Shown here piece by piece: positions 1 to 64,000 of a stretch of 64,000 bases of DNA. The translations under genes were made by a program, and so were the position numbers. This DNA is from Candidatus Iainarchaeum sp. (GTDB lineage: Archaea > Iainarchaeota > Iainarchaeia > Iainarchaeales > JAZDDZ01). Positions within the stretch are counted from its first letter, which is position 1; each line of letters opens with the position of its first letter. The DNA lies in contig JAZDDZ010000047.1 of NCBI GenBank assembly GCA_043809245.1, positions 32,001-96,000 of the forward strand, in the 5' to 3' direction. The notes under the pieces are model-generated. The model searched no databases, was not told the DNA's origin, and was given only the letters and a program-made list of their open reading frames with translations.

Positions 1-125
1 GAATCAGGGGAAAATATTTGGATAATTTGTTAAAGCGCAAGGGAAAAGGATTTGAATTGCTTGACCCCTCGCTTGAAAGAAAAAACAATTTCAACAAAAA
101 ATGGCTTTTGGATGTAAACTGGTGA
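1..125 (+). CDS. Partial (3' end) AbiEi-like type IV TA antitoxin
   Basis: Frame starting at 3 reads ...FELLDPSLERKNNFNKKWLLDVNW*, resembling the LLDP...KW.L.VN C-terminus of AbiEi antitoxins; directly upstream of an AbiEii gene. Confidence 0.6.
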   Translation, partial: IRGKYLDNLLKRKGKGFELLDPSLERKNNFNKKWLLDVNW

Positions 126-130
126 ATGAA

Positions 131-883
131 ATGATTTCAAGGGAAGAACTGGAAAAGGTTAGTGCGGCAAGGAAGACAAGCCTTTACTTCGAGGAAAAAG
201 AATACCTGCAATACGTTTTCCTTCACTCGGTTTCAAGGTTTGCCGAATCATTTGCATTCAAGGGCGGCACTTGCTTAAGAATATGCCATGGCTTTGAAAG
301 GGCTTCAGAGGACCTTGATTTCAGCTCTTCACTAAGCATTCAAAAAACGAGGAAAATCTTCGAGAGATGCCTTAAGGACTTCGCACTGCTCAACATAGAG
401 CAGGAGGTTTTTTCAGAAAAAGAGTTTGAAGGAAACATAAGGTTTGAAGCGCGCTTCAAAGGCCCCCTGTTCAGCGGAAACCGCCACTCAACGAATTCGC
501 TTAAAATTGATTTCAACAAAGGCAAATCAAGGAATACTGTTGCGAAAGCAATTCCCAAGCTGTTCTCTGACATCCCTGTTTTCACAATCCAGGCATTAGC
601 CGAAAAAGAAATCCTCGCGGAAAAAATTCGCACCTTAATCAACAGGGGGCAGGCACGCGACCTATACGACGTCTGGATGCTGCTGCAAAACAAAACACCC
701 ATTGACACAAAGCTCCTTGAAGCAAAACTAAAAGAAGAAAACAGCAGCATATCCAAGCTAAAAATGCCCGAAAAACAGGCATACGAAAGAGACCTAAAGC
801 CCCTTCTGAATTTTCTGCCCCCCTACAAGCAAGTCAAAGAAGAAGCGGAAAAAGAACTCAAAAAAATCAGGCCACTGCATTAA
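131..883 (+). CDS. AbiEii-family nucleotidyltransferase toxin
   Basis: FKGGTCLR..HG..R.SEDLDF, EILAEKIR and RDLYD motifs; ATG at 131 preferred over 101. Confidence 0.85.
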   Translation: MISREELEKVSAARKTSLYFEEKEYLQYVFLHSVSRFAESFAFKGGTCLRICHGFERASEDLDFSSSLSIQKTRKIFERCLKDFALLNIEQEVFSEKEFEGNIRFEARFKGPLFSGNRHSTNSLKIDFNKGKSRNTVAKAIPKLFSDIPVFTIQALAEKEILAEKIRTLINRGQARDLYDVWMLLQNKTPIDTKLLEAKLKEENSSISKLKMPEKQAYERDLKPLLNFLPPYKQVKEEAEKELKKIRPLH

Positions 884-892
884 ACCGAAAAG

Positions 893-936
893 AACGGAGC
901 GCGGAATTGCCCCGCGCAGGAAGGGGTTATGTAGAA
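893..936 (+). repeat. 44-bp site copy 1 (AACGGAGCG...GGTTATGTAGAA)
   Basis: Both ends and length conserved with copies at 2042, 3477 and 3553. Confidence 0.85.
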
Positions 937-952
937 GACAGTTGCATTTCTT

Positions 953-1384
953 TTAACCCTTTTTTACGATTTTTTTCACCGCTTCAAGGAATCCAGTGGC
1001 AATTTTTATAGCTGAATCCGCTTCGGATTCCTGCGCTTCCGCGTTTTTACCCAAGCCGTACATGAAGTCGTGCCTTTGAAGCCTTAACGAGTTAAGTTCG
1101 TTGAGATACTTTCGCTCTATTTTATCCGAATATTTTTCTTTCAGGTAAACGTAGACCGCAAAATGGCTTCTTTCCTTGAACCCGTCCCTAAATAAAAGCG
1201 CCCTAGCCGAATGGAACATGGAAGTGTAGGCGTTTACAATCGCGTCCTCGAATATTTCGTGCTCCAATTCTTTTTCAGCCAAATCAAGCTTGTGCTCTGC
1301 CATTTCAATGGATGACAAGGATTTTTCCTTGTCGGGCTTTTCCCTTACAAGCAAGCCTTCCCTGACGCATTCCTCTACATTCAT
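953..1384 (-). CDS. HEPN domain protein (HEPN-MNT toxin)
   Basis: AY.SMFHSARALL, SH..V, R...DFMY pattern; coupled to an MNT gene. Confidence 0.85.
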   Translation of the reverse strand: MNVEECVREGLLVREKPDKEKSLSSIEMAEHKLDLAEKELEHEIFEDAIVNAYTSMFHSARALLFRDGFKERSHFAVYVYLKEKYSDKIERKYLNELNSLRLQRHDFMYGLGKNAEAQESEADSAIKIATGFLEAVKKIVKKG

Positions 1385-1929
1385 AGTATCACGGGCCTTT
1401 CGCCGAGCAAAACAATTGAATCGTAAATAACCTTTTCATAAAACACCCTGTCTTCGGACGCCTTTTTCTTCCAATCGCCTAAAGACAGCACTGAAACATT
1501 CGCTTCCCTTCCGAGCCTGGAGAGGAAGCCGAAATCAATCTTTGCAGGCTTGTGCGCTATAACCAGCAAGTCAACATCGCTTTTCCCGTCATTCGTTCCC
1601 TTTGCAAGGCTGCCGTACAAAATTATTGCATGAATGTCCTTCAGCCTTTTTTTAATTTCCCCCACAACCCTTGCCTCTGCAAGCAGGTCAAGGTTGAATA
1701 AAACTTTCCACTGCCTGCACAAAGCGCTTTCAAGGTTCGCCTTAACCTGGTGGGTTCTGCCAATCTCCTCAAACGAAACAATTCCCTTCCGCTTCATGAA
1801 TTCCAGTGCATCCCCTGCAGAGCCTGCACTCAAACCCGACTCCAATGCAAGCCCCCTGACGGAAAACGCCTTGTTCGGCCTGGAAAGCACGAATTCAATC
1901 GCTTTAACCAAAGCATACTGTTCAAGCAT
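1381..1929 (-). CDS. wHTH + minimal nucleotidyltransferase (MNT) antitoxin
   Basis: LYGSLAKG...SDVDLLV motif with N-terminal HTH. Confidence 0.85.
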   Translation of the reverse strand: MLEQYALVKAIEFVLSRPNKAFSVRGLALESGLSAGSAGDALEFMKRKGIVSFEEIGRTHQVKANLESALCRQWKVLFNLDLLAEARVVGEIKKRLKDIHAIILYGSLAKGTNDGKSDVDLLVIAHKPAKIDFGFLSRLGREANVSVLSLGDWKKKASEDRVFYEKVIYDSIVLLGERPVIL

Positions 1930-2002
1930 AACAAATAATAAAAAAGACAAATGTATTTTTAAATAGAACATACTCGGGTATAAATCAATATAAAATACAT
2001 AT

Positions 2003-2018
2003 GTTCATTTAAATGAAC
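2003..2018. promoter_or_regulatory. Palindromic operator candidate GTTCATTTAAATGAAC over TATA-like box upstream of MNT-HEPN
   Basis: Perfect 16-bp palindrome seen in sequence. Confidence 0.45.
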
Positions 2019-2041
2019 GTAAACCAGTAAGCCAATTCTTT

Positions 2042-2085
2042 TTCTACATAACCGCTTCCCCTTTTTCCCTTTCCCGCGCTCCGTT
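2042..2085 (-). repeat. 44-bp site copy 2 (inverted)
   Basis: Reverse complement reads AACGGAGCGCGGGAAAGGGAAAAAGGGGAAGCGGTTATGTAGAA. Confidence 0.85.
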
Positions 2086-2168
2086 GAGGCGTTTGCCGCA
2101 AGTAGGTTTAAATATGTATATGCCTATGTATATATCTATTCATATAGATATCTTTGAGGTGTACTGTT

Positions 2169-2774
2169 ATGGTTAACCTTTCCTCTCCGAAAACTTTTTC
2201 CTTTGTTGAATTCATCTTGGAAAAGAAATCGTTCACGCAGTACTCCGCTGTGAAAGAATTGAAGCTTTCCATGCCTTTGGTGAACCAGGTCACGAATTTT
2301 CTTTTGGACAAGGGTTTTTTGTCGCATGACGGCAAAAAATATGTTTTGCGTGACGCTGCTGGGCTTGTTTCCGCGGTGCATTTGTTTCGGGACATGAGGA
2401 AAGCACTGCTTGTTGAGGTTTCCACGAGCCTTGGAAAAGAGGAGGTTGTAAAGCTATTGCCCTCTGCTGCAATTTTTTGCCTTGACAGCGCTTTGGCGCA
2501 TTACTCTAACTGGTGGCGCTCAAACAAGGCATGCGCTTACGTTACCGAAAAAGAGGCATTAGGCATTCAAAAAAAACTGTTTTACAAGAAAGGGGGCAAA
2601 ACAATTGTGCGATTGTTTTTAGAGCAGCCTTTGGTTAAAGACAAGGTGAAATTTCAAGGCAGGCAATTCACTTCAAAAATCAGGACAGTCATTGACATGG
2701 TGTGCGACAACCAAATGAATGCAGTTGAGCCTCTTTTTTCAGAGCTTTGGGGTGAAAGAATTGGAAGGCATTGA
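2169..2774 (+). CDS. wHTH protein, putative antitoxin partner of a nucleotidyltransferase (paralog of 13390-13992)
   Basis: FTQ...KEL..S..LVN.V wHTH; shares CLDSAL..YS...RSN and RT.ID.VCDN with 13390. Confidence 0.65.
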   Translation: MVNLSSPKTFSFVEFILEKKSFTQYSAVKELKLSMPLVNQVTNFLLDKGFLSHDGKKYVLRDAAGLVSAVHLFRDMRKALLVEVSTSLGKEEVVKLLPSAAIFCLDSALAHYSNWWRSNKACAYVTEKEALGIQKKLFYKKGGKTIVRLFLEQPLVKDKVKFQGRQFTSKIRTVIDMVCDNQMNAVEPLFSELWGERIGRH

Positions 2775-3447
2775 ATCAATTTACAATAAGGATGCAACTG
2801 AACTCTCCTTGTCCGAGTTAAAGCGTTTTCTTTCGTGGTGTGAATACACGCTGCATTATGCGCCAGTAATAATCGGCGGCTGGGCTGTTTACGCTTTCAC
2901 TCCAAAAATCGGCTCAATCGACATTGACATTGTATTGAAAAAGAAGGACTTCAAAAAACTTGCGGTTTTTTTCTCTGAAAACGGTTATGCGAAAAAAGAG
3001 GATGAACCGAACATTTACTTCAAGGAAGCCATGCTGCCTTCAGGCAAAACCGAAACAATGCGTTTCGACTTGATTGCATTGGAATCAAAGTATGCAATCA
3101 GCAGGGAGCCGAACGTAAGCATTCCCATAAGGCTTGTGGAAAAACATTCAAAAGAAATTTCCTTCGAAAGACAGAAAATAATTGTGCCGGAAAAAGAATT
3201 GCTGTTAATCCAGAAAGTTGCCGCATATAGGAATCGCGAGGACCTGGCCAGAACAGGGCATTTAAGGCTGGCTTTCGGCCAAAGGGAATGGAATGAAAGA
3301 AAAATAGCCAAAGACAAGGAAGACATTAAAAACCTCATAGAATCAGGCATTGACTTTGAAAAACTGGAAAAACTGCTTGAAAAAACCGGGTTCAAAAAAA
3401 TATACGAAGATGCATTAAAAGAAATCGACGCATTCAGGCAAAAATAA
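2752..3447 (+). CDS. Polbeta-superfamily nucleotidyltransferase (AbiEii-like)
   Basis: IIGGWAV...GS.DIDIV, LL..K..AY..R, KD.EDI motifs; GTG start at 2752 inferred. Confidence 0.75.
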   Translation: MKELEGIESIYNKDATELSLSELKRFLSWCEYTLHYAPVIIGGWAVYAFTPKIGSIDIDIVLKKKDFKKLAVFFSENGYAKKEDEPNIYFKEAMLPSGKTETMRFDLIALESKYAISREPNVSIPIRLVEKHSKEISFERQKIIVPEKELLLIQKVAAYRNREDLARTGHLRLAFGQREWNERKIAKDKEDIKNLIESGIDFEKLEKLLEKTGFKKIYEDALKEIDAFRQK

Positions 3448-3476
3448 AAAGGGAAGGATTACACCCCTGCATAAAT

Positions 3477-3519
3477 AACGGGGCGTCGAACCGCCCGCAG
3501 CGGAATTGGTTATGTAGAA
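3477..3519 (+). repeat. 43-bp site copy 3 (contains CCGCAGCGG)
   Basis: AACGGGGCG...CCGCAGCGGAATTGGTTATGTAGAA. Confidence 0.8.
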
Positions 3520-3552
3520 GGCTGCACTGAAAACCGCTTCCAATTTCCTTCT

Positions 3553-3596
3553 TTCTACATAACCGCCTCCTCTTTTTCCCTTTCCCTCGCTCCGTT
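3553..3596 (-). repeat. 44-bp site copy 4 (inverted; near-identical to copy 2)
   Basis: Reverse complement reads AACGGAGCGAGGGAAAGGGAAAAAGAGGAGGCGGTTATGTAGAA. Confidence 0.85.
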
Positions 3597-3609
3597 AGTT
3601 TCCCGGTTC

Positions 3610-4815
3610 TCAAATTTCTTGGCTTATGTAAAAGATTGGCCTGAATTTTATGTTGTTTTTTTCGGCATTCAATTTTTCCGACAGAATGAGTGCTTTTTTT
3701 GGCTTGTATTTTTCCGTGAAGCTTTGGAATGATTTTGATGCGATTGGCTTGTTTAGGCTGGATTTGATTTCAATTGGGATTATTTTTCCGTTTTTTTCCA
3801 GGACAAAGTCCACTTCGGCTTTTGATTTGGCACGCCAGTATTTCAGCTCGAATTGCTTTTTCACCAATTCTGTTGCCGCAAAGTTTTCGTATAATGCCCC
3901 TTTGTCGGCCCTGTCCTTGGCTGGCTGAAAGTTTTTAATGACCGCGTTCCTGAAGCCGTTGTCGTAAAAAAAGATTTTCGGTGCCTTTACCAGCTCTGTC
4001 CTTTTGTTTGAATAGAACGGCTGGCTTCTCTGGCAGATAAATGTTTTTTCAAGTATGTTCAGGTTTTTCAGCAAATCCTTGTAGTTCAAGGAAGTAATGC
4101 CTGACAACTCGTTATAGTTCAGAATGCCGCCTGTCTGCAGTGCGAGCGCGTGAATCAGTTTGCTGAGCTTGAAGTCCTCTGGAATGTTTAGGATTTCCTT
4201 TATTTCCTTGAGAAAATATGTGTTGTAAATGTTGCGCAAAACAAGCTCTTTTTCCTCCGAATTTTTGCTTAAAACCACCCTTGGATAGCCGCCGTACACG
4301 CAGAATTCATTAAAAAGCGGGATGATTTTCCCAATGACCGGTTCGCTCAGCCTCCCCTTAACGTAAATTTTCCCGAATAATTCGGGTTCCCTGAAGTTCA
4401 AAAATTCCTCGAAAGAGAATGGATATAGGTTAAATACAAGGATTCTGCCTACAAGATACTTTATGCCGTGAATGGACAACCCGCTTGCCGAAGAGCCCGA
4501 AACAAGGATTTTGGTTTCATGGTTATCGTAAATGAATTTCAGGTTTTTCCCGCCTTCCTTGGAGTACTGAAACTCGTCAATGAACAAATACTTGTAGGGC
4601 TTGACGTGCAGTTCAACAAACGACTTAATATCCCCGTTGAATAACTCTAAAGTCTCCCTGTCCTCGAAATCCAGGAAATGCGCTTCCTTTAATCCCGCAA
4701 AAATATGCTTTAACAGCGTGGTTTTGCCGCTCTGCCTCGGGCCAGTAACCGCAATTATCTCCCGCTTGCCCAGATAACGAAAAATCTCCCCCTCCAAAAA
4801 TCTATCTATATACAT
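3610..4815 (-). CDS. AAA_14 ATPase with DUF4143 and C-terminal PD-(D/E)xK-like domain
   Basis: GPRQSGKTT Walker A, FIDEFQ, GGYP, PKIFFYDNG, EVDFV...PIEIK. Confidence 0.9.
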   Translation of the reverse strand: MYIDRFLEGEIFRYLGKREIIAVTGPRQSGKTTLLKHIFAGLKEAHFLDFEDRETLELFNGDIKSFVELHVKPYKYLFIDEFQYSKEGGKNLKFIYDNHETKILVSGSSASGLSIHGIKYLVGRILVFNLYPFSFEEFLNFREPELFGKIYVKGRLSEPVIGKIIPLFNEFCVYGGYPRVVLSKNSEEKELVLRNIYNTYFLKEIKEILNIPEDFKLSKLIHALALQTGGILNYNELSGITSLNYKDLLKNLNILEKTFICQRSQPFYSNKRTELVKAPKIFFYDNGFRNAVIKNFQPAKDRADKGALYENFAATELVKKQFELKYWRAKSKAEVDFVLEKNGKIIPIEIKSSLNKPIASKSFQSFTEKYKPKKALILSEKLNAEKNNIKFRPIFYISQEI

Positions 4816-5022
4816 TTTATCCCTGCTAAAATTTACACAATATAAATAATAGCAGGCATATATTTAAAGCTTTCTGCGCTTGTTTTCCTTGCTTTTTTTG
4901 CCTTTCAGCCGCTTTCTCCCCCCTTGCCTCTTGTTTTTCCGCGATTTTTTTCCAAGAAAGGTTTTTATATTAGGTCATCCTTTATCTATTACTTTAATTG
5001 ATTTGTTTTAAGGTGTTGTTTT

Positions 5023-5778
5023 TTGGTTGAAAAGGTTAAGACTGGCATTCAGGGCTTGGATAAGGCTTTGGAGGGCGGAATCCCCAAGCGAAACATTGTC
5101 TTGGTTTCCGGCGGAGCCGGAACAGGTAAAAGCACTTTATCCATGCAATACCTGGTTAATGGCGCGAAACTGTTCGGGGATCGAGGCCTTTACATCTCCA
5201 CTGAGCAGCGCCGAGAAGAATTGATTAAAGCGGGCATGAATTTTGGCTGGAACATTGAGGAATTAGAGCAAAAAAACCTGCTTAAGATAAAGTTTTTTGA
5301 CGTGGTCGGCGGCGACAACTGGCTGCAGAAGATTTACGACCTCTATACTGCATTCCAACCCAAACGCATTGTAGTTGACTCTTTAACGACTTTCACTGAC
5401 GCCATGCTTGTCGCTGGAATGGGCGAAGACACTGCGTTCTCCATGGTGCAAGTAGCTGAAACCGTTTCACCTGTGCCACGCACCGAGAAGATTATAGCGA
5501 AAACAACGCTGTACCATTTGATGAATAAGCTGAGATTGTTTGATTCAACTGTTATACTTACATCGGAGCTGGACGAGGGAACACAAAGTCTAAGTGCAGA
5601 TGGCGTAAGCGAGTTTATTGCGGATGGAGTAATAATATTACATTATTTGGGCGTAGGCGCGGTCGACTTTAGAAGCCTGCTCGTAAGAAAGATGAGATAT
5701 ACCAACCACAACAAGCAAACTTTGCTATACGATATTTCGCAGAAAGGAATAGAAATTAAAGAAGAACAAAATGTATAA
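5023..5778 (+). CDS. KaiC/RecA-superfamily ATPase (single domain)
   Basis: TGIQGLD..L.GGIP, GGAGTGKS, IVVDS, EFIADGVI, VRKMR. Confidence 0.9.
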   Translation: MVEKVKTGIQGLDKALEGGIPKRNIVLVSGGAGTGKSTLSMQYLVNGAKLFGDRGLYISTEQRREELIKAGMNFGWNIEELEQKNLLKIKFFDVVGGDNWLQKIYDLYTAFQPKRIVVDSLTTFTDAMLVAGMGEDTAFSMVQVAETVSPVPRTEKIIAKTTLYHLMNKLRLFDSTVILTSELDEGTQSLSADGVSEFIADGVIILHYLGVGAVDFRSLLVRKMRYTNHNKQTLLYDISQKGIEIKEEQNV

Positions 5779-5783
5779 CATTT

Positions 5784-6461
5784 ATGCTTAAACACATTTT
5801 AGTTATTCCTGATGGCAATAGACGATACGCAAAAGAACGTAACTGTTCACTTCAGGAAATATACGACTATGCAATAATAGAACTTACAACCAAACTATTA
5901 AAATTTTTCCTAATTGAGAAAAACATCCCAGAAGTTACTATCTACGGTATTTCTTTAAACAATATCCTAAAAAGAAAAGCCGAAGAACTTGAACCAATTT
6001 TTAAGCCACAGATAAAAGCCTATAAAAAATGGTTAACTGATAATGATTTTAAGAATGCCCAAGTCGCATTTAGGTTTTTTGGGGAGATTGAAAAACTTCC
6101 TAAAAATTACAAAAAAATTATTAAAGAATTGGAAGCCGCAGCCCCAAAAAAACCAAAAAAAATGTGCAATCTTTTGGTTGGCTATGACGCAGAAGCAGAG
6201 ATAGTTAATGCTATAAATTGTGCACAAAAAAATAAAGGCAGAATATCCCAAGAAAAATTGCGTGATTTCTTACAACTAAAAACGCCAATTGATGTTGTTT
6301 TTCGCTCAGGTTATGAAAAGAGACTATCGGGAGCACCTTTAATTCAATCTAGCCAAGCAGAGCTGATATTTGCTGACTACTATTACCCCGAATTAAATAA
6401 AAAAAGAATGGAAGGAATAATAGAAGAATACAATAATAGAAAAAGGAGGCATGGCCAATGA
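5784..6461 (+). CDS. cis-prenyltransferase (UppS-like), divergent
   Basis: HILVIPDGNRRYA, DVVFRSGYEKRLSG, AELIF motifs. Confidence 0.85.
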   Translation: MLKHILVIPDGNRRYAKERNCSLQEIYDYAIIELTTKLLKFFLIEKNIPEVTIYGISLNNILKRKAEELEPIFKPQIKAYKKWLTDNDFKNAQVAFRFFGEIEKLPKNYKKIIKELEAAAPKKPKKMCNLLVGYDAEAEIVNAINCAQKNKGRISQEKLRDFLQLKTPIDVVFRSGYEKRLSGAPLIQSSQAELIFADYYYPELNKKRMEGIIEEYNNRKRRHGQ

Positions 6462-7021
6462 TAGACTTATTCCAGAAATTACTAATGATGCAACAAATAA
6501 AGTTCGAAGAAGGCAATATTAGGTTATTCGGTCGAAGAATGGTTCTTTCTCCTGCAGAGATGCCAATCGCGATGACCGACTATATGTTAAATCATCCACA
6601 AGCGATTCCCGAAATATATGAAAAAATTAGGGTTAATATTGAGACTGGTTGGGCAGAAGCAGTACATGATCTTTATAAATTTGGAAGGCGAAATTACATT
6701 GACACTATGAAAGACATAGGAACGTTAAGTGGGTGGGGAAATCATCAATTTCTAACCTATGATGCAGAAAAATTAGAAGGTCTTGTCAGAACACCTAATT
6801 CTCCTGTGGGTGAATATTATAAAAATAAAGTAAAAGAGCCAGTAGACCATATTTTTAGGGGGTTAGCTGCCGGTGTTGGAAGCGCAATACTAAAAAAAGA
6901 GATGGATTGGATAGAGACAAAATGTATTGGAAAAGGAGATCCTTATTGTGAAATGCTTTTTAAGTTGCGAGAAAATATTACTTCTGAAGAAAGAAAAAAA
7001 TATATAAATCAACTTCCTTAA
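6458..7021 (+). CDS. V4R (4-vinyl reductase) ligand-binding domain protein
   Basis: GWG, DHIFRGLAAG, E.KC.GKGD.YC C-terminal motif. Confidence 0.85.
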   Translation: MIDLFQKLLMMQQIKFEEGNIRLFGRRMVLSPAEMPIAMTDYMLNHPQAIPEIYEKIRVNIETGWAEAVHDLYKFGRRNYIDTMKDIGTLSGWGNHQFLTYDAEKLEGLVRTPNSPVGEYYKNKVKEPVDHIFRGLAAGVGSAILKKEMDWIETKCIGKGDPYCEMLFKLRENITSEERKKYINQLP

Positions 7022-7032
7022 CGGTAGTTATT

Positions 7033-7887
7033 ATGAGATTAAGTTTTAGTGATTTGCTAAGCATTTTTGTACCCCATTATATATTGTCTGCCGTTATAAC
7101 GACTTTTTTTGTTTTTTTCCTATCCTCAGGAAGCGTAGTTGAGCAAAATTTGATTTTTGGCATTATTTTATATGCCACTTGCATTGTTGCATTTAACGCA
7201 TATAACATGGTTTTTGATGAGGACATCGACAGCATAAATAAGCCGCTTAGACCAATCCCATCCAAAAAAATTTCGAAGGGTAAAATATTATCATTGAGTA
7301 TATCCCTCTTTTTATTGAGTATTTTTTTGGCAATATTGGTGAACTGGCAGTTGTCGATTTTATTCTTCGCGTTTTTTATTGAAGCTATAATTTATTCAAC
7401 ACCCCCTCTTCGTTTAAGGAAAATTTTATTTTTCCATAACCTAAACGCCACTTTAATTTTTGGGCTAATCCCTATTTTTATAAGCCGAATTGTGACTGGG
7501 CTTATATTGCCGCTGGAATTCTCGTTCTATCTCATTAGTTTAATTTTTGTTACAGCAACTGTTAAAGACTACGAAGATATTAGTGGCGAAAAGAAATTTA
7601 AAATAAAAACAATCCCTAATTATTTTGGAATTGATATTTCAAATAAATTTATTTTATTTGGCTATTTCTTTCTGCACTTCTTTATGGCGCTTTTTTTTAT
7701 TTTTATTAAATTTAGCAGTGGTCTTTTATTTGCGGCTATTTGCGGCATTATATTTTCGTTAACAATTTATTCAAAGTTAGTAAACTTTGAGAATTCTACC
7801 GAAACGAAAATCCACTCTCCGCTAGTTAATTTTGTTTTATTTTTTACCTATTTAGTTCAGCTAATTTTTATAATAGTACCCCGATAA
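7033..7887 (+). CDS. UbiA-family intramembrane prenyltransferase
   Basis: N...D.DID.INKP.RPIPS, YSTPPLRL, KDYEDI.GE; multiple hydrophobic helices. Confidence 0.9.
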   Translation: MRLSFSDLLSIFVPHYILSAVITTFFVFFLSSGSVVEQNLIFGIILYATCIVAFNAYNMVFDEDIDSINKPLRPIPSKKISKGKILSLSISLFLLSIFLAILVNWQLSILFFAFFIEAIIYSTPPLRLRKILFFHNLNATLIFGLIPIFISRIVTGLILPLEFSFYLISLIFVTATVKDYEDISGEKKFKIKTIPNYFGIDISNKFILFGYFFLHFFMALFFIFIKFSSGLLFAAICGIIFSLTIYSKLVNFENSTETKIHSPLVNFVLFFTYLVQLIFIIVPR

Positions 7888-7891
7888 ATCG

Positions 7892-8965
7892 CTAATAAAA
7901 CAATTTTTTCAAGCTATATTTTTTTCGCCAATTGTCTATTTCAAGGCGTATTTTTAACTTAGATACTAGCTGGTCTAAAGTTATGGGAATTTTGTTGTAT
8001 TCACTGACATCAATTTTATCTGAAAAAATTAGTTTCTCGAAATCCTCATCCGCCATATGCTCGTATATTATCCGTCTCTTTAACGCTGCCAACAACTCTG
8101 ATTCGATAGCACCTTTCCAAATTGTATCATAATTTGTCTTGTTAATAATAGATTGAGCTGCTGCGATTGCACTTTCAAGGCAATAATTGACTCCAAATCC
8201 CCTTGCTGCATCTACAAAACCCGCTGCTGATCCAATAAACTTAATTTTATTTATTTCCGCAGTCTTTGGAACATTAGCATAAGTAAAACCGCCGAATTTG
8301 TCTGCAGAACTACTATTTTCTATGATTTTGGATATTATCATATTCTCCTTCAAAAACCTTTCAAAGAGCAAAGGCAAGTTTGCATTTAAGTTAAAACTTA
8401 CCTCGCCAATGCTGGCTTCATGCTTTCCGTAAGGTATTAACCCTAAATATCCGTGGGGCGCAAATTCATTATTCAGAAAAAATAAAATTGTATCTTTTTG
8501 AACGGTCACATCCTTAAAATGAACACCGTAATACGCAATATTTCTGAAAATAGAACTTGAAGAAACAATCTCTGCATTTTTCAAGTTTTTATTTTCTTTA
8601 AATTGAAATTTAACCCCTTCATCTTCTGCCTGTTCAAAAAGCTGGGAATCAAAAGAAGTCAATGCCTCTCCGCGCCGAAATATGTAGAACAGTGGTTCTT
8701 TTGAATTAATTTCCATTTTCCTGCCTGACGGCGAATATTTTGTTATTTTATATATTGGTTTAGTATAGTTTAAATCCAAACCCTCTTTTCTAAATTTCTG
8801 GAGCTGTCCATAATCCGGACCATAATTCCTTATAGCTTGAATATTTTCGCCTGTGTTGAGCCCTATTGCGCGGTTCTTTTCAAAGACAGAGGCCCTTTCG
8901 CCGCCCTTTGCCAAGATTATTGCTGCTGAAAGCCCCGCAATGCCCGCCCCAATTATTTTTTGCAT
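7892..8965 (-). CDS. FAD-dependent oxidoreductase, geranylgeranyl reductase-like
   Basis: IIGAGIAGL..A Rossmann motif, FAP.GY, G.AAGFVD...GFG. Confidence 0.75.
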   Translation of the reverse strand: MQKIIGAGIAGLSAAIILAKGGERASVFEKNRAIGLNTGENIQAIRNYGPDYGQLQKFRKEGLDLNYTKPIYKITKYSPSGRKMEINSKEPLFYIFRRGEALTSFDSQLFEQAEDEGVKFQFKENKNLKNAEIVSSSSIFRNIAYYGVHFKDVTVQKDTILFFLNNEFAPHGYLGLIPYGKHEASIGEVSFNLNANLPLLFERFLKENMIISKIIENSSSADKFGGFTYANVPKTAEINKIKFIGSAAGFVDAARGFGVNYCLESAIAAAQSIINKTNYDTIWKGAIESELLAALKRRIIYEHMADEDFEKLIFSDKIDVSEYNKIPITLDQLVSKLKIRLEIDNWRKKYSLKKLFY

Positions 8966-9067
8966 GTATAGTAATAAGCGCTTTTCATTTTTAAACTTTA
9001 GTAGATTATTATTTTAACTGAAAACCACCAAAAATGGATAAAAAGCTTATTTAACGCTAAAGCCGAC

Positions 9068-9910
9068 TTATTTTCTTCGTTTATTCTCCTTATACACCTT
9101 TTCAGCCTCTTCCCTCAACTTATCCGCCAGCGACGCGTTTTTCGTGATTAGCACGTTTATTTCCGTCTTTTTCGCGCATAATTCGAACAATTTTGGAAGA
9201 TCCACTTCTTTTTGTGCTTTGGTTTCTTCGCACATTTTTTCAAATTCTTGGTAGTATTTTGACTCAAAGTACACTTGGCAGATAAAATCCCCCTGTACAA
9301 ATGTGTCAATTGTGGTGGAAAAGTTAACGCCTGTTAGGTTCTTTTTGCCCATTCCCGTGAGGTATGACGCAAAATATCTGTCCAAAAAGGTATTTTCTTT
9401 TGCAAAACCGTAATGCATATGATCTGTGAAAACTTTTTTCAAATTCTCATGCTCTGTTTCGCTTATGCCTGTTATCGGATAATGGTGTTTCCAGAAACAA
9501 ATGCAATCCTTGTTTTTTTCATTCGGGAATTTTAGAAAATACTCGTTTATCAGGAATTTTCCTAGTTCAATCATGGAATTGAACGTGAGGTGAATTGATC
9601 CGCTGAAATTTTCCGGATCCATTTTGTTGTTTGCGTAAACCTCACTTAAGGTATTGCTGAACTGTCTCACTTTTGAAATCCAATCCTTGTTCAATGACAA
9701 GCCTTTGCCGTTCTTTGTTATAATGCCTTCTTCCTGAAGCAGCGTTATAATCTTATGTGCCGCCTGGTAAGACATTTCACAGCTATACTCCCTTTGCAGC
9801 GTCTTGTATATCTCGTTTGGAGTTAAAGGCCATTTTCTGGACAGAATTGAAACAATTTTGTCTTTAGTGGAAGTGGAGTTCAGTTCGGGGATAGTGATGC
9901 TTATCGTCAT
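9068..9910 (-). CDS. wHTH protein of WPL..SYQA.HK family with C-terminal domain (paralog 4)
   Basis: STKDKIVSILSRKWPLT..EI...SYQAAHK. Confidence 0.75.
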   Translation of the reverse strand: MTISITIPELNSTSTKDKIVSILSRKWPLTPNEIYKTLQREYSCEMSYQAAHKIITLLQEEGIITKNGKGLSLNKDWISKVRQFSNTLSEVYANNKMDPENFSGSIHLTFNSMIELGKFLINEYFLKFPNEKNKDCICFWKHHYPITGISETEHENLKKVFTDHMHYGFAKENTFLDRYFASYLTGMGKKNLTGVNFSTTIDTFVQGDFICQVYFESKYYQEFEKMCEETKAQKEVDLPKLFELCAKKTEINVLITKNASLADKLREEAEKVYKENKRRK

Positions 9911-10326
9911 TTTCTCTCGCCTCCGTAAGCAGCAATTAACTGGTTTCTTATGAAGTCAGCCATTTCTTTGTCTTTTTCGAAGGTAACTGTCATGTGAATT
10001 TTTCTTGATAGCGTCTTGTTTCTGGCGAAATCCATGAAAAGGCTGCCTGCAAGGTTTTTCGAGAAAACCTCCATTTTTTTAGCCCACTCGCGGTTCAAAA
10101 AAATCTTTTTGTCATCGGATTTAAGCAGAATTCCTTCGCCAAGCATTTGGTTCACGATTTTGTGAAGCGCCTGATAGGACAGCTGCCTTTCACCGTTTTC
10201 CTTCAAAAAAGAATGAATTTCGTTAACCGAAGCGCCTTTGTCAACGGAAATGCAGGACAAAATAAACGAACGAGTGGAAGAGCCAGCAATCAGATTGCCG
10301 TTGAATGAGGTATTTGGCAGATTCAT
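9907..10326 (-). CDS. wHTH protein of same family, short form (paralog 3)
   Basis: SVNEIH...LSYQALHK...EGIL...LNREW. Confidence 0.7.
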   Translation of the reverse strand: MNLPNTSFNGNLIAGSSTRSFILSCISVDKGASVNEIHSFLKENGERQLSYQALHKIVNQMLGEGILLKSDDKKIFLNREWAKKMEVFSKNLAGSLFMDFARNKTLSRKIHMTVTFEKDKEMADFIRNQLIAAYGGERK

Positions 10327-11174
10327 TTTCCCACCCCCTCAAAGTATTTTCTTGCTTGTGCGTGGATTTGTTCTGCGGCGATTGGGTTGCGGTTAATTGT
10401 TAAAATGACTTTTGTTTTAAGCGCGCAGACGCTTTTGTATAATTCAATTATGTCCATTTCTTCGATTTTTTCAATTCCGTGAAGGGAGCCATGCAATGCT
10501 TCTTTTAGGTTGTCGCCGAAATAAGCAGTAACTATGCTGTCGCCTGGAACGATTATGTCACAATGTTTTTGTACGGGAATGCCCAGTTTTGGCTTCCATC
10601 CAATTTTTTGATAATAGCCTGCAATCCATTGGTCTGCTTTTTCAGTGCTTGAGCAAATCATGTGGTGATCATATTTTTCCCCCATGCGCAAAAGCTTTTC
10701 AAGGTATTTTTTCCCTAAAATCATTGGAAACCAGTTCCAATAATGATTTAAAAAAGAGGATCCAATACGCGTCTTATTTGAATCAAAGAAATCATTATCC
10801 AATCCGTCGATGACGAATTCGTACATTGCCCAAAGCGTGCTGAATTCCACTTGGGTCGTGGTTAAATCGATTTTTTGCCCAAAGCCTGAGCCGGAATAGC
10901 TGTTTTGGAGTTTTTCCGAGTAATCCTGCATTTTGTTGATCCATTCCTTGGAGATTTTCAGCTGCGAATTGATTTCTTCTAGAATGCCCGCGTCAAGCAG
11001 TTCTTTGGCTGTTTTGTGGACCGCTTGATAGGACACGTCAAGGGAATAGTTTTTCTTTAAAGCCGAATGAATTTCTTTAACCGATAAGGGCCATTGGCTG
11101 GCAAGCACTTCAATTATAAGTTCCTTGGATGACTTTGAACGCGAATTAAGGTTGGGAAGAAAAAGGTCAGTCAT
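10323..11174 (-). CDS. wHTH protein of same family (paralog 2)
   Basis: WPLSVKEIH...SYQAVHK. Confidence 0.75.
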   Translation of the reverse strand: MTDLFLPNLNSRSKSSKELIIEVLASQWPLSVKEIHSALKKNYSLDVSYQAVHKTAKELLDAGILEEINSQLKISKEWINKMQDYSEKLQNSYSGSGFGQKIDLTTTQVEFSTLWAMYEFVIDGLDNDFFDSNKTRIGSSFLNHYWNWFPMILGKKYLEKLLRMGEKYDHHMICSSTEKADQWIAGYYQKIGWKPKLGIPVQKHCDIIVPGDSIVTAYFGDNLKEALHGSLHGIEKIEEMDIIELYKSVCALKTKVILTINRNPIAAEQIHAQARKYFEGVGK

Positions 11175-12034
11175 TGCTTTCGCCCCCCTTCAAAGTGTTT
11201 TTGGACGTTTTCTTTTATTTGTTTTGCGAGTGCGGGGTTTTTGGCTATGATTATGGGGATTTGGGTTTTTTTGAGGAAGATGTTGTCGAATAAGTGTTTG
11301 ACGTCCAGGTCTTGGATGTTTTTGGTTTTGGAGAAAAAGCCGTTGATTTCTTTCATGAGGCTTTTCGGGTAAAAGGCTTGAAGCACTAAGTCGCCCATTG
11401 CAATGATGTCGTTGTCTCCGTAGTTGACTCCGCTTTTGCTGGAAAAGCCTTGTTTGTTCCAGAATTCAGAGCACCATTTGTCAATGACATTGCTGCCCTT
11501 CACTATGCTGTAGATTTTGGCTGTTTTGGGAATAAGCTTTAATTTTTCGTATTCTTTCATTGAAAGGAAAAGCGGCAGCCAGTAGTGCTGCCACTGCCAG
11601 GCAATTGCTTCCCCGTCCCCGGGATAATTTGTGACAAAAAAATCCAAAATGAACTTGTCTGCTTCATGCATTGATTCAAAGGAAAACGAGGACTCGCTAA
11701 AAGAAGGCGAAGCCTTTTTATCAAAGTAAGCCGAGTGAATGGAGTGGCTTGCGTTTTTGAGCTCTTCAATCCACTTCCTGTTCAGCGAATAATTTTTTTC
11801 GCTTTTTTCAAGCACTCCATCCAATACAAGCTGTGAAATGATTTTATGCGTTGCCTGGTAAGAAGAAGAAAAACCATTGCCCTTTGCCAAAGCGTTATGG
11901 ATTTTGCGCGCTGAAAGAGGCCATTCATTGCTCAGCAAGGAAATAACCTTATCCCTTGTAGAGGAAGCCTTTCCATTCAGTTGTGGAACAATAAAACCCG
12001 ACGCCAAAAAAAACCACACCTGAAATATATACAT
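11171..12034 (-). CDS. wHTH protein of same family (paralog 1); true start may be TTG near 12007
   Basis: STRDKVISLLSNEWPLS..KIH...SYQATHK. Confidence 0.75.
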   Translation of the reverse strand: MYIFQVWFFLASGFIVPQLNGKASSTRDKVISLLSNEWPLSARKIHNALAKGNGFSSSYQATHKIISQLVLDGVLEKSEKNYSLNRKWIEELKNASHSIHSAYFDKKASPSFSESSFSFESMHEADKFILDFFVTNYPGDGEAIAWQWQHYWLPLFLSMKEYEKLKLIPKTAKIYSIVKGSNVIDKWCSEFWNKQGFSSKSGVNYGDNDIIAMGDLVLQAFYPKSLMKEINGFFSKTKNIQDLDVKHLFDNIFLKKTQIPIIIAKNPALAKQIKENVQKHFEGGRKQ

Positions 12035-12138
12035 AAACGGAAAAGAATAAAAGCAGCTTTCCGCGAAAAAAACAATGAAAAAACGGCTTTAAATGGGTTT
12101 AATTGGCTAATAAAGCGCTTTTAGGGCTTTTTCGGAAA

Positions 12139-12154
12139 TCAACTTTTTGGTTGA
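12139..12154. promoter_or_regulatory. Candidate operator TCAAC-N6-GTTGA upstream of wHTH array
   Basis: Same spaced palindrome at 15537-15552 upstream of the fifth paralog. Confidence 0.45.
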
Positions 12155-12178
12155 TTTTTTCCTGGGCGAAGCGTTGAT

Positions 12179-12487
12179 TTATTTTGCCAGGTTTTTCAGC
12201 TCTTCGTTTAGGTCTTCAATTGAATACTGTGATTTGAAGCCTTTTTTAACCAGGTATTGCTCTAGTTCCCAGACCGTTGAATTTGACAGCTCCGCTGCCA
12301 TGCTTATTGTTATTTTTCCCGCCATATAGTTTTCTGCTGCCTTTTTTTTGACATAATCGCCGTAACCTTCCTCTAACAGCAGGCGGATTATCGTTGACCT
12401 GTCAAAGTGCTCTGCTTTGCTTAGCCGGTCTATTTTTTCCAAAAGCCCTTTGTCAAGCCTTATCCCTATTGCCTTTGCTTTCTCCAT
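12179..12487 (-). CDS. RHH + UPF0175 antitoxin
   Basis: IGIRLD...DRSTIIR and Y..GKITI..AAEL motifs. Confidence 0.8.
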   Translation of the reverse strand: MEKAKAIGIRLDKGLLEKIDRLSKAEHFDRSTIIRLLLEEGYGDYVKKKAAENYMAGKITISMAAELSNSTVWELEQYLVKKGFKSQYSIEDLNEELKNLAK

Positions 12488-12989
12488 TTTTTTCCACCTC
12501 CAGCAGTATTTTGTCAAGCACTTGGCTGCCGAACCAGCCAATCTTCCTCAGCTTGTTCAGCGCCTCAGCGGTTTTGCCCGAATCAATTGCCTTGACCTTG
12601 AAAAGCGCCAGGATAATTGAAGGGGTTCCAATCAAGTTAAGCCCCAAAACCGCCTTTTTGCTTCTTACATTGTCGTCATCCGAAACCAATAAGCCGGCAT
12701 TCTCCTGCCAGTAAAGCGCAACTGCCTCCGCCTCGCCCCCGAAAATGTTGAAGTTATTCGCATTTTTAACTAGCTGTTTTTTTGACACCCCTTTAACCTT
12801 AATCCATTTCTCTTTAACCAGGCGCTCAATCAGAAAAGAGTCGGCATAGCCCTTTTCTTTTCCCGTACTCACTGCTTCGGCAAAAACAAGTTCAGGGATA
12901 AGTACCTCCTTGAAATGGCGGCAGCTCTTCTCAAGCAGGGAAATCTTCGCCAAATGAATCAAAACCATTGCGTCATTTACAACAAGCAC
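12453..12989 (-). CDS. PIN-domain toxin (DUF3368-like)
   Basis: VVNDA..LI.L, GEAEAVAL, LVSDD, GT..I; GTG start at 12989 inferred. Confidence 0.8.
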   Translation of the reverse strand: MLVVNDAMVLIHLAKISLLEKSCRHFKEVLIPELVFAEAVSTGKEKGYADSFLIERLVKEKWIKVKGVSKKQLVKNANNFNIFGGEAEAVALYWQENAGLLVSDDDNVRSKKAVLGLNLIGTPSIILALFKVKAIDSGKTAEALNKLRKIGWFGSQVLDKILLEVEKNGESKGNRDKA

Positions 12990-13319
12990 AGTCTCTGTAA
13001 TACAATGTGCACAATGTATATATATTCTTTTCGTTTGGTGTTTAAAGGATAGGCGCCAACCTTTGCCTATAGCTTTTGGGAACCGCATGCGCGATTCTTT
13101 CTTTTTGAAGAACAATTTTGGTTTAAATCTTTCTTTTAAAAGAAAGATATGCTTGCAAGGCATAATGCCTGCCGTGTATTCAAATTCAATGCTGCTTTTG
13201 GGCTTTTTTATCTGTGACTCTAAAAGCTCTTTTTCTTTCAATGACTGCAATAAATTATTTATAAAGGTTTCAATAAACGTTGAAACCTATAAAAACAGGC
13301 GCAAATCCCTCCAGCTAAA

Positions 13320-13357
13320 GTATCACTTTTTAGTGATACTATCACTATTTAGTGATA
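13320..13357. promoter_or_regulatory. Tandem palindromic operators GTATCACT-N4-AGTGATAC / TATCACT-N4-AGTGATA
   Basis: Two adjacent inverted repeats directly before a TTTAAA box upstream of wHTH gene 13390; a further palindrome lies at 13265-13288. Confidence 0.6.
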
Positions 13358-13389
13358 CCTTTAAAAGCTTGTTTGCGCATGGTTTTTGT

Positions 13390-13992
13390 ATGAAGCTGAC
13401 TTCAAAGAAGACGTATAAGGTCATTTATTTTTTGCTTGGGAACAGGGGTTTTACGCAGCTGCAGGCTTCAAGGGAGTTGGGCGTTTCTTTCGGGCTCGTT
13501 AACCGTGTCGTTCAGTGGCTTGTAAGCAAAAGGTTCGTTGAGAAACAGAAAAACGGCTATTATTTGACTGACCCTTCGGGTTTGGCTGCATTGTTCGCGT
13601 TTAACCGTGACATGAATTCTTTGCTGGCGGAAAAAATTCTTTTGGCTCTGCCTAAAGCAGGTGCTTTGGAAAGGATTCCGAAAAACTGCGTTTTGTGCCT
13701 TGACTCTGCTTTGGAGAATTATTCCGGCTATTATCGCTCTAACCGCGTGTGCGTTTACGCTGAAGGCAATAAAGAGTTGAAGGAAATCGGAAAGGCGTTT
13801 CAGGGGGAGCCGAAGGGAAACACCGAGTTATGGGTTTTCAAGCCAGACCTTGAACCTGAAACCGTTAAATTAAAGGGAAGGCTGGTGGTCTCCAAGCTTA
13901 GGACTTTGATTGACTTGGTTTGCGACAATAAAACATTTTATGCAAAAGACCTTTTCAAAGAACTGTGGGGGGTTGAATTGCTTGAATCATGA
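13390..13992 (+). CDS. wHTH protein, paralog of 2169-2774
   Basis: FTQLQASRELGVSFGLVNRVV; CLDSAL..YS.YYRSN; RTLIDLVCDN. Confidence 0.7.
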   Translation: MKLTSKKTYKVIYFLLGNRGFTQLQASRELGVSFGLVNRVVQWLVSKRFVEKQKNGYYLTDPSGLAALFAFNRDMNSLLAEKILLALPKAGALERIPKNCVLCLDSALENYSGYYRSNRVCVYAEGNKELKEIGKAFQGEPKGNTELWVFKPDLEPETVKLKGRLVVSKLRTLIDLVCDNKTFYAKDLFKELWGVELLES

Positions 13993-14329
13993 AACTTTTG
14001 GCTATGGCTTAGAGGCAACGCAGAAATCATTCAAGGAACTGGAGGGCTTAGCCGCATGGCTGAACATCCACGGCCATTCGCCTATAGTCATAGGCGGCTG
14101 GGCAACTTTTTTTTATGTGAAGGGAATGGGAAGCAGGGACATTGACTTGATTCTTCCGAAAACCGCTCTGCCTGCAATTCAAAAACAGCAATTGAACGCA
14201 AAGATTTGGAAAGACGAGCAGGACATCAAGGCGCTTCTTGCATTGCCGTTGGATCAGGAAAAGCTTGAAGAATTGCTTAAAAAAACAGGGTTCAAGGAAG
14301 AATATGAAAACGCGGCAAGCCAACTCTAA
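13973..14329 (+). pseudogene. Nucleotidyltransferase paralog of 2752-3447 with large in-frame internal deletion
   Basis: IGGWA...SRDIDL is joined almost directly to KI.KD..DIK.L...LE.LL.KTGFK; roughly 110 central residues missing. Confidence 0.65.
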
Positions 14330-14384
14330 TGCTGCCCAGTAAGCCCGCTATAGGCTTTCCTTGTCTCCCCGCTGAATTTGTTCA
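14326..14384 (-). repeat. Diverged duplicate of the 3' part of wHTH gene 15120-15488
   Basis: 14345-14384 matches 15163-15202 at 36/40 nt; encodes LNKFSGETRKAYSG vs LDKFSGETRKAYGG. Confidence 0.85.
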
Positions 14385-14405
14385 GCCCATCCCATTGCCT
14401 GCAAT

Positions 14406-15095
14406 TCACTTAAACCCTATTATTATTGAAGAGTTGAGGTTTCTGTACGCCACTTCGGTTTTAAAGCCCGCGGCGTTCAGGAATTTGAGGTTATTGTTGA
14501 GTGAGGCGTATTGGTGGTGCTTGCCGTCAATTGAGAGTATTTTGTCCCTGAATTCTTTTCCGTTTTCTTTTTCCATGTGGCCAGCCCATTTTGAATGGAG
14601 GTACTCATTCAATTCTTTTGAATCGCTTGCCATTACATCCGCTAAAATGAATGCCCCGCCCTGTTTTAATGAATCGTAAACTTTTTTGTAAGCCTTTTGC
14701 TTGTCTGCATCGGAGAGGTGATGGTAAACAATGGAGCTTACCGCCAAATCAAACTCGTTTTTCCTGTCAAGGTTAATCACGTCATCGCAGACAGCCTTGA
14801 AGTCAAATCCCTTGAATCTTTTGTTTGCGCATTCCGCCATTTTATCCGAAACATCAAATGCCAATACGCTTGCCTTTGGCTTGGCTTCCAGGGCTGCCTT
14901 GCTGGTGTTCCCTGTTCCAGCCCCCAAATCCAATATTCTCGGCGACTCTGAATGCCCGCAGAACAGGTTAACCATTTCCCTGATTGTTGAAACCATTTCA
15001 GCATAGGATATAACGGTTCCATGCACGAATGACTCGTATTCTTCCACTCTTTTGTTGAAAAGTTCCTTTGTTTTTTCCTTGTTCTCATTAGCCAT
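14406..15095 (-). CDS. Class I SAM-dependent methyltransferase
   Basis: ILDLGAGTG, FDLAVSS..YHH, L..GG.FILAD. Confidence 0.9.
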   Translation of the reverse strand: MANENKEKTKELFNKRVEEYESFVHGTVISYAEMVSTIREMVNLFCGHSESPRILDLGAGTGNTSKAALEAKPKASVLAFDVSDKMAECANKRFKGFDFKAVCDDVINLDRKNEFDLAVSSIVYHHLSDADKQKAYKKVYDSLKQGGAFILADVMASDSKELNEYLHSKWAGHMEKENGKEFRDKILSIDGKHHQYASLNNNLKFLNAAGFKTEVAYRNLNSSIIIGFK

Positions 15096-15119
15096 GTCAT
15101 TCCCCCCAAAAACTTTTTT

Positions 15120-15488
15120 TTAAAATTTTTTAGAACGTTCAAGCAATTGGTTTGCCGGTTCACCGCCATAGGCTTTTCTTGTTTCCCCGCTGAATTTGTC
15201 CAATCTTTCCAGCCACTCCGCGTCAAGCAGATAAAGCGACTGCTCTTTGCAAAGGATTCCCTCGCGCAAAAGTTTTCGCGCGGCCTTGTGGATGCCTTGA
15301 AAGCTCACGTTCACAGCATGCCTGCGGTTGATGCGGTAATGCATGTCCCTCAAAGACAAAGGCCATTCGCGCGCAAGAATCAACACAATCAAATCCGCAA
15401 CTGTTTTCTTTCCCGCGCTGACCTGCGGCAGTTTCAGCGTTGAATCAGCTGTTGCTCCGTTTAATAGTTCGCCGGAAAAACTCGCCAT
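15120..15488 (-). CDS. wHTH protein of WPL..S(F/Y)Q..HK family (paralog 5)
   Basis: LAREWPLSLRDMH...VSFQGIHK...EGIL...EW. Confidence 0.75.
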   Translation of the reverse strand: MASFSGELLNGATADSTLKLPQVSAGKKTVADLIVLILAREWPLSLRDMHYRINRRHAVNVSFQGIHKAARKLLREGILCKEQSLYLLDAEWLERLDKFSGETRKAYGGEPANQLLERSKKF

Positions 15489-15565
15489 ACAATAAATTCG
15501 GTTTAGCGAATTAATATGGGTTTGGTTGAAAAAAGTTCAACTAAAAGGTTGAGGTTTTTCTGCCT

Positions 15566-16189
15566 TTAAAGCACAACCCTCGCGTCAACCGCTATCGCTT
15601 TTTTCTCGTTCACGAATAAGGGGTTGATGTCCAATTCTTTGATTTTTTCTTCCATCATTAAATCGCTGACCCTTAACAGCACGTCTTCAAGTGCTTTGCG
15701 GTTCACGGGCTTCTGTCCCCTAAATTCGCCTAAAACCTTTGCGCCCTTGATTTCGGAAATCATTTTCCGCGCTTCCTTGCGGTCAATTGGGCAAACGCGC
15801 AAAGAAAAGTCCTTGAAAACCTCAGTGAAAATTCCCCCCAATCCAAACAAGATTGTGGGCCCGAACTGTTCGTCCAGTTTTCCCCCGACAATGAGCTCGC
15901 GGCCTTGCTCCATGTGCTGGACTTGCGCTGCCTCAAAGCCTTGAATGCGTTTTAATGACTTGAAGGCATGAATTGCTTCGCCAAGCGAGTGAATGTGCAG
16001 TTTTACTCCCCCTACATCTGATTTATGCGATACCTTGGAGCTAACCAGTTTCAATGCAAGCGGATAGGATGCAAGCTTTTTAACGGCTTTCTGGAGCTCT
16101 AACTCGTCTTTCACGCGAATGAATTCAACGCACGGAATATAGTGTTTTTTCAAGAGCTTCATTGAGGCATTCAGGTCAAGTGTCGGCAT
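15566..16189 (-). CDS. ADP-forming acetyl-CoA synthetase beta (ATP-grasp) subunit
   Basis: YPLALK.VS....HKSDVGGV, FGP..LFGLGGIF.E, ELDINPL, AVDAR. Confidence 0.9.
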   Translation of the reverse strand: MPTLDLNASMKLLKKHYIPCVEFIRVKDELELQKAVKKLASYPLALKLVSSKVSHKSDVGGVKLHIHSLGEAIHAFKSLKRIQGFEAAQVQHMEQGRELIVGGKLDEQFGPTILFGLGGIFTEVFKDFSLRVCPIDRKEARKMISEIKGAKVLGEFRGQKPVNRKALEDVLLRVSDLMMEEKIKELDINPLFVNEKKAIAVDARVVL

Positions 16190-16372
16190 AAGTGATTCCT
16201 TAAGAGATAAAAGCGCTGGAATATTTAAAGCTATTCGCGGACCACAATGCACCCAAAGCCCAAAGGCAGGATGCAGGGGCAAAGGTTTAAAAAGATAATG
16301 TTATCTATTTCTAACATAGTGTTAGAATAAAATAACTTTTAGTTGTTTGCTTCTAACATTGGAGGTGTTTGG

Positions 16373-16795
16373 ATGAAGCATGATTTGAGGGTTCTGATCG
16401 GGCTTGCAGTGGTTGTCCTGGTTGTTGCCTCGCTTGCGGTTTATTTGGCGAGTGTAGGGTCTGCCAATTCATCGGAATTGGTGCTTGTGATAGTTGCTTT
16501 GGTTATTGTTTTCGGCGCAGTGGTTTTTTTGCGCGACAGGATAAAGAGCTCGCGTGAAGGCCTTCCGGCTGAGGATGAGCTTTCCAGAAGAGCCGTGCAT
16601 AAGGCAGGCTATTATGCGTATTTTGCCTCAATCTATACTGCGTTGGGGGCAATGTTCATCAATGATTTTCTGGTTGGCGAATCCGGTTTCCAGGGAATTG
16701 ATGCAGGCCAGCTTTCGGGAATAGTCATTCTTGTTCCCGCGATTGTGTTCATGGCCTTTGCCTTGTATTTCAGGCATAAGGGCGCGGTTGAGTAG
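16373..16795 (+). CDS. DUF2178-like membrane protein
   Basis: Four hydrophobic segments, EDELS....KAGY.AY; paired with an XRE HTH gene. Confidence 0.7.
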
Positions 16796-16802
16796 TGGTG
16801 CA

Positions 16803-16994
16803 ATGAAAACTCGGATTAAGGAGTTCAGGGCGCGGCATAACTTAACACAGGAAGAGCTTGCGAAAAAGGTTGGCGTGAGAAGGGAGACGATTGTTTTCAT
16901 TGAGAGCGGGAAATACAATCCCTCTCTCAGGCTTGCGCATGATGTTGCAAAGGCTTTGAAGGCATCAATTGACGAGCTTTTCATTTTTGATTAG
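16803..16994 (+). CDS. XRE-family HTH regulator
   Basis: [28 protein letters not shown]. Confidence 0.9.
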
Positions 16995-17044
16995 CCGGAA
17001 AACTAAATATTTAAACTTACTGCAATTGAATATTTGCTGATATA

Positions 17045-18310
17045 ATGCATAAAATCAAGTTTTTGGGAGCTGCAAGAGAGGTCGGCAGGAGCTGTTTTTT
17101 GGTTGATGTGGGGGAAAAAATCCTGTTGGATGACGGGGTGAAGCTTTCCTCTGAGGAAACCCAGTACCCTTTGCCTGTGAAAGTTAATTTGGACGCGGCA
17201 ATCATTTCACACGCGCACCTGGACCATTCAGGCAACTTGCCATACTTATTCAACGGCCCCCCATGCCTAACCTATATGACTGCTCCAACGCTTGACTTGG
17301 CGAAAATGCTTTGGTTTGACTCGTTAAAAATAGCGGGCCTCGAGGGAATGGATGCGGGTTTTTCAAAGGAAGAAATACGGCGCACGGAAAAATACACTTT
17401 TGCATTGAATTACAACAAGCACATGGACATCAAGGGAAAGGTTTCAATGGAGTTCTTTGACGCAGGCCACATTTTAGGCAGCGCCATAACAAAGCTGCAC
17501 ATTGGAAAAAAATCCTTGGTTTACACCGGAGACTTCAAGCCAGAGGAAACAAGGCTTCACAATGGCGCGGACTTAAACCGCGTGGGTTCCTGCGATTACT
17601 TGATTACTGAAAGCACTTACGGCAACCGCGAACACGGAGAAAGAAAGCAAACGGAGAAAGAATTTGTTGAGGATGTGCAGGACACGATTGACCGCGGAGG
17701 CCATGCCCTGGTTGCGGCTTTTGCGGTTGGAAGAAGCCAGGAAATAGTTGACATTTTAAACGAATACCACATTAACGCGCCGATTTATTATGACGGAATG
17801 TGCCAAAAAGCCGCGAACATTTATATGAATTTCCCCAAATGGGTGAAAAACCCTTCCTTTCTCAAAAAAGCGTTAAAGAGAGTGACTTGGGTTAGGCGTG
17901 AAAAAGACAGAAAGGAAGCGTTAAAGCAGCCCTCAGTTGTTGTAACAACTAGCGGAATGCTGCAGGGAGGCCCGATTTACGCCTATCTTCCCTCGGTTTA
18001 CAGGGATCACAATTCCAAGTTAATGCTTACAGGCTACCAAGTGAAAGGCACGCCCGGCAGCATACTGCTTGACACTGGCAGAATTCAATTGAACGGAATT
18101 GACGCGGAAGTGAAAATGCGCGTTGAAAAGTTTGATTTTTCGGCCCACGCCGGAAAAGCCGAGTTAATGCGTGCAACGAAAAAGTTTTCCCCTGAAAAGA
18201 TTTTCTGCGTGCACGGAGACGAAGAGGTCTCGGAGTTTTTTGTGAGGGAATTGCGCGCGGAAGGCTTTAACGCAATAGCGCCAAAACAGGGAGAGGAACT
18301 TCCACTATGA
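17045..18310 (+). CDS. beta-CASP metallo-beta-lactamase ribonuclease (aCPSF-type)
   Basis: EVGRSC, SHAHLDH, AGHILGS, ESTYG, AVGRSQE, FSAHA, VHGD. Confidence 0.9.
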   Translation: MHKIKFLGAAREVGRSCFLVDVGEKILLDDGVKLSSEETQYPLPVKVNLDAAIISHAHLDHSGNLPYLFNGPPCLTYMTAPTLDLAKMLWFDSLKIAGLEGMDAGFSKEEIRRTEKYTFALNYNKHMDIKGKVSMEFFDAGHILGSAITKLHIGKKSLVYTGDFKPEETRLHNGADLNRVGSCDYLITESTYGNREHGERKQTEKEFVEDVQDTIDRGGHALVAAFAVGRSQEIVDILNEYHINAPIYYDGMCQKAANIYMNFPKWVKNPSFLKKALKRVTWVRREKDRKEALKQPSVVVTTSGMLQGGPIYAYLPSVYRDHNSKLMLTGYQVKGTPGSILLDTGRIQLNGIDAEVKMRVEKFDFSAHAGKAELMRATKKFSPEKIFCVHGDEEVSEFFVRELRAEGFNAIAPKQGEELPL

Positions 18311-19089
18311 AGCTATCCGAAGCGCTCATTGATTCACTGCGATTGCTTTTAAAGGAACCCAAACTTTTTTTACCAAAACTTTTTGTTGCAGCGATTTACG
18401 GTTTTTTAATGCTTTGGAGCGCGGCAATAGCCCTGGGCCTTTTCAATGCGGTTGCGCAAGGGCAGGGCGCTTCAATTGCATTGGCTTCGCTGCTGCCGGA
18501 AACCGCTTTGTTTTTCCTTTCAATTTTTGCTGCATTCATAATTGACGTTTTCGTTTCCGCAATGTACCCTTCGCTTGCAAAAAACTTTGAGGCAAAGGAA
18601 AAAGTTTCGCTTTCAATGGCGCTTGGCTTTTCACTGAAAAAATCCGCGGTTGTTTTGCCTGCAGCGTTTTTCGCGTTAATTGTTTCAATAGCATTGATTG
18701 CAATCCCCTCGGTTTTTTTTGGCTTCCTTCTTGCAACAGCTTCAATGGAGCTGGTTTGGCTTTCCATTCCCGTGGAGCTAGCGATAATTTTTGCGACTGA
18801 CTTCATTTTCTTTTATCTTTTCGCAGAGGCAGTCCTCGGTAAAGGAAATTTTCTAGGCGCTGTTGGAAAAGCCTTTGGCTTGAGCGGCAAAAACAAAAAG
18901 CTGACAGCAATTGCCGCACTGATTCCGTTCAGCGTTTCACTCATGAATTACGCGCTTGCTTTTCTCGCGGAAACCCCTGCTTTTCTTTTCCTTTTCATTT
19001 TGATGCGCTTCTTCATGGGCTTGTTGGCTGCTTACGCCGCAATAGTGAGCCCTACAATTTACCTCGGGCTGGAAAGCCAAAAAAAGTAA
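18307..19089 (+). CDS. Multi-pass membrane protein
   Basis: About six hydrophobic segments; start overlaps upstream stop. Confidence 0.7.
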   Translation: MKLSEALIDSLRLLLKEPKLFLPKLFVAAIYGFLMLWSAAIALGLFNAVAQGQGASIALASLLPETALFFLSIFAAFIIDVFVSAMYPSLAKNFEAKEKVSLSMALGFSLKKSAVVLPAAFFALIVSIALIAIPSVFFGFLLATASMELVWLSIPVELAIIFATDFIFFYLFAEAVLGKGNFLGAVGKAFGLSGKNKKLTAIAALIPFSVSLMNYALAFLAETPAFLFLFILMRFFMGLLAAYAAIVSPTIYLGLESQKK

Positions 19090-19133
19090 TGTTTATATAC
19101 TTATATATGTATAGATTTGTATAGTGTGTTTTT

Positions 19134-19406
19134 GTGAAAAGCGGTTTAACAGGCACTGTACTGCATTACCCTCGCCTTGACACTGTACTGATGGTTGAAG
19201 ATGCAATTAGGGTTGCAAAGGATTATCCTTCCAAGAACGCGCTTTGGAGAAGCCTTCCAAGGCAGGTCCAATACCAAACTTTTAACGTTATACTGGAGTA
19301 CCTTGAAAAATCCAATAAAATAACTTACATCAAGTCAGGCGGGCTGATGTGGATTGGCTCAAACCAGAAGCTTGACAGCCTTGTGAAAAAGGGAAAGGAA
19401 CTTTGA
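19134..19406 (+). CDS. Small wHTH-like protein, probable antitoxin
   Basis: P.LDTVLMVE..I, YQT...IL.YLE.S.KI; upstream of a RelE-like gene. Confidence 0.6.
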   Translation: MKSGLTGTVLHYPRLDTVLMVEDAIRVAKDYPSKNALWRSLPRQVQYQTFNVILEYLEKSNKITYIKSGGLMWIGSNQKLDSLVKKGKEL

Positions 19407-19750
19407 TGTTCAGGGTAATTTCCTCGGATAGCTTTGAAAAAGAGCTGCAGGGGCTTAAGGAAAGGGCGAAACAGGGAGAAAATGAAAGCATTCAACTGCT
19501 GAAGCTGATTGACAAAGGCGTTGAAAAACTGAAATATGACTTTAAATACGGAGACCACATTTCAAAGGAAAAGATTCCAAGGGAATACAAGGAAAAATTT
19601 GGCGTTGAAAACCTGTGGAAGCTTGATTTAAGTTCTTTCTGGAGAATGATTTACACTGTAAGAGGCACTGAAATAGAGGTAATGTCAATTGTGCTTGAAG
19701 TGCTTGACCATAAAAAGTATGACAGAAAATTCGGCTATAAAACCAGCTAA
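19403..19750 (+). CDS. RelE/ParE-like toxin
   Basis: NLWKLDL...WRMIYT, LDHKKYDR.FGY. Confidence 0.65.
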   Translation: MMFRVISSDSFEKELQGLKERAKQGENESIQLLKLIDKGVEKLKYDFKYGDHISKEKIPREYKEKFGVENLWKLDLSSFWRMIYTVRGTEIEVMSIVLEVLDHKKYDRKFGYKTS

Positions 19751-19766
19751 AATAAGGTGAAAAAAT

Positions 19767-20471
19767 TTGAATGAATTCTGCCCGCGCTGCGGTTCAACTG
19801 AAGGCCCTTTCTTCAAGGGCTTTTGCCAGAAATGCTTTCTGGGGCAAAATGAATTGATTCAGATAGAGCCTGAGCTGCGCGTAAAGCACTGCACGCGCTG
19901 CGGAAGAGTGCAGTTAACCGGAAGATGGCAGGAACAGGAAAGCCTTGCATTGGCAGGATTGGTCAAGTCAAAGGTAAAGCCTGCGCATGCCTTAAATCCT
20001 TCAATCGAAGTGGAGCTGATTCCCCTTGAAAACGGCTCAAGCAAGGCGCTGATTGAAGTGGAAGGCGAAGTAGAGGGGAAAAAAATTGTTGCGGAAAAAG
20101 AAGTGCTTGTAAAGCCAGAGAAAACAATCTGCGATGCATGCATGCGCCTTTCAAGCGATTACCGGGAAGCAGTGCTGCAGGTAAGGTTTGAGGAAACGCC
20201 CTCGCAGAAAAGGTTTGATGAAATGGTCAGGGAAGTAGAGGGTGTTTTAATGCAGCTGCAGAAAAAGGACGCGCTTGCAAAGGCAGTTAAAATTTCCAAA
20301 GAGCAGAAAGGCGTTGACTTCTGGATCGGCTCAAAGCGCGGCGGAAAAATCGCGGCAGAAAAGCTCGCAAAAAAATATTCGTCAAAAGTTGTCCGTTCCT
20401 CAACGCTCACGGGCGTTGACAAGAAAGGAAAGGCAAAAAAAAGATTCACTTTCTGCGTGCGCGTGAAATGA
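19767..20471 (+). CDS. nmd3: NMD3-family 60S/50S export-like Zn-finger protein
   Basis: CPRCG, C..CF, C.RCG, C..C.R....Y.EA.LQVR. Confidence 0.85.
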   Translation: MNEFCPRCGSTEGPFFKGFCQKCFLGQNELIQIEPELRVKHCTRCGRVQLTGRWQEQESLALAGLVKSKVKPAHALNPSIEVELIPLENGSSKALIEVEGEVEGKKIVAEKEVLVKPEKTICDACMRLSSDYREAVLQVRFEETPSQKRFDEMVREVEGVLMQLQKKDALAKAVKISKEQKGVDFWIGSKRGGKIAAEKLAKKYSSKVVRSSTLTGVDKKGKAKKRFTFCVRVK

Positions 20472-20481
20472 GCAGAAAGTG

Positions 20482-20760
20482 TTACTGCCTAAATTCGTAA
20501 GCGCTGTCGTGATGCCCAAACTTAAGCAAAACCACGGCATTCTCTTTTTCTTTTATTGAATAAATCAAAACAAAGCTTTTCATTATGTGAACCCTCCTGA
20601 CGCCGTGAAGAGGCGCGTGCATTGGCTTGAACCTGTGTGGCTCGTTCAGAATCTGCTTAACTTTGCGGTCAATGGCTTTTTTTAATTCGGAATTTTTTTT
20701 GACGGCTTTCTTGTATTCCTTCTCAAAGGCTTCGGCAGTTTCAAGGTCAAAAGCCATCAA
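20482..20760 (-). CDS. RelE/YafQ-family toxin
   Basis: P.RFKP...L.G.RRVHI..SFVLIY, F.HHD.AY. Confidence 0.85.
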   Translation of the reverse strand: MMAFDLETAEAFEKEYKKAVKKNSELKKAIDRKVKQILNEPHRFKPMHAPLHGVRRVHIMKSFVLIYSIKEKENAVVLLKFGHHDSAYEFRQ

Positions 20761-20761
20761 A

Positions 20762-21067
20762 TCACTTAAGCAATTCTGAAAGGCTTTTTATTTTCCTTGA
20801 TTTTGATTTGCCGGCGTTTTGCACTTCTTTAACAAATTCGGGCTTGTAATTCATCGCATCAACCGGGTGCCAGTCCATTTCATCCATCCATTTCCATTCC
20901 TCGGCACTTATCGGTTTTCTTTCAAGGTATTTCTGAAGAATCTCGACCTTTCTCAATTTTTCTGCTTCTTCCCTGATTGCATTTCTGGCTATTTCAGTCC
21001 ATTTAATGTTTTGGTGGCCCTTAACCAGCGATTCAAGTTCCCCGCTTACAGACAAAGTAATATTCAT
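20762..21067 (-). CDS. RHH antitoxin
   Basis: NITLSV...IKW.EIAR.AI; upstream of a RelE gene. Confidence 0.75.
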   Translation of the reverse strand: MNITLSVSGELESLVKGHQNIKWTEIARNAIREEAEKLRKVEILQKYLERKPISAEEWKWMDEMDWHPVDAMNYKPEFVKEVQNAGKSKSRKIKSLSELLK

Positions 21068-21128
21068 AGTTCATCTCCACATAATTATGTGAACCACATA
21101 ATATTTAAAAATATGCATTAGGCAGGAT

Positions 21129-21836
21129 TCATTCGAATTTTTTCAGCGCTTCAAGTATCTCGGAGACAGGCTTGGCGGTTATCAGCAAGGGGATTTTTTC
21201 CGCTTCAGCGATTTTAACCGCAATCGGGTCAACGTTTTTGCTGATGCCGTGAAGCACGACTAACGCGGGCTTCATTTCCGTTGCAAACCTTCCCACTCTG
21301 ACAGCAATCATTGGAGAGCGGCCTGTTTCCACTTTTTCAAAAATAAGCGCCCTGTTAGGCGTTTTGCCGTACAACTGCATGTATTCGTGCACCGGCACTT
21401 CAAGTATTACCTTTAATGAATCAATCAGCGTGAAGCCGTAAATCTTTGTTTCCTTTAACTTTCCTGAGTTCGCCACGACTTCCGCGCCGATTTTTTCAGC
21501 AAAAGCCTTTCCCTCCATCGCGGCTGAAAATTCATGCGTGTCGAATACATCCTGCCTTGGCTGGAAATTCTTTTCAAGCTGTTTTTTTATGCTGCCGCCT
21601 TTTTTTTCATCAATTGCAATCAGCGCGTCCACCAAGCGCTTTACAACTCCTATCCCCGGGCTTTTTCTTCTTCCGCCCTCGTAATCGGAAATCGTCGAAC
21701 TCGAAACCTTCAAATAATCCGCCAAATCAGTCTGCTGTATTCCAAAGATTTCGCGCCATTTCTTCATTGATCCCCCCGGATCCTTGGATAAGGCGATTTC
21801 CCCAGCAATAGTCAACTCCAATTGGTCCAACGTCAA
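21129..21836 (-). CDS. Conserved archaeal HTH transcriptional regulator (COG1709-like)
   Basis: IAGEI.LS..PG..MKKWRE.F, SDYEGGRRKSPG, TGRSPMIAVRV. Confidence 0.85.
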   Translation of the reverse strand: MTLDQLELTIAGEIALSKDPGGSMKKWREIFGIQQTDLADYLKVSSSTISDYEGGRRKSPGIGVVKRLVDALIAIDEKKGGSIKKQLEKNFQPRQDVFDTHEFSAAMEGKAFAEKIGAEVVANSGKLKETKIYGFTLIDSLKVILEVPVHEYMQLYGKTPNRALIFEKVETGRSPMIAVRVGRFATEMKPALVVLHGISKNVDPIAVKIAEAEKIPLLITAKPVSEILEALKKFE

Positions 21837-21979
21837 TCACCGATGCATTAAACAATAAGCCTTTGGAGTTTAAATAGTTTTCGTTGATTGTCAAACAATT
21901 TTTTGGCCGTAATTTTCTCCTCGCATTTAATTTGTTTGCCATATATAGAGTTATAAATTTCTTGTTGAACAATAATATT

Positions 21980-22456
21980 ATGCGCTTGCCTAAGGAACCT
22001 GGACCCTGGCAATATACAGGAAAAAGAGGAATTGTTAAGGCCCATAAAAGCGATAAAAAATTAGCAATGAAAGCCGCTGCAAGGAAAACTGCGGAAAGGG
22101 AGAAATATCAGGCACATTTGAGTACAGGCACCTTGTCATACCCTGAGTTTGTTAAAAGGCGAAACAATTTTCAGAATTGTGTTGAGAACTCTCCTACTGC
22201 AGGGCGGCTGAAGAAAAGCATGCTTGAAAAGGGCATTGACCTTTCAAAGGTAGAGGCCGAAAACCCCAAAGTGTTTTCAGGGCTTTGGAGTCTTGTTAGT
22301 GAATTTAAATCTGCAGCTAAAGAAGGGCGCTGGACTACTGAATTAGAAAAAAAATTGAAAGAAGACGTAACCCCTAGATTGTATAAAGCTTACCTCCTTT
22401 ATAGAAAAGCAGGTGTAAAAGACAACAATGCGCTAGGCATTGAATGGTGGCTCTAA
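21980..22456 (+). CDS. Hypothetical basic protein
   Basis: Open frame with TATA-like box upstream; no recognised motif. Confidence 0.55.
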   Translation: MRLPKEPGPWQYTGKRGIVKAHKSDKKLAMKAAARKTAEREKYQAHLSTGTLSYPEFVKRRNNFQNCVENSPTAGRLKKSMLEKGIDLSKVEAENPKVFSGLWSLVSEFKSAAKEGRWTTELEKKLKEDVTPRLYKAYLLYRKAGVKDNNALGIEWWL

Positions 22457-22474
22457 TTTTTCCAAAGAAAAAGT

Positions 22475-22584
22475 TGGCGGGCGGGGAGGGATTTGAACCC
22501 TCGACCTACAGCTTAGGAGGCTTGCAAGAAATGCAGAAAAAACTGTCACCTCATGTTGCCCTATCCAGGCTAGGCTACCCGCCC
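22475..22584 (-). tRNA. tRNA-Arg(CCT) with 32-nt non-canonical intron (22522-22553) at position 29/30; CCA encoded
   Basis: Stems GGGCGGG/CCCGCCC, ACAGC/GCTGT, GAGGG-TTCAAAT-CCCTC; full BHB: AGG/CCT, GCAA/TTGC, GAGGTG/CATTTC with CAT and AAG bulges. Confidence 0.92.
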
Positions 22585-23510
22585 AGCAATTCAATCATCT
22601 TACGTGACCTTATTGCCTTATTGGGGTGGTAAAAATCTATGTTCTGCAAGAATTTAAAAAGCATCTCCTTATTTCTAATTCTTAGCTCGTAAGTATCAGA
22701 TATACGGTCAGAAGAGGGGGATTTTGCCACCCGCTTGTAAATTTTAAGGGTCTCGATGCCAAAGTTTAGAAGGGTCTCTTTAATTTCTTCTATAAACTTT
22801 TTATCCTTGAAAGTGAGATCTATGAAAAGCTGCTTGGCTTTTTTTGGATTTTTTGGTAAAGTTCCATCAGAATCAAATAAACCGGCTAAGTAATATTTTA
22901 GGACTGATTTATCATTTTTAATTAGGCCCGGAATCCTAAGATTTTCTTTTACTCCCCGATTTATCCCGAATATATTATGCAAAAAAGAATTCACAACAAT
23001 GCTCCTTAGCGGGAGACAAGGGATAAATCTTTTAGATAATGTCGATTTAACGCTTATTATTTTCCCCGATAAACCAAAAAGATATTCTGAAATGGAATTA
23101 ACTTTTTCCAACTGTTCCTTGTATTCATCAGAAAAAATAACCCGCTTTCTATCAGAAGTTAAACAACCAGCCCCTTGCAAATACCCGATGAAATACGCTA
23201 AATTCGGATCAAGTTGTTTAGGCAGGTGCACCTTCTTATTTTTTCCCGTAAATTCAACATTATCCAAAGCATAAACTTTAGAAAAAATCGATGAATCAAT
23301 ATTTTTAGCAAATGATTTAAGCACTCTGATTGAACAACAAGGTTTTGTTGTCAAATGCCTATGGTAATAGCCTTTTGAAATGTTTAGGAGATCAGCTGCT
23401 TGTCTACAAGTTAGACCCGAATTCATATGGCTTTCCTTTAGAATTTTAGCAATGCCGAAAATCATCACATTACTGTCAAGTTCTTCATAGTAATCTAGAA
23501 GTTTAGCCAT
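22575..23510 (-). CDS. Free-standing HTH + LAGLIDADG homing endonuclease-like protein
   Basis: LAYFIGYLQGAG and YLAGLFDSDG motifs; N-terminal HTH; stop codon lies within first 10 nt of tRNA-Arg. Confidence 0.85.
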   Translation of the reverse strand: MAKLLDYYEELDSNVMIFGIAKILKESHMNSGLTCRQAADLLNISKGYYHRHLTTKPCCSIRVLKSFAKNIDSSIFSKVYALDNVEFTGKNKKVHLPKQLDPNLAYFIGYLQGAGCLTSDRKRVIFSDEYKEQLEKVNSISEYLFGLSGKIISVKSTLSKRFIPCLPLRSIVVNSFLHNIFGINRGVKENLRIPGLIKNDKSVLKYYLAGLFDSDGTLPKNPKKAKQLFIDLTFKDKKFIEEIKETLLNFGIETLKIYKRVAKSPSSDRISDTYELRIRNKEMLFKFLQNIDFYHPNKAIRSRKMIELLGG

Positions 23511-23583
23511 AAAAAAAGTTAAATTTTAGAGTATATATTAGTTTCTGGACCTCATTTCCTCTGCCAGCCAAAGGTGCAACCAT

Positions 23584-24147
23584 CTAAATTAAAATTGTTA
23601 ACGCTGCAGCGCAGACAAGGGGAATCATGAGGTTGTCGTCAACAGGCAAGTATTCTGCGAGCATTCCGATTACTGCAACAATTATCGCGGCGCTTAATGG
23701 AAATAGCTGCGCCAAGAGCGCGGCTGAAACGATTATTCCCGCGATTGTCCCCTCAAGCGTGTAAGGCGCAACTGTTTTGATTCTCCCAATTGCCTTTCCT
23801 GCAATTGTGGAAATGGTGTCGCCGTAAACAGAAACCAATAGCGCGCCGAAAACGATTTCCTGCCCTGGAAAAAGAAAGACAAGCAGGAAAAAACCAAGCA
23901 AAAAGTACAGCGCGCCGTAGCCCGGAAAATGCTTTTCCTTTTCCCTGCCGAATTTTTGCACAAAAAAATTTATTGCAGGAATATTCGCGCCCCTTTTCAC
24001 AAACCACGAGATAATTATTCCTGTGAGGAAAATCGCGGCAACAGCCAAAAGAAGCAATTGCCTTTCAATGAAAGCCGCGGCCAGAAGAAAAATTGTGCCA
24101 AGCACCGCGTGGAACAGCTTGCGTTTTGTTTCCCTCATTAAAGTCAT
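23584..24147 (-). CDS. Dolichol/phytol kinase-like (CTP-dependent isoprenoid alcohol kinase) membrane protein
   Basis: RKLFH, GD..ST..G..IG, TLEG..AG, DDNL.IP. Confidence 0.85.
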   Translation of the reverse strand: MTLMRETKRKLFHAVLGTIFLLAAAFIERQLLLLAVAAIFLTGIIISWFVKRGANIPAINFFVQKFGREKEKHFPGYGALYFLLGFFLLVFLFPGQEIVFGALLVSVYGDTISTIAGKAIGRIKTVAPYTLEGTIAGIIVSAALLAQLFPLSAAIIVAVIGMLAEYLPVDDNLMIPLVCAAALTILI

Positions 24148-24878
24148 CGCGTTCTGCCCCTAATGAAATTAATTGCTTCACTTAAGCTTTTTTTATTGCT
24201 GTAAGAGCGCACTATTTTTTTCAAGGAAGTTGTTTTCTTGCCTTTGAGTTTTTTTGCCTCTTTCTCCAGCAATGGAATGCATCTAACAACATTGTCAACG
24301 ATTGAAATGTCTGCCTTCTGCGCTGTCCTGCTGAAAGGGTTTAAGTCAACGGCAACAACTTTTTTCCCGTTTTTGCGGAGCGCTTCCGTTCTATCCCCGT
24401 CCTCAAGCATCACAAGCACGCAGTCAGCGCTCCAGATTCCATTTGAGCTGACGAAAGCGCGCTTTGATTCAAGGAAAGCAAGTTTTTTGCCAGGATTAAC
24501 GCCAAGGATTTTTGCGCCGAACTTGGAGAATTCCTTTGCAATAAGCAACTCTCTTTTTCTGCTGCGGTAGAAAAGATTCACTTCAATTTTTGCGCCAAGC
24601 GTTTTGGCGAGCGAAACAATTTCTTTTGCGCACAACGCGGTTGTGTTTCCGTTAACAGAGATTACGGGTTTTTCCGCGAGCAGCAACTGCGCAGCTGCAG
24701 CAGAAATTGCTTTTTTTGCAAACTTCTGCGTTTTTTCCCCTAAAAGATAATCAAATGCCTCGCCCCTCCCCTGTGCAATCATTCCCGCGTGCGCGGCAAT
24801 CCCTTTTTTTGCGGCCTCTTCAATGAGGTGCCTTTGCATTAGCGAATTAAAGCGGGGATGCGATTTCGGCGGCTTCAT
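24144..24878 (-). CDS. 4-phosphopantoate--beta-alanine ligase (archaeal PPS)
   Basis: P.SHPR..SL..R, GRGEAFDYLLGE, SVNGN, LEDGDR, DLNP.SRT. Confidence 0.95.
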   Translation of the reverse strand: MKPPKSHPRFNSLMQRHLIEEAAKKGIAAHAGMIAQGRGEAFDYLLGEKTQKFAKKAISAAAAQLLLAEKPVISVNGNTTALCAKEIVSLAKTLGAKIEVNLFYRSRKRELLIAKEFSKFGAKILGVNPGKKLAFLESKRAFVSSNGIWSADCVLVMLEDGDRTEALRKNGKKVVAVDLNPFSRTAQKADISIVDNVVRCIPLLEKEAKKLKGKKTTSLKKIVRSYSNKKSLSEAINFIRGRTR

Positions 24879-25738
24879 TGTTCGTGCGCCCCCTTTTCTG
24901 CAATGCGTGAAACAAGCGTGCTTTTAGTGAATTTTTTCAGCTGCGCTTCAATTTTTTCCGGTTCACTTGTTGGAACAAAAACTGTTTCCCCGAGCATTGC
25001 CATTGAAGCCGGGGGAATTTCCTCCATCACTTTGCGCACGTTTTCCGATGCAAGGCCTGTTTCAACTGAAAAAACGCGTGAAAGGTGGATGAATTCCTTG
25101 ATTGAAGGCAATAATGATATTTGTTTCATGCAGTAATCCCCTGAACGGTTGATTTTTTCCATCCAGCTTTTGTCCTTGATTATTTTTTTGGTTTTCATTG
25201 CGGAAAAAAAACCGCAAACCACGAATTCTTCTTCGCATTTAATTTCCTTCACTTTCTCTGAAGGATATGGCTGCAGGCCATACATCACGCCCTTAAACTG
25301 CTGTGCAATCACATCCCCCAAGCCTGTTCCTGCCTCTATTTCAGCTTGTTTTGCGAGCTCCATGCATTCCTTTAAGGAAAGCCTTGCGCCGAGCGCCTTG
25401 TTCAACGCAAGCGTAAGGGAAAATGCGCCTGCTCCGCTTGCACCCAAGCCAAAGCCGATTGGCACTTTTGATTCAAAATTGCATTCAAGCGCGAATTTTT
25501 TGCCTGAAATTTTGGATAATTTTTCCGCTGCAATGCGGGAAGTCGAAGCGTTGAATCTTTCGCCGTTTAGGAAGAAATGCATTGAGTTTTTTTCGGCTTC
25601 CCTAACCTCCACTTCTGCCTTCACGCCTTCGCTTAGATTGATTCCCGCGCCAGTGCTTCCATTGGAATAAATTTTAAAGAAGCAGGTTATGTGTGAGGGC
25701 GCATAAGCGCTTGCAGTTGATTTATGCATTAATTTCAC
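24875..25738 (-). CDS. Pantoate kinase (GHMP family)
   Basis: AP.HIT.FF, GSTGAG, P.GFGLG.SGA, TGLGDV, SMAMLGETVF. Confidence 0.92.
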   Translation of the reverse strand: MKLMHKSTASAYAPSHITCFFKIYSNGSTGAGINLSEGVKAEVEVREAEKNSMHFFLNGERFNASTSRIAAEKLSKISGKKFALECNFESKVPIGFGLGASGAGAFSLTLALNKALGARLSLKECMELAKQAEIEAGTGLGDVIAQQFKGVMYGLQPYPSEKVKEIKCEEEFVVCGFFSAMKTKKIIKDKSWMEKINRSGDYCMKQISLLPSIKEFIHLSRVFSVETGLASENVRKVMEEIPPASMAMLGETVFVPTSEPEKIEAQLKKFTKSTLVSRIAEKGAHEQ

Positions 25739-25806
25739 AAAAGAATTTTTATGCGAATGATTAATAAGGAAAAACGCTGTTAAGTTTTAGGGAAAAGAGA
25801 CTTTCT

Positions 25807-25908
25807 ATGCATGGTCAGGAACTGATAGAAACAAGTCACCGTTTTCTTAAAGAAATAACTTCGAGCATCAAAGACATCAAATCAGGGAGAGTTAGAAGGA
25901 TCCGCTGA
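25807..25908 (+). CDS. 33-aa micro-ORF resembling an antitoxin C-terminus (orphan or remnant)
   Basis: MHGQELIETSHRFLKEITSSIKDIKSGRVRRIR; F..EI..S..DIK.GRV pattern. Confidence 0.35.
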   Translation: MHGQELIETSHRFLKEITSSIKDIKSGRVRRIR

Positions 25909-25919
25909 TTTTTCCTTTT

Positions 25920-26591
25920 TCACTTCCTTTTGCATAAAACCATTGCATGCTCTGTGTCAAAGGGTTCAAGGGAAACGGGCTGGATTATTTCAAATTCTTT
26001 CTCCAGCAGTTTAATCTCTTTTTCAACGACTTTTTGCGCTTTTTCGGTTTGGCTGATTGAGCGCACCTTAATGACCAAGAGGCCATGGCCTTCGCCTTTG
26101 AGGTACATGCGCGCGTTTTTCAGAAAAATCTGCGCCTGGTTTTTCTGGCTGACATCCTGGTACAATAAATCAACTTTTGTTCCGGAAAGGTCTTTCAAAT
26201 AGCTTTGCGGCTGCTCTGCATCGCCTAAAATCGGCGCAATGTTTTTCCTGTGCTCGCACAGCCACAAAAATTTCCTCATGACCCTCTCGCTTATATCAAC
26301 GCCGAAGATGACTCCTTCCTCTCCAATGATATCAGATAGGTGTGAAATAGTCGTTCCCTCTGCGCTTCCAAGGTAAAGGATGTGCGCGCCTTTTTTCACA
26401 GGCATTTCCTTTAAGCCTTTTTTTATCGCTGCAGCAAGCTTTGACCTTTCAGGCATCCACTGCCTGAACTCCTCTCCTTTTGATTCAAGCAATTGTTCGC
26501 CGTAAACTTTTACGCCTTTGCAGAGGTTTTTGGTAAATAAAAGCTGCCCAAACCCGTAGATTCCTGGAAACAATTCCTTCATTTCAGCCAT
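25920..26591 (-). CDS. flpA: Fibrillarin-like rRNA/tRNA 2'-O-methyltransferase
   Basis: VYGE, W.P.RSKLAAAI, LYLG.A.GTT.SHLSDI, YQDV.Q.NQ. Confidence 0.95.
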   Translation of the reverse strand: MAEMKELFPGIYGFGQLLFTKNLCKGVKVYGEQLLESKGEEFRQWMPERSKLAAAIKKGLKEMPVKKGAHILYLGSAEGTTISHLSDIIGEEGVIFGVDISERVMRKFLWLCEHRKNIAPILGDAEQPQSYLKDLSGTKVDLLYQDVSQKNQAQIFLKNARMYLKGEGHGLLVIKVRSISQTEKAQKVVEKEIKLLEKEFEIIQPVSLEPFDTEHAMVLCKRK

Positions 26592-26613
26592 AAAGAATCA
26601 AAAGCAATTTTTT

Positions 26614-27417
26614 TCATTTAAGGGAAGCCGCTCTTTGCTCAAGGCCTTTTCTTAATTTTTCACCCAGGGTTTTTTCTCCGCCAAAATAATCCGCCTTAAC
26701 GGCTATTGCGAGCTTTGCTGCAAGCGACCTCGCAATTTTTCCCCTTGCATTTCGGTTAACGCTTTGCACTAAAGTGTTCTGGAACAAATAACCGTGCTTT
26801 GGCGGCTTTCCTTTTTTCTTAAGGTGCTGGAACAATGCTTTTTCCGCCCCCAAAACCTGCAGAGTGGAGGAAGGCATGAGCATTAATTTTTTCTTTGAGC
26901 CTGCTTTTGCTAAAAGCCTTGCGCCAACAAGCGCCCCAGCAAGCGCTGTGAAGTTTGGCAATTCCTCGTTCATTGATTTTTCAATGAATTTGAACAAAAA
27001 CATCCTTTCCTCCTTTAGGTTCAATGCATTTAATGCAAGCAGCTTTATTTCAGCAAGGTCTGTTTCCTCTATTTCAGAGCCGATTGAGTTTTGGGCTGCC
27101 TTGATTATTTTTGCCGCTGCCTCTTTTTGCGGGTAAATTTCAATGATGCTTTTTTCAGAAAAGTTTTTCCTCTGCCCCAAATTGTAAACCAGCTTAAGGT
27201 ATGCCTCCGGGTCCCTGACAGCGGAATCAAGCTCAGGGAAATGGTAGGCATACCATTCATGCAAATGCTCGCTTAAGAGGTTGAATACCGCGTCAAGGTC
27301 CTGCAAGGCGTTCACTGCGCGGATTATGTGCGCTTCCCTTCCGCTGTATTTTTCCTTGACCTTTTCCTTCACGGAATGCATCATTTTTTTGCGCAAAGCG
27401 TCAATGTTTGAGTTCAT
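26614..27417 (-). CDS. nop5: Nop5/Nop56 C/D RNP protein
   Basis: EWY..HFPEL, LGAEKALF, PKHG..F, GKIARSLA.K..IA...D. Confidence 0.92.
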   Translation of the reverse strand: MNSNIDALRKKMMHSVKEKVKEKYSGREAHIIRAVNALQDLDAVFNLLSEHLHEWYAYHFPELDSAVRDPEAYLKLVYNLGQRKNFSEKSIIEIYPQKEAAAKIIKAAQNSIGSEIEETDLAEIKLLALNALNLKEERMFLFKFIEKSMNEELPNFTALAGALVGARLLAKAGSKKKLMLMPSSTLQVLGAEKALFQHLKKKGKPPKHGYLFQNTLVQSVNRNARGKIARSLAAKLAIAVKADYFGGEKTLGEKLRKGLEQRAASLK

Positions 27418-27492
27418 TTGAGCACCAAGAGATTTAAGCCATTGAATGATTAAAAAGCTTTGCTGTAACTGCCATTAAAAAACAGCTAACCA

Positions 27493-29418
27493 CTAGAACA
27501 ATGGCTTTGAATCGGCTTTTTTTCCGATTGGTTCCAATGGCAGCGTGAAATAAAAAGTTGAGCCTTTTCCTTTAACGCTTTCCACCCAAATTTTTCCGCC
27601 GAGTGCGTCAATGATTCCCTTTGATATTGCTAAACCCAATCCAACTCCGCCGTGTTCCCTGCTCATTGCCTTTTCCTCCTGAAAGAAGGGATTGAATATT
27701 TTAGGCAGGTTTTCTTTTTCTATTCCCGCCCCCGAGTCCTTGACGCTGAAGAGAATGTCTTTTTCCCTCAGCGCGGATTTCACTGTTACTGCGGAGTTGT
27801 TAGGTGAAAACTTTACCGCATTGTTCAGCAGGTTGTTCAGCACCTGCATTGTTCGCATGGAATCAGTTTCAATTTCAGGCAAATCAGCGAGTTCTGTTGC
27901 TATTTTTATTTTTTTTTCGGGAAGAAAGTGTTTTTCCTCCTCTATTAGCTCAACTATAAGTGGATTCAGTTTTGTTTTCCTGAAATCAAATTTAACCCTT
28001 CCTGCTTCAATCATGGATACGTCAAGGAAATCCGCGACTATGCGGTCAAGCTTGTTTGTGTTCCTCAGTATTATTTCAAGCGATTCCCTTTGCTTTCCAC
28101 TGATTTTGCCGTAATAATCCCCTAAAAGAAGCTGTAGCTGGCCTTTTATTGGCGTCATTGGGCTTCTCAGCTCGTGGCTGCTTATGGATAGGAGGCTTGT
28201 TTTTGCGCTTTCAACTTCCTTTCGCTCCCTTTCCATTGCGCCCAATGCATCCATTGCATTGTTGAATGTTTTTCCCAGCTGCTCCAGTTCGTCGTTGGTT
28301 TTTATTTCAACCCTTGTGTCCAGGTTGCCTTTCTCCAGTTCTTTTGTCGCGGAGTAAAGCCTCCTTATAGGCTCTGATATTGTGCTGGAAATGTAGATTC
28401 CTGCGAAAATTGCAAACCCAAATGCAGCTATAACCACAAGCATAATTCTCCTCTGCAGTGCCTGGGCGTTGGTGTTCACTTCATCCAGCTCTTGGTTTAG
28501 CCTCTCGGTTTCAAGGGATGAAATCTCTATCGCGGCAAGCCTCAGGTTTCTTGAGCTTTCAAACCATTGCCTGGTTAATTCAGCGTGCCCTTCAAGCTTG
28601 AATGTTTCGGGGTTTTGTTCACGCAAGGAAACCAATTCGTTTGCAAGTTCAAGCACCTTAGGCGAACCTGATTTTATTGACTCTAATTCCTGTTTTTCCG
28701 CTGCAGTAACATTTTCATCCCTGAAATGCCAGTCAAGCAACGCGATTTTTCCAAGGAATGAATCATAGTTTTCGAAAAACAATTTTTTGTCGGAATCGCT
28801 GCCAAGGGCAAGGTATGCCAGCAGGCTGCTTTCGGATTTTTTTGCATATCTCTGCGCCTCGGTTGCTTCCTCAATTATTCCATGGGTTGTAAGCGCGGTG
28901 GCGTTTTCCATCATTGCGTCTGTTGTTTCAAGCAATTCCTTGGTTAGGCTTTCCTGGGATGCAAGGCTGAAATTTTCAGGGTCGCTGTCATGCAATTCCA
29001 GCAGATTGTTTGCCAGTGCAAGGATTTTGCCTGAACCTGCATTTAATTGCTCTAATTGCAGCCCGCAGCACCCTGTGGGGCCCAGGGTTTCCTCAAGCGT
29101 TTTTATTTGGCTGGCAAGCGATGCGTATCTTTCAAAAAAAATATTCTTGTCGTTCTCGTCGTTCAAGGCAAGGTAAAGCAGCAGCCTTCCTTCCGCGCGT
29201 TTTGCGTAAACGCTTACTTCAAGCGCTGCAACCTGGTCTTCGCTTAGCTTGCCGCTGACTTTTTCGTAAGAGGACGCGATCTGCTGGCTGGCGTAAAAGC
29301 CAAAGGACCCCACAATCGCCACAAACAATGCGGTTGCAATGAAGCCTATGATGAGTTTTCTGCCTATTGTCCCAAGAAAAACCTGCCTTTCCCCTGCAAT
29401 TCGGGTTTGCTTTTTCAT
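27493..29418 (-). CDS. Membrane sensor histidine kinase (duplicated extracytoplasmic helical bundle, HAMP, HisKA, HATPase)
   Basis: SHELRSPM, NLLNNAVKF, DSGAGI, GVGLGL, GKGSTFYF. Confidence 0.95.
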   Translation of the reverse strand: MKKQTRIAGERQVFLGTIGRKLIIGFIATALFVAIVGSFGFYASQQIASSYEKVSGKLSEDQVAALEVSVYAKRAEGRLLLYLALNDENDKNIFFERYASLASQIKTLEETLGPTGCCGLQLEQLNAGSGKILALANNLLELHDSDPENFSLASQESLTKELLETTDAMMENATALTTHGIIEEATEAQRYAKKSESSLLAYLALGSDSDKKLFFENYDSFLGKIALLDWHFRDENVTAAEKQELESIKSGSPKVLELANELVSLREQNPETFKLEGHAELTRQWFESSRNLRLAAIEISSLETERLNQELDEVNTNAQALQRRIMLVVIAAFGFAIFAGIYISSTISEPIRRLYSATKELEKGNLDTRVEIKTNDELEQLGKTFNNAMDALGAMERERKEVESAKTSLLSISSHELRSPMTPIKGQLQLLLGDYYGKISGKQRESLEIILRNTNKLDRIVADFLDVSMIEAGRVKFDFRKTKLNPLIVELIEEEKHFLPEKKIKIATELADLPEIETDSMRTMQVLNNLLNNAVKFSPNNSAVTVKSALREKDILFSVKDSGAGIEKENLPKIFNPFFQEEKAMSREHGGVGLGLAISKGIIDALGGKIWVESVKGKGSTFYFTLPLEPIGKKADSKPLF

Positions 29419-29424
29419 CTGGCA

Positions 29425-29967
29425 TTACCTGCTAAGGTCAATGGCTCTGTCCACAAACATCACGGATTCCTGTATCGCTGTTTGTTTTTCCTTTGAGGCA
29501 AGGGCATAAAACAGCCCGTGCTTGTTTTTTTCCTTTACTTTCGCGGCAAGCCCTGAGAAGAATTTCAATACTTCCTGTTCGTTGTTGTAAATCAGCAGGT
29601 TTGTGAAAGAGTCAAGGACAACAAAATCGTAATTTTCATCCAATAGCTTTGAAAGGAATATCATTACCTGTGTCATTCCGTTTCTTGAGTCCAGGAAATG
29701 GCAGTTTTCAATTTTATCCGCAGGCGGATTGGAAATGGATTTGGTAATGCCGTCAATGAAGAGGAACTTGCTGTAATCAACTTTTTTCCTGTCGAATATC
29801 TCTTTGAGTGACGAAAAGGTTTTGTTGAGTGATATGTAGATTACCCCTTTGCCTGAGAGCTGGCGTGCAAAATCAACCACCATTTCATTGTACTCCATTG
29901 GGGGAAGTATAATGAGAATTGTCTTGTAATCGTCTAGTTCTGCTTTTAGTTCCATGTCAGCCACCAA
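29425..29967 (-). CDS. Inactive KaiC/RecA-fold (DUF835-like) signalling protein
   Basis: IYISLNK, FIDGIT, VVLDS.TNLLIYN; no Walker A. Confidence 0.6.
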   Translation of the reverse strand: MVADMELKAELDDYKTILIILPPMEYNEMVVDFARQLSGKGVIYISLNKTFSSLKEIFDRKKVDYSKFLFIDGITKSISNPPADKIENCHFLDSRNGMTQVMIFLSKLLDENYDFVVLDSFTNLLIYNNEQEVLKFFSGLAAKVKEKNKHGLFYALASKEKQTAIQESVMFVDRAIDLSR

Positions 29968-30313
29968 CGATTTTCCTGACTCTTTTAACCAAGTCGTTTA
30001 TGTCAAATGGCTTTTGAATGAAGTCCACCACGTTTTTTTGCTTTAAGAGGTCGGCTTTCTCGGCTTCGCTTGCCCTTACAACGCTCAGGAAAGCAATCTT
30101 TATGTTCTGGACTTTTTCAACGACTTTTTTTACCGGCATCCCGGGCATCATTATGTCCAAGAGAATCAGGTCAATTTTTCCCGTTCCCATTTTTCCAATG
30201 AAGTCATCGCCGTTTATCGCTGTAAGCACTTTGTAGCCGTTCTTTGACAGCACGGTTTTGACTGTTTCCCTTACATCCTCTTCGTCATCCACAACCATTA
30301 TTGTTTTAGCCAT
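29957..30313 (-). CDS. Stand-alone response regulator receiver
   Basis: VVDDE, LLDIMMPGM, KPF. Confidence 0.95.
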   Translation of the reverse strand: MAKTIMVVDDEEDVRETVKTVLSKNGYKVLTAINGDDFIGKMGTGKIDLILLDIMMPGMPVKKVVEKVQNIKIAFLSVVRASEAEKADLLKQKNVVDFIQKPFDINDLVKRVRKIVGG

Positions 30314-30404
30314 TTTACCCCTCTGAAAAAAATTAAACTTTTAGATATGGTATGGAAGAATTGTTTATAAACACTATCAAAACCAGTTAGTTAAGTGAAA
30401 AGGA

Positions 30405-31892
30405 ATGCCAACAGAGGAAATCATTAATCTAGCGCTCAGGAGAAGCCTTTTCTATCCCACGGCGGAGATTTACGCTAACTCTCCCTCCGGCTTTTGGGAG
30501 TTCGGCCCAATAGGCGAGAGGATAAGGCGCAAGGTAGTTGACTTCTGGCGCAGGGAGCTGGTGGAAAAAGAAGGCTTTATTGAAATCTTTGGCTCGCAGA
30601 TTTTGCCGGAAGCGGTTTTCCGCGCTTCAGGGCACCTTGAGAGCTTTAACGACCCCATAGTCCAATGCAAGAAATGCAATTCCCTGCACCGCGCAGACCA
30701 GTTGATTGCATCTGTTTCAAAGGGATTGGTGCCTGAAAGCCTTGCCACAAAAGAGCTGGATGCACTAATAAAAAAACACGAAGTGAAGTGCCCGAAATGC
30801 AAAAGCAACCAGTTCAATGAAGTCAGGAAATTCAACATGATGATGAAAGTTGATATTGGCGCAACAGGAAACCAGCCCTGCTATCTTCGCCCTGAAACCT
30901 GCCAAAGCATTTTCCTTGACTTTGACCGCTTGTACAAGACAATGCGAAAAAATCTGCCGCTCGGCATTGCACAGGCCGGGGCTTCTTTCCGAAACGAAAT
31001 CGCTCCAAGAAACACTTTGCTGAGGGCGCGCGAGTTCGGGCAGATGGAATTGGAGATTTTCTTCAACCCGAAGAAAGCGGATGAAGTTGAGAAATGGGTT
31101 GAAGTGGAAAAATATGAATTGAATTTAATGCTTGACGGTTCGGAAAAAATTCAGCAAATTTCCTGCTCTGACGCGATTGCGAAAAAAATTATTTCCGGCA
31201 AAATGATTGCCTATTACCTTGCGCGCACCCAGAAATTGTTTGAATTGCTTGGCGTTCCGCTTGAAAAAATGCGCTTCAGGCAGTTAGGCAAAGACGAAAA
31301 GGCGTTTTACGCGAAAGAGGCCTTTGACTTTGAGGTTCTTTCCTCACTTGGCTGGATTGAATTGATTGCATGCAACAACCGAAGCGATTATGACTTGAAA
31401 GGGCATGCAAAGGAAAGCAAAAAGGCTTTGACAGTGAAAGAGGATGGCGAAGAATTTTTGCCGCACATTTTTGAGTTAAGCGCAGGCATTGACAGAACAT
31501 TCTTTGTTTTGCTTGACTTGGCTTACAGGAAAGAAAAGCGCGGGCCGGAGGAAAGGGTTTTCCTTGACCTGCAGCCAAAGCTCGCGCCTTACTTTGTTGC
31601 AGTTTTTCCTTTGGTGAACAAGGAAGGCATTGACTTAAAGGCAAAAAAACTTCATGATGAAATTGTCTCGTTTGGCTTTGAATCACTTTTTGATGGCAGT
31701 GGAAGCATTGGGAAAAGGTATGCGCGCGTTGACGAAATCGGCGTGCCTTATGCAATCACCTGTGACTTTGACTCTTTAAAGGATAACACGGTTACACTGA
31801 GGGAAAGGACGTCAATGAAGCAGAAGCGCGTGAAAACAAGCGATTTGCCTCAAACGCTCTGGCTTTTGTCGCTTGGAAAGGAAAAATTCTGA
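30405..31892 (+). CDS. glyS: Glycine--tRNA ligase (alpha2 type)
   Basis: ASGH..F.DP, LRPET.Q, FRNEI.PR..L.R.REF.QME, SIGKRYAR.DEIG. Confidence 0.95.
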   Translation: MPTEEIINLALRRSLFYPTAEIYANSPSGFWEFGPIGERIRRKVVDFWRRELVEKEGFIEIFGSQILPEAVFRASGHLESFNDPIVQCKKCNSLHRADQLIASVSKGLVPESLATKELDALIKKHEVKCPKCKSNQFNEVRKFNMMMKVDIGATGNQPCYLRPETCQSIFLDFDRLYKTMRKNLPLGIAQAGASFRNEIAPRNTLLRAREFGQMELEIFFNPKKADEVEKWVEVEKYELNLMLDGSEKIQQISCSDAIAKKIISGKMIAYYLARTQKLFELLGVPLEKMRFRQLGKDEKAFYAKEAFDFEVLSSLGWIELIACNNRSDYDLKGHAKESKKALTVKEDGEEFLPHIFELSAGIDRTFFVLLDLAYRKEKRGPEERVFLDLQPKLAPYFVAVFPLVNKEGIDLKAKKLHDEIVSFGFESLFDGSGSIGKRYARVDEIGVPYAITCDFDSLKDNTVTLRERTSMKQKRVKTSDLPQTLWLLSLGKEKF

Positions 31893-31936
31893 AGGAAAAG
31901 AGTTTTAATTCAATTCCACCAAATTCTTCTTTTGCT

Positions 31937-32008
31937 GCCGCGGTAGCACAACGGCAATGCAGCGCACTCGTAATGCGCAGACTGGGGGTTCGATTCCCCC
32001 CCGCGGCT
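31937..32008 (+). tRNA. tRNA-Thr(CGT), intronless
   Basis: GCCGCGG/CCGCGGC, GCGCA-CTCGTAA-TGCGC, GGGGG-TTCGATT-CCCCC, T discriminator. Confidence 0.95.
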
Positions 32009-32082
32009 TTTTCTCTGCTTTTACCTTGTGCCCTGCCAGTTCAGAGACAAAGAATAAAAATTGATTGCTCCTTTTTTATAAT

Positions 32083-33078
32083 ATGAATAATAGGGTTAGT
32101 TTTAGCTCTAAAAAAGAAGCTTCAAATTTTTTTGAGTGCGCTAGAAACACGGGAAAGTTCAATTCATGGCGGGAACTCGCTGTTTTTCTAAATGTGCGTA
32201 TTGGAAAATTGTGGGATTACAGGAAAGGGACATATTCCCTGCCTTCGGGCAAATTCGAGGCTCTGATAAATCTCGTGCCATCGCGCATGCGAAAAAGGTT
32301 CGAAAATGCCGTAACAATAATGCCCTCCAACTGGGGCCAATCAAAGGGCGGCTGCATTACTTATTCTAGACATAAAAAAATTTTCGATGACGGAAGGGCT
32401 AAAGCCAGGGAAAACAGGTTATTAAATGCAAAATACGACTTTGACTCAGCCATGCCTTTAAATGAAAAGCTTTGCGAATTTTTAGGCGCATTTATAGGAG
32501 ATGGTTTCACAAACGCTTACAACGGGCATTACATGACCCAGTTTGCAGGACATTCCAAGTTGGATGCGGACTATTACAACAATTTGATTATTCCGTATGC
32601 GAAGCAATTATTCGGCTTTGAAAAGCCATATATAAGAACAAAAGCCAATGCGTTATGGGTTACTTTTTATTCAAAAAGATTATTTGAATTTATGACTAAA
32701 AGGTTCGGGTTTCCTGCAGGGAAAAAATCCGCTTCAGTTTTAATACCTGGAGAGGTATTGGATTCAGACAAGACCAACATTTGTGCGCTGTTGAGGGGGT
32801 TATTCAATACTGATGGTGGAGTTCACTTTGACAAACGAAAAATTTACAAAACACCTTACATGCGAATCGAATTACACATGAAAAATGAACGGATCATCGA
32901 ACAAGTTTATATTGAGTTAATAAGATTGGGAATTAATGCCAAAAGAAATAGTTCAAGCACGAGAGTGCAGATAAATTCAGAACAAGCAGTTTCAACATAT
33001 CTCAATCAAATCGGGTTTTCCAATAAAAGACATCTGGACAGAATTAGTTCCAGGGGCGTTTCCAATTCCACCTCATAG
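32083..33078 (+). CDS. Free-standing HTH + LAGLIDADG endonuclease-like protein
   Basis: LCEFLGAFIGDG and LLRGLFNTDG; N-terminal SWRELA..L HTH; WGQSKGG linker also seen in 51288. Confidence 0.88.
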   Translation: MNNRVSFSSKKEASNFFECARNTGKFNSWRELAVFLNVRIGKLWDYRKGTYSLPSGKFEALINLVPSRMRKRFENAVTIMPSNWGQSKGGCITYSRHKKIFDDGRAKARENRLLNAKYDFDSAMPLNEKLCEFLGAFIGDGFTNAYNGHYMTQFAGHSKLDADYYNNLIIPYAKQLFGFEKPYIRTKANALWVTFYSKRLFEFMTKRFGFPAGKKSASVLIPGEVLDSDKTNICALLRGLFNTDGGVHFDKRKIYKTPYMRIELHMKNERIIEQVYIELIRLGINAKRNSSSTRVQINSEQAVSTYLNQIGFSNKRHLDRISSRGVSNSTS

Positions 33079-33112
33079 CAGGGGGTCGGGGGTTCAAATC
33101 CCTCTCGGGGCT
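33077..33112 (+). pseudogene. Orphan tRNA 3' half (Thr-like, T discriminator)
   Basis: AGCAGG-GGGTC-GGGGG-TTCAAAT-CCCTC-TCGGGGC-T plus T-run; no matching 5' half found nearby. Confidence 0.75.
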
Positions 33113-33139
33113 TTTTCATTCAGATTAAAGGGATTTCTA

Positions 33140-33469
33140 ATGGTTGCAAACGACAGGCAGCAGAGCTGGAGCGAATACCTTGACAAGGAAAAAGAAAACA
33201 AGCTGTTTGTGAGGTTTGTTTTTTCGCCGGACTTCAAGGAAGTGGAGGAATTCGCAGTAATCTATTTAACGACGGTTGGCGATGAAATATGCGAGGTTAT
33301 TAGATTTGACTGCTCCGAAAGGGAAGCAGTAAACGTCCACCAGTTTTTTCATAAGCCGCCGAAAAAAATTTACCTGAAAAGGGAAAAATGCTACGAAACT
33401 CTTGAAGAGTTTATGGAAGACATAAGGAAAAAATGGGCGGTTTACCGCTCAAAATTCCTTGAAAAATAG
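33140..33469 (+). CDS. Small putative toxin (R.D..H-type fold) paired with HTH gene
   Basis: EVIRFDCS...VNVHQF; upstream of HVO_A0114-like HTH. Confidence 0.5.
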   Translation: MVANDRQQSWSEYLDKEKENKLFVRFVFSPDFKEVEEFAVIYLTTVGDEICEVIRFDCSEREAVNVHQFFHKPPKKIYLKREKCYETLEEFMEDIRKKWAVYRSKFLEK

Positions 33470-33518
33470 GGAAAAACCGCAAAGGTTTATATAACCTAAC
33501 AGGTTATATATCTGTTAG

Positions 33519-33881
33519 GTGAAACAAATGAAACGGCTTGTAATAAACATTGGCGGGGAAATGCAGAGGGACATTAAAGAGGTCTTTGAATACCCTTCAA
33601 AGGCAAAGCCTGGAACGCACTCGCTTTACTTGAAGGACACTGAAGAGTTTCATCAATTGCTTTCCCCTAAAAGGCTTGAACTGCTTGGTTATATTATAAA
33701 GCACCAGAGCGGGAGAAAAACGATTTCCGAACTTGCTAAAAAACTGAAAAGAAAGCAGGAGGCAGTCAGCCGCGATGCAAACATTTTGACAAAGTATAGA
33801 ATCATTGAGAAAATAAGGGAAAAGCAGATGATTTACCTGAAAGCACTCTATAATTCGCTTGAAATAAGGCTGACTGGCTGA
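33519..33881 (+). CDS. HVO_A0114-like wHTH (putative antitoxin)
   Basis: LLSPKRLELL, TISELAKKLKR...VSRD..IL; palindrome TATATAACCT-AAC-AGGTTATATA upstream. Confidence 0.75.
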   Translation: MKQMKRLVINIGGEMQRDIKEVFEYPSKAKPGTHSLYLKDTEEFHQLLSPKRLELLGYIIKHQSGRKTISELAKKLKRKQEAVSRDANILTKYRIIEKIREKQMIYLKALYNSLEIRLTG

Positions 33882-33885
33882 ATTT

Positions 33886-35376
33886 TCACCCGCTTGTCTG
33901 CACAACGAATTGCTGTTCGAATGCGTTGACTTGGCTTCCGCTTGCGGGGTCTGCATAGTCTAAGCGGAAAAAGCAGTATTTGATGCTTTCCGCGGGCTCT
34001 GTGTTGGGCACGTTTATCTGCATGTTAATTAGCTGGTCGTCTCCCGCGTCAAGGCTCTGGAATAGGTCAGGGTTGATTGAAATCCAGTTGCTTATCGTGC
34101 CATTGCACTCTGCGTTAATTGTTATAAGCGAAACCGGCACATCGGAACTGTTTTTCACGGTGACCTGCTCTAACTCGGTCGTGTAAAGGCCTGTGCCAGA
34201 ATCCTTTTTTATTGAATATGATTTCTGCACTCCGCTTACAGAGAACTTTATTTCCGTTGCCTTGACGCTCGTGCTAACCAGGTTTATTTTGCTTGACCAG
34301 AAATCGTTGGAAAAATTAACTGTGCCAGCTATAGAGTCAGCCTGCGCTGAAACAGGCGGCCTGAAAATGACCGTTACAACGGTCTTGCCGCTACTTCCTG
34401 AGGGAAGGGAATCGATTGTAGTCGGGCTGATTTCAAACCATTGCTCGGCGGTTGCAGGGTCGTTGTCGCCTGCAGTGGAAATGGACAGGCCAACGCTTAT
34501 GCCGTCAATCTCGCTTCCAGTGCTGTTTGTCACATCAATTATTTTTGTGACTGTTTTTCCCGCTGAAACCGCGCCAAAGCTAAGGTTTGACAGTGAAAGC
34601 TTGATTTTCGAAAGGTCCAGTTTCACCAGTTCAAATTTCGCGCTGGCCTTTGCGTTCTTATTGTTCAGGCCCTTAACCCTCAACTCTGCTGACAGGCCTT
34701 CCTTGATTTTGTCCTTTGAAACGTCATCCTTCACTTTCAAAACGATTTTTGCGTCAGTTATTCCAGGGGGAATCGAGGAAAGCCTTGTGCCTCCCGCCTG
34801 CAGTTCAAGAGAGGAAACAATTGATGCCAGGTCTCCGCCTGCGACAATCTCTATTGCCTCTTCGCCTGACTCCTTGTTTGAAAGCGAAACATCTATTTCC
34901 TTTGTCTGGCCAGTGTAAAGCGTTGCGGGAAAATCAAGCGATAATTCAAGTGAAACGTTTTTTTCAAGGACAACCGTCTCCTTTGTGCCTTCGCTGCCAA
35001 CTGATAGTGCGCCAGAAACAGCCTTGTAGCCTGGGGCTCCGGCATCGTAAGAGTAGGAGCCTTGCTTGAGCTTGATTGAATCCCCTGCCTTAAGTTCCTT
35101 TATTGGCATGCCGTCTTCGCCTGAAACCTGAACTGTCCAGCCCCCGATTGAATCGCCTTCAGTGTCATTCACCGTGAAAGATACATCGTGATAGCTGCCT
35201 ACAAAGAAATCAAATGCAAACCAGCCGATTGCCGCTATGACAATCACTAAGACAATAAGGGGAAGGAATTTTTTTCCCTGTTCGCCCACTTCCATTGCCC
35301 TGCCTAAAGGCGTTTCCTCGACTATCTCCACCCCGCTTCCATATGAAGGCGAGTCAAACCTGTCAAAATCCTGCAT
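33886..35376 (-). CDS. Membrane-anchored Ig-like/surface protein
   Basis: N-terminal TM helix followed by S/T-rich beta-sandwich-like segments. Confidence 0.65.
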   Translation of the reverse strand: MQDFDRFDSPSYGSGVEIVEETPLGRAMEVGEQGKKFLPLIVLVIVIAAIGWFAFDFFVGSYHDVSFTVNDTEGDSIGGWTVQVSGEDGMPIKELKAGDSIKLKQGSYSYDAGAPGYKAVSGALSVGSEGTKETVVLEKNVSLELSLDFPATLYTGQTKEIDVSLSNKESGEEAIEIVAGGDLASIVSSLELQAGGTRLSSIPPGITDAKIVLKVKDDVSKDKIKEGLSAELRVKGLNNKNAKASAKFELVKLDLSKIKLSLSNLSFGAVSAGKTVTKIIDVTNSTGSEIDGISVGLSISTAGDNDPATAEQWFEISPTTIDSLPSGSSGKTVVTVIFRPPVSAQADSIAGTVNFSNDFWSSKINLVSTSVKATEIKFSVSGVQKSYSIKKDSGTGLYTTELEQVTVKNSSDVPVSLITINAECNGTISNWISINPDLFQSLDAGDDQLINMQINVPNTEPAESIKYCFFRLDYADPASGSQVNAFEQQFVVQTSG

Positions 35377-35453
35377 CGGCAAAAAAAACCACTTTTTAAC
35401 GCTAAGATAAGGCATTAAACATATATAAATATTTTTGTGCGCACAAGCCTTTA

Positions 35454-35846
35454 ATGGATGAAAAGATTCAGCCAAAGGAAAGGGAATTTAACTGGTTTTA
35501 CTGGTTTATGGCAATACTTGTGCTTTTGGTTGCGGCACTCATTGCATTCAGCGTTTACTCCAAGCCCCCCGCGGGTTTTTCCGAGGCATGGCTGAACGAA
35601 TCAAATGGAAACAATTTTTCGTTTTCAATTAAAAATTCTTTTGATTCAGCGAAAAACTTCCAGTACAAAATATTTTTGGACGGCGCTCAAGTTGCGGATG
35701 AAAACGTTTTGCTGCAGGCAAAAGAAGAAAAAAGCTTATCACGCAAAATTGATTTAAGCGCCTCCAATGAAAAGCAGAAAATCGAAGTGCTTGTATGGCT
35801 GGAAGGAAGGCAGGAACCATTTGATTTGTGGAAATGGGTGGAGTGA
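35454..35846 (+). CDS. Single-TM protein (DUF1616-like)
   Basis: TM helix then FSE.WL...F.F.I.N pattern. Confidence 0.5.
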   Translation: MDEKIQPKEREFNWFYWFMAILVLLVAALIAFSVYSKPPAGFSEAWLNESNGNNFSFSIKNSFDSAKNFQYKIFLDGAQVADENVLLQAKEEKSLSRKIDLSASNEKQKIEVLVWLEGRQEPFDLWKWVE

Positions 35847-35851
35847 AAGAA

Positions 35852-36259
35852 ATGAGAATAGCAATAATTTCTTCAAAGGATTCGTCTTTGGATTTGACTG
35901 AGGCAATGCAGGAGTTTTTGGAGACAGAGATAATCAATGCGGAGGCAGAGGTCTTTGTTTTGCCTGGCGCGCTTGACATTCCGGGAAAGGCAAAGCGCCT
36001 TGGGGATGAATTTGAATTGATTGTCGTTTGCTTTTTTTATTCAGAGGGAGAGGAAAGCGGAACTGTAAGCGTTTTGCTTGAAAAGCTTGTTGACGTGGAA
36101 GTCGCTTCCGGTGTTCAGGTGATAAAGGCGGTTGATGAGACTTCAGCGGAAAATGATTCTGATGAAAGGGAAACTGAAACGGAAAAAAAGCGATTGCTCA
36201 AAAAATGGGGCGAGCTGATAATTGAATCGCTGTTCCCGCAGAAAGAAGAAATTGAATGA
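35852..36259 (+). CDS. Lumazine synthase (RibH)-fold protein, degenerate
   Basis: RIAII.S, LPGALDIP (cf. VPGAFEIP), L..V....GV.V; lacks IRG.T.H motif. Confidence 0.5.
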   Translation: MRIAIISSKDSSLDLTEAMQEFLETEIINAEAEVFVLPGALDIPGKAKRLGDEFELIVVCFFYSEGEESGTVSVLLEKLVDVEVASGVQVIKAVDETSAENDSDERETETEKKRLLKKWGELIIESLFPQKEEIE

Positions 36260-36275
36260 AACTTTTTTTTCCGGT

Positions 36276-37028
36276 TTATTTTTGCGCAATCATTTCGTTA
36301 ATCATGTCGTCAATTGAGTAAAAGCCTTTTTTGCCTTTAACCCATTCCGCAGCCTTTAATGCGCCTGATGCAAAGCCAAGCCTGCTTCTCGCAGTGTGTT
36401 TCAGTTCAATAGTATCTGCTTCCGAGTCAAAGCCTATTATGTGCGTGCCTGGAATTCTTCCCCCGCGAACAGAAGCGAAGTGTAGCTCGCTGGCTTCAGG
36501 GGCGCGGTCAAGTTTTTCATAAACTGCTTTTGTTTTTCGCGGATATGATTTCAGCACTGATTCCGCAAGCGTTTTCGCTGTGCCGCTCGGGGAATCCTTT
36601 TTCGTGTTGTGATGCAACTCGTAGCCGAAAACATCGTATTCCGGGAACTTGTGGAACCATTGCGATGCGTCCTCCACAATTCGCTTGAACAACGCCAGGC
36701 CGATTGAAAAATTTGAAGCGTAAATCAATCCAATGCCTGACTCTTCAACGATTTTTTTAACCTCGGCCTCGTGTTCGTTCCAGCCAGTTGTGCCTAAGAC
36801 AATGTTTTTTTTGAATTCCGCGAGCTTTTTTATGTTATCCATTACCGCCGAGGGATTTGTAAAGTCAATGCATACATCCGCTTTATCAACCGCCTCTTTG
36901 CTTATTTCCTTGTAGTCAGCGTCCTTTGCAGTGGGGTCGATTGTTGCCACTATTATTAGTTTTTGTTCTTCCGCCAGCTGTTTTATGGTGCGGCCCATTT
37001 TCCCCAAACCGATTAAAGCGATGTTCAT
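36276..37028 (-). CDS. dapB: 4-hydroxy-tetrahydrodipicolinate reductase
   Basis: G.GKMG, IDFT.P, GTTG, SNFSIG, E.HH..K.D.PSGTA, H.A.SR.GFA.GA. Confidence 0.95.
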   Translation of the reverse strand: MNIALIGLGKMGRTIKQLAEEQKLIIVATIDPTAKDADYKEISKEAVDKADVCIDFTNPSAVMDNIKKLAEFKKNIVLGTTGWNEHEAEVKKIVEESGIGLIYASNFSIGLALFKRIVEDASQWFHKFPEYDVFGYELHHNTKKDSPSGTAKTLAESVLKSYPRKTKAVYEKLDRAPEASELHFASVRGGRIPGTHIIGFDSEADTIELKHTARSRLGFASGALKAAEWVKGKKGFYSIDDMINEMIAQK

Positions 37029-37089
37029 CAATGCTTTTGGGCTTAAAAGAGTTTAAAAAAACTGTGCTTTGTAATTTTTTCGTGGAACA

Positions 37090-38283
37090 ATGCAGTTTAA
37101 GCCTTTTTTAAACCCGAATTTGCGGAAGATTCTGAATGCCCCTTACCCGTTTGAGGCGGTTGAAGCGAAAAAACTTGAAGCGCAAAAAAAATGGGGAGAA
37201 AGGCTGATTGATTTTGGCGTAGGGGACCCCACTGATGCAACTCCAAAAGTTGTCAGGGAGGCATGCAAAAATGCTGTTGATGCAAGGAAAAGCAGCGGTT
37301 ACCCTAATTCAATTGGCGAACAGGAATTCAGGGAGAAAGCAGCGGAATGGCTGAAAAAAAGGTTCAGGGTTAAAGTTTCAGGTTCAGAGATTGTAAGCAA
37401 TTTTGGCGCCAAGCAATGCATTTTTCTGATGCCACAGCACTTCATTGAACCCAATAAAGGGCACATAGTGCTTATTCCAAACCCGGGCTATCCGCCTTAC
37501 ACTGACGGAACGGTTATAGCCGGGGGAAAAACGCATTACCTCAACATTTTAGAGGAAAACGATTTCGAGCCCGATATTGAAAGCCTGCCGAAAGATGCTG
37601 TGAAAAAAGCTAAAATTTTGTATGTGAACAGCCCGCATAACCCAACCGGAAAGGTTTACGGAAAAGAAAAGCTGAAAGAGCTTGTTGACTTTGCGATTGA
37701 CAACGGAGTAGTGCTTGTTTCCGATGAATGCTATTGCGAGAACTATTACAAAGAGCCACCTCACAGCATTCTGGAAGTGCGGAACGCGGAGCAGTGCAGC
37801 ATTGCAGTGCACTCGTTAAGCAAAAGGGCTTTGATGACTGGCTACCGCGTGGGCTTTGCCGCAATAAAAAACCCCGAAATAATGCGCGCTTACAAATTGT
37901 TTGAGCAGAAAAGCCATTCAGGCGTTGCAACATTCATTCAGGACGCTGCGATTGCCGCGCTTGACGCGGATGAAGTTGTTGGGGAAATGAATAAAGTTTA
38001 CGTTCAGAGAATGGACGCATTGGTTCCCGCGCTCCAAGGCATTGGAATGGAAGTGAAAAAACCGGAAGCAACATTTTATTTGTGGGCAAAATTGCCAGGG
38101 AAAAGGAAGCCCGAGGAATTCTGCGTTGAGTTGCTGCAAAAAAAAGGAATCAATGCGACTCCAGGCAACCTCATTAGTGAAACATTTAACGGAGTAAACC
38201 CTGGGGCTGACCGCGCGAGGTTTGCATTGGTTGCATCGCTGGAGCAGACAAAAGAGGCAGCGGAACGCCTTACGGGAAAGTGA
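37090..38283 (+). CDS. dapL: PLP aminotransferase class I/II, probably LL-diaminopimelate aminotransferase
   Basis: IDFGVGDP, PNPGYPPY, NSPHNPTG, SDECY, SLSK...MTGYRVG; operon with dapF-lysA. Confidence 0.75.
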   Translation: MQFKPFLNPNLRKILNAPYPFEAVEAKKLEAQKKWGERLIDFGVGDPTDATPKVVREACKNAVDARKSSGYPNSIGEQEFREKAAEWLKKRFRVKVSGSEIVSNFGAKQCIFLMPQHFIEPNKGHIVLIPNPGYPPYTDGTVIAGGKTHYLNILEENDFEPDIESLPKDAVKKAKILYVNSPHNPTGKVYGKEKLKELVDFAIDNGVVLVSDECYCENYYKEPPHSILEVRNAEQCSIAVHSLSKRALMTGYRVGFAAIKNPEIMRAYKLFEQKSHSGVATFIQDAAIAALDADEVVGEMNKVYVQRMDALVPALQGIGMEVKKPEATFYLWAKLPGKRKPEEFCVELLQKKGINATPGNLISETFNGVNPGADRARFALVASLEQTKEAAERLTGK

Positions 38284-38290
38284 GAAAATT

Positions 38291-39112
38291 ATGCGGATAG
38301 CTTTTTCCAAAATCCACGGAATAGGAAATGACTTCATTGTCATAGACGAGCAGGCAAAGGAACTCGTGCCGGAGAAAAACAAGGCTGCTTTCGCGAAAAA
38401 ATTCTGCAACCGCCGCTTCTCAATCGGCGCTGATGGAGTGCTGTTCATGGTTTCGTCAAAAAAAGCGGATTTCAGGATGCGCCTGTTTAACGCGGATGGC
38501 TCCGAGGCCGAGAACTGCGTTAACGGATTGAGGTGCGTTGCATTGGAAAAATTTTTGTTGGAAGGGAAAAAGAAAAAGGATTTTTTGATTGAAACAATTG
38601 CGGGATTGGTTAATGCAAAAGTTGTTTCATTTCAAGGCAGGGAAAACAAGGCGGAAGTGGAAATACAGGTTTTAGGCAAAGCAGAGGCAGGGGCAAAGGC
38701 AGTTATTTCAGTTGAAGGAAAGTCGTTTGAGTTCTGGCCAGTTGATGTTGGCAATCCGCATGCAGTGATTTTTTTAAAGGAAAAAGTGGAGGGCTTTCCA
38801 GTTGAAAGATTCGGCCATGCAATGGAGTTCAGTGAAAAATTCGCGCCGAAGAGAGTGAACGCGGAATTCGTTAATGTTCTGTCCCCCTCTAACGTGAAAA
38901 TGCGTGTGCACGAGCGCGGAGCATGCGAAACACAGGCCTGCGGTTCAGGAAGCATTGCAATTGTTCTTGCGGGCATAAGCGAAGGTGTTTTGGAGAAAGG
39001 GAAATGGGTGTCAGTGGAGCAGCCTGGCGGAACCTTGCAGATAAAAGTTGATAAAGGCGTGCTGCTAAAGGGTTCCGCGGAAAAGGTTTTTGAAGGTTCA
39101 TTGGAGGCATGA
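38291..39112 (+). CDS. dapF: Diaminopimelate epimerase
   Basis: K.HG.GNDF, IGADG, NADGSEAE.C.NG.RC, GNPH, ERGA.ET.ACGSG. Confidence 0.95.
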   Translation: MRIAFSKIHGIGNDFIVIDEQAKELVPEKNKAAFAKKFCNRRFSIGADGVLFMVSSKKADFRMRLFNADGSEAENCVNGLRCVALEKFLLEGKKKKDFLIETIAGLVNAKVVSFQGRENKAEVEIQVLGKAEAGAKAVISVEGKSFEFWPVDVGNPHAVIFLKEKVEGFPVERFGHAMEFSEKFAPKRVNAEFVNVLSPSNVKMRVHERGACETQACGSGSIAIVLAGISEGVLEKGKWVSVEQPGGTLQIKVDKGVLLKGSAEKVFEGSLEA

Positions 39113-39113
39113 G

Positions 39114-40400
39114 ATGCAGTGGTGGGAGAAAAAAGGGAATTTAGAGGTTAAAGGCAACAGGCTTTTTCTCTGCGGAATTGCATGTGCGGAGCTTGCGCGC
39201 GCTTATGGAACACCGCTTTACGCAATCAATGCGGACAGGGTGATTGAAAACTTCCAAAGCGCCAAAAAGGCGTTCAGTGCCTGCGCTAACAGGGATGTTA
39301 GGGTTCATTTCGCTTTAAAGGCAAACAGCAACCTCTTTCTCTTAAAGCTTTTGCAGAAAGAAGGCGCATGGGTTGACGCTGTTTCGCCGAATGAAGTGAG
39401 AATGGCTTTGCTTGCAGGTTTCCCCAAAGAAAAAATTTTGTTCACTGGCACAAGCGTTTCAAACAATGACCTGAAAGAATTGGCTGAATTGGGTGTTACG
39501 GTCAACGTTGATTCTTTTTCCCAGTTAAGGCGCTTTGCAGCTTTAAGGCCGGAAAACAAGAACATTTCAATCCGCTGGAACCCTGGAGTTGGCGCGGGGC
39601 ATCACGGGCATGTCATTACTGCTGGAAAGTTCATTAAGTTCGGCGTCCCGGAGAAAAAAATTTTGAATGCGTTCAGCGAGGCAAAAAAACTTGGCCTTAA
39701 CGTAATCGGATTGCACCAGCACATTGGTTCCGGCTGGCTGGGAAAAGATGTGAATGCTTTCCTTGCAACTGTTGGCAAAACGCTTCTCATTGCAAGGAAA
39801 GCGGAAAAAATTCTTGGCAAGCCCCTTGAGTTTGTTGATTTCGGCGGAGGCCCGGGAATAAGGTATAAAAAAGAGCAGAAAGATTTTCCGCTTAATGCTT
39901 ATGCGAAAGGAATCTGCAATAAAATGAAGAAATCAAAACTCGGAGCCGCGATTGCAATTGAACCTGGAAGATTCATTGTAGGCGATTCAACTGTGCTTTT
40001 AACGGAAGTGAATACAGTTGAGGAAAAAAACGTTCCAATTCTCGGAGTTGACTCTGGCTTTAATTCCCTGATACGCCCCTCTTTTTACGGCGCCTATCAC
40101 GAAATAGTGAACTGCAATAACGTGCATTCAAGGAAAACGAAAAAAGTCCTTGTTGCAGGCAACTTATGCGAGTCCGGGGATGCATTCAACCAGCCAAAGG
40201 AAAAACTGCGCGCCTTGCCTGAAACAAAGGAAGGCGATGTCCTTGCAATCCTTTGCGCTGGAGCCTATGGTTACTCAATGGCTTCAACTTACAATCTGCG
40301 CGGAAGGCCTGCTGAAGCCATTGTGCAGAAAGGAAGGCATTTCCTTGCGACTGAAAGGGAAAAATTCTATGATTTGATTGCATTGCATAAAAAGCAGTGA
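39114..40400 (+). CDS. lysA: Diaminopimelate decarboxylase
   Basis: YGTPLY, ALKANSN, KFG, H.HIGS, EPGRFIV, G.LCESGD, GAYGYSMAS.YN.R.RP. Confidence 0.95.
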   Translation: MQWWEKKGNLEVKGNRLFLCGIACAELARAYGTPLYAINADRVIENFQSAKKAFSACANRDVRVHFALKANSNLFLLKLLQKEGAWVDAVSPNEVRMALLAGFPKEKILFTGTSVSNNDLKELAELGVTVNVDSFSQLRRFAALRPENKNISIRWNPGVGAGHHGHVITAGKFIKFGVPEKKILNAFSEAKKLGLNVIGLHQHIGSGWLGKDVNAFLATVGKTLLIARKAEKILGKPLEFVDFGGGPGIRYKKEQKDFPLNAYAKGICNKMKKSKLGAAIAIEPGRFIVGDSTVLLTEVNTVEEKNVPILGVDSGFNSLIRPSFYGAYHEIVNCNNVHSRKTKKVLVAGNLCESGDAFNQPKEKLRALPETKEGDVLAILCAGAYGYSMASTYNLRGRPAEAIVQKGRHFLATEREKFYDLIALHKKQ

Positions 40401-40406
40401 ACAAGT

Positions 40407-41498
40407 TTATTTTTTCTTCGCTTTTTTTTTCGCGTTTTTTTCCGCGAGCACTGCATTCAGTTTCCTAATGCTTTCGTCTTTTTCCTCTGCAATGGAGCGG
40501 AAGTGATGCAATAAGTCGTGCTTGTCGCGCAGTTCCTTTTGGAGCCTTGAAGTTGTTTTGCCCAATTGTTCCCTGACTTGCTTTTTTGCCTTTAATTTGT
40601 CCTGCTCCAGATTCAGAAGCTGCTTTGAATAGGAATTGCGGAGCTGCAGTGTTTCGTGCTCTATGTCTAAAACGATTTTTTTCGCGTAATCCCTTTCCTT
40701 TTTCAGCGAGGTAATCAGAATGGAGGATTTTTCCAGCTGCCTCATCAGCAATTCGTCAATTATTTTTTGCCTGCGCTTTAATTCAAATTGCGTTGACAGA
40801 AGGTAGTTCAATTGCTTTTCGTGAGCGCTCATTTCCTTTTCAAACAAAACATTCTGCCCTTCAAGTTTTCTTGACAATTCATTCAATTCGTGCTCCAAAT
40901 CGTTTGAGGTGTTTTCCTCAATTCTTCCTAGGAAAATGTTGCTGCGCGCTTTCTCAAATTTTCCGCGCATTTCCTGCAGCTCCTCTTCTTTTGATTCAAG
41001 CAGCTGCAAAACGTTTCTGTGAACGCCTTTCTCCGCGATTGGCGCAGAGTACACTTTTTTTTCAAAGACGCTTATCCTTTCCCCGAGGTAACGCATTTTC
41101 AGCAGCAGCGACAAAAGCTTTTGTTCAATTGAAGAGTAAAGCTCTCCAGCGTGGACTTTTGCTGCAATGTCCGGCATGGCGCTTTCGCCTTCGCGCATTC
41201 TTTCCTTTTCCTGCCTTGACTGCTCCAGGTTCGCGTTCCTTTTCAGCACAGCCAAAAGCGAGTGAAGCTCTGTCAGATAAGATTCAACGTCAGGGGAATT
41301 TGATTCAGGGCTCCTGTCCAATTCAATGCGCATTGACTCCAAAATTGACTCTATTCCCTGCAATTCGTGGATTGATGAGTTAAGGCTGTGAACGAAGGAT
41401 GCGCGGTTAAAAGAAGACCATTTTTTGGAGCTGACCGAGTTATGCAGCTCATTTAACGATTCAAGCAGCTTGTCGTTTAAGGCGCCGATTTCAGCCAT
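40407..41498 (-). CDS. Long coiled-coil protein
   Basis: E/K/L-rich heptad pattern. Confidence 0.65.
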   Translation of the reverse strand: MAEIGALNDKLLESLNELHNSVSSKKWSSFNRASFVHSLNSSIHELQGIESILESMRIELDRSPESNSPDVESYLTELHSLLAVLKRNANLEQSRQEKERMREGESAMPDIAAKVHAGELYSSIEQKLLSLLLKMRYLGERISVFEKKVYSAPIAEKGVHRNVLQLLESKEEELQEMRGKFEKARSNIFLGRIEENTSNDLEHELNELSRKLEGQNVLFEKEMSAHEKQLNYLLSTQFELKRRQKIIDELLMRQLEKSSILITSLKKERDYAKKIVLDIEHETLQLRNSYSKQLLNLEQDKLKAKKQVREQLGKTTSRLQKELRDKHDLLHHFRSIAEEKDESIRKLNAVLAEKNAKKKAKKK

Positions 41499-41556
41499 TG
41501 CAACCAATAACTATTACGCAACTCAAGTTTATATTTTTTGCCTTCGTATTCTATTC

Positions 41557-42561
41557 ATGCCTGACTTGTTTTCTTTTGGGGGAGGCGTCTGCATCCAGGG
41601 CGCAAAGGGCGCAAAGCTGTTCATTGATGCCTCAAAGTCAAAAAACTCAAATGTTTTGATTTCGCACGCGCACTCAGACCACGCGAAAACCAATTGTTCC
41701 AGTGATTTTTTCGCCTCAAAAGAAACCGCGGAACTGGTCAAGAAAAAGGCTTCGGCTGAAGCGCGGATTCACGGCCATTCCTTCAAAAAAAAATTTTCTT
41801 TGGATGGCTTTGACGTTTCACTGCATTCCTCGGGGCACATTCTGGGTTCAAGCCAGTCAAAAATTGAAGCGGATGGAAAAACAGTTGTTGCAACCTCTGA
41901 TTTCAAATTGCAGAAAAGCCTTTTGTTTGAGCCAGCTGAAATTTTGGCGGGAGATGTTTTGCTGATTGAAAGCACTTTTGGAATGCCGCAGTTTGTTTTT
42001 CCCGAAAGGGAAAGGGTTTACGGGGAAATGGAGAAATGGCTTGAATCAAATTTGAAGCAAAACCGCTTTGTTGTCATGGCGGGTTATGCAACGGGAAAAG
42101 CGCAGGAGTTGACACGCATAGTGAACGAGTTCTCGCATGAAACTCCCATAGTTCATGAAAGCATTTTTGAAAACAATAAAATTTACGAGGCAAACGGCGT
42201 GAAGTTAGGCAAATATTTGAAGCTAAACCATAATTTGAAGGAAAGCTCGGTTTTGATTATGCCGCCTTCGCTTGTTGACGCGAATTTGCTTGAAGCGTTA
42301 AGCTATTCGCTTGGAAAAAAAGTCGTTTCCGCTCTTGCAACCGGCTGGCATTACGGCAACGGCTATTCAAAAATTTTTCCGCTCTCGGACCACGCGGATT
42401 TCTCGCAGTTGACGCGTTACGTGAAGGAAGCCGAGCCAAAGCTTGTTTTGACGCACCACGGCTATGCAAAGGAATTCGCCAGCTCCGTGCAAAGAAAACT
42501 CAAGATTCCTGCCAGGGCGCTTAACGCGAAAGGCCAGAAAGTGCTGGGAGAATTTGCCTAG
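41557..42561 (+). CDS. MBL/beta-CASP nuclease (short exonuclease type)
   Basis: SHAHSDH, SGHILGS, ESTFG, GKAQE, LSDHADF. Confidence 0.88.
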   Translation: MPDLFSFGGGVCIQGAKGAKLFIDASKSKNSNVLISHAHSDHAKTNCSSDFFASKETAELVKKKASAEARIHGHSFKKKFSLDGFDVSLHSSGHILGSSQSKIEADGKTVVATSDFKLQKSLLFEPAEILAGDVLLIESTFGMPQFVFPERERVYGEMEKWLESNLKQNRFVVMAGYATGKAQELTRIVNEFSHETPIVHESIFENNKIYEANGVKLGKYLKLNHNLKESSVLIMPPSLVDANLLEALSYSLGKKVVSALATGWHYGNGYSKIFPLSDHADFSQLTRYVKEAEPKLVLTHHGYAKEFASSVQRKLKIPARALNAKGQKVLGEFA

Positions 42562-42633
42562 AAACTTTGCCGTTTATTGCATGTAATGGCTGTTTTTTTA
42601 AAGCTTTACCAGTTAATTCTATTCGGATAACCC

Positions 42634-44397
42634 ATGTATCGCTCAAATTCATGCGGGGAATTGACTGAAAAGGCGGTCGGCAAAAAAGTCCAGCTTGCGG
42701 GCTGGGTTTCAAGCAGGCGCGACCATGGAAACCTGATTTTCATTGATTTAAGGGACAGGGAAGGGGTAACGCAAGTGGTATTCAACCCTGAAAAGGAAAA
42801 AAAAGCCCATGAAACCGCGAAAGCATTAAGGGACGAGTTTGTTGTCAAGGTTGAAGGCATTGTGGGGAAAAGGCCTAAGGGAACAGAGAACGAGAAAATC
42901 CACACTGGAAAAATTGAGGTTAACGCGAGCGTGCTTGAAATCCTTTCAAAGGCAGAGGCACTGCCATTTGAGTTAGGTGGGAGGATAGGCGTTTCAGAGG
43001 ATGTCAGGCTCAAATACCGCTACCTTGATTTAAGGCGCGGGGAAATGCAGGCAAACATCATTGCAAGGCATAAGGCAGCAAAGGCAATGCGCGATTATTT
43101 TAACGAAAAAGGCTTTTTGGAGATTGAGACGCCGATTCTCGCTAAAAGCACTCCGGAAGGGGCAAGGGATTACCTTGTTCCAAGCAGGGTTCATGAAGGA
43201 AAATTTTTTGCCTTGCCCCAGAGCCCGCAGTTGTTCAAGCAATTGCTCATGGTTTCAGGCTTTGACAAGTACTACCAGCTTGCAAAATGTTTCAGGGACG
43301 AGGATTTGAGGGCGGACAGGCAGCCGGAGTTCACGCAAATAGACGTGGAAATGTCTTTTGTGAACGAGGATGACGTTTTGGCGGTTGCAGAGGGAATGCT
43401 GAAGCGCATCTGGAAAGACGTTTTAGGCGTTGAGGTGAAAACGCCTTTCCCGCGCATAACGCACGAGGAAGCAATGGCGCGCTTTGGCTCTGACAAGCCT
43501 GACACGCGCTTTGGAATGGAATTGATTGACTTGACTGATTTGGTTAAGGGATGCGGCTTTGAGGTTTTCAGCAAAGCTGTGAAGGAAGGCGGGGAAGTCA
43601 AGGCAATTGTCGCGGAAAAATGCGCTGAATATTCAAGAAAGCAAATTGAAGAGTTAACTGAGTTTGTTAAGATTTTCCGCGCAAAGGGACTTGTGCCAAT
43701 AAAAGTTTCCGCTTCCGGAATTGAATCCCCGGTTGAAAAATTTTTGGGAAAAGAGCTTTTGGAAAAAATCGCGAAAAAATGCCTAGCGAAAAAAGGCGAC
43801 CTTGTGCTGGTTGTCGCCGGCCAGAGAAAAATCGTGGCGGATTCATTGGGGAATTTGCGTGTAAAGCTTGGAAAAGAATTGAAATTGATTGACGAAAAAA
43901 AGTTTAATTTTTTGTGGGTAACGGATTTTCCCTTGCTTGAATGGAGTGAAGAGGACGGGAAGTGGAATGCAATGCATCATCCATTCACATCCCCTAGGGA
44001 AGCTGATTTGCCTTTGCTTGAAAAATCGCCTGAAAAGGCAAAGGCCCGCGCCTATGACATCACTTTGAACGGCGTGGAGCTCGGAGGCGGAAGCATTAGG
44101 ATTCACCGCGCGGATATACAGTCAAGGGTTTTCTCTGTTCTCGGAATCTCCAAGGATGAAGCGCAAACAAGGTTCGGCTTTCTCTTGGAGGCATTCAAGT
44201 TCGGCCCCCCTCCGCATGGGGGCATTGCCTTTGGCTTTGACAGGATTGTCGCAATTCTCACTAAAAACGAGTCCATACGCGAAGTCATTGCTTTTCCAAA
44301 AAACAAGTCCTGTGTTTCACTGATGGACGGCGCGCCCTCTGATGTTGATTCAAAACAGTTAAAGGAATTGAAGCTAAAGATTGATTCAGGGAAATAA
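42634..44397 (+). CDS. aspS: Aspartate--tRNA(Asp/Asn) ligase, bacterial-type with GAD insertion
   Basis: RRDHG.LIFIDLRD, STPEGARDYLVPSR, FRDED.RADRQPEFTQ.D.E, PPHGG.A.G.DR; 587 aa. Confidence 0.95.
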   Translation: MYRSNSCGELTEKAVGKKVQLAGWVSSRRDHGNLIFIDLRDREGVTQVVFNPEKEKKAHETAKALRDEFVVKVEGIVGKRPKGTENEKIHTGKIEVNASVLEILSKAEALPFELGGRIGVSEDVRLKYRYLDLRRGEMQANIIARHKAAKAMRDYFNEKGFLEIETPILAKSTPEGARDYLVPSRVHEGKFFALPQSPQLFKQLLMVSGFDKYYQLAKCFRDEDLRADRQPEFTQIDVEMSFVNEDDVLAVAEGMLKRIWKDVLGVEVKTPFPRITHEEAMARFGSDKPDTRFGMELIDLTDLVKGCGFEVFSKAVKEGGEVKAIVAEKCAEYSRKQIEELTEFVKIFRAKGLVPIKVSASGIESPVEKFLGKELLEKIAKKCLAKKGDLVLVVAGQRKIVADSLGNLRVKLGKELKLIDEKKFNFLWVTDFPLLEWSEEDGKWNAMHHPFTSPREADLPLLEKSPEKAKARAYDITLNGVELGGGSIRIHRADIQSRVFSVLGISKDEAQTRFGFLLEAFKFGPPPHGGIAFGFDRIVAILTKNESIREVIAFPKNKSCVSLMDGAPSDVDSKQLKELKLKIDSGK

Positions 44398-44480
44398 ACG
44401 TGGTGAACGGATGAGGCATTTAAAAGCAAAATTGAGTAAAAGTTATTCATTTGTTCAACACGTTTAGAAAAGGCGAATGC

Positions 44481-44774
44481 ATGGCTAAGCCTAAAATTGA
44501 CCGGGAACTGCTTGAAGCCGTTGCAAGGAACGCAAGGCTAAAGCTGAGTGAAAAAGAGATAGCGGTTTTTCTGCCGCAATTGCAGGAAGTACTGCATGCC
44601 TTTTCAAAGCTTGATGAGCTTGACGTGAAAAAAGAAAAGCCTTCCTTTCAGCCGATTCCAATGAAAAACGTTTTAAGGAAAGACACTGTGAGCAAATGCT
44701 TTTCACAGGAAGAAGCTCTTTCGCTCACAAAGCTGAAAAAAGACGGTTACTTCAAGGGGCCGAAGGTGCTGTAA
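44481..44774 (+). CDS. gatC: Asp/Glu-tRNA amidotransferase subunit C
   Basis: VA..ARL.L.E.E, N.LR.D, GYFK.PKV. Confidence 0.9.
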   Translation: MAKPKIDRELLEAVARNARLKLSEKEIAVFLPQLQEVLHAFSKLDELDVKKEKPSFQPIPMKNVLRKDTVSKCFSQEEALSLTKLKKDGYFKGPKVL

Positions 44775-45244
44775 TGGTAAAAGTGCATGCAAAGATAAGG
44801 CGGGCTTCGGCAAAGGATTTTCCCGCAATGCTTGAAATAAACCGGAACGACGGCTTTGATTACGTTGCCAAAATGAATATTGAGTGGCTTAAAAAAGCGC
44901 AAAGGGGAAAGGACGCCTTTTTCATTGCCGAGCACAAGGGAAAGGCACTTGGTTTCTGTTCAGTGCAGCCAAATTACACTTATGGCTCAAGGCTCCGCTT
45001 TCTCTCCGTGCTGAAAAAATTCCAGCACAAGGGAATCGGCGCGGCGTTAATGGAAAAAGCCGAAGAGCACGCAAGGGGAAACGGCAAAAAAAAGCTTTTC
45101 CTTTACGTTAACCAGAAGAATTTTGACGCGATAAGGTTTTACTCAAAGCACAAATTTTATGTCACGGGAATTTTCCTTGAAAAATACGGAAAAGGCGGCA
45201 ATGCCTTGCTGATGGCAAAAGACCTCGGAGAGGGAGAAAAATGA
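44774..45244 (+). CDS. GNAT acetyltransferase (RimI-like)
   Basis: V....Q.KGIG..LM, L.V...N..AI.FY.K. Confidence 0.85.
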   Translation: MVKVHAKIRRASAKDFPAMLEINRNDGFDYVAKMNIEWLKKAQRGKDAFFIAEHKGKALGFCSVQPNYTYGSRLRFLSVLKKFQHKGIGAALMEKAEEHARGNGKKKLFLYVNQKNFDAIRFYSKHKFYVTGIFLEKYGKGGNALLMAKDLGEGEK

Positions 45245-46692
45245 AATTGCTTTCGGTTCAGGAATTCGCAAGGCAAGCGCGGGACGGAAGCCTTTCAGTG
45301 GAAGACCACATGGAAAAATTCCTTAAAGAGGCAAAAAAAAACAACGCGGAATTCAACCACTTCAACCTGCTGGCGGAAAAAAACGCGTTAGAGCAGGCAA
45401 AAGAGCTGGACAGGCAAATAAAAAAAGAAAAAGGAAAAATTAAAGGAAAGCTCCTCGGAGTTCCATTGTCAGTCAAAGATGCAATCTGCGTTAAAGGCAT
45501 GGAGAGCACTGGCGGAAGCAAAATACTTTCAGGTTATAAGCCATTGTTTGATGCGACAGTTGTTGCACGCGCAAAAGCCGAAGGCGCAATAATTGTGGGA
45601 AAAACCGCGCAGGACGAATTTGGCTTCGGCTCATTCAGCGTGAATGTGGGCATTGGCTTTAAGGTTCCAAAAAACCCTTTTGACAAAAACAGGTGCACTG
45701 GCGGAAGCAGCGGAGGCAGCGGCGGGATAACCGCGCAAACCTCTTTAACGCACATTTCCTTCGGTGAAAGCACTGGGGGAAGCATTGCTGCCCCGGCATC
45801 CTTTTGCGGCGTCACGGGCTTCACCCCGACTTACGGAAGGGTTTCCCGCTATGGCTTAATGGATTACGCTTCAAGCTGTGACAAGATAGGCCCGATGGCA
45901 AAAACAGTCGAAGAAAGTGCCTTGCTTTTGGAAGTGATTGCGGGAGCGGATGAAAAGGAAAGCACCACACTCGTGCAAAAAACTGATGATTATGAAAAGG
46001 CTTGCGGTGAAGGCGTGAAGGGAATGAAAATAGGGGTTGTAAAGGAATTAATTGATTGGCAGGGCATTGACAAAAAGGTTTCAGGCGCCTGCTGGAATGC
46101 GATAAAAAAACTTGAAGGAGAAGGGGCAAAAGTGGAGAATGTTTCCCTGCCGTTGAACGCAAAGTACGCGGTTGCCGCATACTATATGATTACAACCGCA
46201 GAGGCAAGCACTAACCTGGCAAAGTACTGTGGAATGCGCTATGGCTTTGAAAAAGAGCTTAAGGGAAACTTTGATGAATATTTTTCTTCGGTGAGAAGCG
46301 ATGCTTTCGGTGAAGAGGCAAAGCGAAGGATAATCATCGGCACGTTTGCGAGAATGAGCGGTTACCGTGACGCCTATTACCTTAACGCAATGAAGGTGCG
46401 CACAAAACTCATCAACGAGTTCAAGCAGGCGTTCAAGAAATTTTCCGTTTTGGCTCATCCGACAATGCCTTTCATTGCGCCAAAGTTCTCGGAAATTGAA
46501 AAACTCACGCCCTTGCAGCATTACCACGCAGACCAGTGCACTGTTCCCGCAAACTTGGCGGGAATACCGCACCTCAGCGTGCCCGCGGGAACTGAAAAGG
46601 ATTTGCCCATTGGATTGCTGTTGAGCGCAGACCATTTAGAGGAAAAGGAATTGTTTAAAGTGGGTTCAGCGTTAGAGGAAGTGGTTAAATGA
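45241..46692 (+). CDS. gatA: Asp/Glu-tRNA amidotransferase subunit A
   Basis: GVP.SVKD, GGSSGGS, TGGSI, PTYGRVSRYGL, FG.E.KRRI..G. Confidence 0.92.
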   Translation: MKLLSVQEFARQARDGSLSVEDHMEKFLKEAKKNNAEFNHFNLLAEKNALEQAKELDRQIKKEKGKIKGKLLGVPLSVKDAICVKGMESTGGSKILSGYKPLFDATVVARAKAEGAIIVGKTAQDEFGFGSFSVNVGIGFKVPKNPFDKNRCTGGSSGGSGGITAQTSLTHISFGESTGGSIAAPASFCGVTGFTPTYGRVSRYGLMDYASSCDKIGPMAKTVEESALLLEVIAGADEKESTTLVQKTDDYEKACGEGVKGMKIGVVKELIDWQGIDKKVSGACWNAIKKLEGEGAKVENVSLPLNAKYAVAAYYMITTAEASTNLAKYCGMRYGFEKELKGNFDEYFSSVRSDAFGEEAKRRIIIGTFARMSGYRDAYYLNAMKVRTKLINEFKQAFKKFSVLAHPTMPFIAPKFSEIEKLTPLQHYHADQCTVPANLAGIPHLSVPAGTEKDLPIGLLLSADHLEEKELFKVGSALEEVVK

Positions 46693-47468
46693 AGCAAAGC
46701 GCTGAAATGAAGGTTGCGTTAAAGGCAGCGCTTGAGGCCGGCAAAATCGCACGCAAAATGTTCGGGAAAAAAATCAAGGTCAAGCCAAAAGGCATCAAGG
46801 GCTTTGTCACCAGCGCGGATTTTGCCTGCGAAAAAAAAATCATCAAAGTAATTTCAAAAAAATTTCCAGGCGACGCCTTTTTCGCAGAGGAAAGCGGGAA
46901 AAGCGCTGACGAAGCTGTTAGGGAATGGCTGATTGACCCCATTGACGGCACAACAAATTTTGTTTACGGTTTCCCTTTCTTTTCGGTTTCCATTGCATTC
47001 GCTGAAAACCGCGAAGTGAAGGCAGGCGTTGTCTTTAACCCTGTATCAAGAAATCTTTTCTCTGCTGAAAAAGGGAAAGGCGCTTTCCTTAACGGCAAAA
47101 AAATCCATGTTTCAGGCAGAAAAAAGCTGGGCGATTCAATCATAATTGCGGGTTATCCTGAGGAGCCAAAGGAACTTGTGGAAAAAAGCATTCAGATAAA
47201 CAACGAGCTTGCATACACTGCGAGAAGGGTCCGTGGCATGGGCTCTGCTGCGCTTGAAATGTGCTTTGTTGCCGCGGGTGTCTTTGACGGTTTCGCGCAG
47301 ATAAGCCTTTCCCCATGGGATTACGCTGCGGCAAAGCTGATTGTCGAAGAAGCTGGCGGAATAGTTACTGACTTCAATGGAAAAAAGATTGACCTCAAGG
47401 AAAGGCACAGTGTTTGCGCTTCAAACCGCTTTATCCGCGAAGAACTGCTGAAAAAAGTGAAGGTGTGA
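46689..47468 (+). CDS. suhB: Inositol monophosphatase family protein
   Basis: EES, WLIDPIDGTTNF, GSAAL, WD.AA. Confidence 0.88.
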   Translation: MKQSAEMKVALKAALEAGKIARKMFGKKIKVKPKGIKGFVTSADFACEKKIIKVISKKFPGDAFFAEESGKSADEAVREWLIDPIDGTTNFVYGFPFFSVSIAFAENREVKAGVVFNPVSRNLFSAEKGKGAFLNGKKIHVSGRKKLGDSIIIAGYPEEPKELVEKSIQINNELAYTARRVRGMGSAALEMCFVAAGVFDGFAQISLSPWDYAAAKLIVEEAGGIVTDFNGKKIDLKERHSVCASNRFIREELLKKVKV

Positions 47469-47471
47469 AAA

Positions 47472-48884
47472 ATGCAAAGCGAGGGAAAAGCAGTCATTGG
47501 CCTGGAATGCCATGTACAGCTCCACACAGCGTCAAAGCTTTTCTGCGGCTGCACAACAAAAGCAACTGAACCTAATTCCGCGACATGTGAAATCTGTTTG
47601 GGAATGCCTGGCTCAAAGCCTTCGCTGAATGAAAAGGCATTGGAATTCGGGTTGAGAGTAGCGCTTGCATTGAACTGCGAAATTAACCGCGAGTTCTTTT
47701 TTTCGCGCAAAACATATTTTTACCCGGACCTTGCGAAAAACTTCCAGATAACGCAGTTTGAGATTCCCCTTGCGAAAAATGGTTTCGTTAAGCTCCGTTC
47801 GGGAAAAACGGTTGTTATTAGGCGCGTTCATTTGGAGGAAGACCCAGCTGCATTAGTGCATGAGGGGGGGATGGCTTCAGCGAATTATTCTCTTGTTGAC
47901 TACAATCGTTCAGGCATTCCCTTGGTTGAAATAGTGACAGAGCCAGTAATTGATTCGCCTGCGGAGGCAAGGGAGTTTTTGGATGAACTGCTTAACATCC
48001 TAAACTATCTCGGTGTTTTTGTGCAGGGCGAGGACACGTTAAAGGTTGACTCTAACATTTCAATCAAGGGCTCTGAGAGAGTGGAAGTGAAAAACATTTC
48101 CGGGTTTCAGGCGGTTGAAAAGGCGCTTTTGTTTGAAATTGAAAGGCAGAGAAAAGCTTTAGGGAAAGGCGGTAAAGTTGAAAGGGAAGTTCGTTCATTT
48201 GACGAGGCAACTGGTTCCACGCGCAGCCTGAGGAAAAAAGAATTTGAAGAGGATTACGGTTACATTTTTGAGCCGGATTTGCCTTCAATTGAGTTAAGCG
48301 AAAAGCAGATTTCCGATGTGAAAAATGCCTTGCCTGAACTGCCGCAGGAAAAAGCGCAAAGGCTTGAAAAGCAATTCGGCTTGCCTGCATACGATGCAAA
48401 GGTCTTAAGCTCTGACATTTCCCTTGCAGGGCTCTTTGATGAAACCGCTAAAACCATTGACCCAAAACTTTCCGCAAAGTTTTTGACGCGCGAGTTGCTT
48501 GCAATACTGAATCACGGCAACCTTTCCCTGAGCCAGTTGCGCCTTGAAGCAAATGAAATTACCGCACTGCTTGAACTGCTGGAGAAAGGAATGGTTTCCG
48601 AGAAAAACGCAAAGGAAGCCATGATCAAGTACGTGAATGAAAAGATTCCGCCAAAAGAATTTTTGCAGAAAAACAATTTATTGAAGGACATGAAGTCTGA
48701 TGAAACCGCTGCAATTGTTGAAAAAGTTTTGAATGAAAACCCGCAGGCGGTTGAGGACCTGAAGAAAGGCGAAACAAAAGCCCTGAATTTTTTGGTTGGA
48801 TTGGTGATGCGGCAGACAAAGGGAAAAGCCGAGGCAAGGGAAGTGCAGAGGATGATTGAGGAAATGATGAAAAATGCAGATTAG
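47472..48884 (+). CDS. gatB: Asp/Glu-tRNA amidotransferase subunit B
   Basis: IGLE.H.QL, RK.YFYPDL.K.FQI.Q, DYNR.G.PL.EIVTEP, VEVKN, EPDLP. Confidence 0.95.
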   Translation: MQSEGKAVIGLECHVQLHTASKLFCGCTTKATEPNSATCEICLGMPGSKPSLNEKALEFGLRVALALNCEINREFFFSRKTYFYPDLAKNFQITQFEIPLAKNGFVKLRSGKTVVIRRVHLEEDPAALVHEGGMASANYSLVDYNRSGIPLVEIVTEPVIDSPAEAREFLDELLNILNYLGVFVQGEDTLKVDSNISIKGSERVEVKNISGFQAVEKALLFEIERQRKALGKGGKVEREVRSFDEATGSTRSLRKKEFEEDYGYIFEPDLPSIELSEKQISDVKNALPELPQEKAQRLEKQFGLPAYDAKVLSSDISLAGLFDETAKTIDPKLSAKFLTRELLAILNHGNLSLSQLRLEANEITALLELLEKGMVSEKNAKEAMIKYVNEKIPPKEFLQKNNLLKDMKSDETAAIVEKVLNENPQAVEDLKKGETKALNFLVGLVMRQTKGKAEAREVQRMIEEMMKNAD

Positions 48885-48962
48885 ATATTTAAATCGTTTA
48901 TCGATTGATATTAATGGGTAATGCCAAACTGGAGAACCTCAAAAAGATTGGAATGTAAATTC

Positions 48963-49448
48963 ATGGCAAAAAGAAGGTTCAGACCAAAATCAAGTGTAAT
49001 GGGGGCGGGTGTAACCCCTAAACACACGCAAAGGAGGCCGAGTGAATTAGGCAATATTAAAGCCAAAATTAAAGCTATACTAGATTTAGAAGCGCTTCGA
49101 AGCCATGCGCCAAAACCAGAACCTTCGCCAAGAGAACAACAAATAAAGGCACTCCGAGGAACGCTTGAAAGCATTCAGAAGCAGATTGTCGGGAATCCGT
49201 ACGCAGGTTCAGGTTTGCTGAAAAAAGAAGAAAAATTGATTGTGGAGATAAGGCAACTTGGCCAAAATGAGCACCCTCATTTTACGGCAAATCTATCGCG
49301 AGAAGAGCAGTTAAGTGGAATGAGAAGACGATTAAGGGTAATTGAAGGGCTTCGTGCACAGGGAAAAATATCTTATGAACTCAACAATGAAAGAATAGGA
49401 TTGGAATCACAAATTAATGCATTTGAAAAAAGTTTAAATAAAAAATGA
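48963..49448 (+). CDS. Hypothetical basic protein
   Basis: Open frame, K/R-rich N-terminus; no recognised motif. Confidence 0.5.
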   Translation: MAKRRFRPKSSVMGAGVTPKHTQRRPSELGNIKAKIKAILDLEALRSHAPKPEPSPREQQIKALRGTLESIQKQIVGNPYAGSGLLKKEEKLIVEIRQLGQNEHPHFTANLSREEQLSGMRRRLRVIEGLRAQGKISYELNNERIGLESQINAFEKSLNKK

Positions 49449-49846
49449 ATAAAATGTTTTCCGAAATCTCCGTCAAATCCTCCAAAAGAAACGAATTGAT
49501 TGACGTTTCAGCGCAAATTGAAAAAGCAGTAAAAGAAAGCGGTGTGAAAGAAGGGTTTTGCCTTGTTTTCTGCCCCCATACGACTGCTGCGGTAACAATT
49601 AACGAGAACGCCGATCCCTCAGTGAAAGAAGACCTGCTTGGCTATTTTTCAAAGCTTGTTCCAGAGCACGGAAGGTATTTGCATTCAGAGGGAAACAGTG
49701 ACGCGCACATTAAATCCTCGCTGATTGGCGCAAGCGTTTTTTTGCCGGTGAAAAACAGCGGGCTTGTTTTGGGTGCATGGCAGGGCATATTTTTCTGCGA
49801 ATTTGATGGGCCGAGAAACAGGAAATTAATGGTGCTGGTGAAATAA
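49445..49846 (+). CDS. yjbQ: YjbQ/UPF0047 family protein
   Basis: PHTTAA.TINEN.DP, H.EGNSDAHIK, LG.WQGIFFCEFDGPR. Confidence 0.92.
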   Translation: MNKMFSEISVKSSKRNELIDVSAQIEKAVKESGVKEGFCLVFCPHTTAAVTINENADPSVKEDLLGYFSKLVPEHGRYLHSEGNSDAHIKSSLIGASVFLPVKNSGLVLGAWQGIFFCEFDGPRNRKLMVLVK

Positions 49847-49902
49847 TTTACGAGTAAAGCTTTAAATAGTATATGACTCATATATGAGTAAGGAGATTTG
49901 TC

Positions 49903-50187
49903 ATGAAAACCCTTACAGCCGTTGTTGATGATGATTACGTTCAAACCCTTGATTTCGTTATCCGTTCATCCAAGCTTTACTCTTCTAGAAGCGAATTCAT
50001 CAAGGATGCCGTTAGGGAGAAAATGGAGGCGCTTGTCAGGCTAAGTGAAGAATTGAGGGACATAAGGGAAGCCTCAAAACGCCTTGCATCAAAGGCAAAG
50101 GCAAGGGGCTGGAACGGCTCTATTCCCTCAAAAAGCGAGAGGGAAAAAAATGCAAACCAGTTTTTGAAGGAAAAAGGCTTCAAATGA
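49903..50187 (+). CDS. RHH antitoxin (convergent with PIN gene)
   Basis: Y.SRSEFIKDAVREK. Confidence 0.8.
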   Translation: MKTLTAVVDDDYVQTLDFVIRSSKLYSSRSEFIKDAVREKMEALVRLSEELRDIREASKRLASKAKARGWNGSIPSKSEREKNANQFLKEKGFK

Positions 50188-50605
50188 AGTCCTTCGGTTC
50201 AATAACGTTTATACTTCGATTTATTTTTTCAAAATCTTTTGCATTGAATGAAACAATACAGTCACACCCTGCCTTGATTGCGATTGCGGCATGAATTGAG
50301 TCTGGTCGGTGGACCCCGCTTAACGCAATCCTTTTTTCTTCCAGGGAATGCTCTTCAGTGAAAGCAGCCTCCTCAAATGTAACGCCAATTGATTGAAAAT
50401 ATTCGTTGGCCTCTTCCCTGCTTATTTTAATGCATTTTTTTACCTCAAAATAAAACAGGCTGGATAAAACAACGGTATCCCTGTTTTTCCTTACCCGGCT
50501 AAAAAACAGCTGTGCTTCTGCCGACAAAAACCTGAATTGCCTGTCCATTTCATCTCTTAACGCGGAAATCAGGACATTGGAGTCAAGGTAAACCCTCTTT
50601 GGCAT
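50180..50605 (-). CDS. PIN-domain (VapC-like) toxin
   Basis: VYLDSNVLI, D..HAA.A, IVSFN.KDF. Confidence 0.85.
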   Translation of the reverse strand: MPKRVYLDSNVLISALRDEMDRQFRFLSAEAQLFFSRVRKNRDTVVLSSLFYFEVKKCIKISREEANEYFQSIGVTFEEAAFTEEHSLEEKRIALSGVHRPDSIHAAIAIKAGCDCIVSFNAKDFEKINRSINVIEPKDFI

Positions 50606-50652
50606 AAAAACAATTAATGCCATACATCTTTTTTATTATCCGCTTAAACAGT

Positions 50653-51156
50653 TCACAGAACGCTTTCCAGAAGTTTTATATGCCCTTCTTCAAATTCAGC
50701 CAGCTCTGAGAAAAGGCTTTTTGCGTCAGGCTCTGTTGTGTTTTCTTTCATGAAATCATAGAACTTTTTTGCCTCTTTTTCCCATTCAACAGCGTAAAGC
50801 AATGCTTCCCTTTTGCTTTTGTCGCTTATCTTGGGAAAAGGGTAATCCTTTGAAAAAATTCCTCCCCCCGCGGCTTTGGACAAAGCCAGTTGCTCTTCGC
50901 TTAAATCCACCCATCCTTTTTCCTGCCTTAACTTCTGCCGCAAGCCCACGACTATTTTGAAGTGAGCCTCTTCCTGTGAAATAAGGAATTCAAAAAGTTT
51001 TTTCAAAGCAGAATCAGCAGCCGCGCCTTTTTGCTGGCGGTAAAAATTCATGCTCTTTTTTTCAAGCTCCACCGCCAACTCCACGCCAACAGCAGCGTCA
51101 AAACTGGAGCCTTCAAGAAAAGAATCAACCTGCTGCTTGAATTCATCTTCCGGCAT
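50653..51156 (-). CDS. Ferritin/rubrerythrin-like diiron protein
   Basis: Two E...FY / EE.H repeats. Confidence 0.85.
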   Translation of the reverse strand: MPEDEFKQQVDSFLEGSSFDAAVGVELAVELEKKSMNFYRQQKGAAADSALKKLFEFLISQEEAHFKIVVGLRQKLRQEKGWVDLSEEQLALSKAAGGGIFSKDYPFPKISDKSKREALLYAVEWEKEAKKFYDFMKENTTEPDAKSLFSELAEFEEGHIKLLESVL

Positions 51157-51202
51157 ACATTAATAGAAAAAGACCGTAAGGGTTAAATTAGTTGTTTTTT
51201 AA

Positions 51203-51220
51203 TGGGCACGGGCGGATTTG
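51203..51220 (-). pseudogene. Orphan tRNA 3'-terminal fragment (CAAATCCGCCCGTGCCCA)
   Basis: T-loop/T-stem/acceptor 3' strand; 51201-51220 matches 52355-52374 at 15/20 nt. Confidence 0.65.
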
Positions 51221-51287
51221 GCAGCGGCAACTCACTGTGTTTGCGGAGATTTAAATATAAAAAAGCCGAATATTTAATAGTGGTTAA

Positions 51288-52436
51288 ATGGAAGATAAAA
51301 GGCTGAAATTTCAGCCCGGCAAGCAGAGGGCTTTGTTGGAGTTATTTTTTTACAAGCACGGTTTCACCCAAAGAGAATTAGCCGGAAGATTAGGGGTATC
51401 AAAAGGCACAATAGCAGCATATTTCACGGAGAAAAACAACCTATTGCTTTCAACTTTCCAAAAGCTTGAATCAATTGATCCCGCTGTAAAAGGATATGAA
51501 AAATTCATAGAAAAAGAATTGCCTCTCGGTTGGGGCGCAAAAAAGGGCGGTATCGAAAGGGCAAAACTTATTCCAAACAAGAAAACCTATTATGAAGGTA
51601 TAAGGCATATAAAAAAATTGAAAGAATTAGCTAACGCTAGGAAAGAAAAAGAAAAAATAGAGAATCACCCTTTAGTTGAGGAGCTAAAGAAGGCTAATGT
51701 TGATTTGGAAGCCGTACTGGCAGTTTGCCTTTTAACGGATGGCTCACTCTGCATTAAAGGAAAAAATCTTAGGATTAGTTACACAACTAAAGACCATATT
51801 CTAGAAAAGCTGCTTTTTTCAATGATGAACGAACTGTCAGCCAGGGTTCCAGGAATTGGTTTTTCACAAAGTGCTAATACCGTAAGGGTGAGTGATGACG
51901 CGCTAGCGAAAAAATTACTCAACCTCAGCCCGAATTTCAAAACAAGCCCAAGCAGACATGAGACCAACGAGGATTATCTTAAAGAACCGCAGCCAACCAT
52001 ACGCTTTCTTTCAAAATCCAATCAACAGACAAAAAAATGGGCTTTGAGGTTTGCATTCACTGCGGACGGCTACATCAGCAAGGCGGCAAATGGAAAAACA
52101 GAATTGGGGCTCTCCTGTTATCACACGAATCTTGCAATTGAATGGAAACAGATTATAGAAGAATTTGGCTTATCCTGCACGCTTGCCCAAAACAAAAATT
52201 CTTGGTGCGGCATATCTGGAATCAGAATTCAAAACATGGATTCTATTGGAAAATTTTTTCAGCTTGGCGGGTTCATAGATGGAGTTAAAATATCCAATAA
52301 AAGCAAAAAATTCAGGGGGCTGGCAAAAAACGAGCTGTTGACACAGATTGTGGAAATGGGAAAGGGAGGACTCGAACCTCCGACCCCCCGGTTATCAGCC
52401 GGATGCGCTAGCCACTGCGCCACATTCCCAAAATAA
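51288..52436 (+). CDS. Free-standing HTH + LAGLIDADG endonuclease-like protein reading through antisense tRNA-Ile
   Basis: XRE-like FTQRELAGRLGVS; LAVCLLTDG and LRFAFTADG. Confidence 0.8.
   Translation: MEDKRLKFQPGKQRALLELFFYKHGFTQRELAGRLGVSKGTIAAYFTEKNNLLLSTFQKLESIDPAVKGYEKFIEKELPLGWGAKKGGIERAKLIPNKKTYYEGIRHIKKLKELANARKEKEKIENHPLVEELKKANVDLEAVLAVCLLTDGSLCIKGKNLRISYTTKDHILEKLLFSMMNELSARVPGIGFSQSANTVRVSDDALAKKLLNLSPNFKTSPSRHETNEDYLKEPQPTIRFLSKSNQQTKKWALRFAFTADGYISKAANGKTELGLSCYHTNLAIEWKQIIEEFGLSCTLAQNKNSWCGISGIRIQNMDSIGKFFQLGGFIDGVKISNKSKKFRGLAKNELLTQIVEMGKGGLEPPTPRLSAGCASHCATFPK
52357..52429 (-). tRNA. tRNA-Ile(GAT), intronless; U6-U67 acceptor mismatch
   Basis: GGGAATG/CTTTCCC, TCCGG-CTGATAA-CCGGG, GGAGG-TTCGAGT-CCTCC. 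Confidence 0.93.
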
Positions 52437-52541
52437 AGCAAACAAAACGAGCAACAAAGAAATTCCGTAAAAAAAGGGTTTTAAACCCTCGCTACGACAA
52501 TAACAAATCCAGTTAAAAAAGGCTTAAAAACGGTATTTTTG

Positions 52542-52556
52542 TTGCCGCAGCGGCAA
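52542..52556. repeat. Palindrome TTGCCGC-A-GCGGCAA
   Basis: Recurrent motif (also 3495, 55838, 62406; half or variant at 51221, 23554). Confidence 0.75.
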
Positions 52557-52602
52557 TCTACTCCCCCGAAAACTGCTTAAAAGACAAAACAAGAATCATT
52601 AC

Positions 52603-53547
52603 ATGAAGTTCTCCATTTTTGATGTAGATAACCAATGGCTTGCAGAAAAAATCTGCATTGATGGAATAAACCAAGAAGCTAAAGACATTATAAAAAGTTT
52701 GGGCGGACCATCAAAAACCTGCAAACTTTTAAACTGCAAATATACGCGATTAAAAGAATGGTCTAACGGCAGGTCGCCCATACCTTTACATGTTTTGCTA
52801 AAAACGCTTAATGCATGCGCCGACAGTTTTAAGGAAAAAATCAAAAACAAGATTGACTCAAAAGAAATTAACCTCAAGGCACAATACTCGCCGCACAAAG
52901 TAAAATTTCCAAAGAAAATGACTCCTAACTTGGCTTACATAACAGGAGTAATTTTAGGGGACGGACATCTAGCCAGCAGCAAAGATAATGAAAAGGGAAA
53001 CTGGGCAATATCTGTTTGCTTTGACAATTTAATGCATCTCAAGGTCTACAATCAATATATTAAGGAAATATTCGGCATCGAGCCTAAATATTATTTTTGC
53101 CAAAAGAAGAATTATTATGTTTCCTATTTTGCATCATTGACTGTCCACTGGTTTTTAAGGAATTTCCTCGAAATTCCAAATGGTAATAAAAGCAGCCTAA
53201 TCCAAATGCCCGAAGTAATTGCCAATGGAGATGAAAAAATAATTTCAGCCTTCATTAGCGGGCTATTTGATTCCGATGGCACAATAACCAAAAACGGGGA
53301 ACTTAAATTTGCAAGCACAAGCGAAAGAATTGTACACCAGGTTAAGGCTGCGCTAGCTTGTTTCTCAATTAAAAGCTATCATTCAAAATGGCTTAAATCG
53401 GAAAAATACAAAATGCTTCACACAATCAGAATAGGCAAGGAATCAATTCAATCATTCGAGAAAACAATCGGATTTAAGCATCCAAGGAAAAAGCAGCTAT
53501 TAAAAATGTTTTCAAATAAGACTTTAGTTAATAGCCCCGTCGTCTAG
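52603..53547 (+). CDS. Free-standing HTH + LAGLIDADG endonuclease-like protein
   Basis: LAYITGVILGDG and FISGLFDSDG; HTH ...W.NGRSPIP; stop codon lies within first 15 nt of tRNA-Gln. Confidence 0.88.
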   Translation: MKFSIFDVDNQWLAEKICIDGINQEAKDIIKSLGGPSKTCKLLNCKYTRLKEWSNGRSPIPLHVLLKTLNACADSFKEKIKNKIDSKEINLKAQYSPHKVKFPKKMTPNLAYITGVILGDGHLASSKDNEKGNWAISVCFDNLMHLKVYNQYIKEIFGIEPKYYFCQKKNYYVSYFASLTVHWFLRNFLEIPNGNKSSLIQMPEVIANGDEKIISAFISGLFDSDGTITKNGELKFASTSERIVHQVKAALACFSIKSYHSKWLKSEKYKMLHTIRIGKESIQSFEKTIGFKHPRKKQLLKMFSNKTLVNSPVV

Positions 53548-53651
53548 CGGCCAAAGCAATAAACGTATTTTCGTTAAAATTATGGTTGTTGCTGCCGAAA
53601 GGATGGCAGGCTCTGGACCTGCGGACAGGAGTTCGAATCTCCTCGGGGCTA
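53533..53651 (+). tRNA. tRNA-Gln(CTG) with 46-nt D-loop intron (53554-53599)
   Basis: AGCCCCG/CGGGGCT, GCAGG-CTCTGGA-CCTGC, AGGAG-TTCGAAT-CTCCT; BHB-like CGGC/GCCG helix, CAA and AAA bulges, AGCAA/TTGCT. Confidence 0.92.
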
Positions 53652-53667
53652 TTATCCTTTTTATTTA

Positions 53668-53752
53668 AAATAAAAAAAGAAAAAGCAGCCCCTTTTTTTT
53701 GGGGCTTTGTTTTTTGCGTTTACACGATTTCGAATTGCACGCTGGCTGTCGC
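53668..53752. repeat. Direct repeat of SIMPL gene 3' end and terminator-like region (partner 54512-54597)
   Basis: Non-coding part essentially identical; coding part ATASVQFEIV* vs ATVSVQFEIV* with mostly synonymous differences. Confidence 0.9.
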
Positions 53753-53822
53753 TTTGAAAGGCAAAAAGGTTAAAAACACTATCTGCACTAATATTAGTGT
53801 AATCACTAGGGGGGTTTTTTGT

Positions 53823-54062
53823 ATGGCTAATGCAACATTAACGCTCGCTATTCCTGAAAAACTTAAGAAGGATATTAGGGAGTTAAAGGAAATCAATTGG
53901 TCCGAGGAAACAAGGTCTTTTTTGGAGGACAGGGTTGAAAGGCTCAAGGCTTTGAGGACACTGGATGAAATCCTGAAGGGCAGCAGGTTAACTGAAAAGG
54001 ACATTGAGGAATTGGGCGCAAAAATAAAGCAGGGAATAGCCAAAGCGCATGAAAGGAAATGA
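53823..54062 (+). CDS. VapB-like RHH antitoxin
   Basis: TLTLAIP..LK, INWSE..R, S.LTE.DI. Confidence 0.85.
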   Translation: MANATLTLAIPEKLKKDIRELKEINWSEETRSFLEDRVERLKALRTLDEILKGSRLTEKDIEELGAKIKQGIAKAHERK

Positions 54063-54066
54063 TTGA

Positions 54067-54501
54067 ATGCAGCCAATTGCATTAATCGCTGACACAAACG
54101 CCTTGCTTTCAGCGCTGCTAAAAGACAATTTGTCAAGAAAAATTTTTTTAAACCCGAAAGTGAAGCTTTCCTCGCCACAGCACATGAACGAAGAAGTCAA
54201 CAGGCACGCAGAAGAATTAGCCAAAAGAATCGGCATAACGCAAAAAGAGTTCGTTCACGCATTCGAATTGCTTTTAGAAAAATCAGGGCTTGAAATTATT
54301 GCGGAAAAACAATACGAATCCCTTAAGCCAATGGCATTGGAATTATGCCCTGAGGGGCACAAGGACGACTGGCCTTTCCTCGCCTTGGCTTTAAAGCAAA
54401 ACTGCGCTTTATGGTCAAACGATAAAGCGCTCAAAAAACAATCAACAATTGAAGTACATTCAACATTTGAATTAAAGCAAAAACTCGGAAAACTGTTATA
54501 G
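54067..54501 (+). CDS. VapC-like PIN toxin
   Basis: IADTNALLSAL, DDWPFLALAL, LWSNDK.L. Confidence 0.88.
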   Translation: MQPIALIADTNALLSALLKDNLSRKIFLNPKVKLSSPQHMNEEVNRHAEELAKRIGITQKEFVHAFELLLEKSGLEIIAEKQYESLKPMALELCPEGHKDDWPFLALALKQNCALWSNDKALKKQSTIEVHSTFELKQKLGKLL

Positions 54502-54564
54502 CGCTGCATTGAAATAAAAAAAAGAAAAAGCAGCCCCTTTTTTTTGGGGCTTTGTTTTTTGCGT

Positions 54565-55449
54565 TTACACGATTTCAAACTGTACGCTGACCGTTGCGCT
54601 GTATTCTATGTCGCCTGGCGTGATTGGCGTTGGCGCTGACGCGGCACCTTCCGCTACTGCGTCCAAGGCGTAGTTTCTGTACATTGGCACTACATAGTTT
54701 GAGCTTTCGCTTGCGCTGAAAACCTGCCCCACGCCTATTCCTAAACCGGAGGCAATGCTTTGCGCTTTGACTTTTGCATTGGCAGCTGCTTCCTGTAAAG
54801 CCTGTGTTTTTAGCTGTGCTTCAACTGCTTTTGAAAGCGCGAAGGTAACTCCTGAAACCCTGTTTGCCCCTGCCTGAACCGCTGCGTCAATAACGCTTCC
54901 TGTTTTTGAAAGGTCTTTGACTGTCACCTGAATGCTGTTCGTTGTCCTGTAACCGACTGACTCGGATTTTCGGAGCGTTGAATTGTATTCAAAGTCCTCG
55001 CTTAAATTATAGGAAGTCGTTTCAATGTCGTCTTCCGCTATTCCCGCGTTCTTTAAAGCAGTCATGACTTTGCCAGCCAAAACAGCGTTGTCACTCTGGC
55101 TTTTTGAAGCGCTTTTGTCAAGCGTTTCAATGCTCAGGTAAATCAATGCTTCATCCGGTGCAGCTGTCTTTGTGATGGTGCCTGAAACAGAGAGCAGCCT
55201 TTTCTGGTTGCCTGAATCATCTGCCGCAAAGCTGATTACTCCCTCGCTTGCAGGCATTACTGCGCCTTCATTTGTTGAAGTGGTGCCCTGGCTTAAATAG
55301 CTTGGAAGCTGGACTGCGAGTTGCTTGTTTTCGCCTGAATTATCCGTGTTGGTTAAGGCGTTAAAGTTAAAGCCGATAACCAGTACAAGCACTGCAATGA
55401 CAACTGCTGCCGCAATTATAACCACATTTTTTGAATCCATTCTTTTCAC
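54565..55449 (-). CDS. SIMPL (DUF541) domain protein
   Basis: SVSG......PD.A, VIDAAV.AGAN.V.GV.F, AL..A...AK.KA, PI.PG. Confidence 0.9.
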   Translation of the reverse strand: MKRMDSKNVVIIAAAVVIAVLVLVIGFNFNALTNTDNSGENKQLAVQLPSYLSQGTTSTNEGAVMPASEGVISFAADDSGNQKRLLSVSGTITKTAAPDEALIYLSIETLDKSASKSQSDNAVLAGKVMTALKNAGIAEDDIETTSYNLSEDFEYNSTLRKSESVGYRTTNSIQVTVKDLSKTGSVIDAAVQAGANRVSGVTFALSKAVEAQLKTQALQEAAANAKVKAQSIASGLGIGVGQVFSASESSNYVVPMYRNYALDAVAEGAASAPTPITPGDIEYSATVSVQFEIV

Positions 55450-55579
55450 CTCCCTTTGCGTTTTTTTCTATAAACCCTTTGTGGCTGAACTTCCTTTAAA
55501 TATCTTTGTTTTAATGAGGGAAAAGGCTAACCAAGGGCTTTAAATTGCTTAGGCAAAAAATAATCTATTGGTGTAATTA

Positions 55580-55837
55580 ATGGGTTTGCTGGATTTTTTG
55601 GGCAAAAAAAAAGATGAAAGCAGTGAAGCAGAAAACGCAAAGGAAGCCAAAGCGGCAAAGGAATCAAAAGAGGCAAAAAAGGAAGCCGCAAAAGAAGACG
55701 CTGCCTCTGACGCAAAGTATGAGGGCAAGGAATGCTCGATGTGCGGCGGCATGGGCGCTGAAAAAAAATGGATGGGGCAATACTGGCACAAAAAATGCCT
55801 TAGGTCGATGAAGAAAGGCGCGCGAAAAATGATTTGA
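55580..55837 (+). CDS. Small Zn-finger protein
   Basis: C..CG.....KW.GQYWHKKC. Confidence 0.6.
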   Translation: MGLLDFLGKKKDESSEAENAKEAKAAKESKEAKKEAAKEDAASDAKYEGKECSMCGGMGAEKKWMGQYWHKKCLRSMKKGARKMI

Positions 55838-55850
55838 TTCCGCAGCGGAA
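55838..55850. repeat. Palindrome TTCCGC-A-GCGGAA
   Basis: Immediately after upstream stop codon, about 17 bp before TATTTAAA. Confidence 0.7.
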
Positions 55851-55914
55851 ACGCACCCTGAAAAGCTATTTAAACAGCCCGAAGCCAACTTTTTCTGGAA
55901 GCAGTGGTGGCAGG

Positions 55915-56337
55915 GTGCAGAGGATTTATTTGGATTCAAATATTTTTATCGCTTATATCAGGAGCGATATGGGCAAGCCGTTCAAGCTGATGTTCAAGGA
56001 TGTTGAGGATTTCTTTGACTGCTGCCCGAATAGGTTCGTTCTTGTTTTGTCCGAATTTTTTATTGAAGAAGTCGAAAAAAAAGTGCACTATTCAAAAAGC
56101 ATGGTTGGAGAATTCTTTAAAGATTACAAAATTTCAACTGAATTTATTGAAACAACCAAAATTGAAAAGAAATTGGCTCCCGAGTTTTTCAAAAAAGGGC
56201 TGCACGCTGGCGATGCATTGCATGCTGCTTTTGCAATAAATTCAAAATGTGATTTTCTTTTGACTTTCAACATTAAAGATTTTAAGCGACTGGAAAACAG
56301 GATTAAGTTAAGAGAGCCAAAAGAACTAGTCGAGTGA
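55915..56337 (+). CDS. PIN-domain toxin (paralog of 50180)
   Basis: IYLDSNIFI, DALHAAFA, LTFNIKDF; GTG start inferred. Confidence 0.85.
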   Translation: MQRIYLDSNIFIAYIRSDMGKPFKLMFKDVEDFFDCCPNRFVLVLSEFFIEEVEKKVHYSKSMVGEFFKDYKISTEFIETTKIEKKLAPEFFKKGLHAGDALHAAFAINSKCDFLLTFNIKDFKRLENRIKLREPKELVE

Positions 56338-56601
56338 AAAACCCTTTTTCTTCATGAACTCCTTCGCCATTTTATCCCTTTCTTCCCTTGTGAGAAGCTC
56401 CCCGTTCCAGCCGTTTTTCAGCGCATTGTCGCGGATTTCCCTCAGCATCTTCCTGACCTTTGAGCGCCTGAACTCCAAAACCTTGCTTCTAACGGCATCC
56501 CTGATGAACTCGTTCCTAGAATTGTGAAGCTTCTCGGATTTGACGATTTTGTCAACCTCCTTAATCAAGGCAGGCTCCATGTTCATTACATACTGCTGCA
56601 T
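56326..56601 (-). CDS. RHH antitoxin (paralog of 49903), convergent
   Basis: SRNEFIRDAVRSK, GWNG...ER.K.A..F...KGF. Confidence 0.8.
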   Translation of the reverse strand: MQQYVMNMEPALIKEVDKIVKSEKLHNSRNEFIRDAVRSKVLEFRRSKVRKMLREIRDNALKNGWNGELLTREERDKMAKEFMKKKGFSLD

Positions 56602-56655
56602 AAAAATCACGCTAATATTAGAGTTAATATTAGTGTTTTTATATGTTTCGGCGGA

Positions 56656-57012
56656 CTATTTTTTCTTTGCCCTTCCGTATTTGTCCTCGAACCTTTTGAT
56701 GTCGTTCTCTTCGAATTTTCCGAAGGAAATCTCCAAAACCATTGCCTCTTTGGAGGAATTGTTTTGAATTCTGTGCCTTGCCCCCTTTGGAATGAAAATG
56801 CTCTGCAGTTTTTTCAGCAGGGTTTTTTTGCTTCCAACCGTTACTGTAATCCCTTCGGTTAACGCAGCCCATTGCTCTGAGCGCTTTTTATGCGATTGAA
56901 GGGAGAGGATTTGCTTTGGCTTGACTGTTAAAATTTTTACGGTTGTTTTTTCATTCAAAGTGAAGCGCCTGAAATTCCCCCAGGGCCTTTTTTCAAAAAA
57001 AGTTTTACCCAA
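56656..57012 (-). CDS. Cupin, mannose-6-phosphate isomerase type II C-terminal-like
   Basis: RPWG, LSLQSH..RSE.W, HRI.N, EDDI.RFEDKYGR-like end. Confidence 0.85.
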   Translation of the reverse strand: MGKTFFEKRPWGNFRRFTLNEKTTVKILTVKPKQILSLQSHKKRSEQWAALTEGITVTVGSKKTLLKKLQSIFIPKGARHRIQNNSSKEAMVLEISFGKFEENDIKRFEDKYGRAKKK

Positions 57013-57016
57013 GCTA

Positions 57017-58924
57017 TCACTCTTTCAATAATTTCCCAATTTCTTGTTTTAAGGCTTTGCTTATCGCGTCACCGGATGCTTTTCCGCGCAGTTGCTTCAT
57101 TGCATCGCCCATTAAGGCGGATAATGCTCCCGAACCTTTGGCTTTCACCATTGAAGCGTTTTTTGCGGCAATTTCCGCAATAATTTTCTGAACTTCCCCT
57201 TCATCTGCGCCCTCAATTTTAAGTTCACCCAAAATTTCTTCAAGGAATTTCTGCGGTGCGCTGCCCCAGTGCTTTAAGACAGCGAGAAGCACTTCCCTTG
57301 TGATTTTCTTTTCCTTCAAGGCAAGAAGCGCTGCCTCAAGCATTTCATCGCTTAAAGCGTCAACGTTTGCCTTTTCGCGCTTGAGCTGCGTCAGGCCTTC
57401 AAGCAAAAGCACAGCAGTCGGAACAGCCTCAAATCCTTTTCCAACAAGGTGCTCAAAAAAGCGCGCAAAATTGCTTGTGGCCATTTCCTTTGCAAGCTTT
57501 TCGCTTAAGCCGAATTTTTCAATGTAAAGTTTAATTCGCTCTTTTTCGCTTGAAGGCAAATGCTTTTTTATTTCTTCAAGCATTCCAGCGCTTAATTTTA
57601 TTGGCGCCAAATCGGTTTCAGGGTACATTCTTGCGGCTCCGGGAAGTGGGCGCGAGTACTCCGTGTTTCCATCAGCCAAGGCGTTGCGTGTTTCTTCTGG
57701 AACTCCTTTCAGGCACTGCTGCGCCCTTTCAATTACCGCATTGAATACATGAACCGCTTTCTGCTGTTCAGCTACAACAATTACAAAGGCATCGTTTGCA
57801 TCAAAACCGCTTTTTTTCCTTAAAGCCTCTTCAACTGAAAAGACTTCTGTCTGCGTTATGCCATAATTCGGGAGTTCATCTGAGTGAAAGATTCCCTTCA
57901 AGCCGGCTTTTGCCTTCACGTGCGCTGCAAACTCCGAGCCAAGCCTTTTCCCGGGCTGCAGTTCTTTTCCGATAATTCCCTTAAAGCCAGCGAGCTTCAT
58001 TGCATAAGACGCTTTTCCTTTCGTGATTTTGCAATCGGATTTGTCAAGGATTTTTGAAACTTCAATGAAATCCATTTTCGCAATCTTTTCCTTTGAAGCC
58101 TGCCTTTTTTCCAGAGCCCATTTCACTTCCACTAACTTCAATTGCCTTTCCACTTCGCGCTGAACATACAAGTCAATCAAGTCCAGTTCCTGCACGCCCT
58201 TAATTTCAACGCGCGCTCCGCCGCGGATTGAAACATTCAAGTCCTGCCTAATTGTGCCCAGGCCGCGCTTCACTCTTCCAGTCAGGCGGAAAATTGTGCC
58301 GATTGCACGCGCAGCTTCCTTTGCTTCCTTTGGCGAGGAAATGCCAGGCGCGGTTGCAAGCTCTATCAACGGAATCCCCAAGCGGTCAAGCCTGTAAAAA
58401 ATTTCATTATCGGTTTTCTTTGTGGGCCTTGCAGCGTCCTCTTCCAATGCAATTGTCTGCACGCCCAATTCTTTTCCGCTTTCCAGCCTTATTTTTCCGC
58501 CTGTTGCAACAAGCGCGGTTCTCTGAAAACCCGAGGTATTGGAACCGTCAATCACTGCTTTTCTCATAACAAATATTTCATCCATTACATCCGCGCCAAG
58601 CATGAGCGAGATTTCAAGCACTGTTTTTAGCGCATCTTTGTCGGCTGGCTTTACTGGCTCTTCGTCCAGTTCAATCAGGCAATTGGTGTCCTTGTATGCC
58701 TCGTAAACAAATGTAATGCCTTTAGCCGCTGCTTCTAGAGCAGCCGCATCATATTCCCCTAACTCTGATGCAACCGCGCGCAGCTGCCTTTTAACCAAAA
58801 GATGCGGTTTGTCTTCGCGTAAAATGCTTGGGCACCTGCAGAACAGTTTGCCGGATTCAAGCTGTTGGTGCACTTCCAAGCCGCATTTCAAGCCCAATTG
58901 TTTGAAGTCAAGGTCCATCAGCAC
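57017..58924 (-). CDS. gatE: Glu-tRNA(Gln) amidotransferase subunit E
   Basis: GLE.HQQL...KLFC.CP, IDGSNTSGFQRT, RGLGTIRQD.N.SI, RPLPGAARMYPETD. Confidence 0.95.
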   Translation of the reverse strand: MLMDLDFKQLGLKCGLEVHQQLESGKLFCRCPSILREDKPHLLVKRQLRAVASELGEYDAAALEAAAKGITFVYEAYKDTNCLIELDEEPVKPADKDALKTVLEISLMLGADVMDEIFVMRKAVIDGSNTSGFQRTALVATGGKIRLESGKELGVQTIALEEDAARPTKKTDNEIFYRLDRLGIPLIELATAPGISSPKEAKEAARAIGTIFRLTGRVKRGLGTIRQDLNVSIRGGARVEIKGVQELDLIDLYVQREVERQLKLVEVKWALEKRQASKEKIAKMDFIEVSKILDKSDCKITKGKASYAMKLAGFKGIIGKELQPGKRLGSEFAAHVKAKAGLKGIFHSDELPNYGITQTEVFSVEEALRKKSGFDANDAFVIVVAEQQKAVHVFNAVIERAQQCLKGVPEETRNALADGNTEYSRPLPGAARMYPETDLAPIKLSAGMLEEIKKHLPSSEKERIKLYIEKFGLSEKLAKEMATSNFARFFEHLVGKGFEAVPTAVLLLEGLTQLKREKANVDALSDEMLEAALLALKEKKITREVLLAVLKHWGSAPQKFLEEILGELKIEGADEGEVQKIIAEIAAKNASMVKAKGSGALSALMGDAMKQLRGKASGDAISKALKQEIGKLLKE

Positions 58925-58974
58925 ACCAAAAGAAAGGTGAACAAAAAGGGTTTTAAATGGCTATTTGCAGCCTA

Positions 58975-59949
58975 TTAAAAGTATTTTATTTTGTGCACTT
59001 TGTGGAACAGGAAGTAATCGTAGTCCTTCACTTTTCCGGGGAATTTTGCGCTGAATTTTTTGACAAAGCGCTCCATTTCCTCGGGCCTTTCAGCCAGGAT
59101 TTCAATTTCCAAGTCTGCGAAGCTGATTGACTTGTCGATGTAGATTGTTGAAGGCTCCGCGAGGGCAAAGGAAACCATTTCAGCGTATTTGTCCAGGTCA
59201 TTTAACTGAAAATTTATCTTGTACATTGCGAGCCCCATTTTCTCCAGGTTCAGCCTTGCCCTGAATCCTTTAATAATTCCGTTTTTTTTCAGGTTTTTCA
59301 TCAGGAGCTTTATGCTTGAAACGGAAATGCCTGTTTTCTTTGCGAGTTCAACAGTAGGCAGCCTTGCGTTTTCGCTTAAGGCGGAGAGGAGCTTTTTTTC
59401 CGAATCAGAAATCGAAATCGAGCCAAATGTTTCCCCCACAACCTGCACCGGCCTATCAAGGATTTTTTCAGGCACAAGGAATGCCGCGGCACAGTCATGC
59501 ACTTTCGTGTAAGGGCAAACCACGCTTTTAAGCATAAATTTTTTGTATTTAGAGGTTATTTTTTCCCAGAATTGCTCAAACTCATATATGTTCTTCATGT
59601 AGGAGACAAAGCCGAAATTGAATTCCCCTGAAATGCTGCCAACCCACCAAGTGAATGGGCTTGAAGTAATTGCTTCAACGAATCCTTTTTCCTCCTCTAC
59701 CGTATCAAACCTTACCCTCAGGTAAATCCCGATTCCCTGGAAGCCAAGCAAAGGCTTGTCAATCACTGTATAAAAAGAAACAATGAATTCTTCCCTTAGA
59801 AGCCTGTTAATGCGGTAATTTACCACATTTTTATCCATTGCCATTTTTTTTGCAATCTGCGAGTTTGACTGCCTTGAATTGCAGTCAAGCTCGAAAAGAA
59901 TAAGCCTGTCCTTTTCATCCAAACCACCAAACTTTGCCTGTTTAGCCAT
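58975..59949 (-). CDS. Tandem (double) Lrp/AsnC regulator
   Basis: Two units: LDEKD..IL.EL..NSR and E..LL..L.ENAR....ELA. Confidence 0.85.
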   Translation of the reverse strand: MAKQAKFGGLDEKDRLILFELDCNSRQSNSQIAKKMAMDKNVVNYRINRLLREEFIVSFYTVIDKPLLGFQGIGIYLRVRFDTVEEEKGFVEAITSSPFTWWVGSISGEFNFGFVSYMKNIYEFEQFWEKITSKYKKFMLKSVVCPYTKVHDCAAAFLVPEKILDRPVQVVGETFGSISISDSEKKLLSALSENARLPTVELAKKTGISVSSIKLLMKNLKKNGIIKGFRARLNLEKMGLAMYKINFQLNDLDKYAEMVSFALAEPSTIYIDKSISFADLEIEILAERPEEMERFVKKFSAKFPGKVKDYDYFLFHKVHKIKYF

Positions 59950-60134
59950 ATTTAATCATATAGCTCAAAATAGCATAAAAATATATCTGTTTGAACAAAA
60001 AATAGTACTTAATTTTTATTAAGTTGAAATGATGCTATTTATTTGTGGTGTTATAAAAAAGAAAAAAAACAAGGCCAGTCTTCCGAAGCATTTGTTTAAC
60101 TGCTTCAGCAAGTTTTGAGGAAAGGCATAAAACT

Positions 60135-61004
60135 ATGCAGCAGAAAAAGTTAGCCTCAGCCATTAGGCGCGAGGCAAAAAAAGGGAAAGCAGTTGTGCTT
60201 TGCTCCGGCGGAGTTGACAGCACTGTTTGCGCAGTGCTTGCAAAAAATGCCTTGGGCAGCAAAGCGGTTTTTTATTTCATTGATTCAGGTTTCCAGCGGA
60301 AATTTGAAGCCCAAAAAGCTGAAAAAAATCTGGAAAAACTTGGAATCACGCTAAAAATTTTTAATGCAGGGCATTGCTTTTCACAGCTGAAAAAAAGCAG
60401 GGCAAATTCAGTTGAAAGAAGGGCGCTTTCCCTGGCTGGTTTTTCCCGCGCGGTTGAATTGATTTCAAAAAAAGAGAAATGCCGGGCATTTATTTTTGGG
60501 ACAACCCAAGATGATTTGGCTGCGTCGGGAAAACAGTCAGGCGCGAATAAAAGCGGGTTCACGATTATTGAGCCGCTTAAATGCCTGGAAAAAAAACAGG
60601 TGCGCGGGCTTGCGGAACAACTGGGCATTCCAAAAAAAATTATTCACGCACAGCACTTTCCTGGGCCTGGGCTTTCATTGAGGGTTTTAGGCAGGCTGGA
60701 TGGCAGAAACATCGCGTTGGCACAGGAACTTCACGCGTTTTTTGAAAAGAAAAAGAATTGGCTTGTCGGGAAAAAGGGGGATTCAATCTTTTTTCCTTTT
60801 GTTATCCCTGCAAATGAAAATGGGAAAAAGTGGGTTGGGATTAGGGCACTAAAACAAGTTAACGCAGAAACTGCAATACTGCCGGAATTAAGGTTAGAAA
60901 AACTATGGCTGCTTGCAGCAGGGATATTGGATGAATTTCCCTCGGTTGGAAGAGTGCTTCTGGATATATCCCCAAAACCACCGGCAAAAATGGAGATGCT
61001 TTGA
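60135..61004 (+). CDS. GMP-synthase-B-like PP-loop ATP pyrophosphatase, divergent
   Basis: SGGVDSTV, IEPL..L.K..VR.LA..LG.P, FPGPGL..R, RVL.DIS.KPPA..E. Confidence 0.75.
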   Translation: MQQKKLASAIRREAKKGKAVVLCSGGVDSTVCAVLAKNALGSKAVFYFIDSGFQRKFEAQKAEKNLEKLGITLKIFNAGHCFSQLKKSRANSVERRALSLAGFSRAVELISKKEKCRAFIFGTTQDDLAASGKQSGANKSGFTIIEPLKCLEKKQVRGLAEQLGIPKKIIHAQHFPGPGLSLRVLGRLDGRNIALAQELHAFFEKKKNWLVGKKGDSIFFPFVIPANENGKKWVGIRALKQVNAETAILPELRLEKLWLLAAGILDEFPSVGRVLLDISPKPPAKMEML

Positions 61005-61778
61005 ATGAAAAAAGAAAACAACATCGCTCTAATCTGGGACGTATTACTTCACTTCATGTATCCACAGGAATACGCGGAATCGCTGGCAGAATTCCTGAAG
61101 AAAAAAAAGGCGCACTCGATTCTTGACGCCTCATGCGGCACTGGCTTTCCGTCAATAGAGCTTGCAAAGAAGGGCTTTAATGTAATAGGCGCTGATGCGG
61201 ATGAAAAAATGCTTGAAAGGGCAAAGCAGAAAAGCGTGGAACAATGCGCGAAACTTGAATTCATGAAGGTTGACTGGACAAAACTATCAAAAACATTCAC
61301 GCAAAAATTCGACTGCGTCATGTGCAGGGGAAACTCGCTTCCTTATGCGGCATCGTGGGGAAAAGAGTCACTTGACATCCCAATTGCAAGGAAAAAAATT
61401 GAAAAGGCCGTTGAAAACTTTTATGCGGTTCTGAAAAAAGGCGGCATATGCTATATTGATGCGGCGCCAAAAGTTGATTTCCTCCCGAACCACAAAAAAG
61501 AAGTCATTTTTGACCCGCTTGTGATTGACGGCAAAAGCGTCAGGATGATCCAGCGAATTTACCACGACAACAAGAAGCACATCAGGCACTGGAAACCAAT
61601 TGTTGAAATTACCGCCAATGGCAAAACCAAAACCATGTGGAAAAAATACAAAGGCTATCACTTGGGGCACGATATCCTTGTCTCGCTGATGAAAAAAGCC
61701 GGTTTTTGCAAAGTGGACGAATACGTTGAAATAAAAGGCGAAAAGAATTATGACGTGTTCGTCGGCTACAAGAAATAA
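61005..61778 (+). CDS. Class I SAM methyltransferase (glycine/sarcosine N-methyltransferase-like)
   Basis: ILDASCGTG, FDCV.C.GNSL. Confidence 0.8.
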   Translation: MKKENNIALIWDVLLHFMYPQEYAESLAEFLKKKKAHSILDASCGTGFPSIELAKKGFNVIGADADEKMLERAKQKSVEQCAKLEFMKVDWTKLSKTFTQKFDCVMCRGNSLPYAASWGKESLDIPIARKKIEKAVENFYAVLKKGGICYIDAAPKVDFLPNHKKEVIFDPLVIDGKSVRMIQRIYHDNKKHIRHWKPIVEITANGKTKTMWKKYKGYHLGHDILVSLMKKAGFCKVDEYVEIKGEKNYDVFVGYKK

Positions 61779-62372
61779 TTAAGCGCTTTTTTTCGCAATC
61801 CAGATTCTCTGGAGTGCCGTGAAGTTTGAGAGCACTGCAAGGAAGGCAATAACGTAAACAAGGAATGAAAGGTCAATTGACGCGGCAATGATTCCAGCAA
61901 ACAATAAAATCATTCTCTCAGCCCTCTCCAAAAGACCGCCTTTCAGTTCCTTTTCCACTAATTCTTTTTCTTTTGCCGCAGCCTTAACGTAAGTTGTCAT
62001 CATTGCGCCGAAAAAGTAAAGGAAAAGCCATGCAACAGCCGGAATGAAGAAAAACGGAAGGGAAACGAATAAAAGAGCGAAAACAATTATTGCCTCAATG
62101 TACCTGTCCACAATTGTGTCCAGAAAAGCGCCGAACTTGCTCACTGTGCCTGTAACGCGAGCAACAGAGCCGTCAACAAAGTCAAGGAACGCGGCAACAA
62201 TCAATGAAACCGCGGCAAAAACAAACTGCTGCTGGAAAATGAACCAAAAAGCCGCAATAGCGGGAAGGATTGAGATAAGAGTCCAGGCGTTAGCGCTGAA
62301 GGGGATTTTGCTGAATGCAATGCCTATTTTTACCGACAACTTTTCAAACCTTTCACGGTTCCTGTAAAGCAA
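61779..62372 (-). CDS. CDP-alcohol phosphatidyltransferase (archaetidylinositol-phosphate synthase-like)
   Basis: D..DG..AR......FGAFLD...DR, G..ERAER; near ino1. Confidence 0.88.
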   Translation of the reverse strand: MLYRNRERFEKLSVKIGIAFSKIPFSANAWTLISILPAIAAFWFIFQQQFVFAAVSLIVAAFLDFVDGSVARVTGTVSKFGAFLDTIVDRYIEAIIVFALLFVSLPFFFIPAVAWLFLYFFGAMMTTYVKAAAKEKELVEKELKGGLLERAERMILLFAGIIAASIDLSFLVYVIAFLAVLSNFTALQRIWIAKKSA

Positions 62373-62405
62373 GCATTCACCTTTTATGAGATAATTTTGC
62401 AGTAA

Positions 62406-62418
62406 TTCCGCAGCGGAA
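62406..62418. repeat. Palindrome TTCCGC-A-GCGGAA followed by TACTCCCCC
   Basis: Extended match to 52542-52567. Confidence 0.75.
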
Positions 62419-62500
62419 ATGTACTCCCCCCAAAGCTAAATAAATGCTATTTTTCCAAATTAATAGGAAACAAAGTAGTTAAAATGCTTGGTGATTAAGA

Positions 62501-63580
62501 TTGGAAAATCCTATTTTGACTTATAACGAATTCATAATACATTTCCCATCAATTAAGCCGAAAAGCAAGAGGTTAGCCAACAAACTGTTGCCACTGTATC
62601 CTTCCACTGAACTTGCCCAGATAACTGGCGCCTTGTTGACCGACGGGCATGTCGACTGGTATGTTTCTGACGGCAGTCCGAGAACAAGGAAAATTATTTT
62701 ATACTCAAGCAATGAAGAGGAATGTGAGTGGTTTTCTGGTTTGGTCAAAAAAGTTTTTGCCGTTGAACCAAAAATTACAGCCTATTTGCCAAAATACGGG
62801 CAATTCAAGTTGCAGCCCTACAAAGCGGTCTTAAATAATTCAGTCGTTGCCCAAACAATGATTCTTTTAGGGGTTTGCGCGGGAGACAAAACAAAATGCG
62901 GGTATAAGGTTCCAGAATGGATTCTGAATGGAAACAAGAAGATTAAAGCTGCATTCCTGAAAACTGTTTTTACTTTCGACGGTTCAAAACCATACAAGAG
63001 AAAAAATACGTGGACTATCAGCTATAGCACAACCGTGACAAAAGAAGCCCTGCCTAACGGCTTTTTGCTTTTCAAACAGCTTAACCAACTTTTAAAAGAA
63101 TTCGGCGTAACTTTCAGTTCAATTCCAACAGCACACTTGAAAGAGAATGGGAAATTCATGCTAATATCATCCGCATCATCTAGAGAGTCAATTACTAATT
63201 TTTTACGGAATTTGGGCTATCTTAACGAAAACAAGCAAAGAAGGCTGGCTTACGCGGTTGCTGAAATTTTTAAGCTCGCAAGAATACGCTCTCCAAAAAA
63301 TAACCACTTGTTAAGCAAATTCAAAAAAATTTTTGGAACAGACAAAGAAACAGCTTTTTTTGTTAATAAGCTCCTTAAAACAAAGTATACAAAAAGGCAA
63401 TTTGAGCATTTCCGGAGAAACGAAACAATGGCGCCTTTGGAAATACTTGCCTTAGCGCTGAAAAAAACCAAAACAAAAAATTATTTGCCTGACTGGGCAA
63501 AATTTTTGCACAGCCATTATCTTTCTCTAGTTCCGTTGATGAATTCTTCAACCATTTCTTTGGCTGCAGATGGAGAGTAG
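62501..63580 (+). CDS. Free-standing LAGLIDADG endonuclease-like protein with C-terminal HTH-like segment
   Basis: [12 protein letters not shown] and [10 protein letters not shown]; VP.WI linker. Confidence 0.8.
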
Positions 63581-64000
63581 TGCACTGGCGGATGTTTCAT
63601 TAAATACGCGCTAGGTGATATTAGGGCTCCGCCAATTTTCCTATCCAATGCAAGTTTTATTGCTCTTATTGCGTCAATTACCACGCCCGCCGAGTTAGGG
63701 CTGTCTTCGACACTTAACCGAAGTTCAAGTTCCACGGGCACATTGCCGAATTTTCTGCCTTCAATCCTAATGAAACAGATTTTATTGTCATTCTGCCAGG
63801 GAACATAGTCGCTTGGGCCAATGTGAATGTTGTCTGGCTCAAGCCTCACGCCAAGCATTGCCTGCACTGCTTCCGTCTTGCTTATCTTTTTGCTTTTAAG
63901 CCTTGCCCTTTCAAGCATGTTAAGAAAATCCGTGTTCCCGCCGGTGTTAAGCTGATAAGTACGGTCAATTTTGATGCCCCTGTCCCAAAATAATTTTGTC
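63517..64000 (-). CDS. ino1: Myo-inositol-1-phosphate synthase (partial, 3' part)
   Basis: [50 protein letters not shown]. Confidence 0.93.

Follow-up and report, generated by a model that had tools for sequence, protein, structure and literature searches.

LAGLIDADG homing endonucleases of the I-DmoI type are encoded inside rRNA introns or inteins. I-DmoI, the archaeal single-chain LAGLIDADG enzymes, and the PI-PfuI-type intein domains share a fold with two motifs per chain and conserved acidic residues, and the protein described here has the same features. Its gene differs from theirs in being free-standing, in encoding an extra N-terminal helix-turn-helix (HTH)-like region of about 100 amino acids, and in lying outside the gene it accompanies, flush with the end of a tRNA gene.

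A free-standing endonuclease gene among tRNA genes is known from phage T4, in which SegB, a GIY-YIG homing endonuclease, is encoded in a tRNA gene cluster; according to the abstract of that report, the SegB recognition site includes conserved tRNA sequence, and the enzyme drives the inheritance of itself and of adjoining tRNA genes (PMC2330249). The likeness to our locus is limited, since SegB belongs to another nuclease family and to a phage, whereas our gene encodes a LAGLIDADG protein in a cellular archaeal genome. The abstract also has SegB recognizing a T-psi-C motif that many tRNAs share, and it mentions neither an intron partner nor an overlap of ORF and tRNA (PMC2330249); in our data, each orthologue group accompanies one tRNA species, and both an intron partner and an overlap are present. 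Collaborative, or trans, homing has been described for F-CphI and the cyanophage psbA intron and for MobE and the T4 nrdB intron; these are free-standing genes beside endonuclease-less introns, as in our locus, and gene and intron are co-inherited through one conversion tract (PMC2790892). The phage introns are self-splicing group I introns in protein-coding genes, whereas ours is predicted to be of the protein-spliced bulge-helix-bulge type and lies in a cellular tRNA gene. For our locus, a cut at the point of intron insertion is hypothetical.

Our intron resembles the non-canonical introns of archaeal tRNA genes in its bulge-helix-bulge type and its non-canonical position. The Randau-Soll idea, as quoted in the literature, is that disruption of tRNA genes by introns blocks elements that target these genes (PMC3218864). 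It concerns integrating viruses and plasmids, whereas our data show a statistical association of a single intron position with a single endonuclease gene family. How archaeal tRNA genes gain and keep introns at odd positions is an open question, and the protective hypothesis has so far had no specific attacker; to our knowledge, it has not been tied to a specific element in any case. In the literature on archaeal or LAGLIDADG cases, we found no description of a tRNA-abutting LAGLIDADG gene combined with an intron. The precedents that we found are from phages, and the arrangement is a variation on known homing-endonuclease themes.

The locus is from Candidatus Iainarchaeum sp. (GCA_043809245.1, contig JAZDDZ010000047.1). 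We analyzed positions 32,001-96,000 of the forward strand, a stretch of 64,000 nucleotides referred to as the window; positions below are window positions, and all features of the locus lie on the + strand. A free-standing LAGLIDADG homing-endonuclease gene encoding 314 amino acids occupies 52603..53547, an assignment based on the ORF, Pfam, a structure model, Foldseek, and dN/dS. Its 3' end reads AAT AGC CCC GTC GTC TAG. The first base of tRNA-Gln(CTG) is 53533, and the stop codon TAG (53545-53547) forms nt 13-15 of this tRNA, which thus contains the final five codons and the stop of the endonuclease ORF.

An earlier note on this DNA had placed the end of the ORF inside tRNA-Gln(CTG), a 46-nt D-loop intron about 6 nt after the stop, two intact catalytic motifs, and a promoter-like box within the ORF about 30 bp upstream of the tRNA, and our analysis agrees on all four points. 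We depart from it on the start of the ORF, which it had put at 52542. ATG 52603 is the likely start codon, because homologues align from there and a BRE/TATA-like box lies 26 nt upstream. The TATA-like box itself, TTAAAAG (52577..52583), has a similar spacing in paralogues and orthologues and is the likely promoter for an endonuclease mRNA with a short leader or none. Further 5', at 52544..52573, a conserved box consists of a short hairpin, GCCGC-A-GCGGC, followed by CGGCAAT-N-TAC...CCCCC-GAAA. This motif recurs 5' of two paralogues (window position 62415 and C10:38979), many orthologues have a looser CGGCA..TAC..AAAA box upstream, and the box may be an operator or a BRE region.

The 314-aa protein matched LAGLIDADG_3 in Pfam with an E-value of 6.6e-17. 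Motif 1 (LAYITGVILGDGH) is encoded at 52924..52968, with the codon for the catalytic Asp120 at 52960-52962, and motif 2 (ISAFISGLFDSDG) at 53236..53280, with that for Asp225 at 53275-53277. D120 in GDG and D225 in SDG were invariant in all 16 aligned homologues, as were G119 and G121 of motif 1 and D223 and G226 of motif 2. The structure model (pLDDT 90.5, pTM 0.89) matched I-DmoI in Foldseek with a probability of 1.00, a TM-score of 0.72-0.78 normalized to target length, and an rmsd of 3.0-3.5 Å. Foldseek probability was also 1.00 for PI-PfuI and the TliVMA intein endonuclease, and a phmmer comparison with PI-PfuI (1dq3) gave an E-value of 5e-6. On its motifs and predicted structure, we read the protein as a single-chain LAGLIDADG enzyme of the I-DmoI kind, with two copies of the alpha-beta-beta-alpha-beta-beta-alpha fold and a conserved acidic residue at the end of each of its two motifs. 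Between close orthologues, dN/dS was 0.11-0.16 at dS 0.57-0.88, which indicates that the ORF is under purifying selection. The invariant Asp pair, the low dN/dS, and the I-DmoI-like fold are signs of an active enzyme.

The N-terminal ~100 residues (52603..52902) form a helical domain, with helices at residues 23-85 of the predicted structure, and this domain is probably a Cro/Xre-like helix-turn-helix. Matches to P22_Cro were weak and confined to 3 of the 16 homologues (best E 0.0067), and paralogues matched HTH_3 (6e-7) and HTH_31 (0.007) in Pfam; a Pfam scan of the 314-aa protein itself returned no HTH family.

The tRNA-Gln(CTG) gene is divided into exon 1 (nt 1 to 20a; 53533..53553), a 46-nt D-loop intron between nt 20a and 21 (53554..53599), and exon 2 (53600..53651), which comprises the D-stem 3' strand, anticodon arm, T arm, acceptor 3' strand, and discriminator A. 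Exon 2 matches the tRNA-Gln(CTG) pattern exactly. At minimum free energy, 53533-53651 folds into a cloverleaf with an acceptor stem of 7 bp, an anticodon loop containing CTG, and a T arm; the D arm is lengthened by two helices of 4 and 7 bp, between which lies a 3-nt CAA bulge. The fold energy of -47.2 kcal/mol (z = -3.84) was equaled by none of 200 shuffles. Splice sites were taken from the bulges of this fold, and removal of the intron at these predicted sites would leave a mature tRNA of 73 nt. The 3' splice site is relaxed, in that a 3-nt strand (AAA) faces two unpaired nucleotides, A14-G15, and forms no clean bulge.

Comparison with 21 orthologous D-loop introns, which share a common position, agrees with this structure. 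The central 4-bp helix pairs at 4/4 positions in 21/21 introns and the outer helix at 5/5 positions in 19/21, with compensatory changes in both helices, and the 5' bulge is a 3-nt CAA in 20/21. The precursor fold retains all four arms, and the exons align with intron-free orthologous tRNAs. The segment at 53554-53599 is thus predicted to be a bulge-helix-bulge-type intron in a relaxed form. The splicing endonuclease EndA (PF01974, TIGR00324) was found in 27 of 30 relatives and was not found in the genome's own assembly, which is 91.8% complete. A search for sequencing runs returned none of RNA and four of DNA, the latter with 0.04-0.07 of the sampled words.

Automated calls fared poorly at this tRNA. 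ARAGORN with default settings and Rfam at gathering scores both missed 53533-53651, Rfam detecting the 3' part alone (G000:C47:85591-85651, 22 bits), and a scan of 53400-53800 by Rfam E-value returned spurious families and a partial tmRNA-like match. Removal of all possible introns followed by lax ARAGORN was too permissive for choosing splice sites, and the fold and the 21-intron comparison were used instead. A "tRNA-Gln(TTG)" that ARAGORN reported with a 1186-nt intron over the C10 endonuclease gene was judged to result from forcing a 5' tRNA fragment and the downstream tRNA into one gene model.

A candidate promoter of the tRNA lies within the endonuclease ORF. The TATA-like box TATTAAAAA (53498..53506) spans -35 to -27 of tRNA-Gln, and its TTAAAA stands at -33, in the same zone as in the other box-bearing tRNA genes of the genome: such a hexamer starts at -42 to -28 in 19 of 41 tRNA genes, compared with 164 of 5,000 random positions. 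The 945-nt ORF contains eight such hexamers, so the box may have arisen by chance. In 11 genomes, the last 15-68 codons of the gene are kept next to the tRNA without the rest of the gene. Because the position of the box is typical of the genome's tRNA genes and the 3' ends of the ORF have been retained in these 11 genomes, the earlier note's proposal that the element supplies the tRNA promoter gains support, and a tRNA-Gln promoter within the 3' end of the endonuclease ORF is plausible. The locus is unusual in that part of a tRNA serves as the stop codon of a coding sequence, which probably also holds the promoter of this tRNA.

We then surveyed 196 genomes of the order. Orthologues were present in 27, as a single copy in each, and 26 of them lie directly 5' of tRNA-Gln(CTG); the remaining one ends at a contig end. 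These 26/27 adjacencies exclude a chance overlap of ORF and tRNA. In seven intact ORFs that were followed to their end, the stop is within the tRNA in five and 7-14 nt upstream of it in two, and we read the C-terminal tails of 3 of 10 database homologues as a translated tRNA-Gln 5' end. The gene is polymorphic within genera (present in 3/6 genomes of genus g33, for example). A filled and an empty site could be compared within one genus, where G054 has a cassette of 1051 bp against 227 bp in G038; on its right side, the cassette ends 2 nt upstream of tRNA +1, and synteny extends over the two flanks.

Transfer RNA genes are classic integration sites (PMC3218864), and an integrase- or transposon-type element that used the tRNA as its attachment site and carried the LAGLIDADG ORF as cargo would also sit here. 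Some tRNA-Gln genes without the endonuclease have partial copies of the tRNA 5' end upstream, which would be in keeping with such an element. However, filled sites differ from empty ones by only about 1 kb, with one ORF in it, no direct repeats flanking the cassette were found within the window, and no integrase or transposase was found near it. We disfavor this explanation, together with chance overlap, as highly improbable.

The surveyed loci form a decay series, from full-length genes through three that seem broken or truncated (G008, judged by an internal stop; G116 and G121, judged by partial matches) to 11 C-terminal remnants, the search for which covered 260 nt upstream of the tRNA. Together with the patchy occurrence of the gene (27/196 genomes) and the filled and empty sites within one genus, this series is indirect evidence for homing into endonuclease-free alleles. 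In the endonuclease tree, sequences group by host family (f2, f11, f24, and f30; ultrafast bootstrap 98-100). Descent looks largely vertical, with no clear transfer between families.

Vertical descent and purifying selection also fit a function for the host, and the protein might be a domesticated LAGLIDADG/HTH protein, for instance one that controls transcription of tRNA-Gln(CTG) or helps pre-tRNA maturation and is kept beside its target. Its fixed position, the tRNA promoter box within the ORF, the HTH domain, and the conserved upstream box are compatible with such a role, and WhiA was among the Foldseek structural matches, although as a fold match only. WhiA has lost its catalytic acidic residues, carries its HTH at the C-terminus, and is near-universal in its lineage. 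Our protein, in contrast, keeps both Asp residues, has its HTH-like domain at the N-terminus, and is encoded in 27/196 genomes, and in these respects it does not look like a WhiA-like domesticated regulator. The polymorphism within genera and the repeated loss seen in the 11 remnants and three seemingly broken or truncated genes also argue against domestication, as do the expression of the same tRNA without the gene in most genomes and the like behavior of paralogues at other tRNAs. We consider a domesticated host protein unlikely.

To relate the gene to the intron, we parsed 142 tRNA-Gln(CTG) genes. The pattern hit 138 of the 196 genomes, leaving 58 without a hit, and a reversed control gave 0 hits; for endonuclease-free genes, the pattern misses 3'-side introns longer than 30 nt. 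The D-loop intron was present at 12 of 26 loci with the gene, at 7 of 11 with a C-terminal remnant, and at 2 of 105 without a trace of either. Gene-or-remnant loci thus had the intron in 19/37 cases compared with 2/105 for the others (odds ratio 54, Fisher P = 1.5e-11, not corrected for phylogeny). Counted by family, both gene and intron occurred in 9, the gene only in 4, the intron only in 0, and neither in 16 (Fisher P = 7e-5). The two introns outside gene or remnant loci are in G023 and G039, which have no detectable remnant in the 260 nt upstream.

The D-loop intron of tRNA-Gln is therefore not equally frequent where an adjacent LAGLIDADG gene is lacking. The earlier note had proposed a link between tRNA introns and LAGLIDADG genes, and among the four complete tRNAs of the window, the two with insertions are indeed those whose 5' end a LAGLIDADG ORF overlaps. 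The link stands for the D-loop intron but does not extend to the tRNAs of the genome in general: ordinary genes lie upstream of most intron-bearing tRNAs of this genome, which limits the link to certain tRNAs.

An association of this kind would follow from strict collaborative homing with immunity, in which the enzyme would cut exactly at the D-loop intron site, the intron would split the recognition site and thereby protect the endonuclease-bearing genome, and each partner would need the other. Of the 21 intron-bearing genes, 19 belong to gene or remnant loci, which is consistent with this model, as is the distance of 21 bp between intron and cassette; the phage precedent has such logic (PMC2790892). 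In family f30, moreover, the endonuclease-free alleles have one D-arm sequence in 8/8 cases, whereas among eight alleles with the gene or a remnant, the D-loop is 1-2 nt longer in five and two more have substitutions, which is what co-conversion of donor sequence or variation of the target would produce. However, 14 of the 26 gene-bearing loci lack the D-loop intron, including apparently intact, selected ORFs beside a standard D arm (G129 and G131, where it is fully standard, and G029), and immunity through the intron is unproven for this reason. Nor would a cassette need further immunity once it had inserted where its enzyme cuts.

The paralogues speak against a cut in the D-loop as well. The paralogue at 22575-23510 has 13 orthologues, of which 11 abut tRNA-Arg(CCT), one abuts another tRNA, and one is cut by a contig end. 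Within the tRNA-Arg(CCT) group (n = 11), five are in sense orientation at the tRNA 5' end and six are convergent at the 3' end, the ORF 3' end facing the tRNA in all cases. The ORF at 51288-52436 has four orthologues, and 4/4 converge with tRNA-Ile(GAT) at its 3' end, about 55 bp from any D-loop. This geometry favors the gene boundary or the acceptor stem over the D-loop, and we regard the strict form of collaborative homing as doubtful. The two tRNA-overlapping LAGLIDADG genes of the window are themselves paralogues (28% identity). The earlier note had called the tRNA-Gln locus a second independent case; the architecture does recur (26/27), but the two cases in the window are not fully independent. 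Taken together, these genes belong to a cellular free-standing LAGLIDADG family whose apparent targets are individual tRNA genes, namely Gln-CTG, Arg-CCT, and Ile-GAT.

The reading we favor, with a probability of roughly 0.55, is a site-specific free-standing homing-endonuclease gene that uses the tRNA-Gln(CTG) gene as its homing site and to which the intron is linked by co-conversion. The cassette of about 1 kb, consisting of a likely promoter of its own and the ORF, directly abuts the first tRNA base and so leaves the tRNA intact. The ORF, having no stop of its own, reads into the tRNA up to the conserved T13-A14-G15, and the candidate tRNA promoter box now falls within its final codons. The enzyme would cut tRNA-Gln alleles that lack the endonuclease, either within the 5' part of the tRNA gene (acceptor and D-arm region) or beside it, and repair from a cassette-bearing allele would copy the cassette together with adjoining tRNA sequence. 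Lying 21 bp from the cassette and presumably removed by the tRNA-splicing machinery of the cell, the D-loop intron would be carried in the same conversion tract, which would amount to trans or collaborative homing of an intron without mobility of its own. The intron may additionally break the recognition site of the enzyme. One feature of collaborative homing is present at the locus, in that an endonuclease gene adjoins an endonuclease-less intron and the two co-occur across genomes.

A broader proposal, which we put forward tentatively, is that LAGLIDADG genes docking at tRNA ends are a vehicle for the gain, spread, and upkeep of non-canonical bulge-helix-bulge introns, with the tRNA dependent on the embedded promoter. 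The endonuclease would drive conversion of the 5' part of the tRNA, and the intron would ride along, shield the carrier allele, or both. If true, the mobile-element explanation of tRNA introns would gain its first concrete element-intron pair. Across the 142 tRNA-Gln(CTG) genes, one intron position, one tRNA, and one endonuclease family are linked, and the comparable filled, empty, and decayed sites make the question of intron spread or protection testable at the bench.

Other LAGLIDADG ORFs and tRNA fragments were seen in passing. A third LAGLIDADG ORF of the window (51288-52436) runs antisense through tRNA-Ile, a fifth (62501-63580) has no adjoining tRNA, and a fourth (32083-33078) terminates in a tRNA 3' fragment. 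Most matches to a "second upstream acceptor copy" were artifacts of allowing G-U pairs, and real upstream copies are present at only about six loci.

The window (contig C47, 32001-96000) belongs to an archaeal assembly (G000) of 1.48 Mb in 55 contigs, with 44% G+C and a completeness of 91.8%. The earlier note had described an ORF that ends inside tRNA-Gln(CTG), followed by a 46-nt D-loop intron, and the ORF sequence and a fold of the region bear this description out; for the start of the ORF, the ATG at 52603 is a better placement than 52542. The endonuclease ORF (52603-53547, forward strand) encodes 314 aa and closes with the codons AAT AGC CCC GTC GTC TAG. The tRNA starts at 53533, with the final five codons and the stop inside it, and the stop codon (53545-53547) coincides with tRNA nt 13-15. 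The tRNA was not called by ARAGORN at default settings or by Rfam at the gathering score, and a whole-genome Rfam search detected its 3' part alone (contig C47, 85591-85651; 22 bits). In the minimum-free-energy fold of 53533-53651 (-47.2 kcal/mol, z = -3.84; equalled by 0 of 200 shuffles), the acceptor, anticodon (CTG), and T arms are present, and the D arm is extended, with a 4-bp helix (CGGC/GCCG), a 3-nt bulge (CAA), and a 7-bp helix. Splice sites taken from the fold bulges place exon 1 at 53533-53553, the 46-nt intron at 53554-53599, and exon 2 at 53600-53651, all on the forward strand. The 3' splice site has a relaxed form, with AAA opposite A14-G15. A hairpin 35 nt 3' of the tRNA (53687-53706, AGCCCC-T8-GGGGCT), the arms of which repeat the acceptor-stem sequence, may be a terminator. 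In G043, another genome of the order, additional copies of the tRNA 3' end lie downstream of tRNA-Gln. Genes for GatA, GatB, a GatE-like protein, and an AspRS of the non-discriminating type lie near the tRNA gene in the window.

The 314-aa protein matches Pfam LAGLIDADG_3 (E = 6.6e-17), and among solved sequences the PI-PfuI intein endonuclease is the closest to it (E = 5e-6). Modeling with AlphaFold, using 16 homologues as input, yielded a pLDDT of 90.5 and a pTM of 0.89. The C-terminal ~200 residues of the model resemble I-DmoI (TM-score of 0.72-0.78 normalised to target length, rmsd 3.0-3.5 Å) and also match intein endonucleases and WhiA. The N-terminal ~100 residues form a helical domain in the model, with weak Cro-like matches in 3 of the 16 homologues; paralogues in the window match HTH_3 and HTH_31. 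Both catalytic aspartates, D120 and D225, are invariant in all 16 homologues, and dN/dS is 0.11-0.16 in pairs with a dS of 0.57-0.88.

Orthologues were detected in 27 of the 196 genomes of the order, in single copy in each (E ≤ 1e-30, identity 33-52%). Because 26 of the 27 adjoin tRNA-Gln(CTG), the ORF-tRNA junction is not a product of chance. The tRNA follows 24 orthologues, at -24 to +58 nt from the match end except for a broken copy (G008), where the distance is 327 nt, and it lies ~370 nt past the end of a partial match (G121). The adjacency count includes G098, in which the tRNA is divided by a contig end; the one orthologue outside it (G034) is on a contig that ends 16 nt past the match. 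When seven intact ORFs were read through, the stop codon fell within the tRNA in five (nt 13-15 in G000, G043, and G054, nt 8-10 in G048, and approximately nt 24-26 in G029) and 7-14 nt before it in two. Three of 10 database homologues have C-terminal tails such as SPMV or APSSSGQ, which we read as the translated 5' end of tRNA-Gln. Comparison of a filled and an empty site within one genus revealed a 1051-bp cassette in G054 versus 227 bp in G038, with syntenic flanks on both sides and a right cassette edge 2 nt before tRNA +1.

At some endonuclease-free tRNA-Gln(CTG) loci, nt 1-15 of the tRNA are duplicated upstream: L075 (G038), L039/L208 (G056), L041/L210 (G049), L104 (G066), L160 (G140), and L044/L211 (G014). 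In G038, G049, G056, and G066, a conserved AACCTTTT...AAAAGGTT hairpin comes after the copy, then the copy's complement, and these elements together make a single long hairpin. G140 contains a related hairpin, and G014 a simple direct copy of 23 nt. The upstream copy may be a scar left by break repair, a small competing element, or part of a leader structure.

A tRNA-Gln(CTG) pattern spanning the anticodon to the 3' end matched 138 of the 196 genomes, and its reversed control matched none. We parsed 142 genes, comprising pattern matches with their upstream parts and loci collected before. The D-loop intron was present at the same position in 12 of 26 loci with the endonuclease gene (23 full-length, 3 apparently broken or truncated), 7 of 11 loci with only a C-terminal remnant (15-68 aa), and 2 of 105 loci with no trace of the endonuclease (G023 and G039). 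Comparing gene-or-remnant loci with no-trace loci gave an odds ratio of 54 (Fisher P = 1.5e-11), and by family the counts were 9 with both, 4 with the gene only, 0 with the intron only, and 16 with neither (P = 7e-5), both values being uncorrected for phylogeny. The 21 introns share a common geometry, with 4/4 central helix pairs in all 21, 5/5 outer helix pairs in 19, and a CAA bulge in 20, and exhibit compensatory changes (e.g., C:G to T:A and A:T to G:C); they therefore represent one homologous intron with a seemingly spliceable structure. However, 14 of the 26 gene-bearing loci have no D-loop intron, which speaks against strict dependence. In two of the genomes with the gene, G129 and G131, the D arm is standard and the sole intron is on the anticodon side. 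Within host family f30, one D-arm sequence is common to all eight endonuclease-free alleles; among the eight alleles with the gene or a remnant, the D-loop is 1-2 nt longer in five, carries substitutions in two, and is identical in one. In G000, the genes upstream of tRNAs with anticodon-side introns are mostly ordinary. EndA was not found in this 91.8% complete assembly and is present in 27 of 30 relatives.

The proposal that the ORF supplies the tRNA promoter gained some support. A TATA-like hexamer beginning between -42 and -28 precedes 19 of the 41 tRNA genes in G000, compared with 164 of 5000 random positions, and the tRNA-Gln gene has TTAAAA at -33, within the ORF. Alone, this hexamer is weak evidence, since the 945-nt ORF contains eight TATA-like hexamers. 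Searches of 3-4-kb loci in G013 and G003 showed the gene to be reduced to its last ~35-40 codons; in the other nine remnant genomes, we examined 260 nt upstream of the tRNA. G051 and G003, a congener with a remnant, share a conserved promoter box. Retention of remnant and box would fit selection for preserving a tRNA promoter within the 3' end of the ORF.

In the endonuclease tree, sequences cluster according to host family (f2, f11, f24, and f30; ultrafast bootstrap 98-100), so descent appears largely vertical, a pattern that is also compatible with a domesticated endonuclease serving a host function. Against domestication, the gene occurs in just 27 of 196 genomes, is polymorphic within genera (e.g., present in 3 of 6 genomes of genus g33), and forms a decay series that includes genes of broken or truncated appearance (G008, G116, and G121) and 11 remnants, while the endonuclease keeps its catalytic residues. 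The best-supported reading is a free-standing, site-specific LAGLIDADG homing-endonuclease gene that uses the tRNA-Gln(CTG) gene as its homing site, with the intron linked via the same conversion tract; here we infer cleavage, target site, splicing, and promoter use. Phage SegB (PMC2330249) and collaborative or trans homing (PMC2790892) are the closest precedents, and the idea of a protective intron is quoted in PMC3218864. Literature searches for archaeal or LAGLIDADG cases returned no account of such an endonuclease-tRNA arrangement in archaea, and further searches returned only the phage precedents.

Several free-standing paralogues are present in G000. A 311-aa HTH and LAGLIDADG ORF (22575-23510, reverse strand; 22478-23510 with tRNA-Arg(CCT)) has its TAG stop at tRNA nt 8-10 and is the first case of this architecture, the Gln locus being the second. 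Its motif 1 is GAG, so one catalytic Asp is lost, and the 107-nt tRNA has insertions in the D-loop and just before the anticodon loop. Orthologues of this ORF occur in 13 of 196 genomes; 11 adjoin tRNA-Arg(CCT) (5 sense at the 5' end and 6 convergent at the 3' end), one adjoins a different tRNA, and a contig end truncates the remaining one. The ORF 3' end always points towards the tRNA and often reads into it. A 382-aa HTH and LAGLIDADG ORF (51288-52436, forward strand) runs antisense through the entire tRNA-Ile(GAT) (52356-52430, reverse strand), which supplies its last ~27 codons, and 4/4 orthologues converge on the tRNA-Ile(GAT) 3' end. Because docking occurs at either tRNA end and the two ends are inverted acceptor-stem copies, these arrangements suggest that the endonuclease target includes the acceptor or boundary region.

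A fourth LAGLIDADG ORF (32083-33078, forward strand), downstream of tRNA-Thr(CGT), has its TAG within an apparent tRNA 3' part (~33072-33112) that starts at a CAT anticodon loop and continues to the acceptor end. The 400 nt upstream contain no 5' half, and the piece may represent a split or disrupted tRNA or else a relic. The fifth, a free-standing 359-aa LAGLIDADG_3 ORF (62501-63580, forward strand), has no adjoining tRNA; upstream of it are the hairpin and CCCCC-AAA box that also precede the Gln endonuclease gene. Outside the window, a LAGLIDADG ORF on contig C10 (39018-39944, in region 38843-40121) lies 50 nt upstream of a 127-nt tRNA with multiple insertions, and a tRNA 5' fragment ~175 nt upstream of this ORF shares its first 14 nt with the downstream tRNA. 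The C-terminal half of another, at a contig end (C3, 55444-55892), runs antisense into a 91-nt tRNA-Thr(GGT). On contig C49 (1829-2206, reverse strand), a tRNA-like gene combines perfect acceptor and T arms with a ~300-nt insertion past the anticodon region. The insertion encodes an HNH-type ORF (CxxC ... HH ... CxxC-H), which appears to be an HNH endonuclease encoded within a tRNA intron. Many further LAGLIDADG_3 matches in G000 lie within open frames of 500-1700 aa and are most likely inteins.

What the first reader, a model, noticed from the sequence alone, without database searches (positions are those of the whole stretch)
52542..62440. Recurrent palindrome TT(C/G)CGC-A-GCGG(A/C)A at the left edge of inserted modules
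Seen by eye: CCGCAGCGG at 52545, 55840, 62408 and 3495, all outside likely coding sequence; a half copy at 51221; a one-mismatch variant on the minus strand at 23554-23564. The 52542 and 62406 copies extend with AT.TACTCCCCC..AA. Five copies lie about 14-20 bp before a TATA-like box and point into a LAGLIDADG or PIN gene, although those proteins are highly divergent. Inference: either a shared operator (a host regulon, such as a stress or DNA-damage response, controlling selfish nucleases) or a recombination/insertion-end signature.
Basis: partly seen in the sequence, partly recalled or inferred. Interest (0 to 1): 0.72.

Follow-up and report, generated by a model that had tools for sequence, protein, structure and literature searches.

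The report
DNA-repair promoter box shared by selfish nucleases
The repeated palindrome is one local spelling of a short promoter signal that, in this group of tiny uncultured archaea, sits in front of DNA replication and repair genes and has also been taken up by selfish DNA-cutting genes, which suggests a so far undescribed archaeal DNA-repair gene network.

Summary
The palindrome is real: CCGCAGCGG occurs 4 times in the window against 0.42 expected. It is not the functional unit.

Three of the four copies, plus the "half copy" at 51221, belong to an oriented box of about 20 nt, TT[CT][CG]GCA[GC]CGG[AC]AA[CT]N[CT]ACT[CG]. The box lies 26-32 nt before a TATA box and about 55-65 nt before the start codon. 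The copy at 3495 is not a member. The variant at 23554 is too decayed for the profile to score.

The genome has 27 such sites. All point into a gene on the same strand, and 22 of 27 lie outside any called ORF.

The genes behind them are:
- the only MCM and RadA found in the assembly, plus SSB, NurA-HerA, RecJ and an Lhr operon
- a Cas4-like nuclease, a repair-type radical SAM protein and a restriction-modification pair
- a compact PolB-like protein
- 8 free-standing LAGLIDADG genes, 4-5 PIN genes, TnpB and Bro-N

The box core plus TATA occurs in 60 of 196 genomes of the same DPANN order. It sits in front of the same gene classes there.

Best reading: this is the operator or activating site of a DNA-transaction regulon, damage- or replication-linked, that selfish nucleases have joined. 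It is not an insertion end. The binding protein is unknown.

The parts
51217..51237 (+). Box copy A (TTTGGCAGCGGCAACTCACTG).
   Evidence: nhmmer E 5e-5; sequence read.
51250..51257 (+). TATA box of promoter A (TTTAAATA). The ATG at 51288 lies about 31 nt after its end.
   Evidence: Sequence; geometry.
51288..52436 (+). HTH_3 + LAGLIDADG_3 protein of 382 aa driven by box A. Its 3' end overlaps tRNA-Ile (52356-52430, minus strand).
   Evidence: Pfam (L022); tRNA.
52541..52563 (+). Box copy B (GTTGCCGCAGCGGCAATCTACTC).
   Evidence: nhmmer E 1.4e-6; sequence.
52577..52584 (+). TATA box of promoter B (CTTAAAAG). The ATG at 52603 follows, so the mRNA has little or no leader.
   Evidence: Sequence.
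52603..53547 (+). Free-standing LAGLIDADG_3 protein of 314 aa driven by box B. It is followed by a 158-aa ORF and a PIN_2 gene (54067-54501).
   Evidence: Pfam (L013).
55838..55858 (+). Box copy C (TTCCGCAGCGGAAACGCACCC). It abuts the stop codon of an 85-aa Cys-rich ORF (55580-55837).
   Evidence: nhmmer E 2.9e-5; sequence.
55868..55876 (+). TATA box of promoter C (TATTTAAAC).
   Evidence: Sequence.
55915..56337 (+). PIN-domain protein of 140 aa with a GTG start, driven by box C. It is a paralogue of three other box-driven PIN genes elsewhere in the genome.
   Evidence: Pfam (L020); BLAST.
62406..62426 (+). Box copy D (TTCCGCAGCGGAAATGTACTC). This is the best-scoring site in the genome.
   Evidence: nhmmer E 9e-9; sequence.
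62438..62445 (+). TATA box of promoter D (TAAATAAA).
   Evidence: Sequence.
62501..63580 (+). LAGLIDADG_3 protein of 359 aa driven by box D. The TTG start is uncertain.
   Evidence: Pfam (L001).
23533..23566 (-). Possible decayed box plus TATA (GCAGAGGAAATGAGGTC ... TAATATAT) before a LAGLIDADG gene (22575-23510, minus strand).
   Evidence: Sequence; Pfam; the profile does not score it.
3495..3503 (+). Exact CCGCAGCGG that is NOT a family member. It lies between convergent genes, with no ACTC block and no TATA box.

Best explanation
**What it is.** The palindrome is one spelling of an oriented cis-regulatory box of about 20 nt. In this genome the box reads TT[CT][CG]GCA[GC]CGG[AC]AA[CT]N[CT]ACT[CG]. 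Its order-wide core is CACCGG[AC]A-N4-ACT[CG]. It lies directly upstream of the BRE/TATA element of a defined set of archaeal promoters.

**Who binds it (inferred).** A sequence-specific DNA-binding protein, not yet identified, binds the box and co-regulates these promoters. Because the box sits just upstream of BRE, it most likely helps or blocks recruitment of TBP and TFB.

**What it controls.** The regulon is a DNA-transaction regulon. Its members are:
- a compact PolB-like polymerase homologue, the most widely conserved member
- RadA, NurA-HerA, Lhr and other DEAD helicases, SSB, MCM and RecJ
- Cas4-like nucleases, a repair-type radical SAM protein and DNA methylases

The regulon is therefore linked to DNA damage, to replication, or to both.

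**Selfish genes.** Free-standing LAGLIDADG homing-endonuclease genes, TnpB, a PIN subfamily, restriction-modification genes and a phage-type Bro-N gene carry the same box. They would therefore be expressed together with the host recombination machinery on which homing and transposition depend.

**Shown and inferred.** The motif, its geometry, its gene set and its conservation are shown. Protein binding, the direction of regulation and the inducing signal are inferred.
For: **1. Over-representation.**
- The strict pattern GCASCGGMARYNYACTS gives 20 hits in the genome. The reversed control gives 0.
- The iterated nhmmer profile finds 27 sites with E < 0.01.

**2. Promoter geometry.**
- 22 of 27 cores lie outside any greedy ORF of 60 aa or more, although 91% of the genome lies in such ORFs. 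The other 5 overlap only crude ORF extensions.
- All 27 point at a same-strand ORF.
- A TATA-like hexamer was found 26-32 nt after GCA at 24 of 27 sites; the search pattern used missed the other 3.
- The start codon lies at +61 to +74 from model position 1 at most sites.

**3. Functional coherence in G000** (28 first genes).
- Host DNA genes: RadA with an intein, MCM, SSB, NurA, RecJ_archaeal (514 bits against a cut-off of 360), an N6/N4 methylase, a PD-(D/E)XK Cas4-like nuclease, and a radical SAM + HhH protein (TIGR03916-like).
- Others: a PolB-like protein, TnpB, Bro-N (2), LAGLIDADG-type proteins (8), PIN (4) and 4 unknowns.
- None is a metabolic or translation gene.
- Operon partners are HerA, an Lhr helicase, a BsaWI-type endonuclease, an IS200 transposase and a fifth PIN.
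- MCM and bona fide RadA are single-copy in the assembly.

**4. Conservation across the order.**
- Box core plus TATA occurs in 60 of 196 genomes of the order. Sixteen families are listed with a match. The reversed control gives only single hits in a few genomes.
- The same geometry holds, with ATG at +52 to +59.
- The same gene classes follow in 58 downstream proteins from 21 other genomes: free-standing LAGLIDADG 18, PolB-like 7, TnpB 5, NurA 3, helicases 4, Bro-N 4, SSB 2, methylases 2, and MCM, RadA, rSAM-HhH, PD-(D/E)XK, PIN and integrase once each. The remaining 7 are 5 proteins with no Pfam family, an intein-bearing GTPase and a small wHTH protein.

**5. Orthologous promoters keep the box.**
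- ssb in 5 genomes.
- Bro-N in about 11 genomes, with family-specific spellings.
- The PolB-like gene in 8 genomes of 8 families.
- One horizontally spread homing-endonuclease gene in 4 families.

**6. The PolB-like member.**
- The AlphaFold2 model has pLDDT 84 and pTM 0.81.
- Foldseek gives 182 PDB hits with E <= 1e-3. The top hits are all family-B polymerases.
- This parallels the damage-inducible PolB2/Dpo2 of Sulfolobus (abstract of PMC7390963).

**7. Basal factors.** Only one TFB and one full TBP were found. A dedicated factor is therefore more likely than an alternative basal factor.
Against: - No binding protein is identified.
  - Bro-N was not found with this query in the box-positive genomes G016 (99% complete), G027 and G040.
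  - The conserved HTH-LAGLIDADG protein L025 is patchy, found in 3 of 41 genomes.
  - Both Orc1/Cdc6 paralogues occur in nearly all of the 41 genomes searched, with or without the box; three genomes gave a single match.
  - The neighbours of box sites include no obvious regulator.
- There are no expression data. No sequencing run was listed.
- The profile was built from its own hits and is circular. The independent support is the reversed-pattern control and the cross-genome conservation.
- ORF calls are crude.
- Many LAGLIDADG and PIN members are paralogues, or move horizontally together with their promoter. Part of the copy number therefore reflects common descent and not independent recruitment.
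- The canonical PolB, orc1 and many other replication genes have no detected box.
- ssb and mcm orthologues lack the box in many families.
- MCM membership fits a replication or cell-cycle regulon at least as well as a damage regulon.
Confidence: 0.78

Rival explanations
1. The box is a recombination or insertion-end signature: the terminal sequence or attachment site of mobile gene cassettes.
For: - In the window it sits at the 5' edge of accessory LAGLIDADG and PIN genes. These are packed between housekeeping genes and next to tRNA genes.
- One homing-endonuclease gene with its box occurs at 55-62% identity in four families, which suggests that the unit moves.
- An integrase and IS200/TnpB genes are among the box-driven genes.
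Against: - There is only one copy per gene, always 5' of the gene and always oriented towards it. It keeps a fixed distance to the TATA box and ATG. No second end was found on either strand.
- It precedes the only MCM and RadA genes found in the assembly, as well as SSB, NurA-HerA and RecJ.
- It precedes orthologous core genes in other families.
- Similarity stops at the box and TATA; the upstream flanks are unrelated.
Confidence: 0.04
2. The box is a general promoter-strength element read by the basal machinery (TFB, TFE or RNA polymerase). On this view it is an extended BRE or UP-like element with no dedicated regulator or signal.
For: - It directly adjoins BRE/TATA.
- The BRE and TATA elements next to it look near-consensus.
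- No regulator was found.
Against: - Only about 27 of roughly 1600 genes carry it, and they form one functional class. No ribosomal, metabolic or other highly expressed gene appears among the first genes.
- The spacing from the ACTC block to the TATA box varies by about 6 nt, which is unlike a basal element.
- A single TFB and TBP were found.
Confidence: 0.1
3. The promoter similarity reflects common descent only. Paralogous selfish genes duplicated or transferred together with their promoters, and the resemblance to core-gene promoters is coincidental.
For: - The four PIN genes are paralogues at 31-52% identity, and several LAGLIDADG genes are related to one another.
- The orthologues of homing-endonuclease gene L025 carry homologous promoters.
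Against: - Unrelated protein families share the box: RadA, MCM, SSB, NurA, RecJ, PolB-like, rSAM, methylase, TnpB and Bro-N.
- The box persists in front of orthologues across families that have diverged to 30-65% protein identity, while the surrounding non-coding sequence has not been kept.
Confidence: 0.05

Closest known systems
Sulfolobales DNA-damage response: the Orc1-2 regulator with a conserved hexanucleotide promoter motif (abstracts of PMC6061795 and PMC5817253)
   Same: - Both are archaeal regulons marked by a short promoter-proximal motif and linked to DNA transactions.
- In both, a non-canonical family-B polymerase is a hallmark member. Dpo2/PolB2 is the only damage-inducible polymerase in S. 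islandicus (abstract of PMC7390963).
- A second Orc1/Cdc6 paralogue exists here too.
   Different: - The lineage differs: DPANN here, Thermoproteota there.
- The motif is about 20 nt, oriented and upstream of BRE, and bears no resemblance to a hexanucleotide.
- This regulon contains RadA, NurA-HerA, MCM, SSB and RecJ together with many selfish nucleases.
- No link between the Orc1/Cdc6 paralogue and the box was found. That paralogue occurs in nearly all of the 41 genomes searched, with or without the box, and its G000 promoter has no box.
Bacterial SOS regulon (LexA box)
   Same: - One operator is shared by recA-type recombinase, ssb, helicase and alternative-polymerase genes.
- Mobile elements, toxins and prophage genes have joined the regulon.
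- These statements rest on established knowledge recalled from memory, not on any call.
   Different: - The promoter architecture is archaeal, and the site lies upstream of BRE/TATA instead of overlapping a sigma-70 promoter.
- LexA and RecA-mediated cleavage are not known in archaea.
- The replicative helicase MCM is included here.
Eukaryotic G1/S regulons (E2F; MBF/SBF)
   Same: The gene set matches: MCM, RPA/SSB, Rad51/RadA, the Cdc45/RecJ homologue and helicases under one promoter element. This comparison is recalled knowledge.
   Different: - No E2F_TDP domain was found in the genome.
- There is no evidence for a structured cell cycle in this lineage.
- The motifs are unrelated.
Archaeal upstream activating sites (Ptr2, TFB-RF1 type)
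   Same: The position immediately upstream of BRE, and the single orientation relative to the TATA box, match. This comparison is recalled knowledge.
   Different: - Those sites serve one or a few promoters.
- Here a regulon of about 27 promoters is conserved across an order, and the factor is unknown.

Membership tests
Transcription-factor operator / regulon box at archaeal promoters | Statistical over-representation of the motif | tested here: met
   20 hits against 0 for the reversed pattern in G000. 27 profile hits with E < 0.01. In the window, 4 against 0.42 expected.
Transcription-factor operator / regulon box at archaeal promoters | Intergenic location with fixed orientation and distance to the TATA box and gene start | tested here: met
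   22 of 27 cores lie outside ORFs, although 91% of the genome is in called ORFs. All are oriented towards a gene. A TATA-like hexamer was found at +26 to +32 at 24 of 27 sites. The ATG lies at about +55 to +65. The same geometry holds in 21 other genomes.
Transcription-factor operator / regulon box at archaeal promoters | Functionally coherent downstream genes | tested here: met
   DNA replication, repair, recombination, nuclease and mobile-element genes follow the box. No metabolic gene is a first gene.
Transcription-factor operator / regulon box at archaeal promoters | Conservation upstream of orthologous genes in other genomes | tested here: met
   ssb in 5 genomes. Bro-N in about 11. The PolB-like gene in 8 families. 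NurA, MCM, RadA and rSAM also keep it.
Transcription-factor operator / regulon box at archaeal promoters | A protein that binds the box, and box-dependent change of expression | not testable with these tools
   No protein-DNA tool was available and no RNA run was listed. Candidate regulators were checked by distribution only.
Mobile-element end / attachment site | Paired ends (two copies flanking the element, direct or inverted), with the junction coinciding with the repeat | tested here: not met
   The profile search on both strands finds one copy per gene, on the 5' side only. The box also precedes single-copy core genes. Comparison with empty alleles was not possible, because no close strain or sequencing run was available.
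Origin recognition boxes (ORB, Orc1/Cdc6 sites) | Clustered copies in an intergenic region next to orc1/cdc6, with sequence like the local ORB | tested here: not met
   Sites are dispersed over 15 contigs. The region upstream of orc1 (C44) shows GTGGAA..TTCCAC and no box.
Sulfolobales Orc1-2 DNA-damage regulon | Hexanucleotide motif in the promoters of damage-response genes, and dependence on the Orc1-2 paralogue | tested here: inconclusive
   The motif here is different and longer. A second Orc1/Cdc6 paralogue is present in nearly all of the 41 genomes searched, whether or not they have the box. Dependence on it could not be tested.
Family-B DNA polymerase (for the ~500-aa regulon member) | PolB fold | tested here: met
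   AlphaFold2 pLDDT 84. Foldseek top hits are all PolB, with E down to 5e-9, probability 1.0 and TMq 0.43-0.53.
Family-B DNA polymerase (for the ~500-aa regulon member) | Sequence-family membership and catalytic motifs (DxxSLYPS, YxDTDS; motifs recalled from memory) | tested here: not met
   There is no Pfam or NCBIfam hit. A profile search against PDB sequences gives only weak PolB hits, E 0.007-0.95. The invariant residues in the 8-sequence alignment include no DTD-type motif, but they do include a Cys cluster: C258, C260, C261 and C360.

The most novel reading that the evidence does not exclude
An order of DPANN archaea has a dedicated regulon for DNA repair and replication, comparable to SOS or E2F. 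It is defined by a CACCGG[AC]A-N4-ACTC box upstream of BRE/TATA. Its hallmark gene is a compact, unannotated PolB-like protein. Homing endonucleases (free-standing and, through their host genes, intein-borne), TnpB, PIN and restriction-modification genes have plugged into this regulon. On this reading, selfish DNA cutters are expressed exactly when the host's recombination machinery is expressed. This would be the second archaeal DNA-damage-type regulon after that of the Sulfolobales, and the first case of a homing-endonuclease population wired into a host repair regulon.
Probability: 0.45. Interest if true: 0.85.

Novelty: new variant of a known kind. Interest (0 to 1): 0.74.

Why it matters
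**An open question in archaeal biology.** How archaea coordinate DNA repair and replication genes is largely unsettled. The listings of my literature searches showed only one worked-out regulatory system, Orc1-2 in the Sulfolobales. They showed no description of this box or regulon.

**What this finding offers.**
- A concrete, testable cis-element with a conserved target list in an uncultured DPANN lineage.
- A new PolB-like protein as its core member.
- An evolutionary strategy in which homing endonucleases, TnpB and toxin genes adopt the host's repair-regulon promoter.

**Practical use.**
- The box provides bait for identifying the regulator.
- It gives a way to predict DNA-repair genes, including unannotated ones, in genomes that cannot be cultured.

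Tried and rejected
- **ORB / Orc1 site idea.** The region upstream of orc1 and a repeat search showed no resemblance to the box. The second Orc1/Cdc6 paralogue occurs in nearly all of the 41 genomes searched, with or without the box, and its G000 promoter has no box. Only G016 has an inverted box between a TATA-like element and that gene's start.
- **Alternative basal factor.** One TFB and one full TBP were found, plus a 95-aa half-TBP-like ORF.
- **E2F-like factor.** No E2F_TDP domain was found.
- **Bro-N as regulator.** It is box-driven in many genomes, but it was not found with this query in box-positive G016, G027 and G040.
- **Conserved HTH-LAGLIDADG protein L025 as a domesticated, WhiA-like regulator.** Its patchy distribution (3 of 41 genomes) fits a mobile homing-endonuclease gene.
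- **The small wHTH gene behind the single box hit in G001.** A methylase-like gene start follows it, so it looks like the controller of a restriction-modification system. Its G000 homologue has no box.
- **Neighbours and divergent genes of box sites.** None is an obvious regulator.
- **MCM promoters of 79 distant relatives.** No box was found.
- **Sequencing runs.** None was listed, and no RNA holder was listed. No expression or empty-allele test was therefore possible.
- **RNA hairpin reading of the palindrome.** A 4-bp stem with a 1-nt loop cannot fold, and the box lies upstream of the TATA box, so it is not transcribed from that promoter.

Full report
**Observation**

CCGCAGCGG occurs at 3495, 52545, 55840 and 62408. 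That is 4 matches against 0.42 expected; 1 of 100 shuffles reached 4. The 13-mer TTSCGCAGCGGMA with up to 1 mismatch matches at three places (the call lists 5 matches, two sites scoring on both strands) against 0.67 expected.

Reading the copies side by side shows that three of them share much more than the palindrome. They continue with (A/C)A(A/G)YNYAC(T/C)C, a C-rich stretch and a purine-rich BRE-like GAAAG(C). A TATA box follows, then a start codon about 25-40 nt later. The copy at 3495 has none of this and lies between two convergent ORFs.

**Genome-wide family**

- The window is C47:32001-96000 of a 1.48-Mb assembly with 44% GC, 55 contigs and 91.8% completeness.
- CCGCWGCGG occurs 22 times in the assembly, and 9 of these share the extended motif.
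- An nhmmer profile built from those 9 and iterated once finds 27 sites with E < 0.01, plus one weaker site with E 0.37.
- Among the 27, positions G0 C1 A2, G5 G6, A8 and C14 are invariant.
- Position 3 is G in 15 sites and C in 11. The heptamer reads GCAGCGG 12 times, GCACCGG 11 times, and other spellings 4 times.
- The conserved unit is therefore an oriented box, TT[CT][CG]GCA[GC]CGG[AC]AA[CT]N[CT]ACT[CG].
- The left arm that makes the palindrome (TTCCG) is only weakly conserved, at about 1 bit per position.
- The minus-strand variant near 23554 gets no profile hit. It does have a TATA box and a LAGLIDADG gene behind it.

**Promoter geometry**

- 22 of 27 cores lie outside every greedy ORF of 60 aa or more, although 91% of the genome lies inside such ORFs. 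The other five overlap only upstream extensions produced by my crude ORF caller.
- All 27 point into a same-strand ORF.
- A TATA-like hexamer was found 26-32 nt after GCA at 24 of 27 sites; the search pattern used missed the other three.
- Most start codons lie at 61-74 nt from model position 1. Many transcripts would therefore have little or no leader. A few (ssb, the nurA operon, L017) have a Shine-Dalgarno-like GAGGTG leader.
- The distance from ACTC to the TATA box varies from about 10 to 16 nt. This argues for a separate bound factor and against an extension of BRE.
- Only one TFB gene and one full TBP gene were found.

**What the box drives in this genome**

Pfam and NCBIfam scans of the 28 first genes and BLAST among them give the following.

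- Host DNA genes: RadA (with an intein), MCM, an SSB-type OB-fold protein, NurA and RecJ_archaeal (514 bits against a cut-off of 360).
- Further DNA enzymes: an N6/N4 DNA methylase, a PD-(D/E)XK Cas4-like nuclease, and a radical SAM + HhH protein resembling TIGR03916 ('putative DNA modification/repair radical SAM', 292 bits, below its cut-off).
- Mobile or phage-type genes: TnpB, and two Bro-N genes, one of them a fragment.
- LAGLIDADG-type proteins: eight in all. Five are identified by Pfam and two by BLAST to those. L019 is identified by its LLGDGG and IIDEGH motifs read by eye, and it also has an ArsR-type HTH by Pfam.
- PIN: four paralogous proteins.
- A 508-aa protein without any family.
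- Four other unknowns. One of them, L015, looks RelE/ParE-like by eye only.

Operon partners add more:
- HerA, with two inteins
- an Lhr helicase, with an intein
- a BsaWI-type restriction endonuclease
- an IS200-type transposase
- a fifth PIN gene

No first gene is metabolic or translational. The MCM and the bona fide RadA are the only ones found in the assembly. The canonical PolB has no box. Only 5 of 23 PIN stretches in the genome have the box. The box therefore marks a subfamily, not PIN genes in general.

**Conservation**

The nearest named relatives by MCM are MAGs labelled Micrarchaeota, Iainarchaeum or 'archaeon', at 64-66% identity. The phylum as held here has 215 species in one class. 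The organism is therefore a DPANN archaeon, probably Iainarchaeota. That assignment is an inference.

*Pattern counts.*
- The strict 17-mer pattern gives 20 hits in G000 and 0 for its reversed control. It gives 1-9 hits in 8 of 40 same-order genomes.
- The relaxed core plus TATA (CCGGMARNNNACTS-N7-17-TTWAWA) matches in 60 of 196 genomes of the order, and in 18 of 55 high-quality genomes. Sixteen families are listed with a match. Reversed controls give only scattered single hits.
- It was not found in families f3 (0 of 22), f30 (0 of 18) and f31 (0 of 7).
- Outside the order, 2 of 19 genomes match, one of them no better than its control.
- Families have their own spellings, for example CCGGCAAAACACTC in f11 and CCGGAAACCCACTCT in f21. 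The GCAGCGG palindrome is a peculiarity of G000.

*Downstream genes in other genomes, first set.* For 25 sites in 8 genomes I scanned 22 downstream ORFs. I left out three sites: one with only 45- and 63-aa ORFs (L108), one with only 53- and 67-aa ORFs (L136), and L110, whose 364-aa ORF I did not submit. The 22 were:
- LAGLIDADG 7
- SSB 2, Bro-N 2, TnpB 2
- MCM, NurA, rSAM-HhH and a DEAD/ResIII helicase, 1 each
- no Pfam family 5, of which two are PolB-like and one is the orthologue of L017

*Downstream genes in other genomes, second set.* For 40 further sites in 13 genomes I scanned 36 ORFs. Two sites had no ORF and two had only short ORFs. The 36 were:
- free-standing LAGLIDADG 11
- intein-bearing RadA, a DEAD helicase and a GTPase, 1 each
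- TnpB 3, NurA 2, other DEAD helicases 2, Bro-N 2, DNA methylases 2
- PD-(D/E)XK, PIN, an integrase and a small wHTH protein, 1 each
- no Pfam family 7, of which five are PolB-like and one is LAGLIDADG-related by BLAST

In these sites the ATG lies at +52 to +59 from CCGG in most cases.

*Orthologous promoters.*
- ssb keeps the box in G000, G013, G039 and G003, and a degenerate one in G027. In three of these there are extra upstream half boxes. ssb has no box in the other 22 of 27 orthologous loci examined.
- Bro-N keeps a recognisable variant in about 11 of 17 loci.
- No box was found upstream of MCM in 79 more distant loci.

**The hallmark member**

- The ~500-aa unannotated protein is box-driven in 8 genomes of 8 families, at 27-37% identity.
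- Its alignment has invariant C258, C260, C261, C360 and H300, and an EPERQFL..W.YFD block.
- The AlphaFold2 model built on that alignment has pLDDT 84 and pTM 0.81.
- Foldseek returns 182 PDB hits with E <= 1e-3. The top hits are all family-B DNA polymerases, including Tgo, KOD, E. coli Pol II and Pol epsilon, with E down to 5e-9 and TMq 0.43-0.53.
- Sequence profiles see PolB only weakly, with E 0.007-0.95. The Atlas gave the same lead from a poor model.
- It is thus a compact, highly diverged PolB-like protein. Whether it is active is unknown.
- For comparison, PolB2/Dpo2 is the only damage-inducible polymerase of S. islandicus, and PolB2 proteins had been predicted to be inactive (abstracts of PMC7390963 and PMC8764526; abstract and outline of PMC11791011).

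**Selfish genes**

- The genome is rich in LAGLIDADG sequences. There are 29 Pfam stretches, most of them inside ORFs of over 700 aa, which indicates inteins in at least 14 genes.
- Three intein hosts (RadA, HerA, Lhr) are themselves in the regulon.
- One free-standing HTH-LAGLIDADG gene (L025) is 55-62% identical in four different families, but was found in only 3 of 41 genomes searched. That pattern fits horizontal spread.
- All four of its copies keep a box in the spelling of their host.

The box therefore travels with, or is maintained by, mobile nuclease genes.

**Mechanism**

*Shown:* an oriented box adjoining BRE/TATA; a coherent and conserved gene set.

*Inferred:* a dedicated DNA-binding protein recognises the box.
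- A position just upstream of BRE is where archaeal activators act (recalled knowledge). However, the adjoining BRE and TATA elements look strong, which would also suit a repressor.
- I cannot decide the direction of regulation.
- The signal could be DNA damage, which fits the PolB-like protein, RadA, NurA-HerA, Lhr, the nucleases and the rSAM protein. It could equally be replication or the cell cycle, which fits MCM, RecJ and SSB.

*Regulator candidates tested and not supported:* Bro-N, L025, the Orc1/Cdc6 paralogue, an alternative TFB, E2F, and the neighbouring genes.

**Known versus new**

Four literature searches returned no listed paper describing this box or a DPANN DNA-repair regulon. 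I looked only at the listings and abstracts of the top hits.

The nearest known system is the Orc1-2 hexanucleotide-motif regulon of the Sulfolobales. It differs in lineage, motif and membership. I therefore class this finding as a new variant of a known kind: a regulon operator.

**Limits**

- There are no expression or binding data.
- The genome is a MAG.
- ORF calls are crude.
- The profile is circular. The checks on it are the reversed-pattern controls and the cross-genome conservation.
- Related genomes are not independent samples.

Noticed in passing
G000 genome-wide (e.g. C23:24945-27452 RadA, C10:23616-28703 HerA, C42:43707-47882 Lhr; window 72243-72452 = C47:104243-104452 lies outside the window): The 1.48-Mb genome is very rich in inteins. 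There are 29 LAGLIDADG_3 stretches, most of them inside ORFs of 700-1700 aa, which suggests at least 14 intein-bearing genes.
   Followed up: partly
window 51288-52436 / 52356-52430, and 31937-32008 / 32065-33078: Free-standing LAGLIDADG genes abut tRNA genes. The 382-aa ORF overlaps tRNA-Ile on the opposite strand by about 80 nt. Another LAGLIDADG ORF, with no box detected, starts 57 nt after tRNA-Thr.
   Followed up: no
G000 C23:6596-6700, and ssb loci L140, L141, L145, L149: A small ORF of about 30 aa (M..R[LI][VM]RF[IV]E...) with a GAGGTG Shine-Dalgarno-like leader lies between the box promoter and ssb. It is conserved in several families (read by eye).
   Followed up: no
L248 (G149:C3:188149-189990) and L249 (G156:C5:19391-21231): Two genomes have a box+TATA promoter with no ORF of 50 aa or more starting within about 260 nt behind it. 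The downstream sequences are similar to each other, so this may be a box-driven non-coding RNA.
   Followed up: no
L273 (G016:C1:1126977-1126993): In G016 an inverted copy of the box lies between a TATA-like element and the start of the second Orc1/Cdc6 paralogue. This was not seen in G000 or in most other genomes.
   Followed up: partly
G000 C49:48908-49111: A 95-aa ORF matches a single TBP repeat (27 bits). It is present in addition to the normal two-repeat TBP.
   Followed up: no
window 55580-55837: An 85-aa ORF with a CxxC-containing C-terminus and no Pfam family ends exactly at box C, upstream of the PIN gene. It may be a partner or antitoxin of that PIN.
   Followed up: no
G000 C8:60765-60835: The promoter of the RelE/ParE-like 132-aa gene (L015) has a second partial box (TTCCGCACCGAA) between the TATA box and the ATG. 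This hints at extra, possibly repressive, occupancy.
   Followed up: no
G000 C48:5475-5723 (L017) and L116 (G025): An 82-aa box-driven protein with no family is 58% identical between two families. It sits upstream of a PIN gene. By eye it looks like a small beta-rich nucleic-acid binder.
   Followed up: no
window 58975-59949 (minus strand): A 324-aa protein with two AsnC/MarR-type winged-helix domains and a weak TFIIE-alpha match lies between the box promoters. No link to the box was tested.
   Followed up: no
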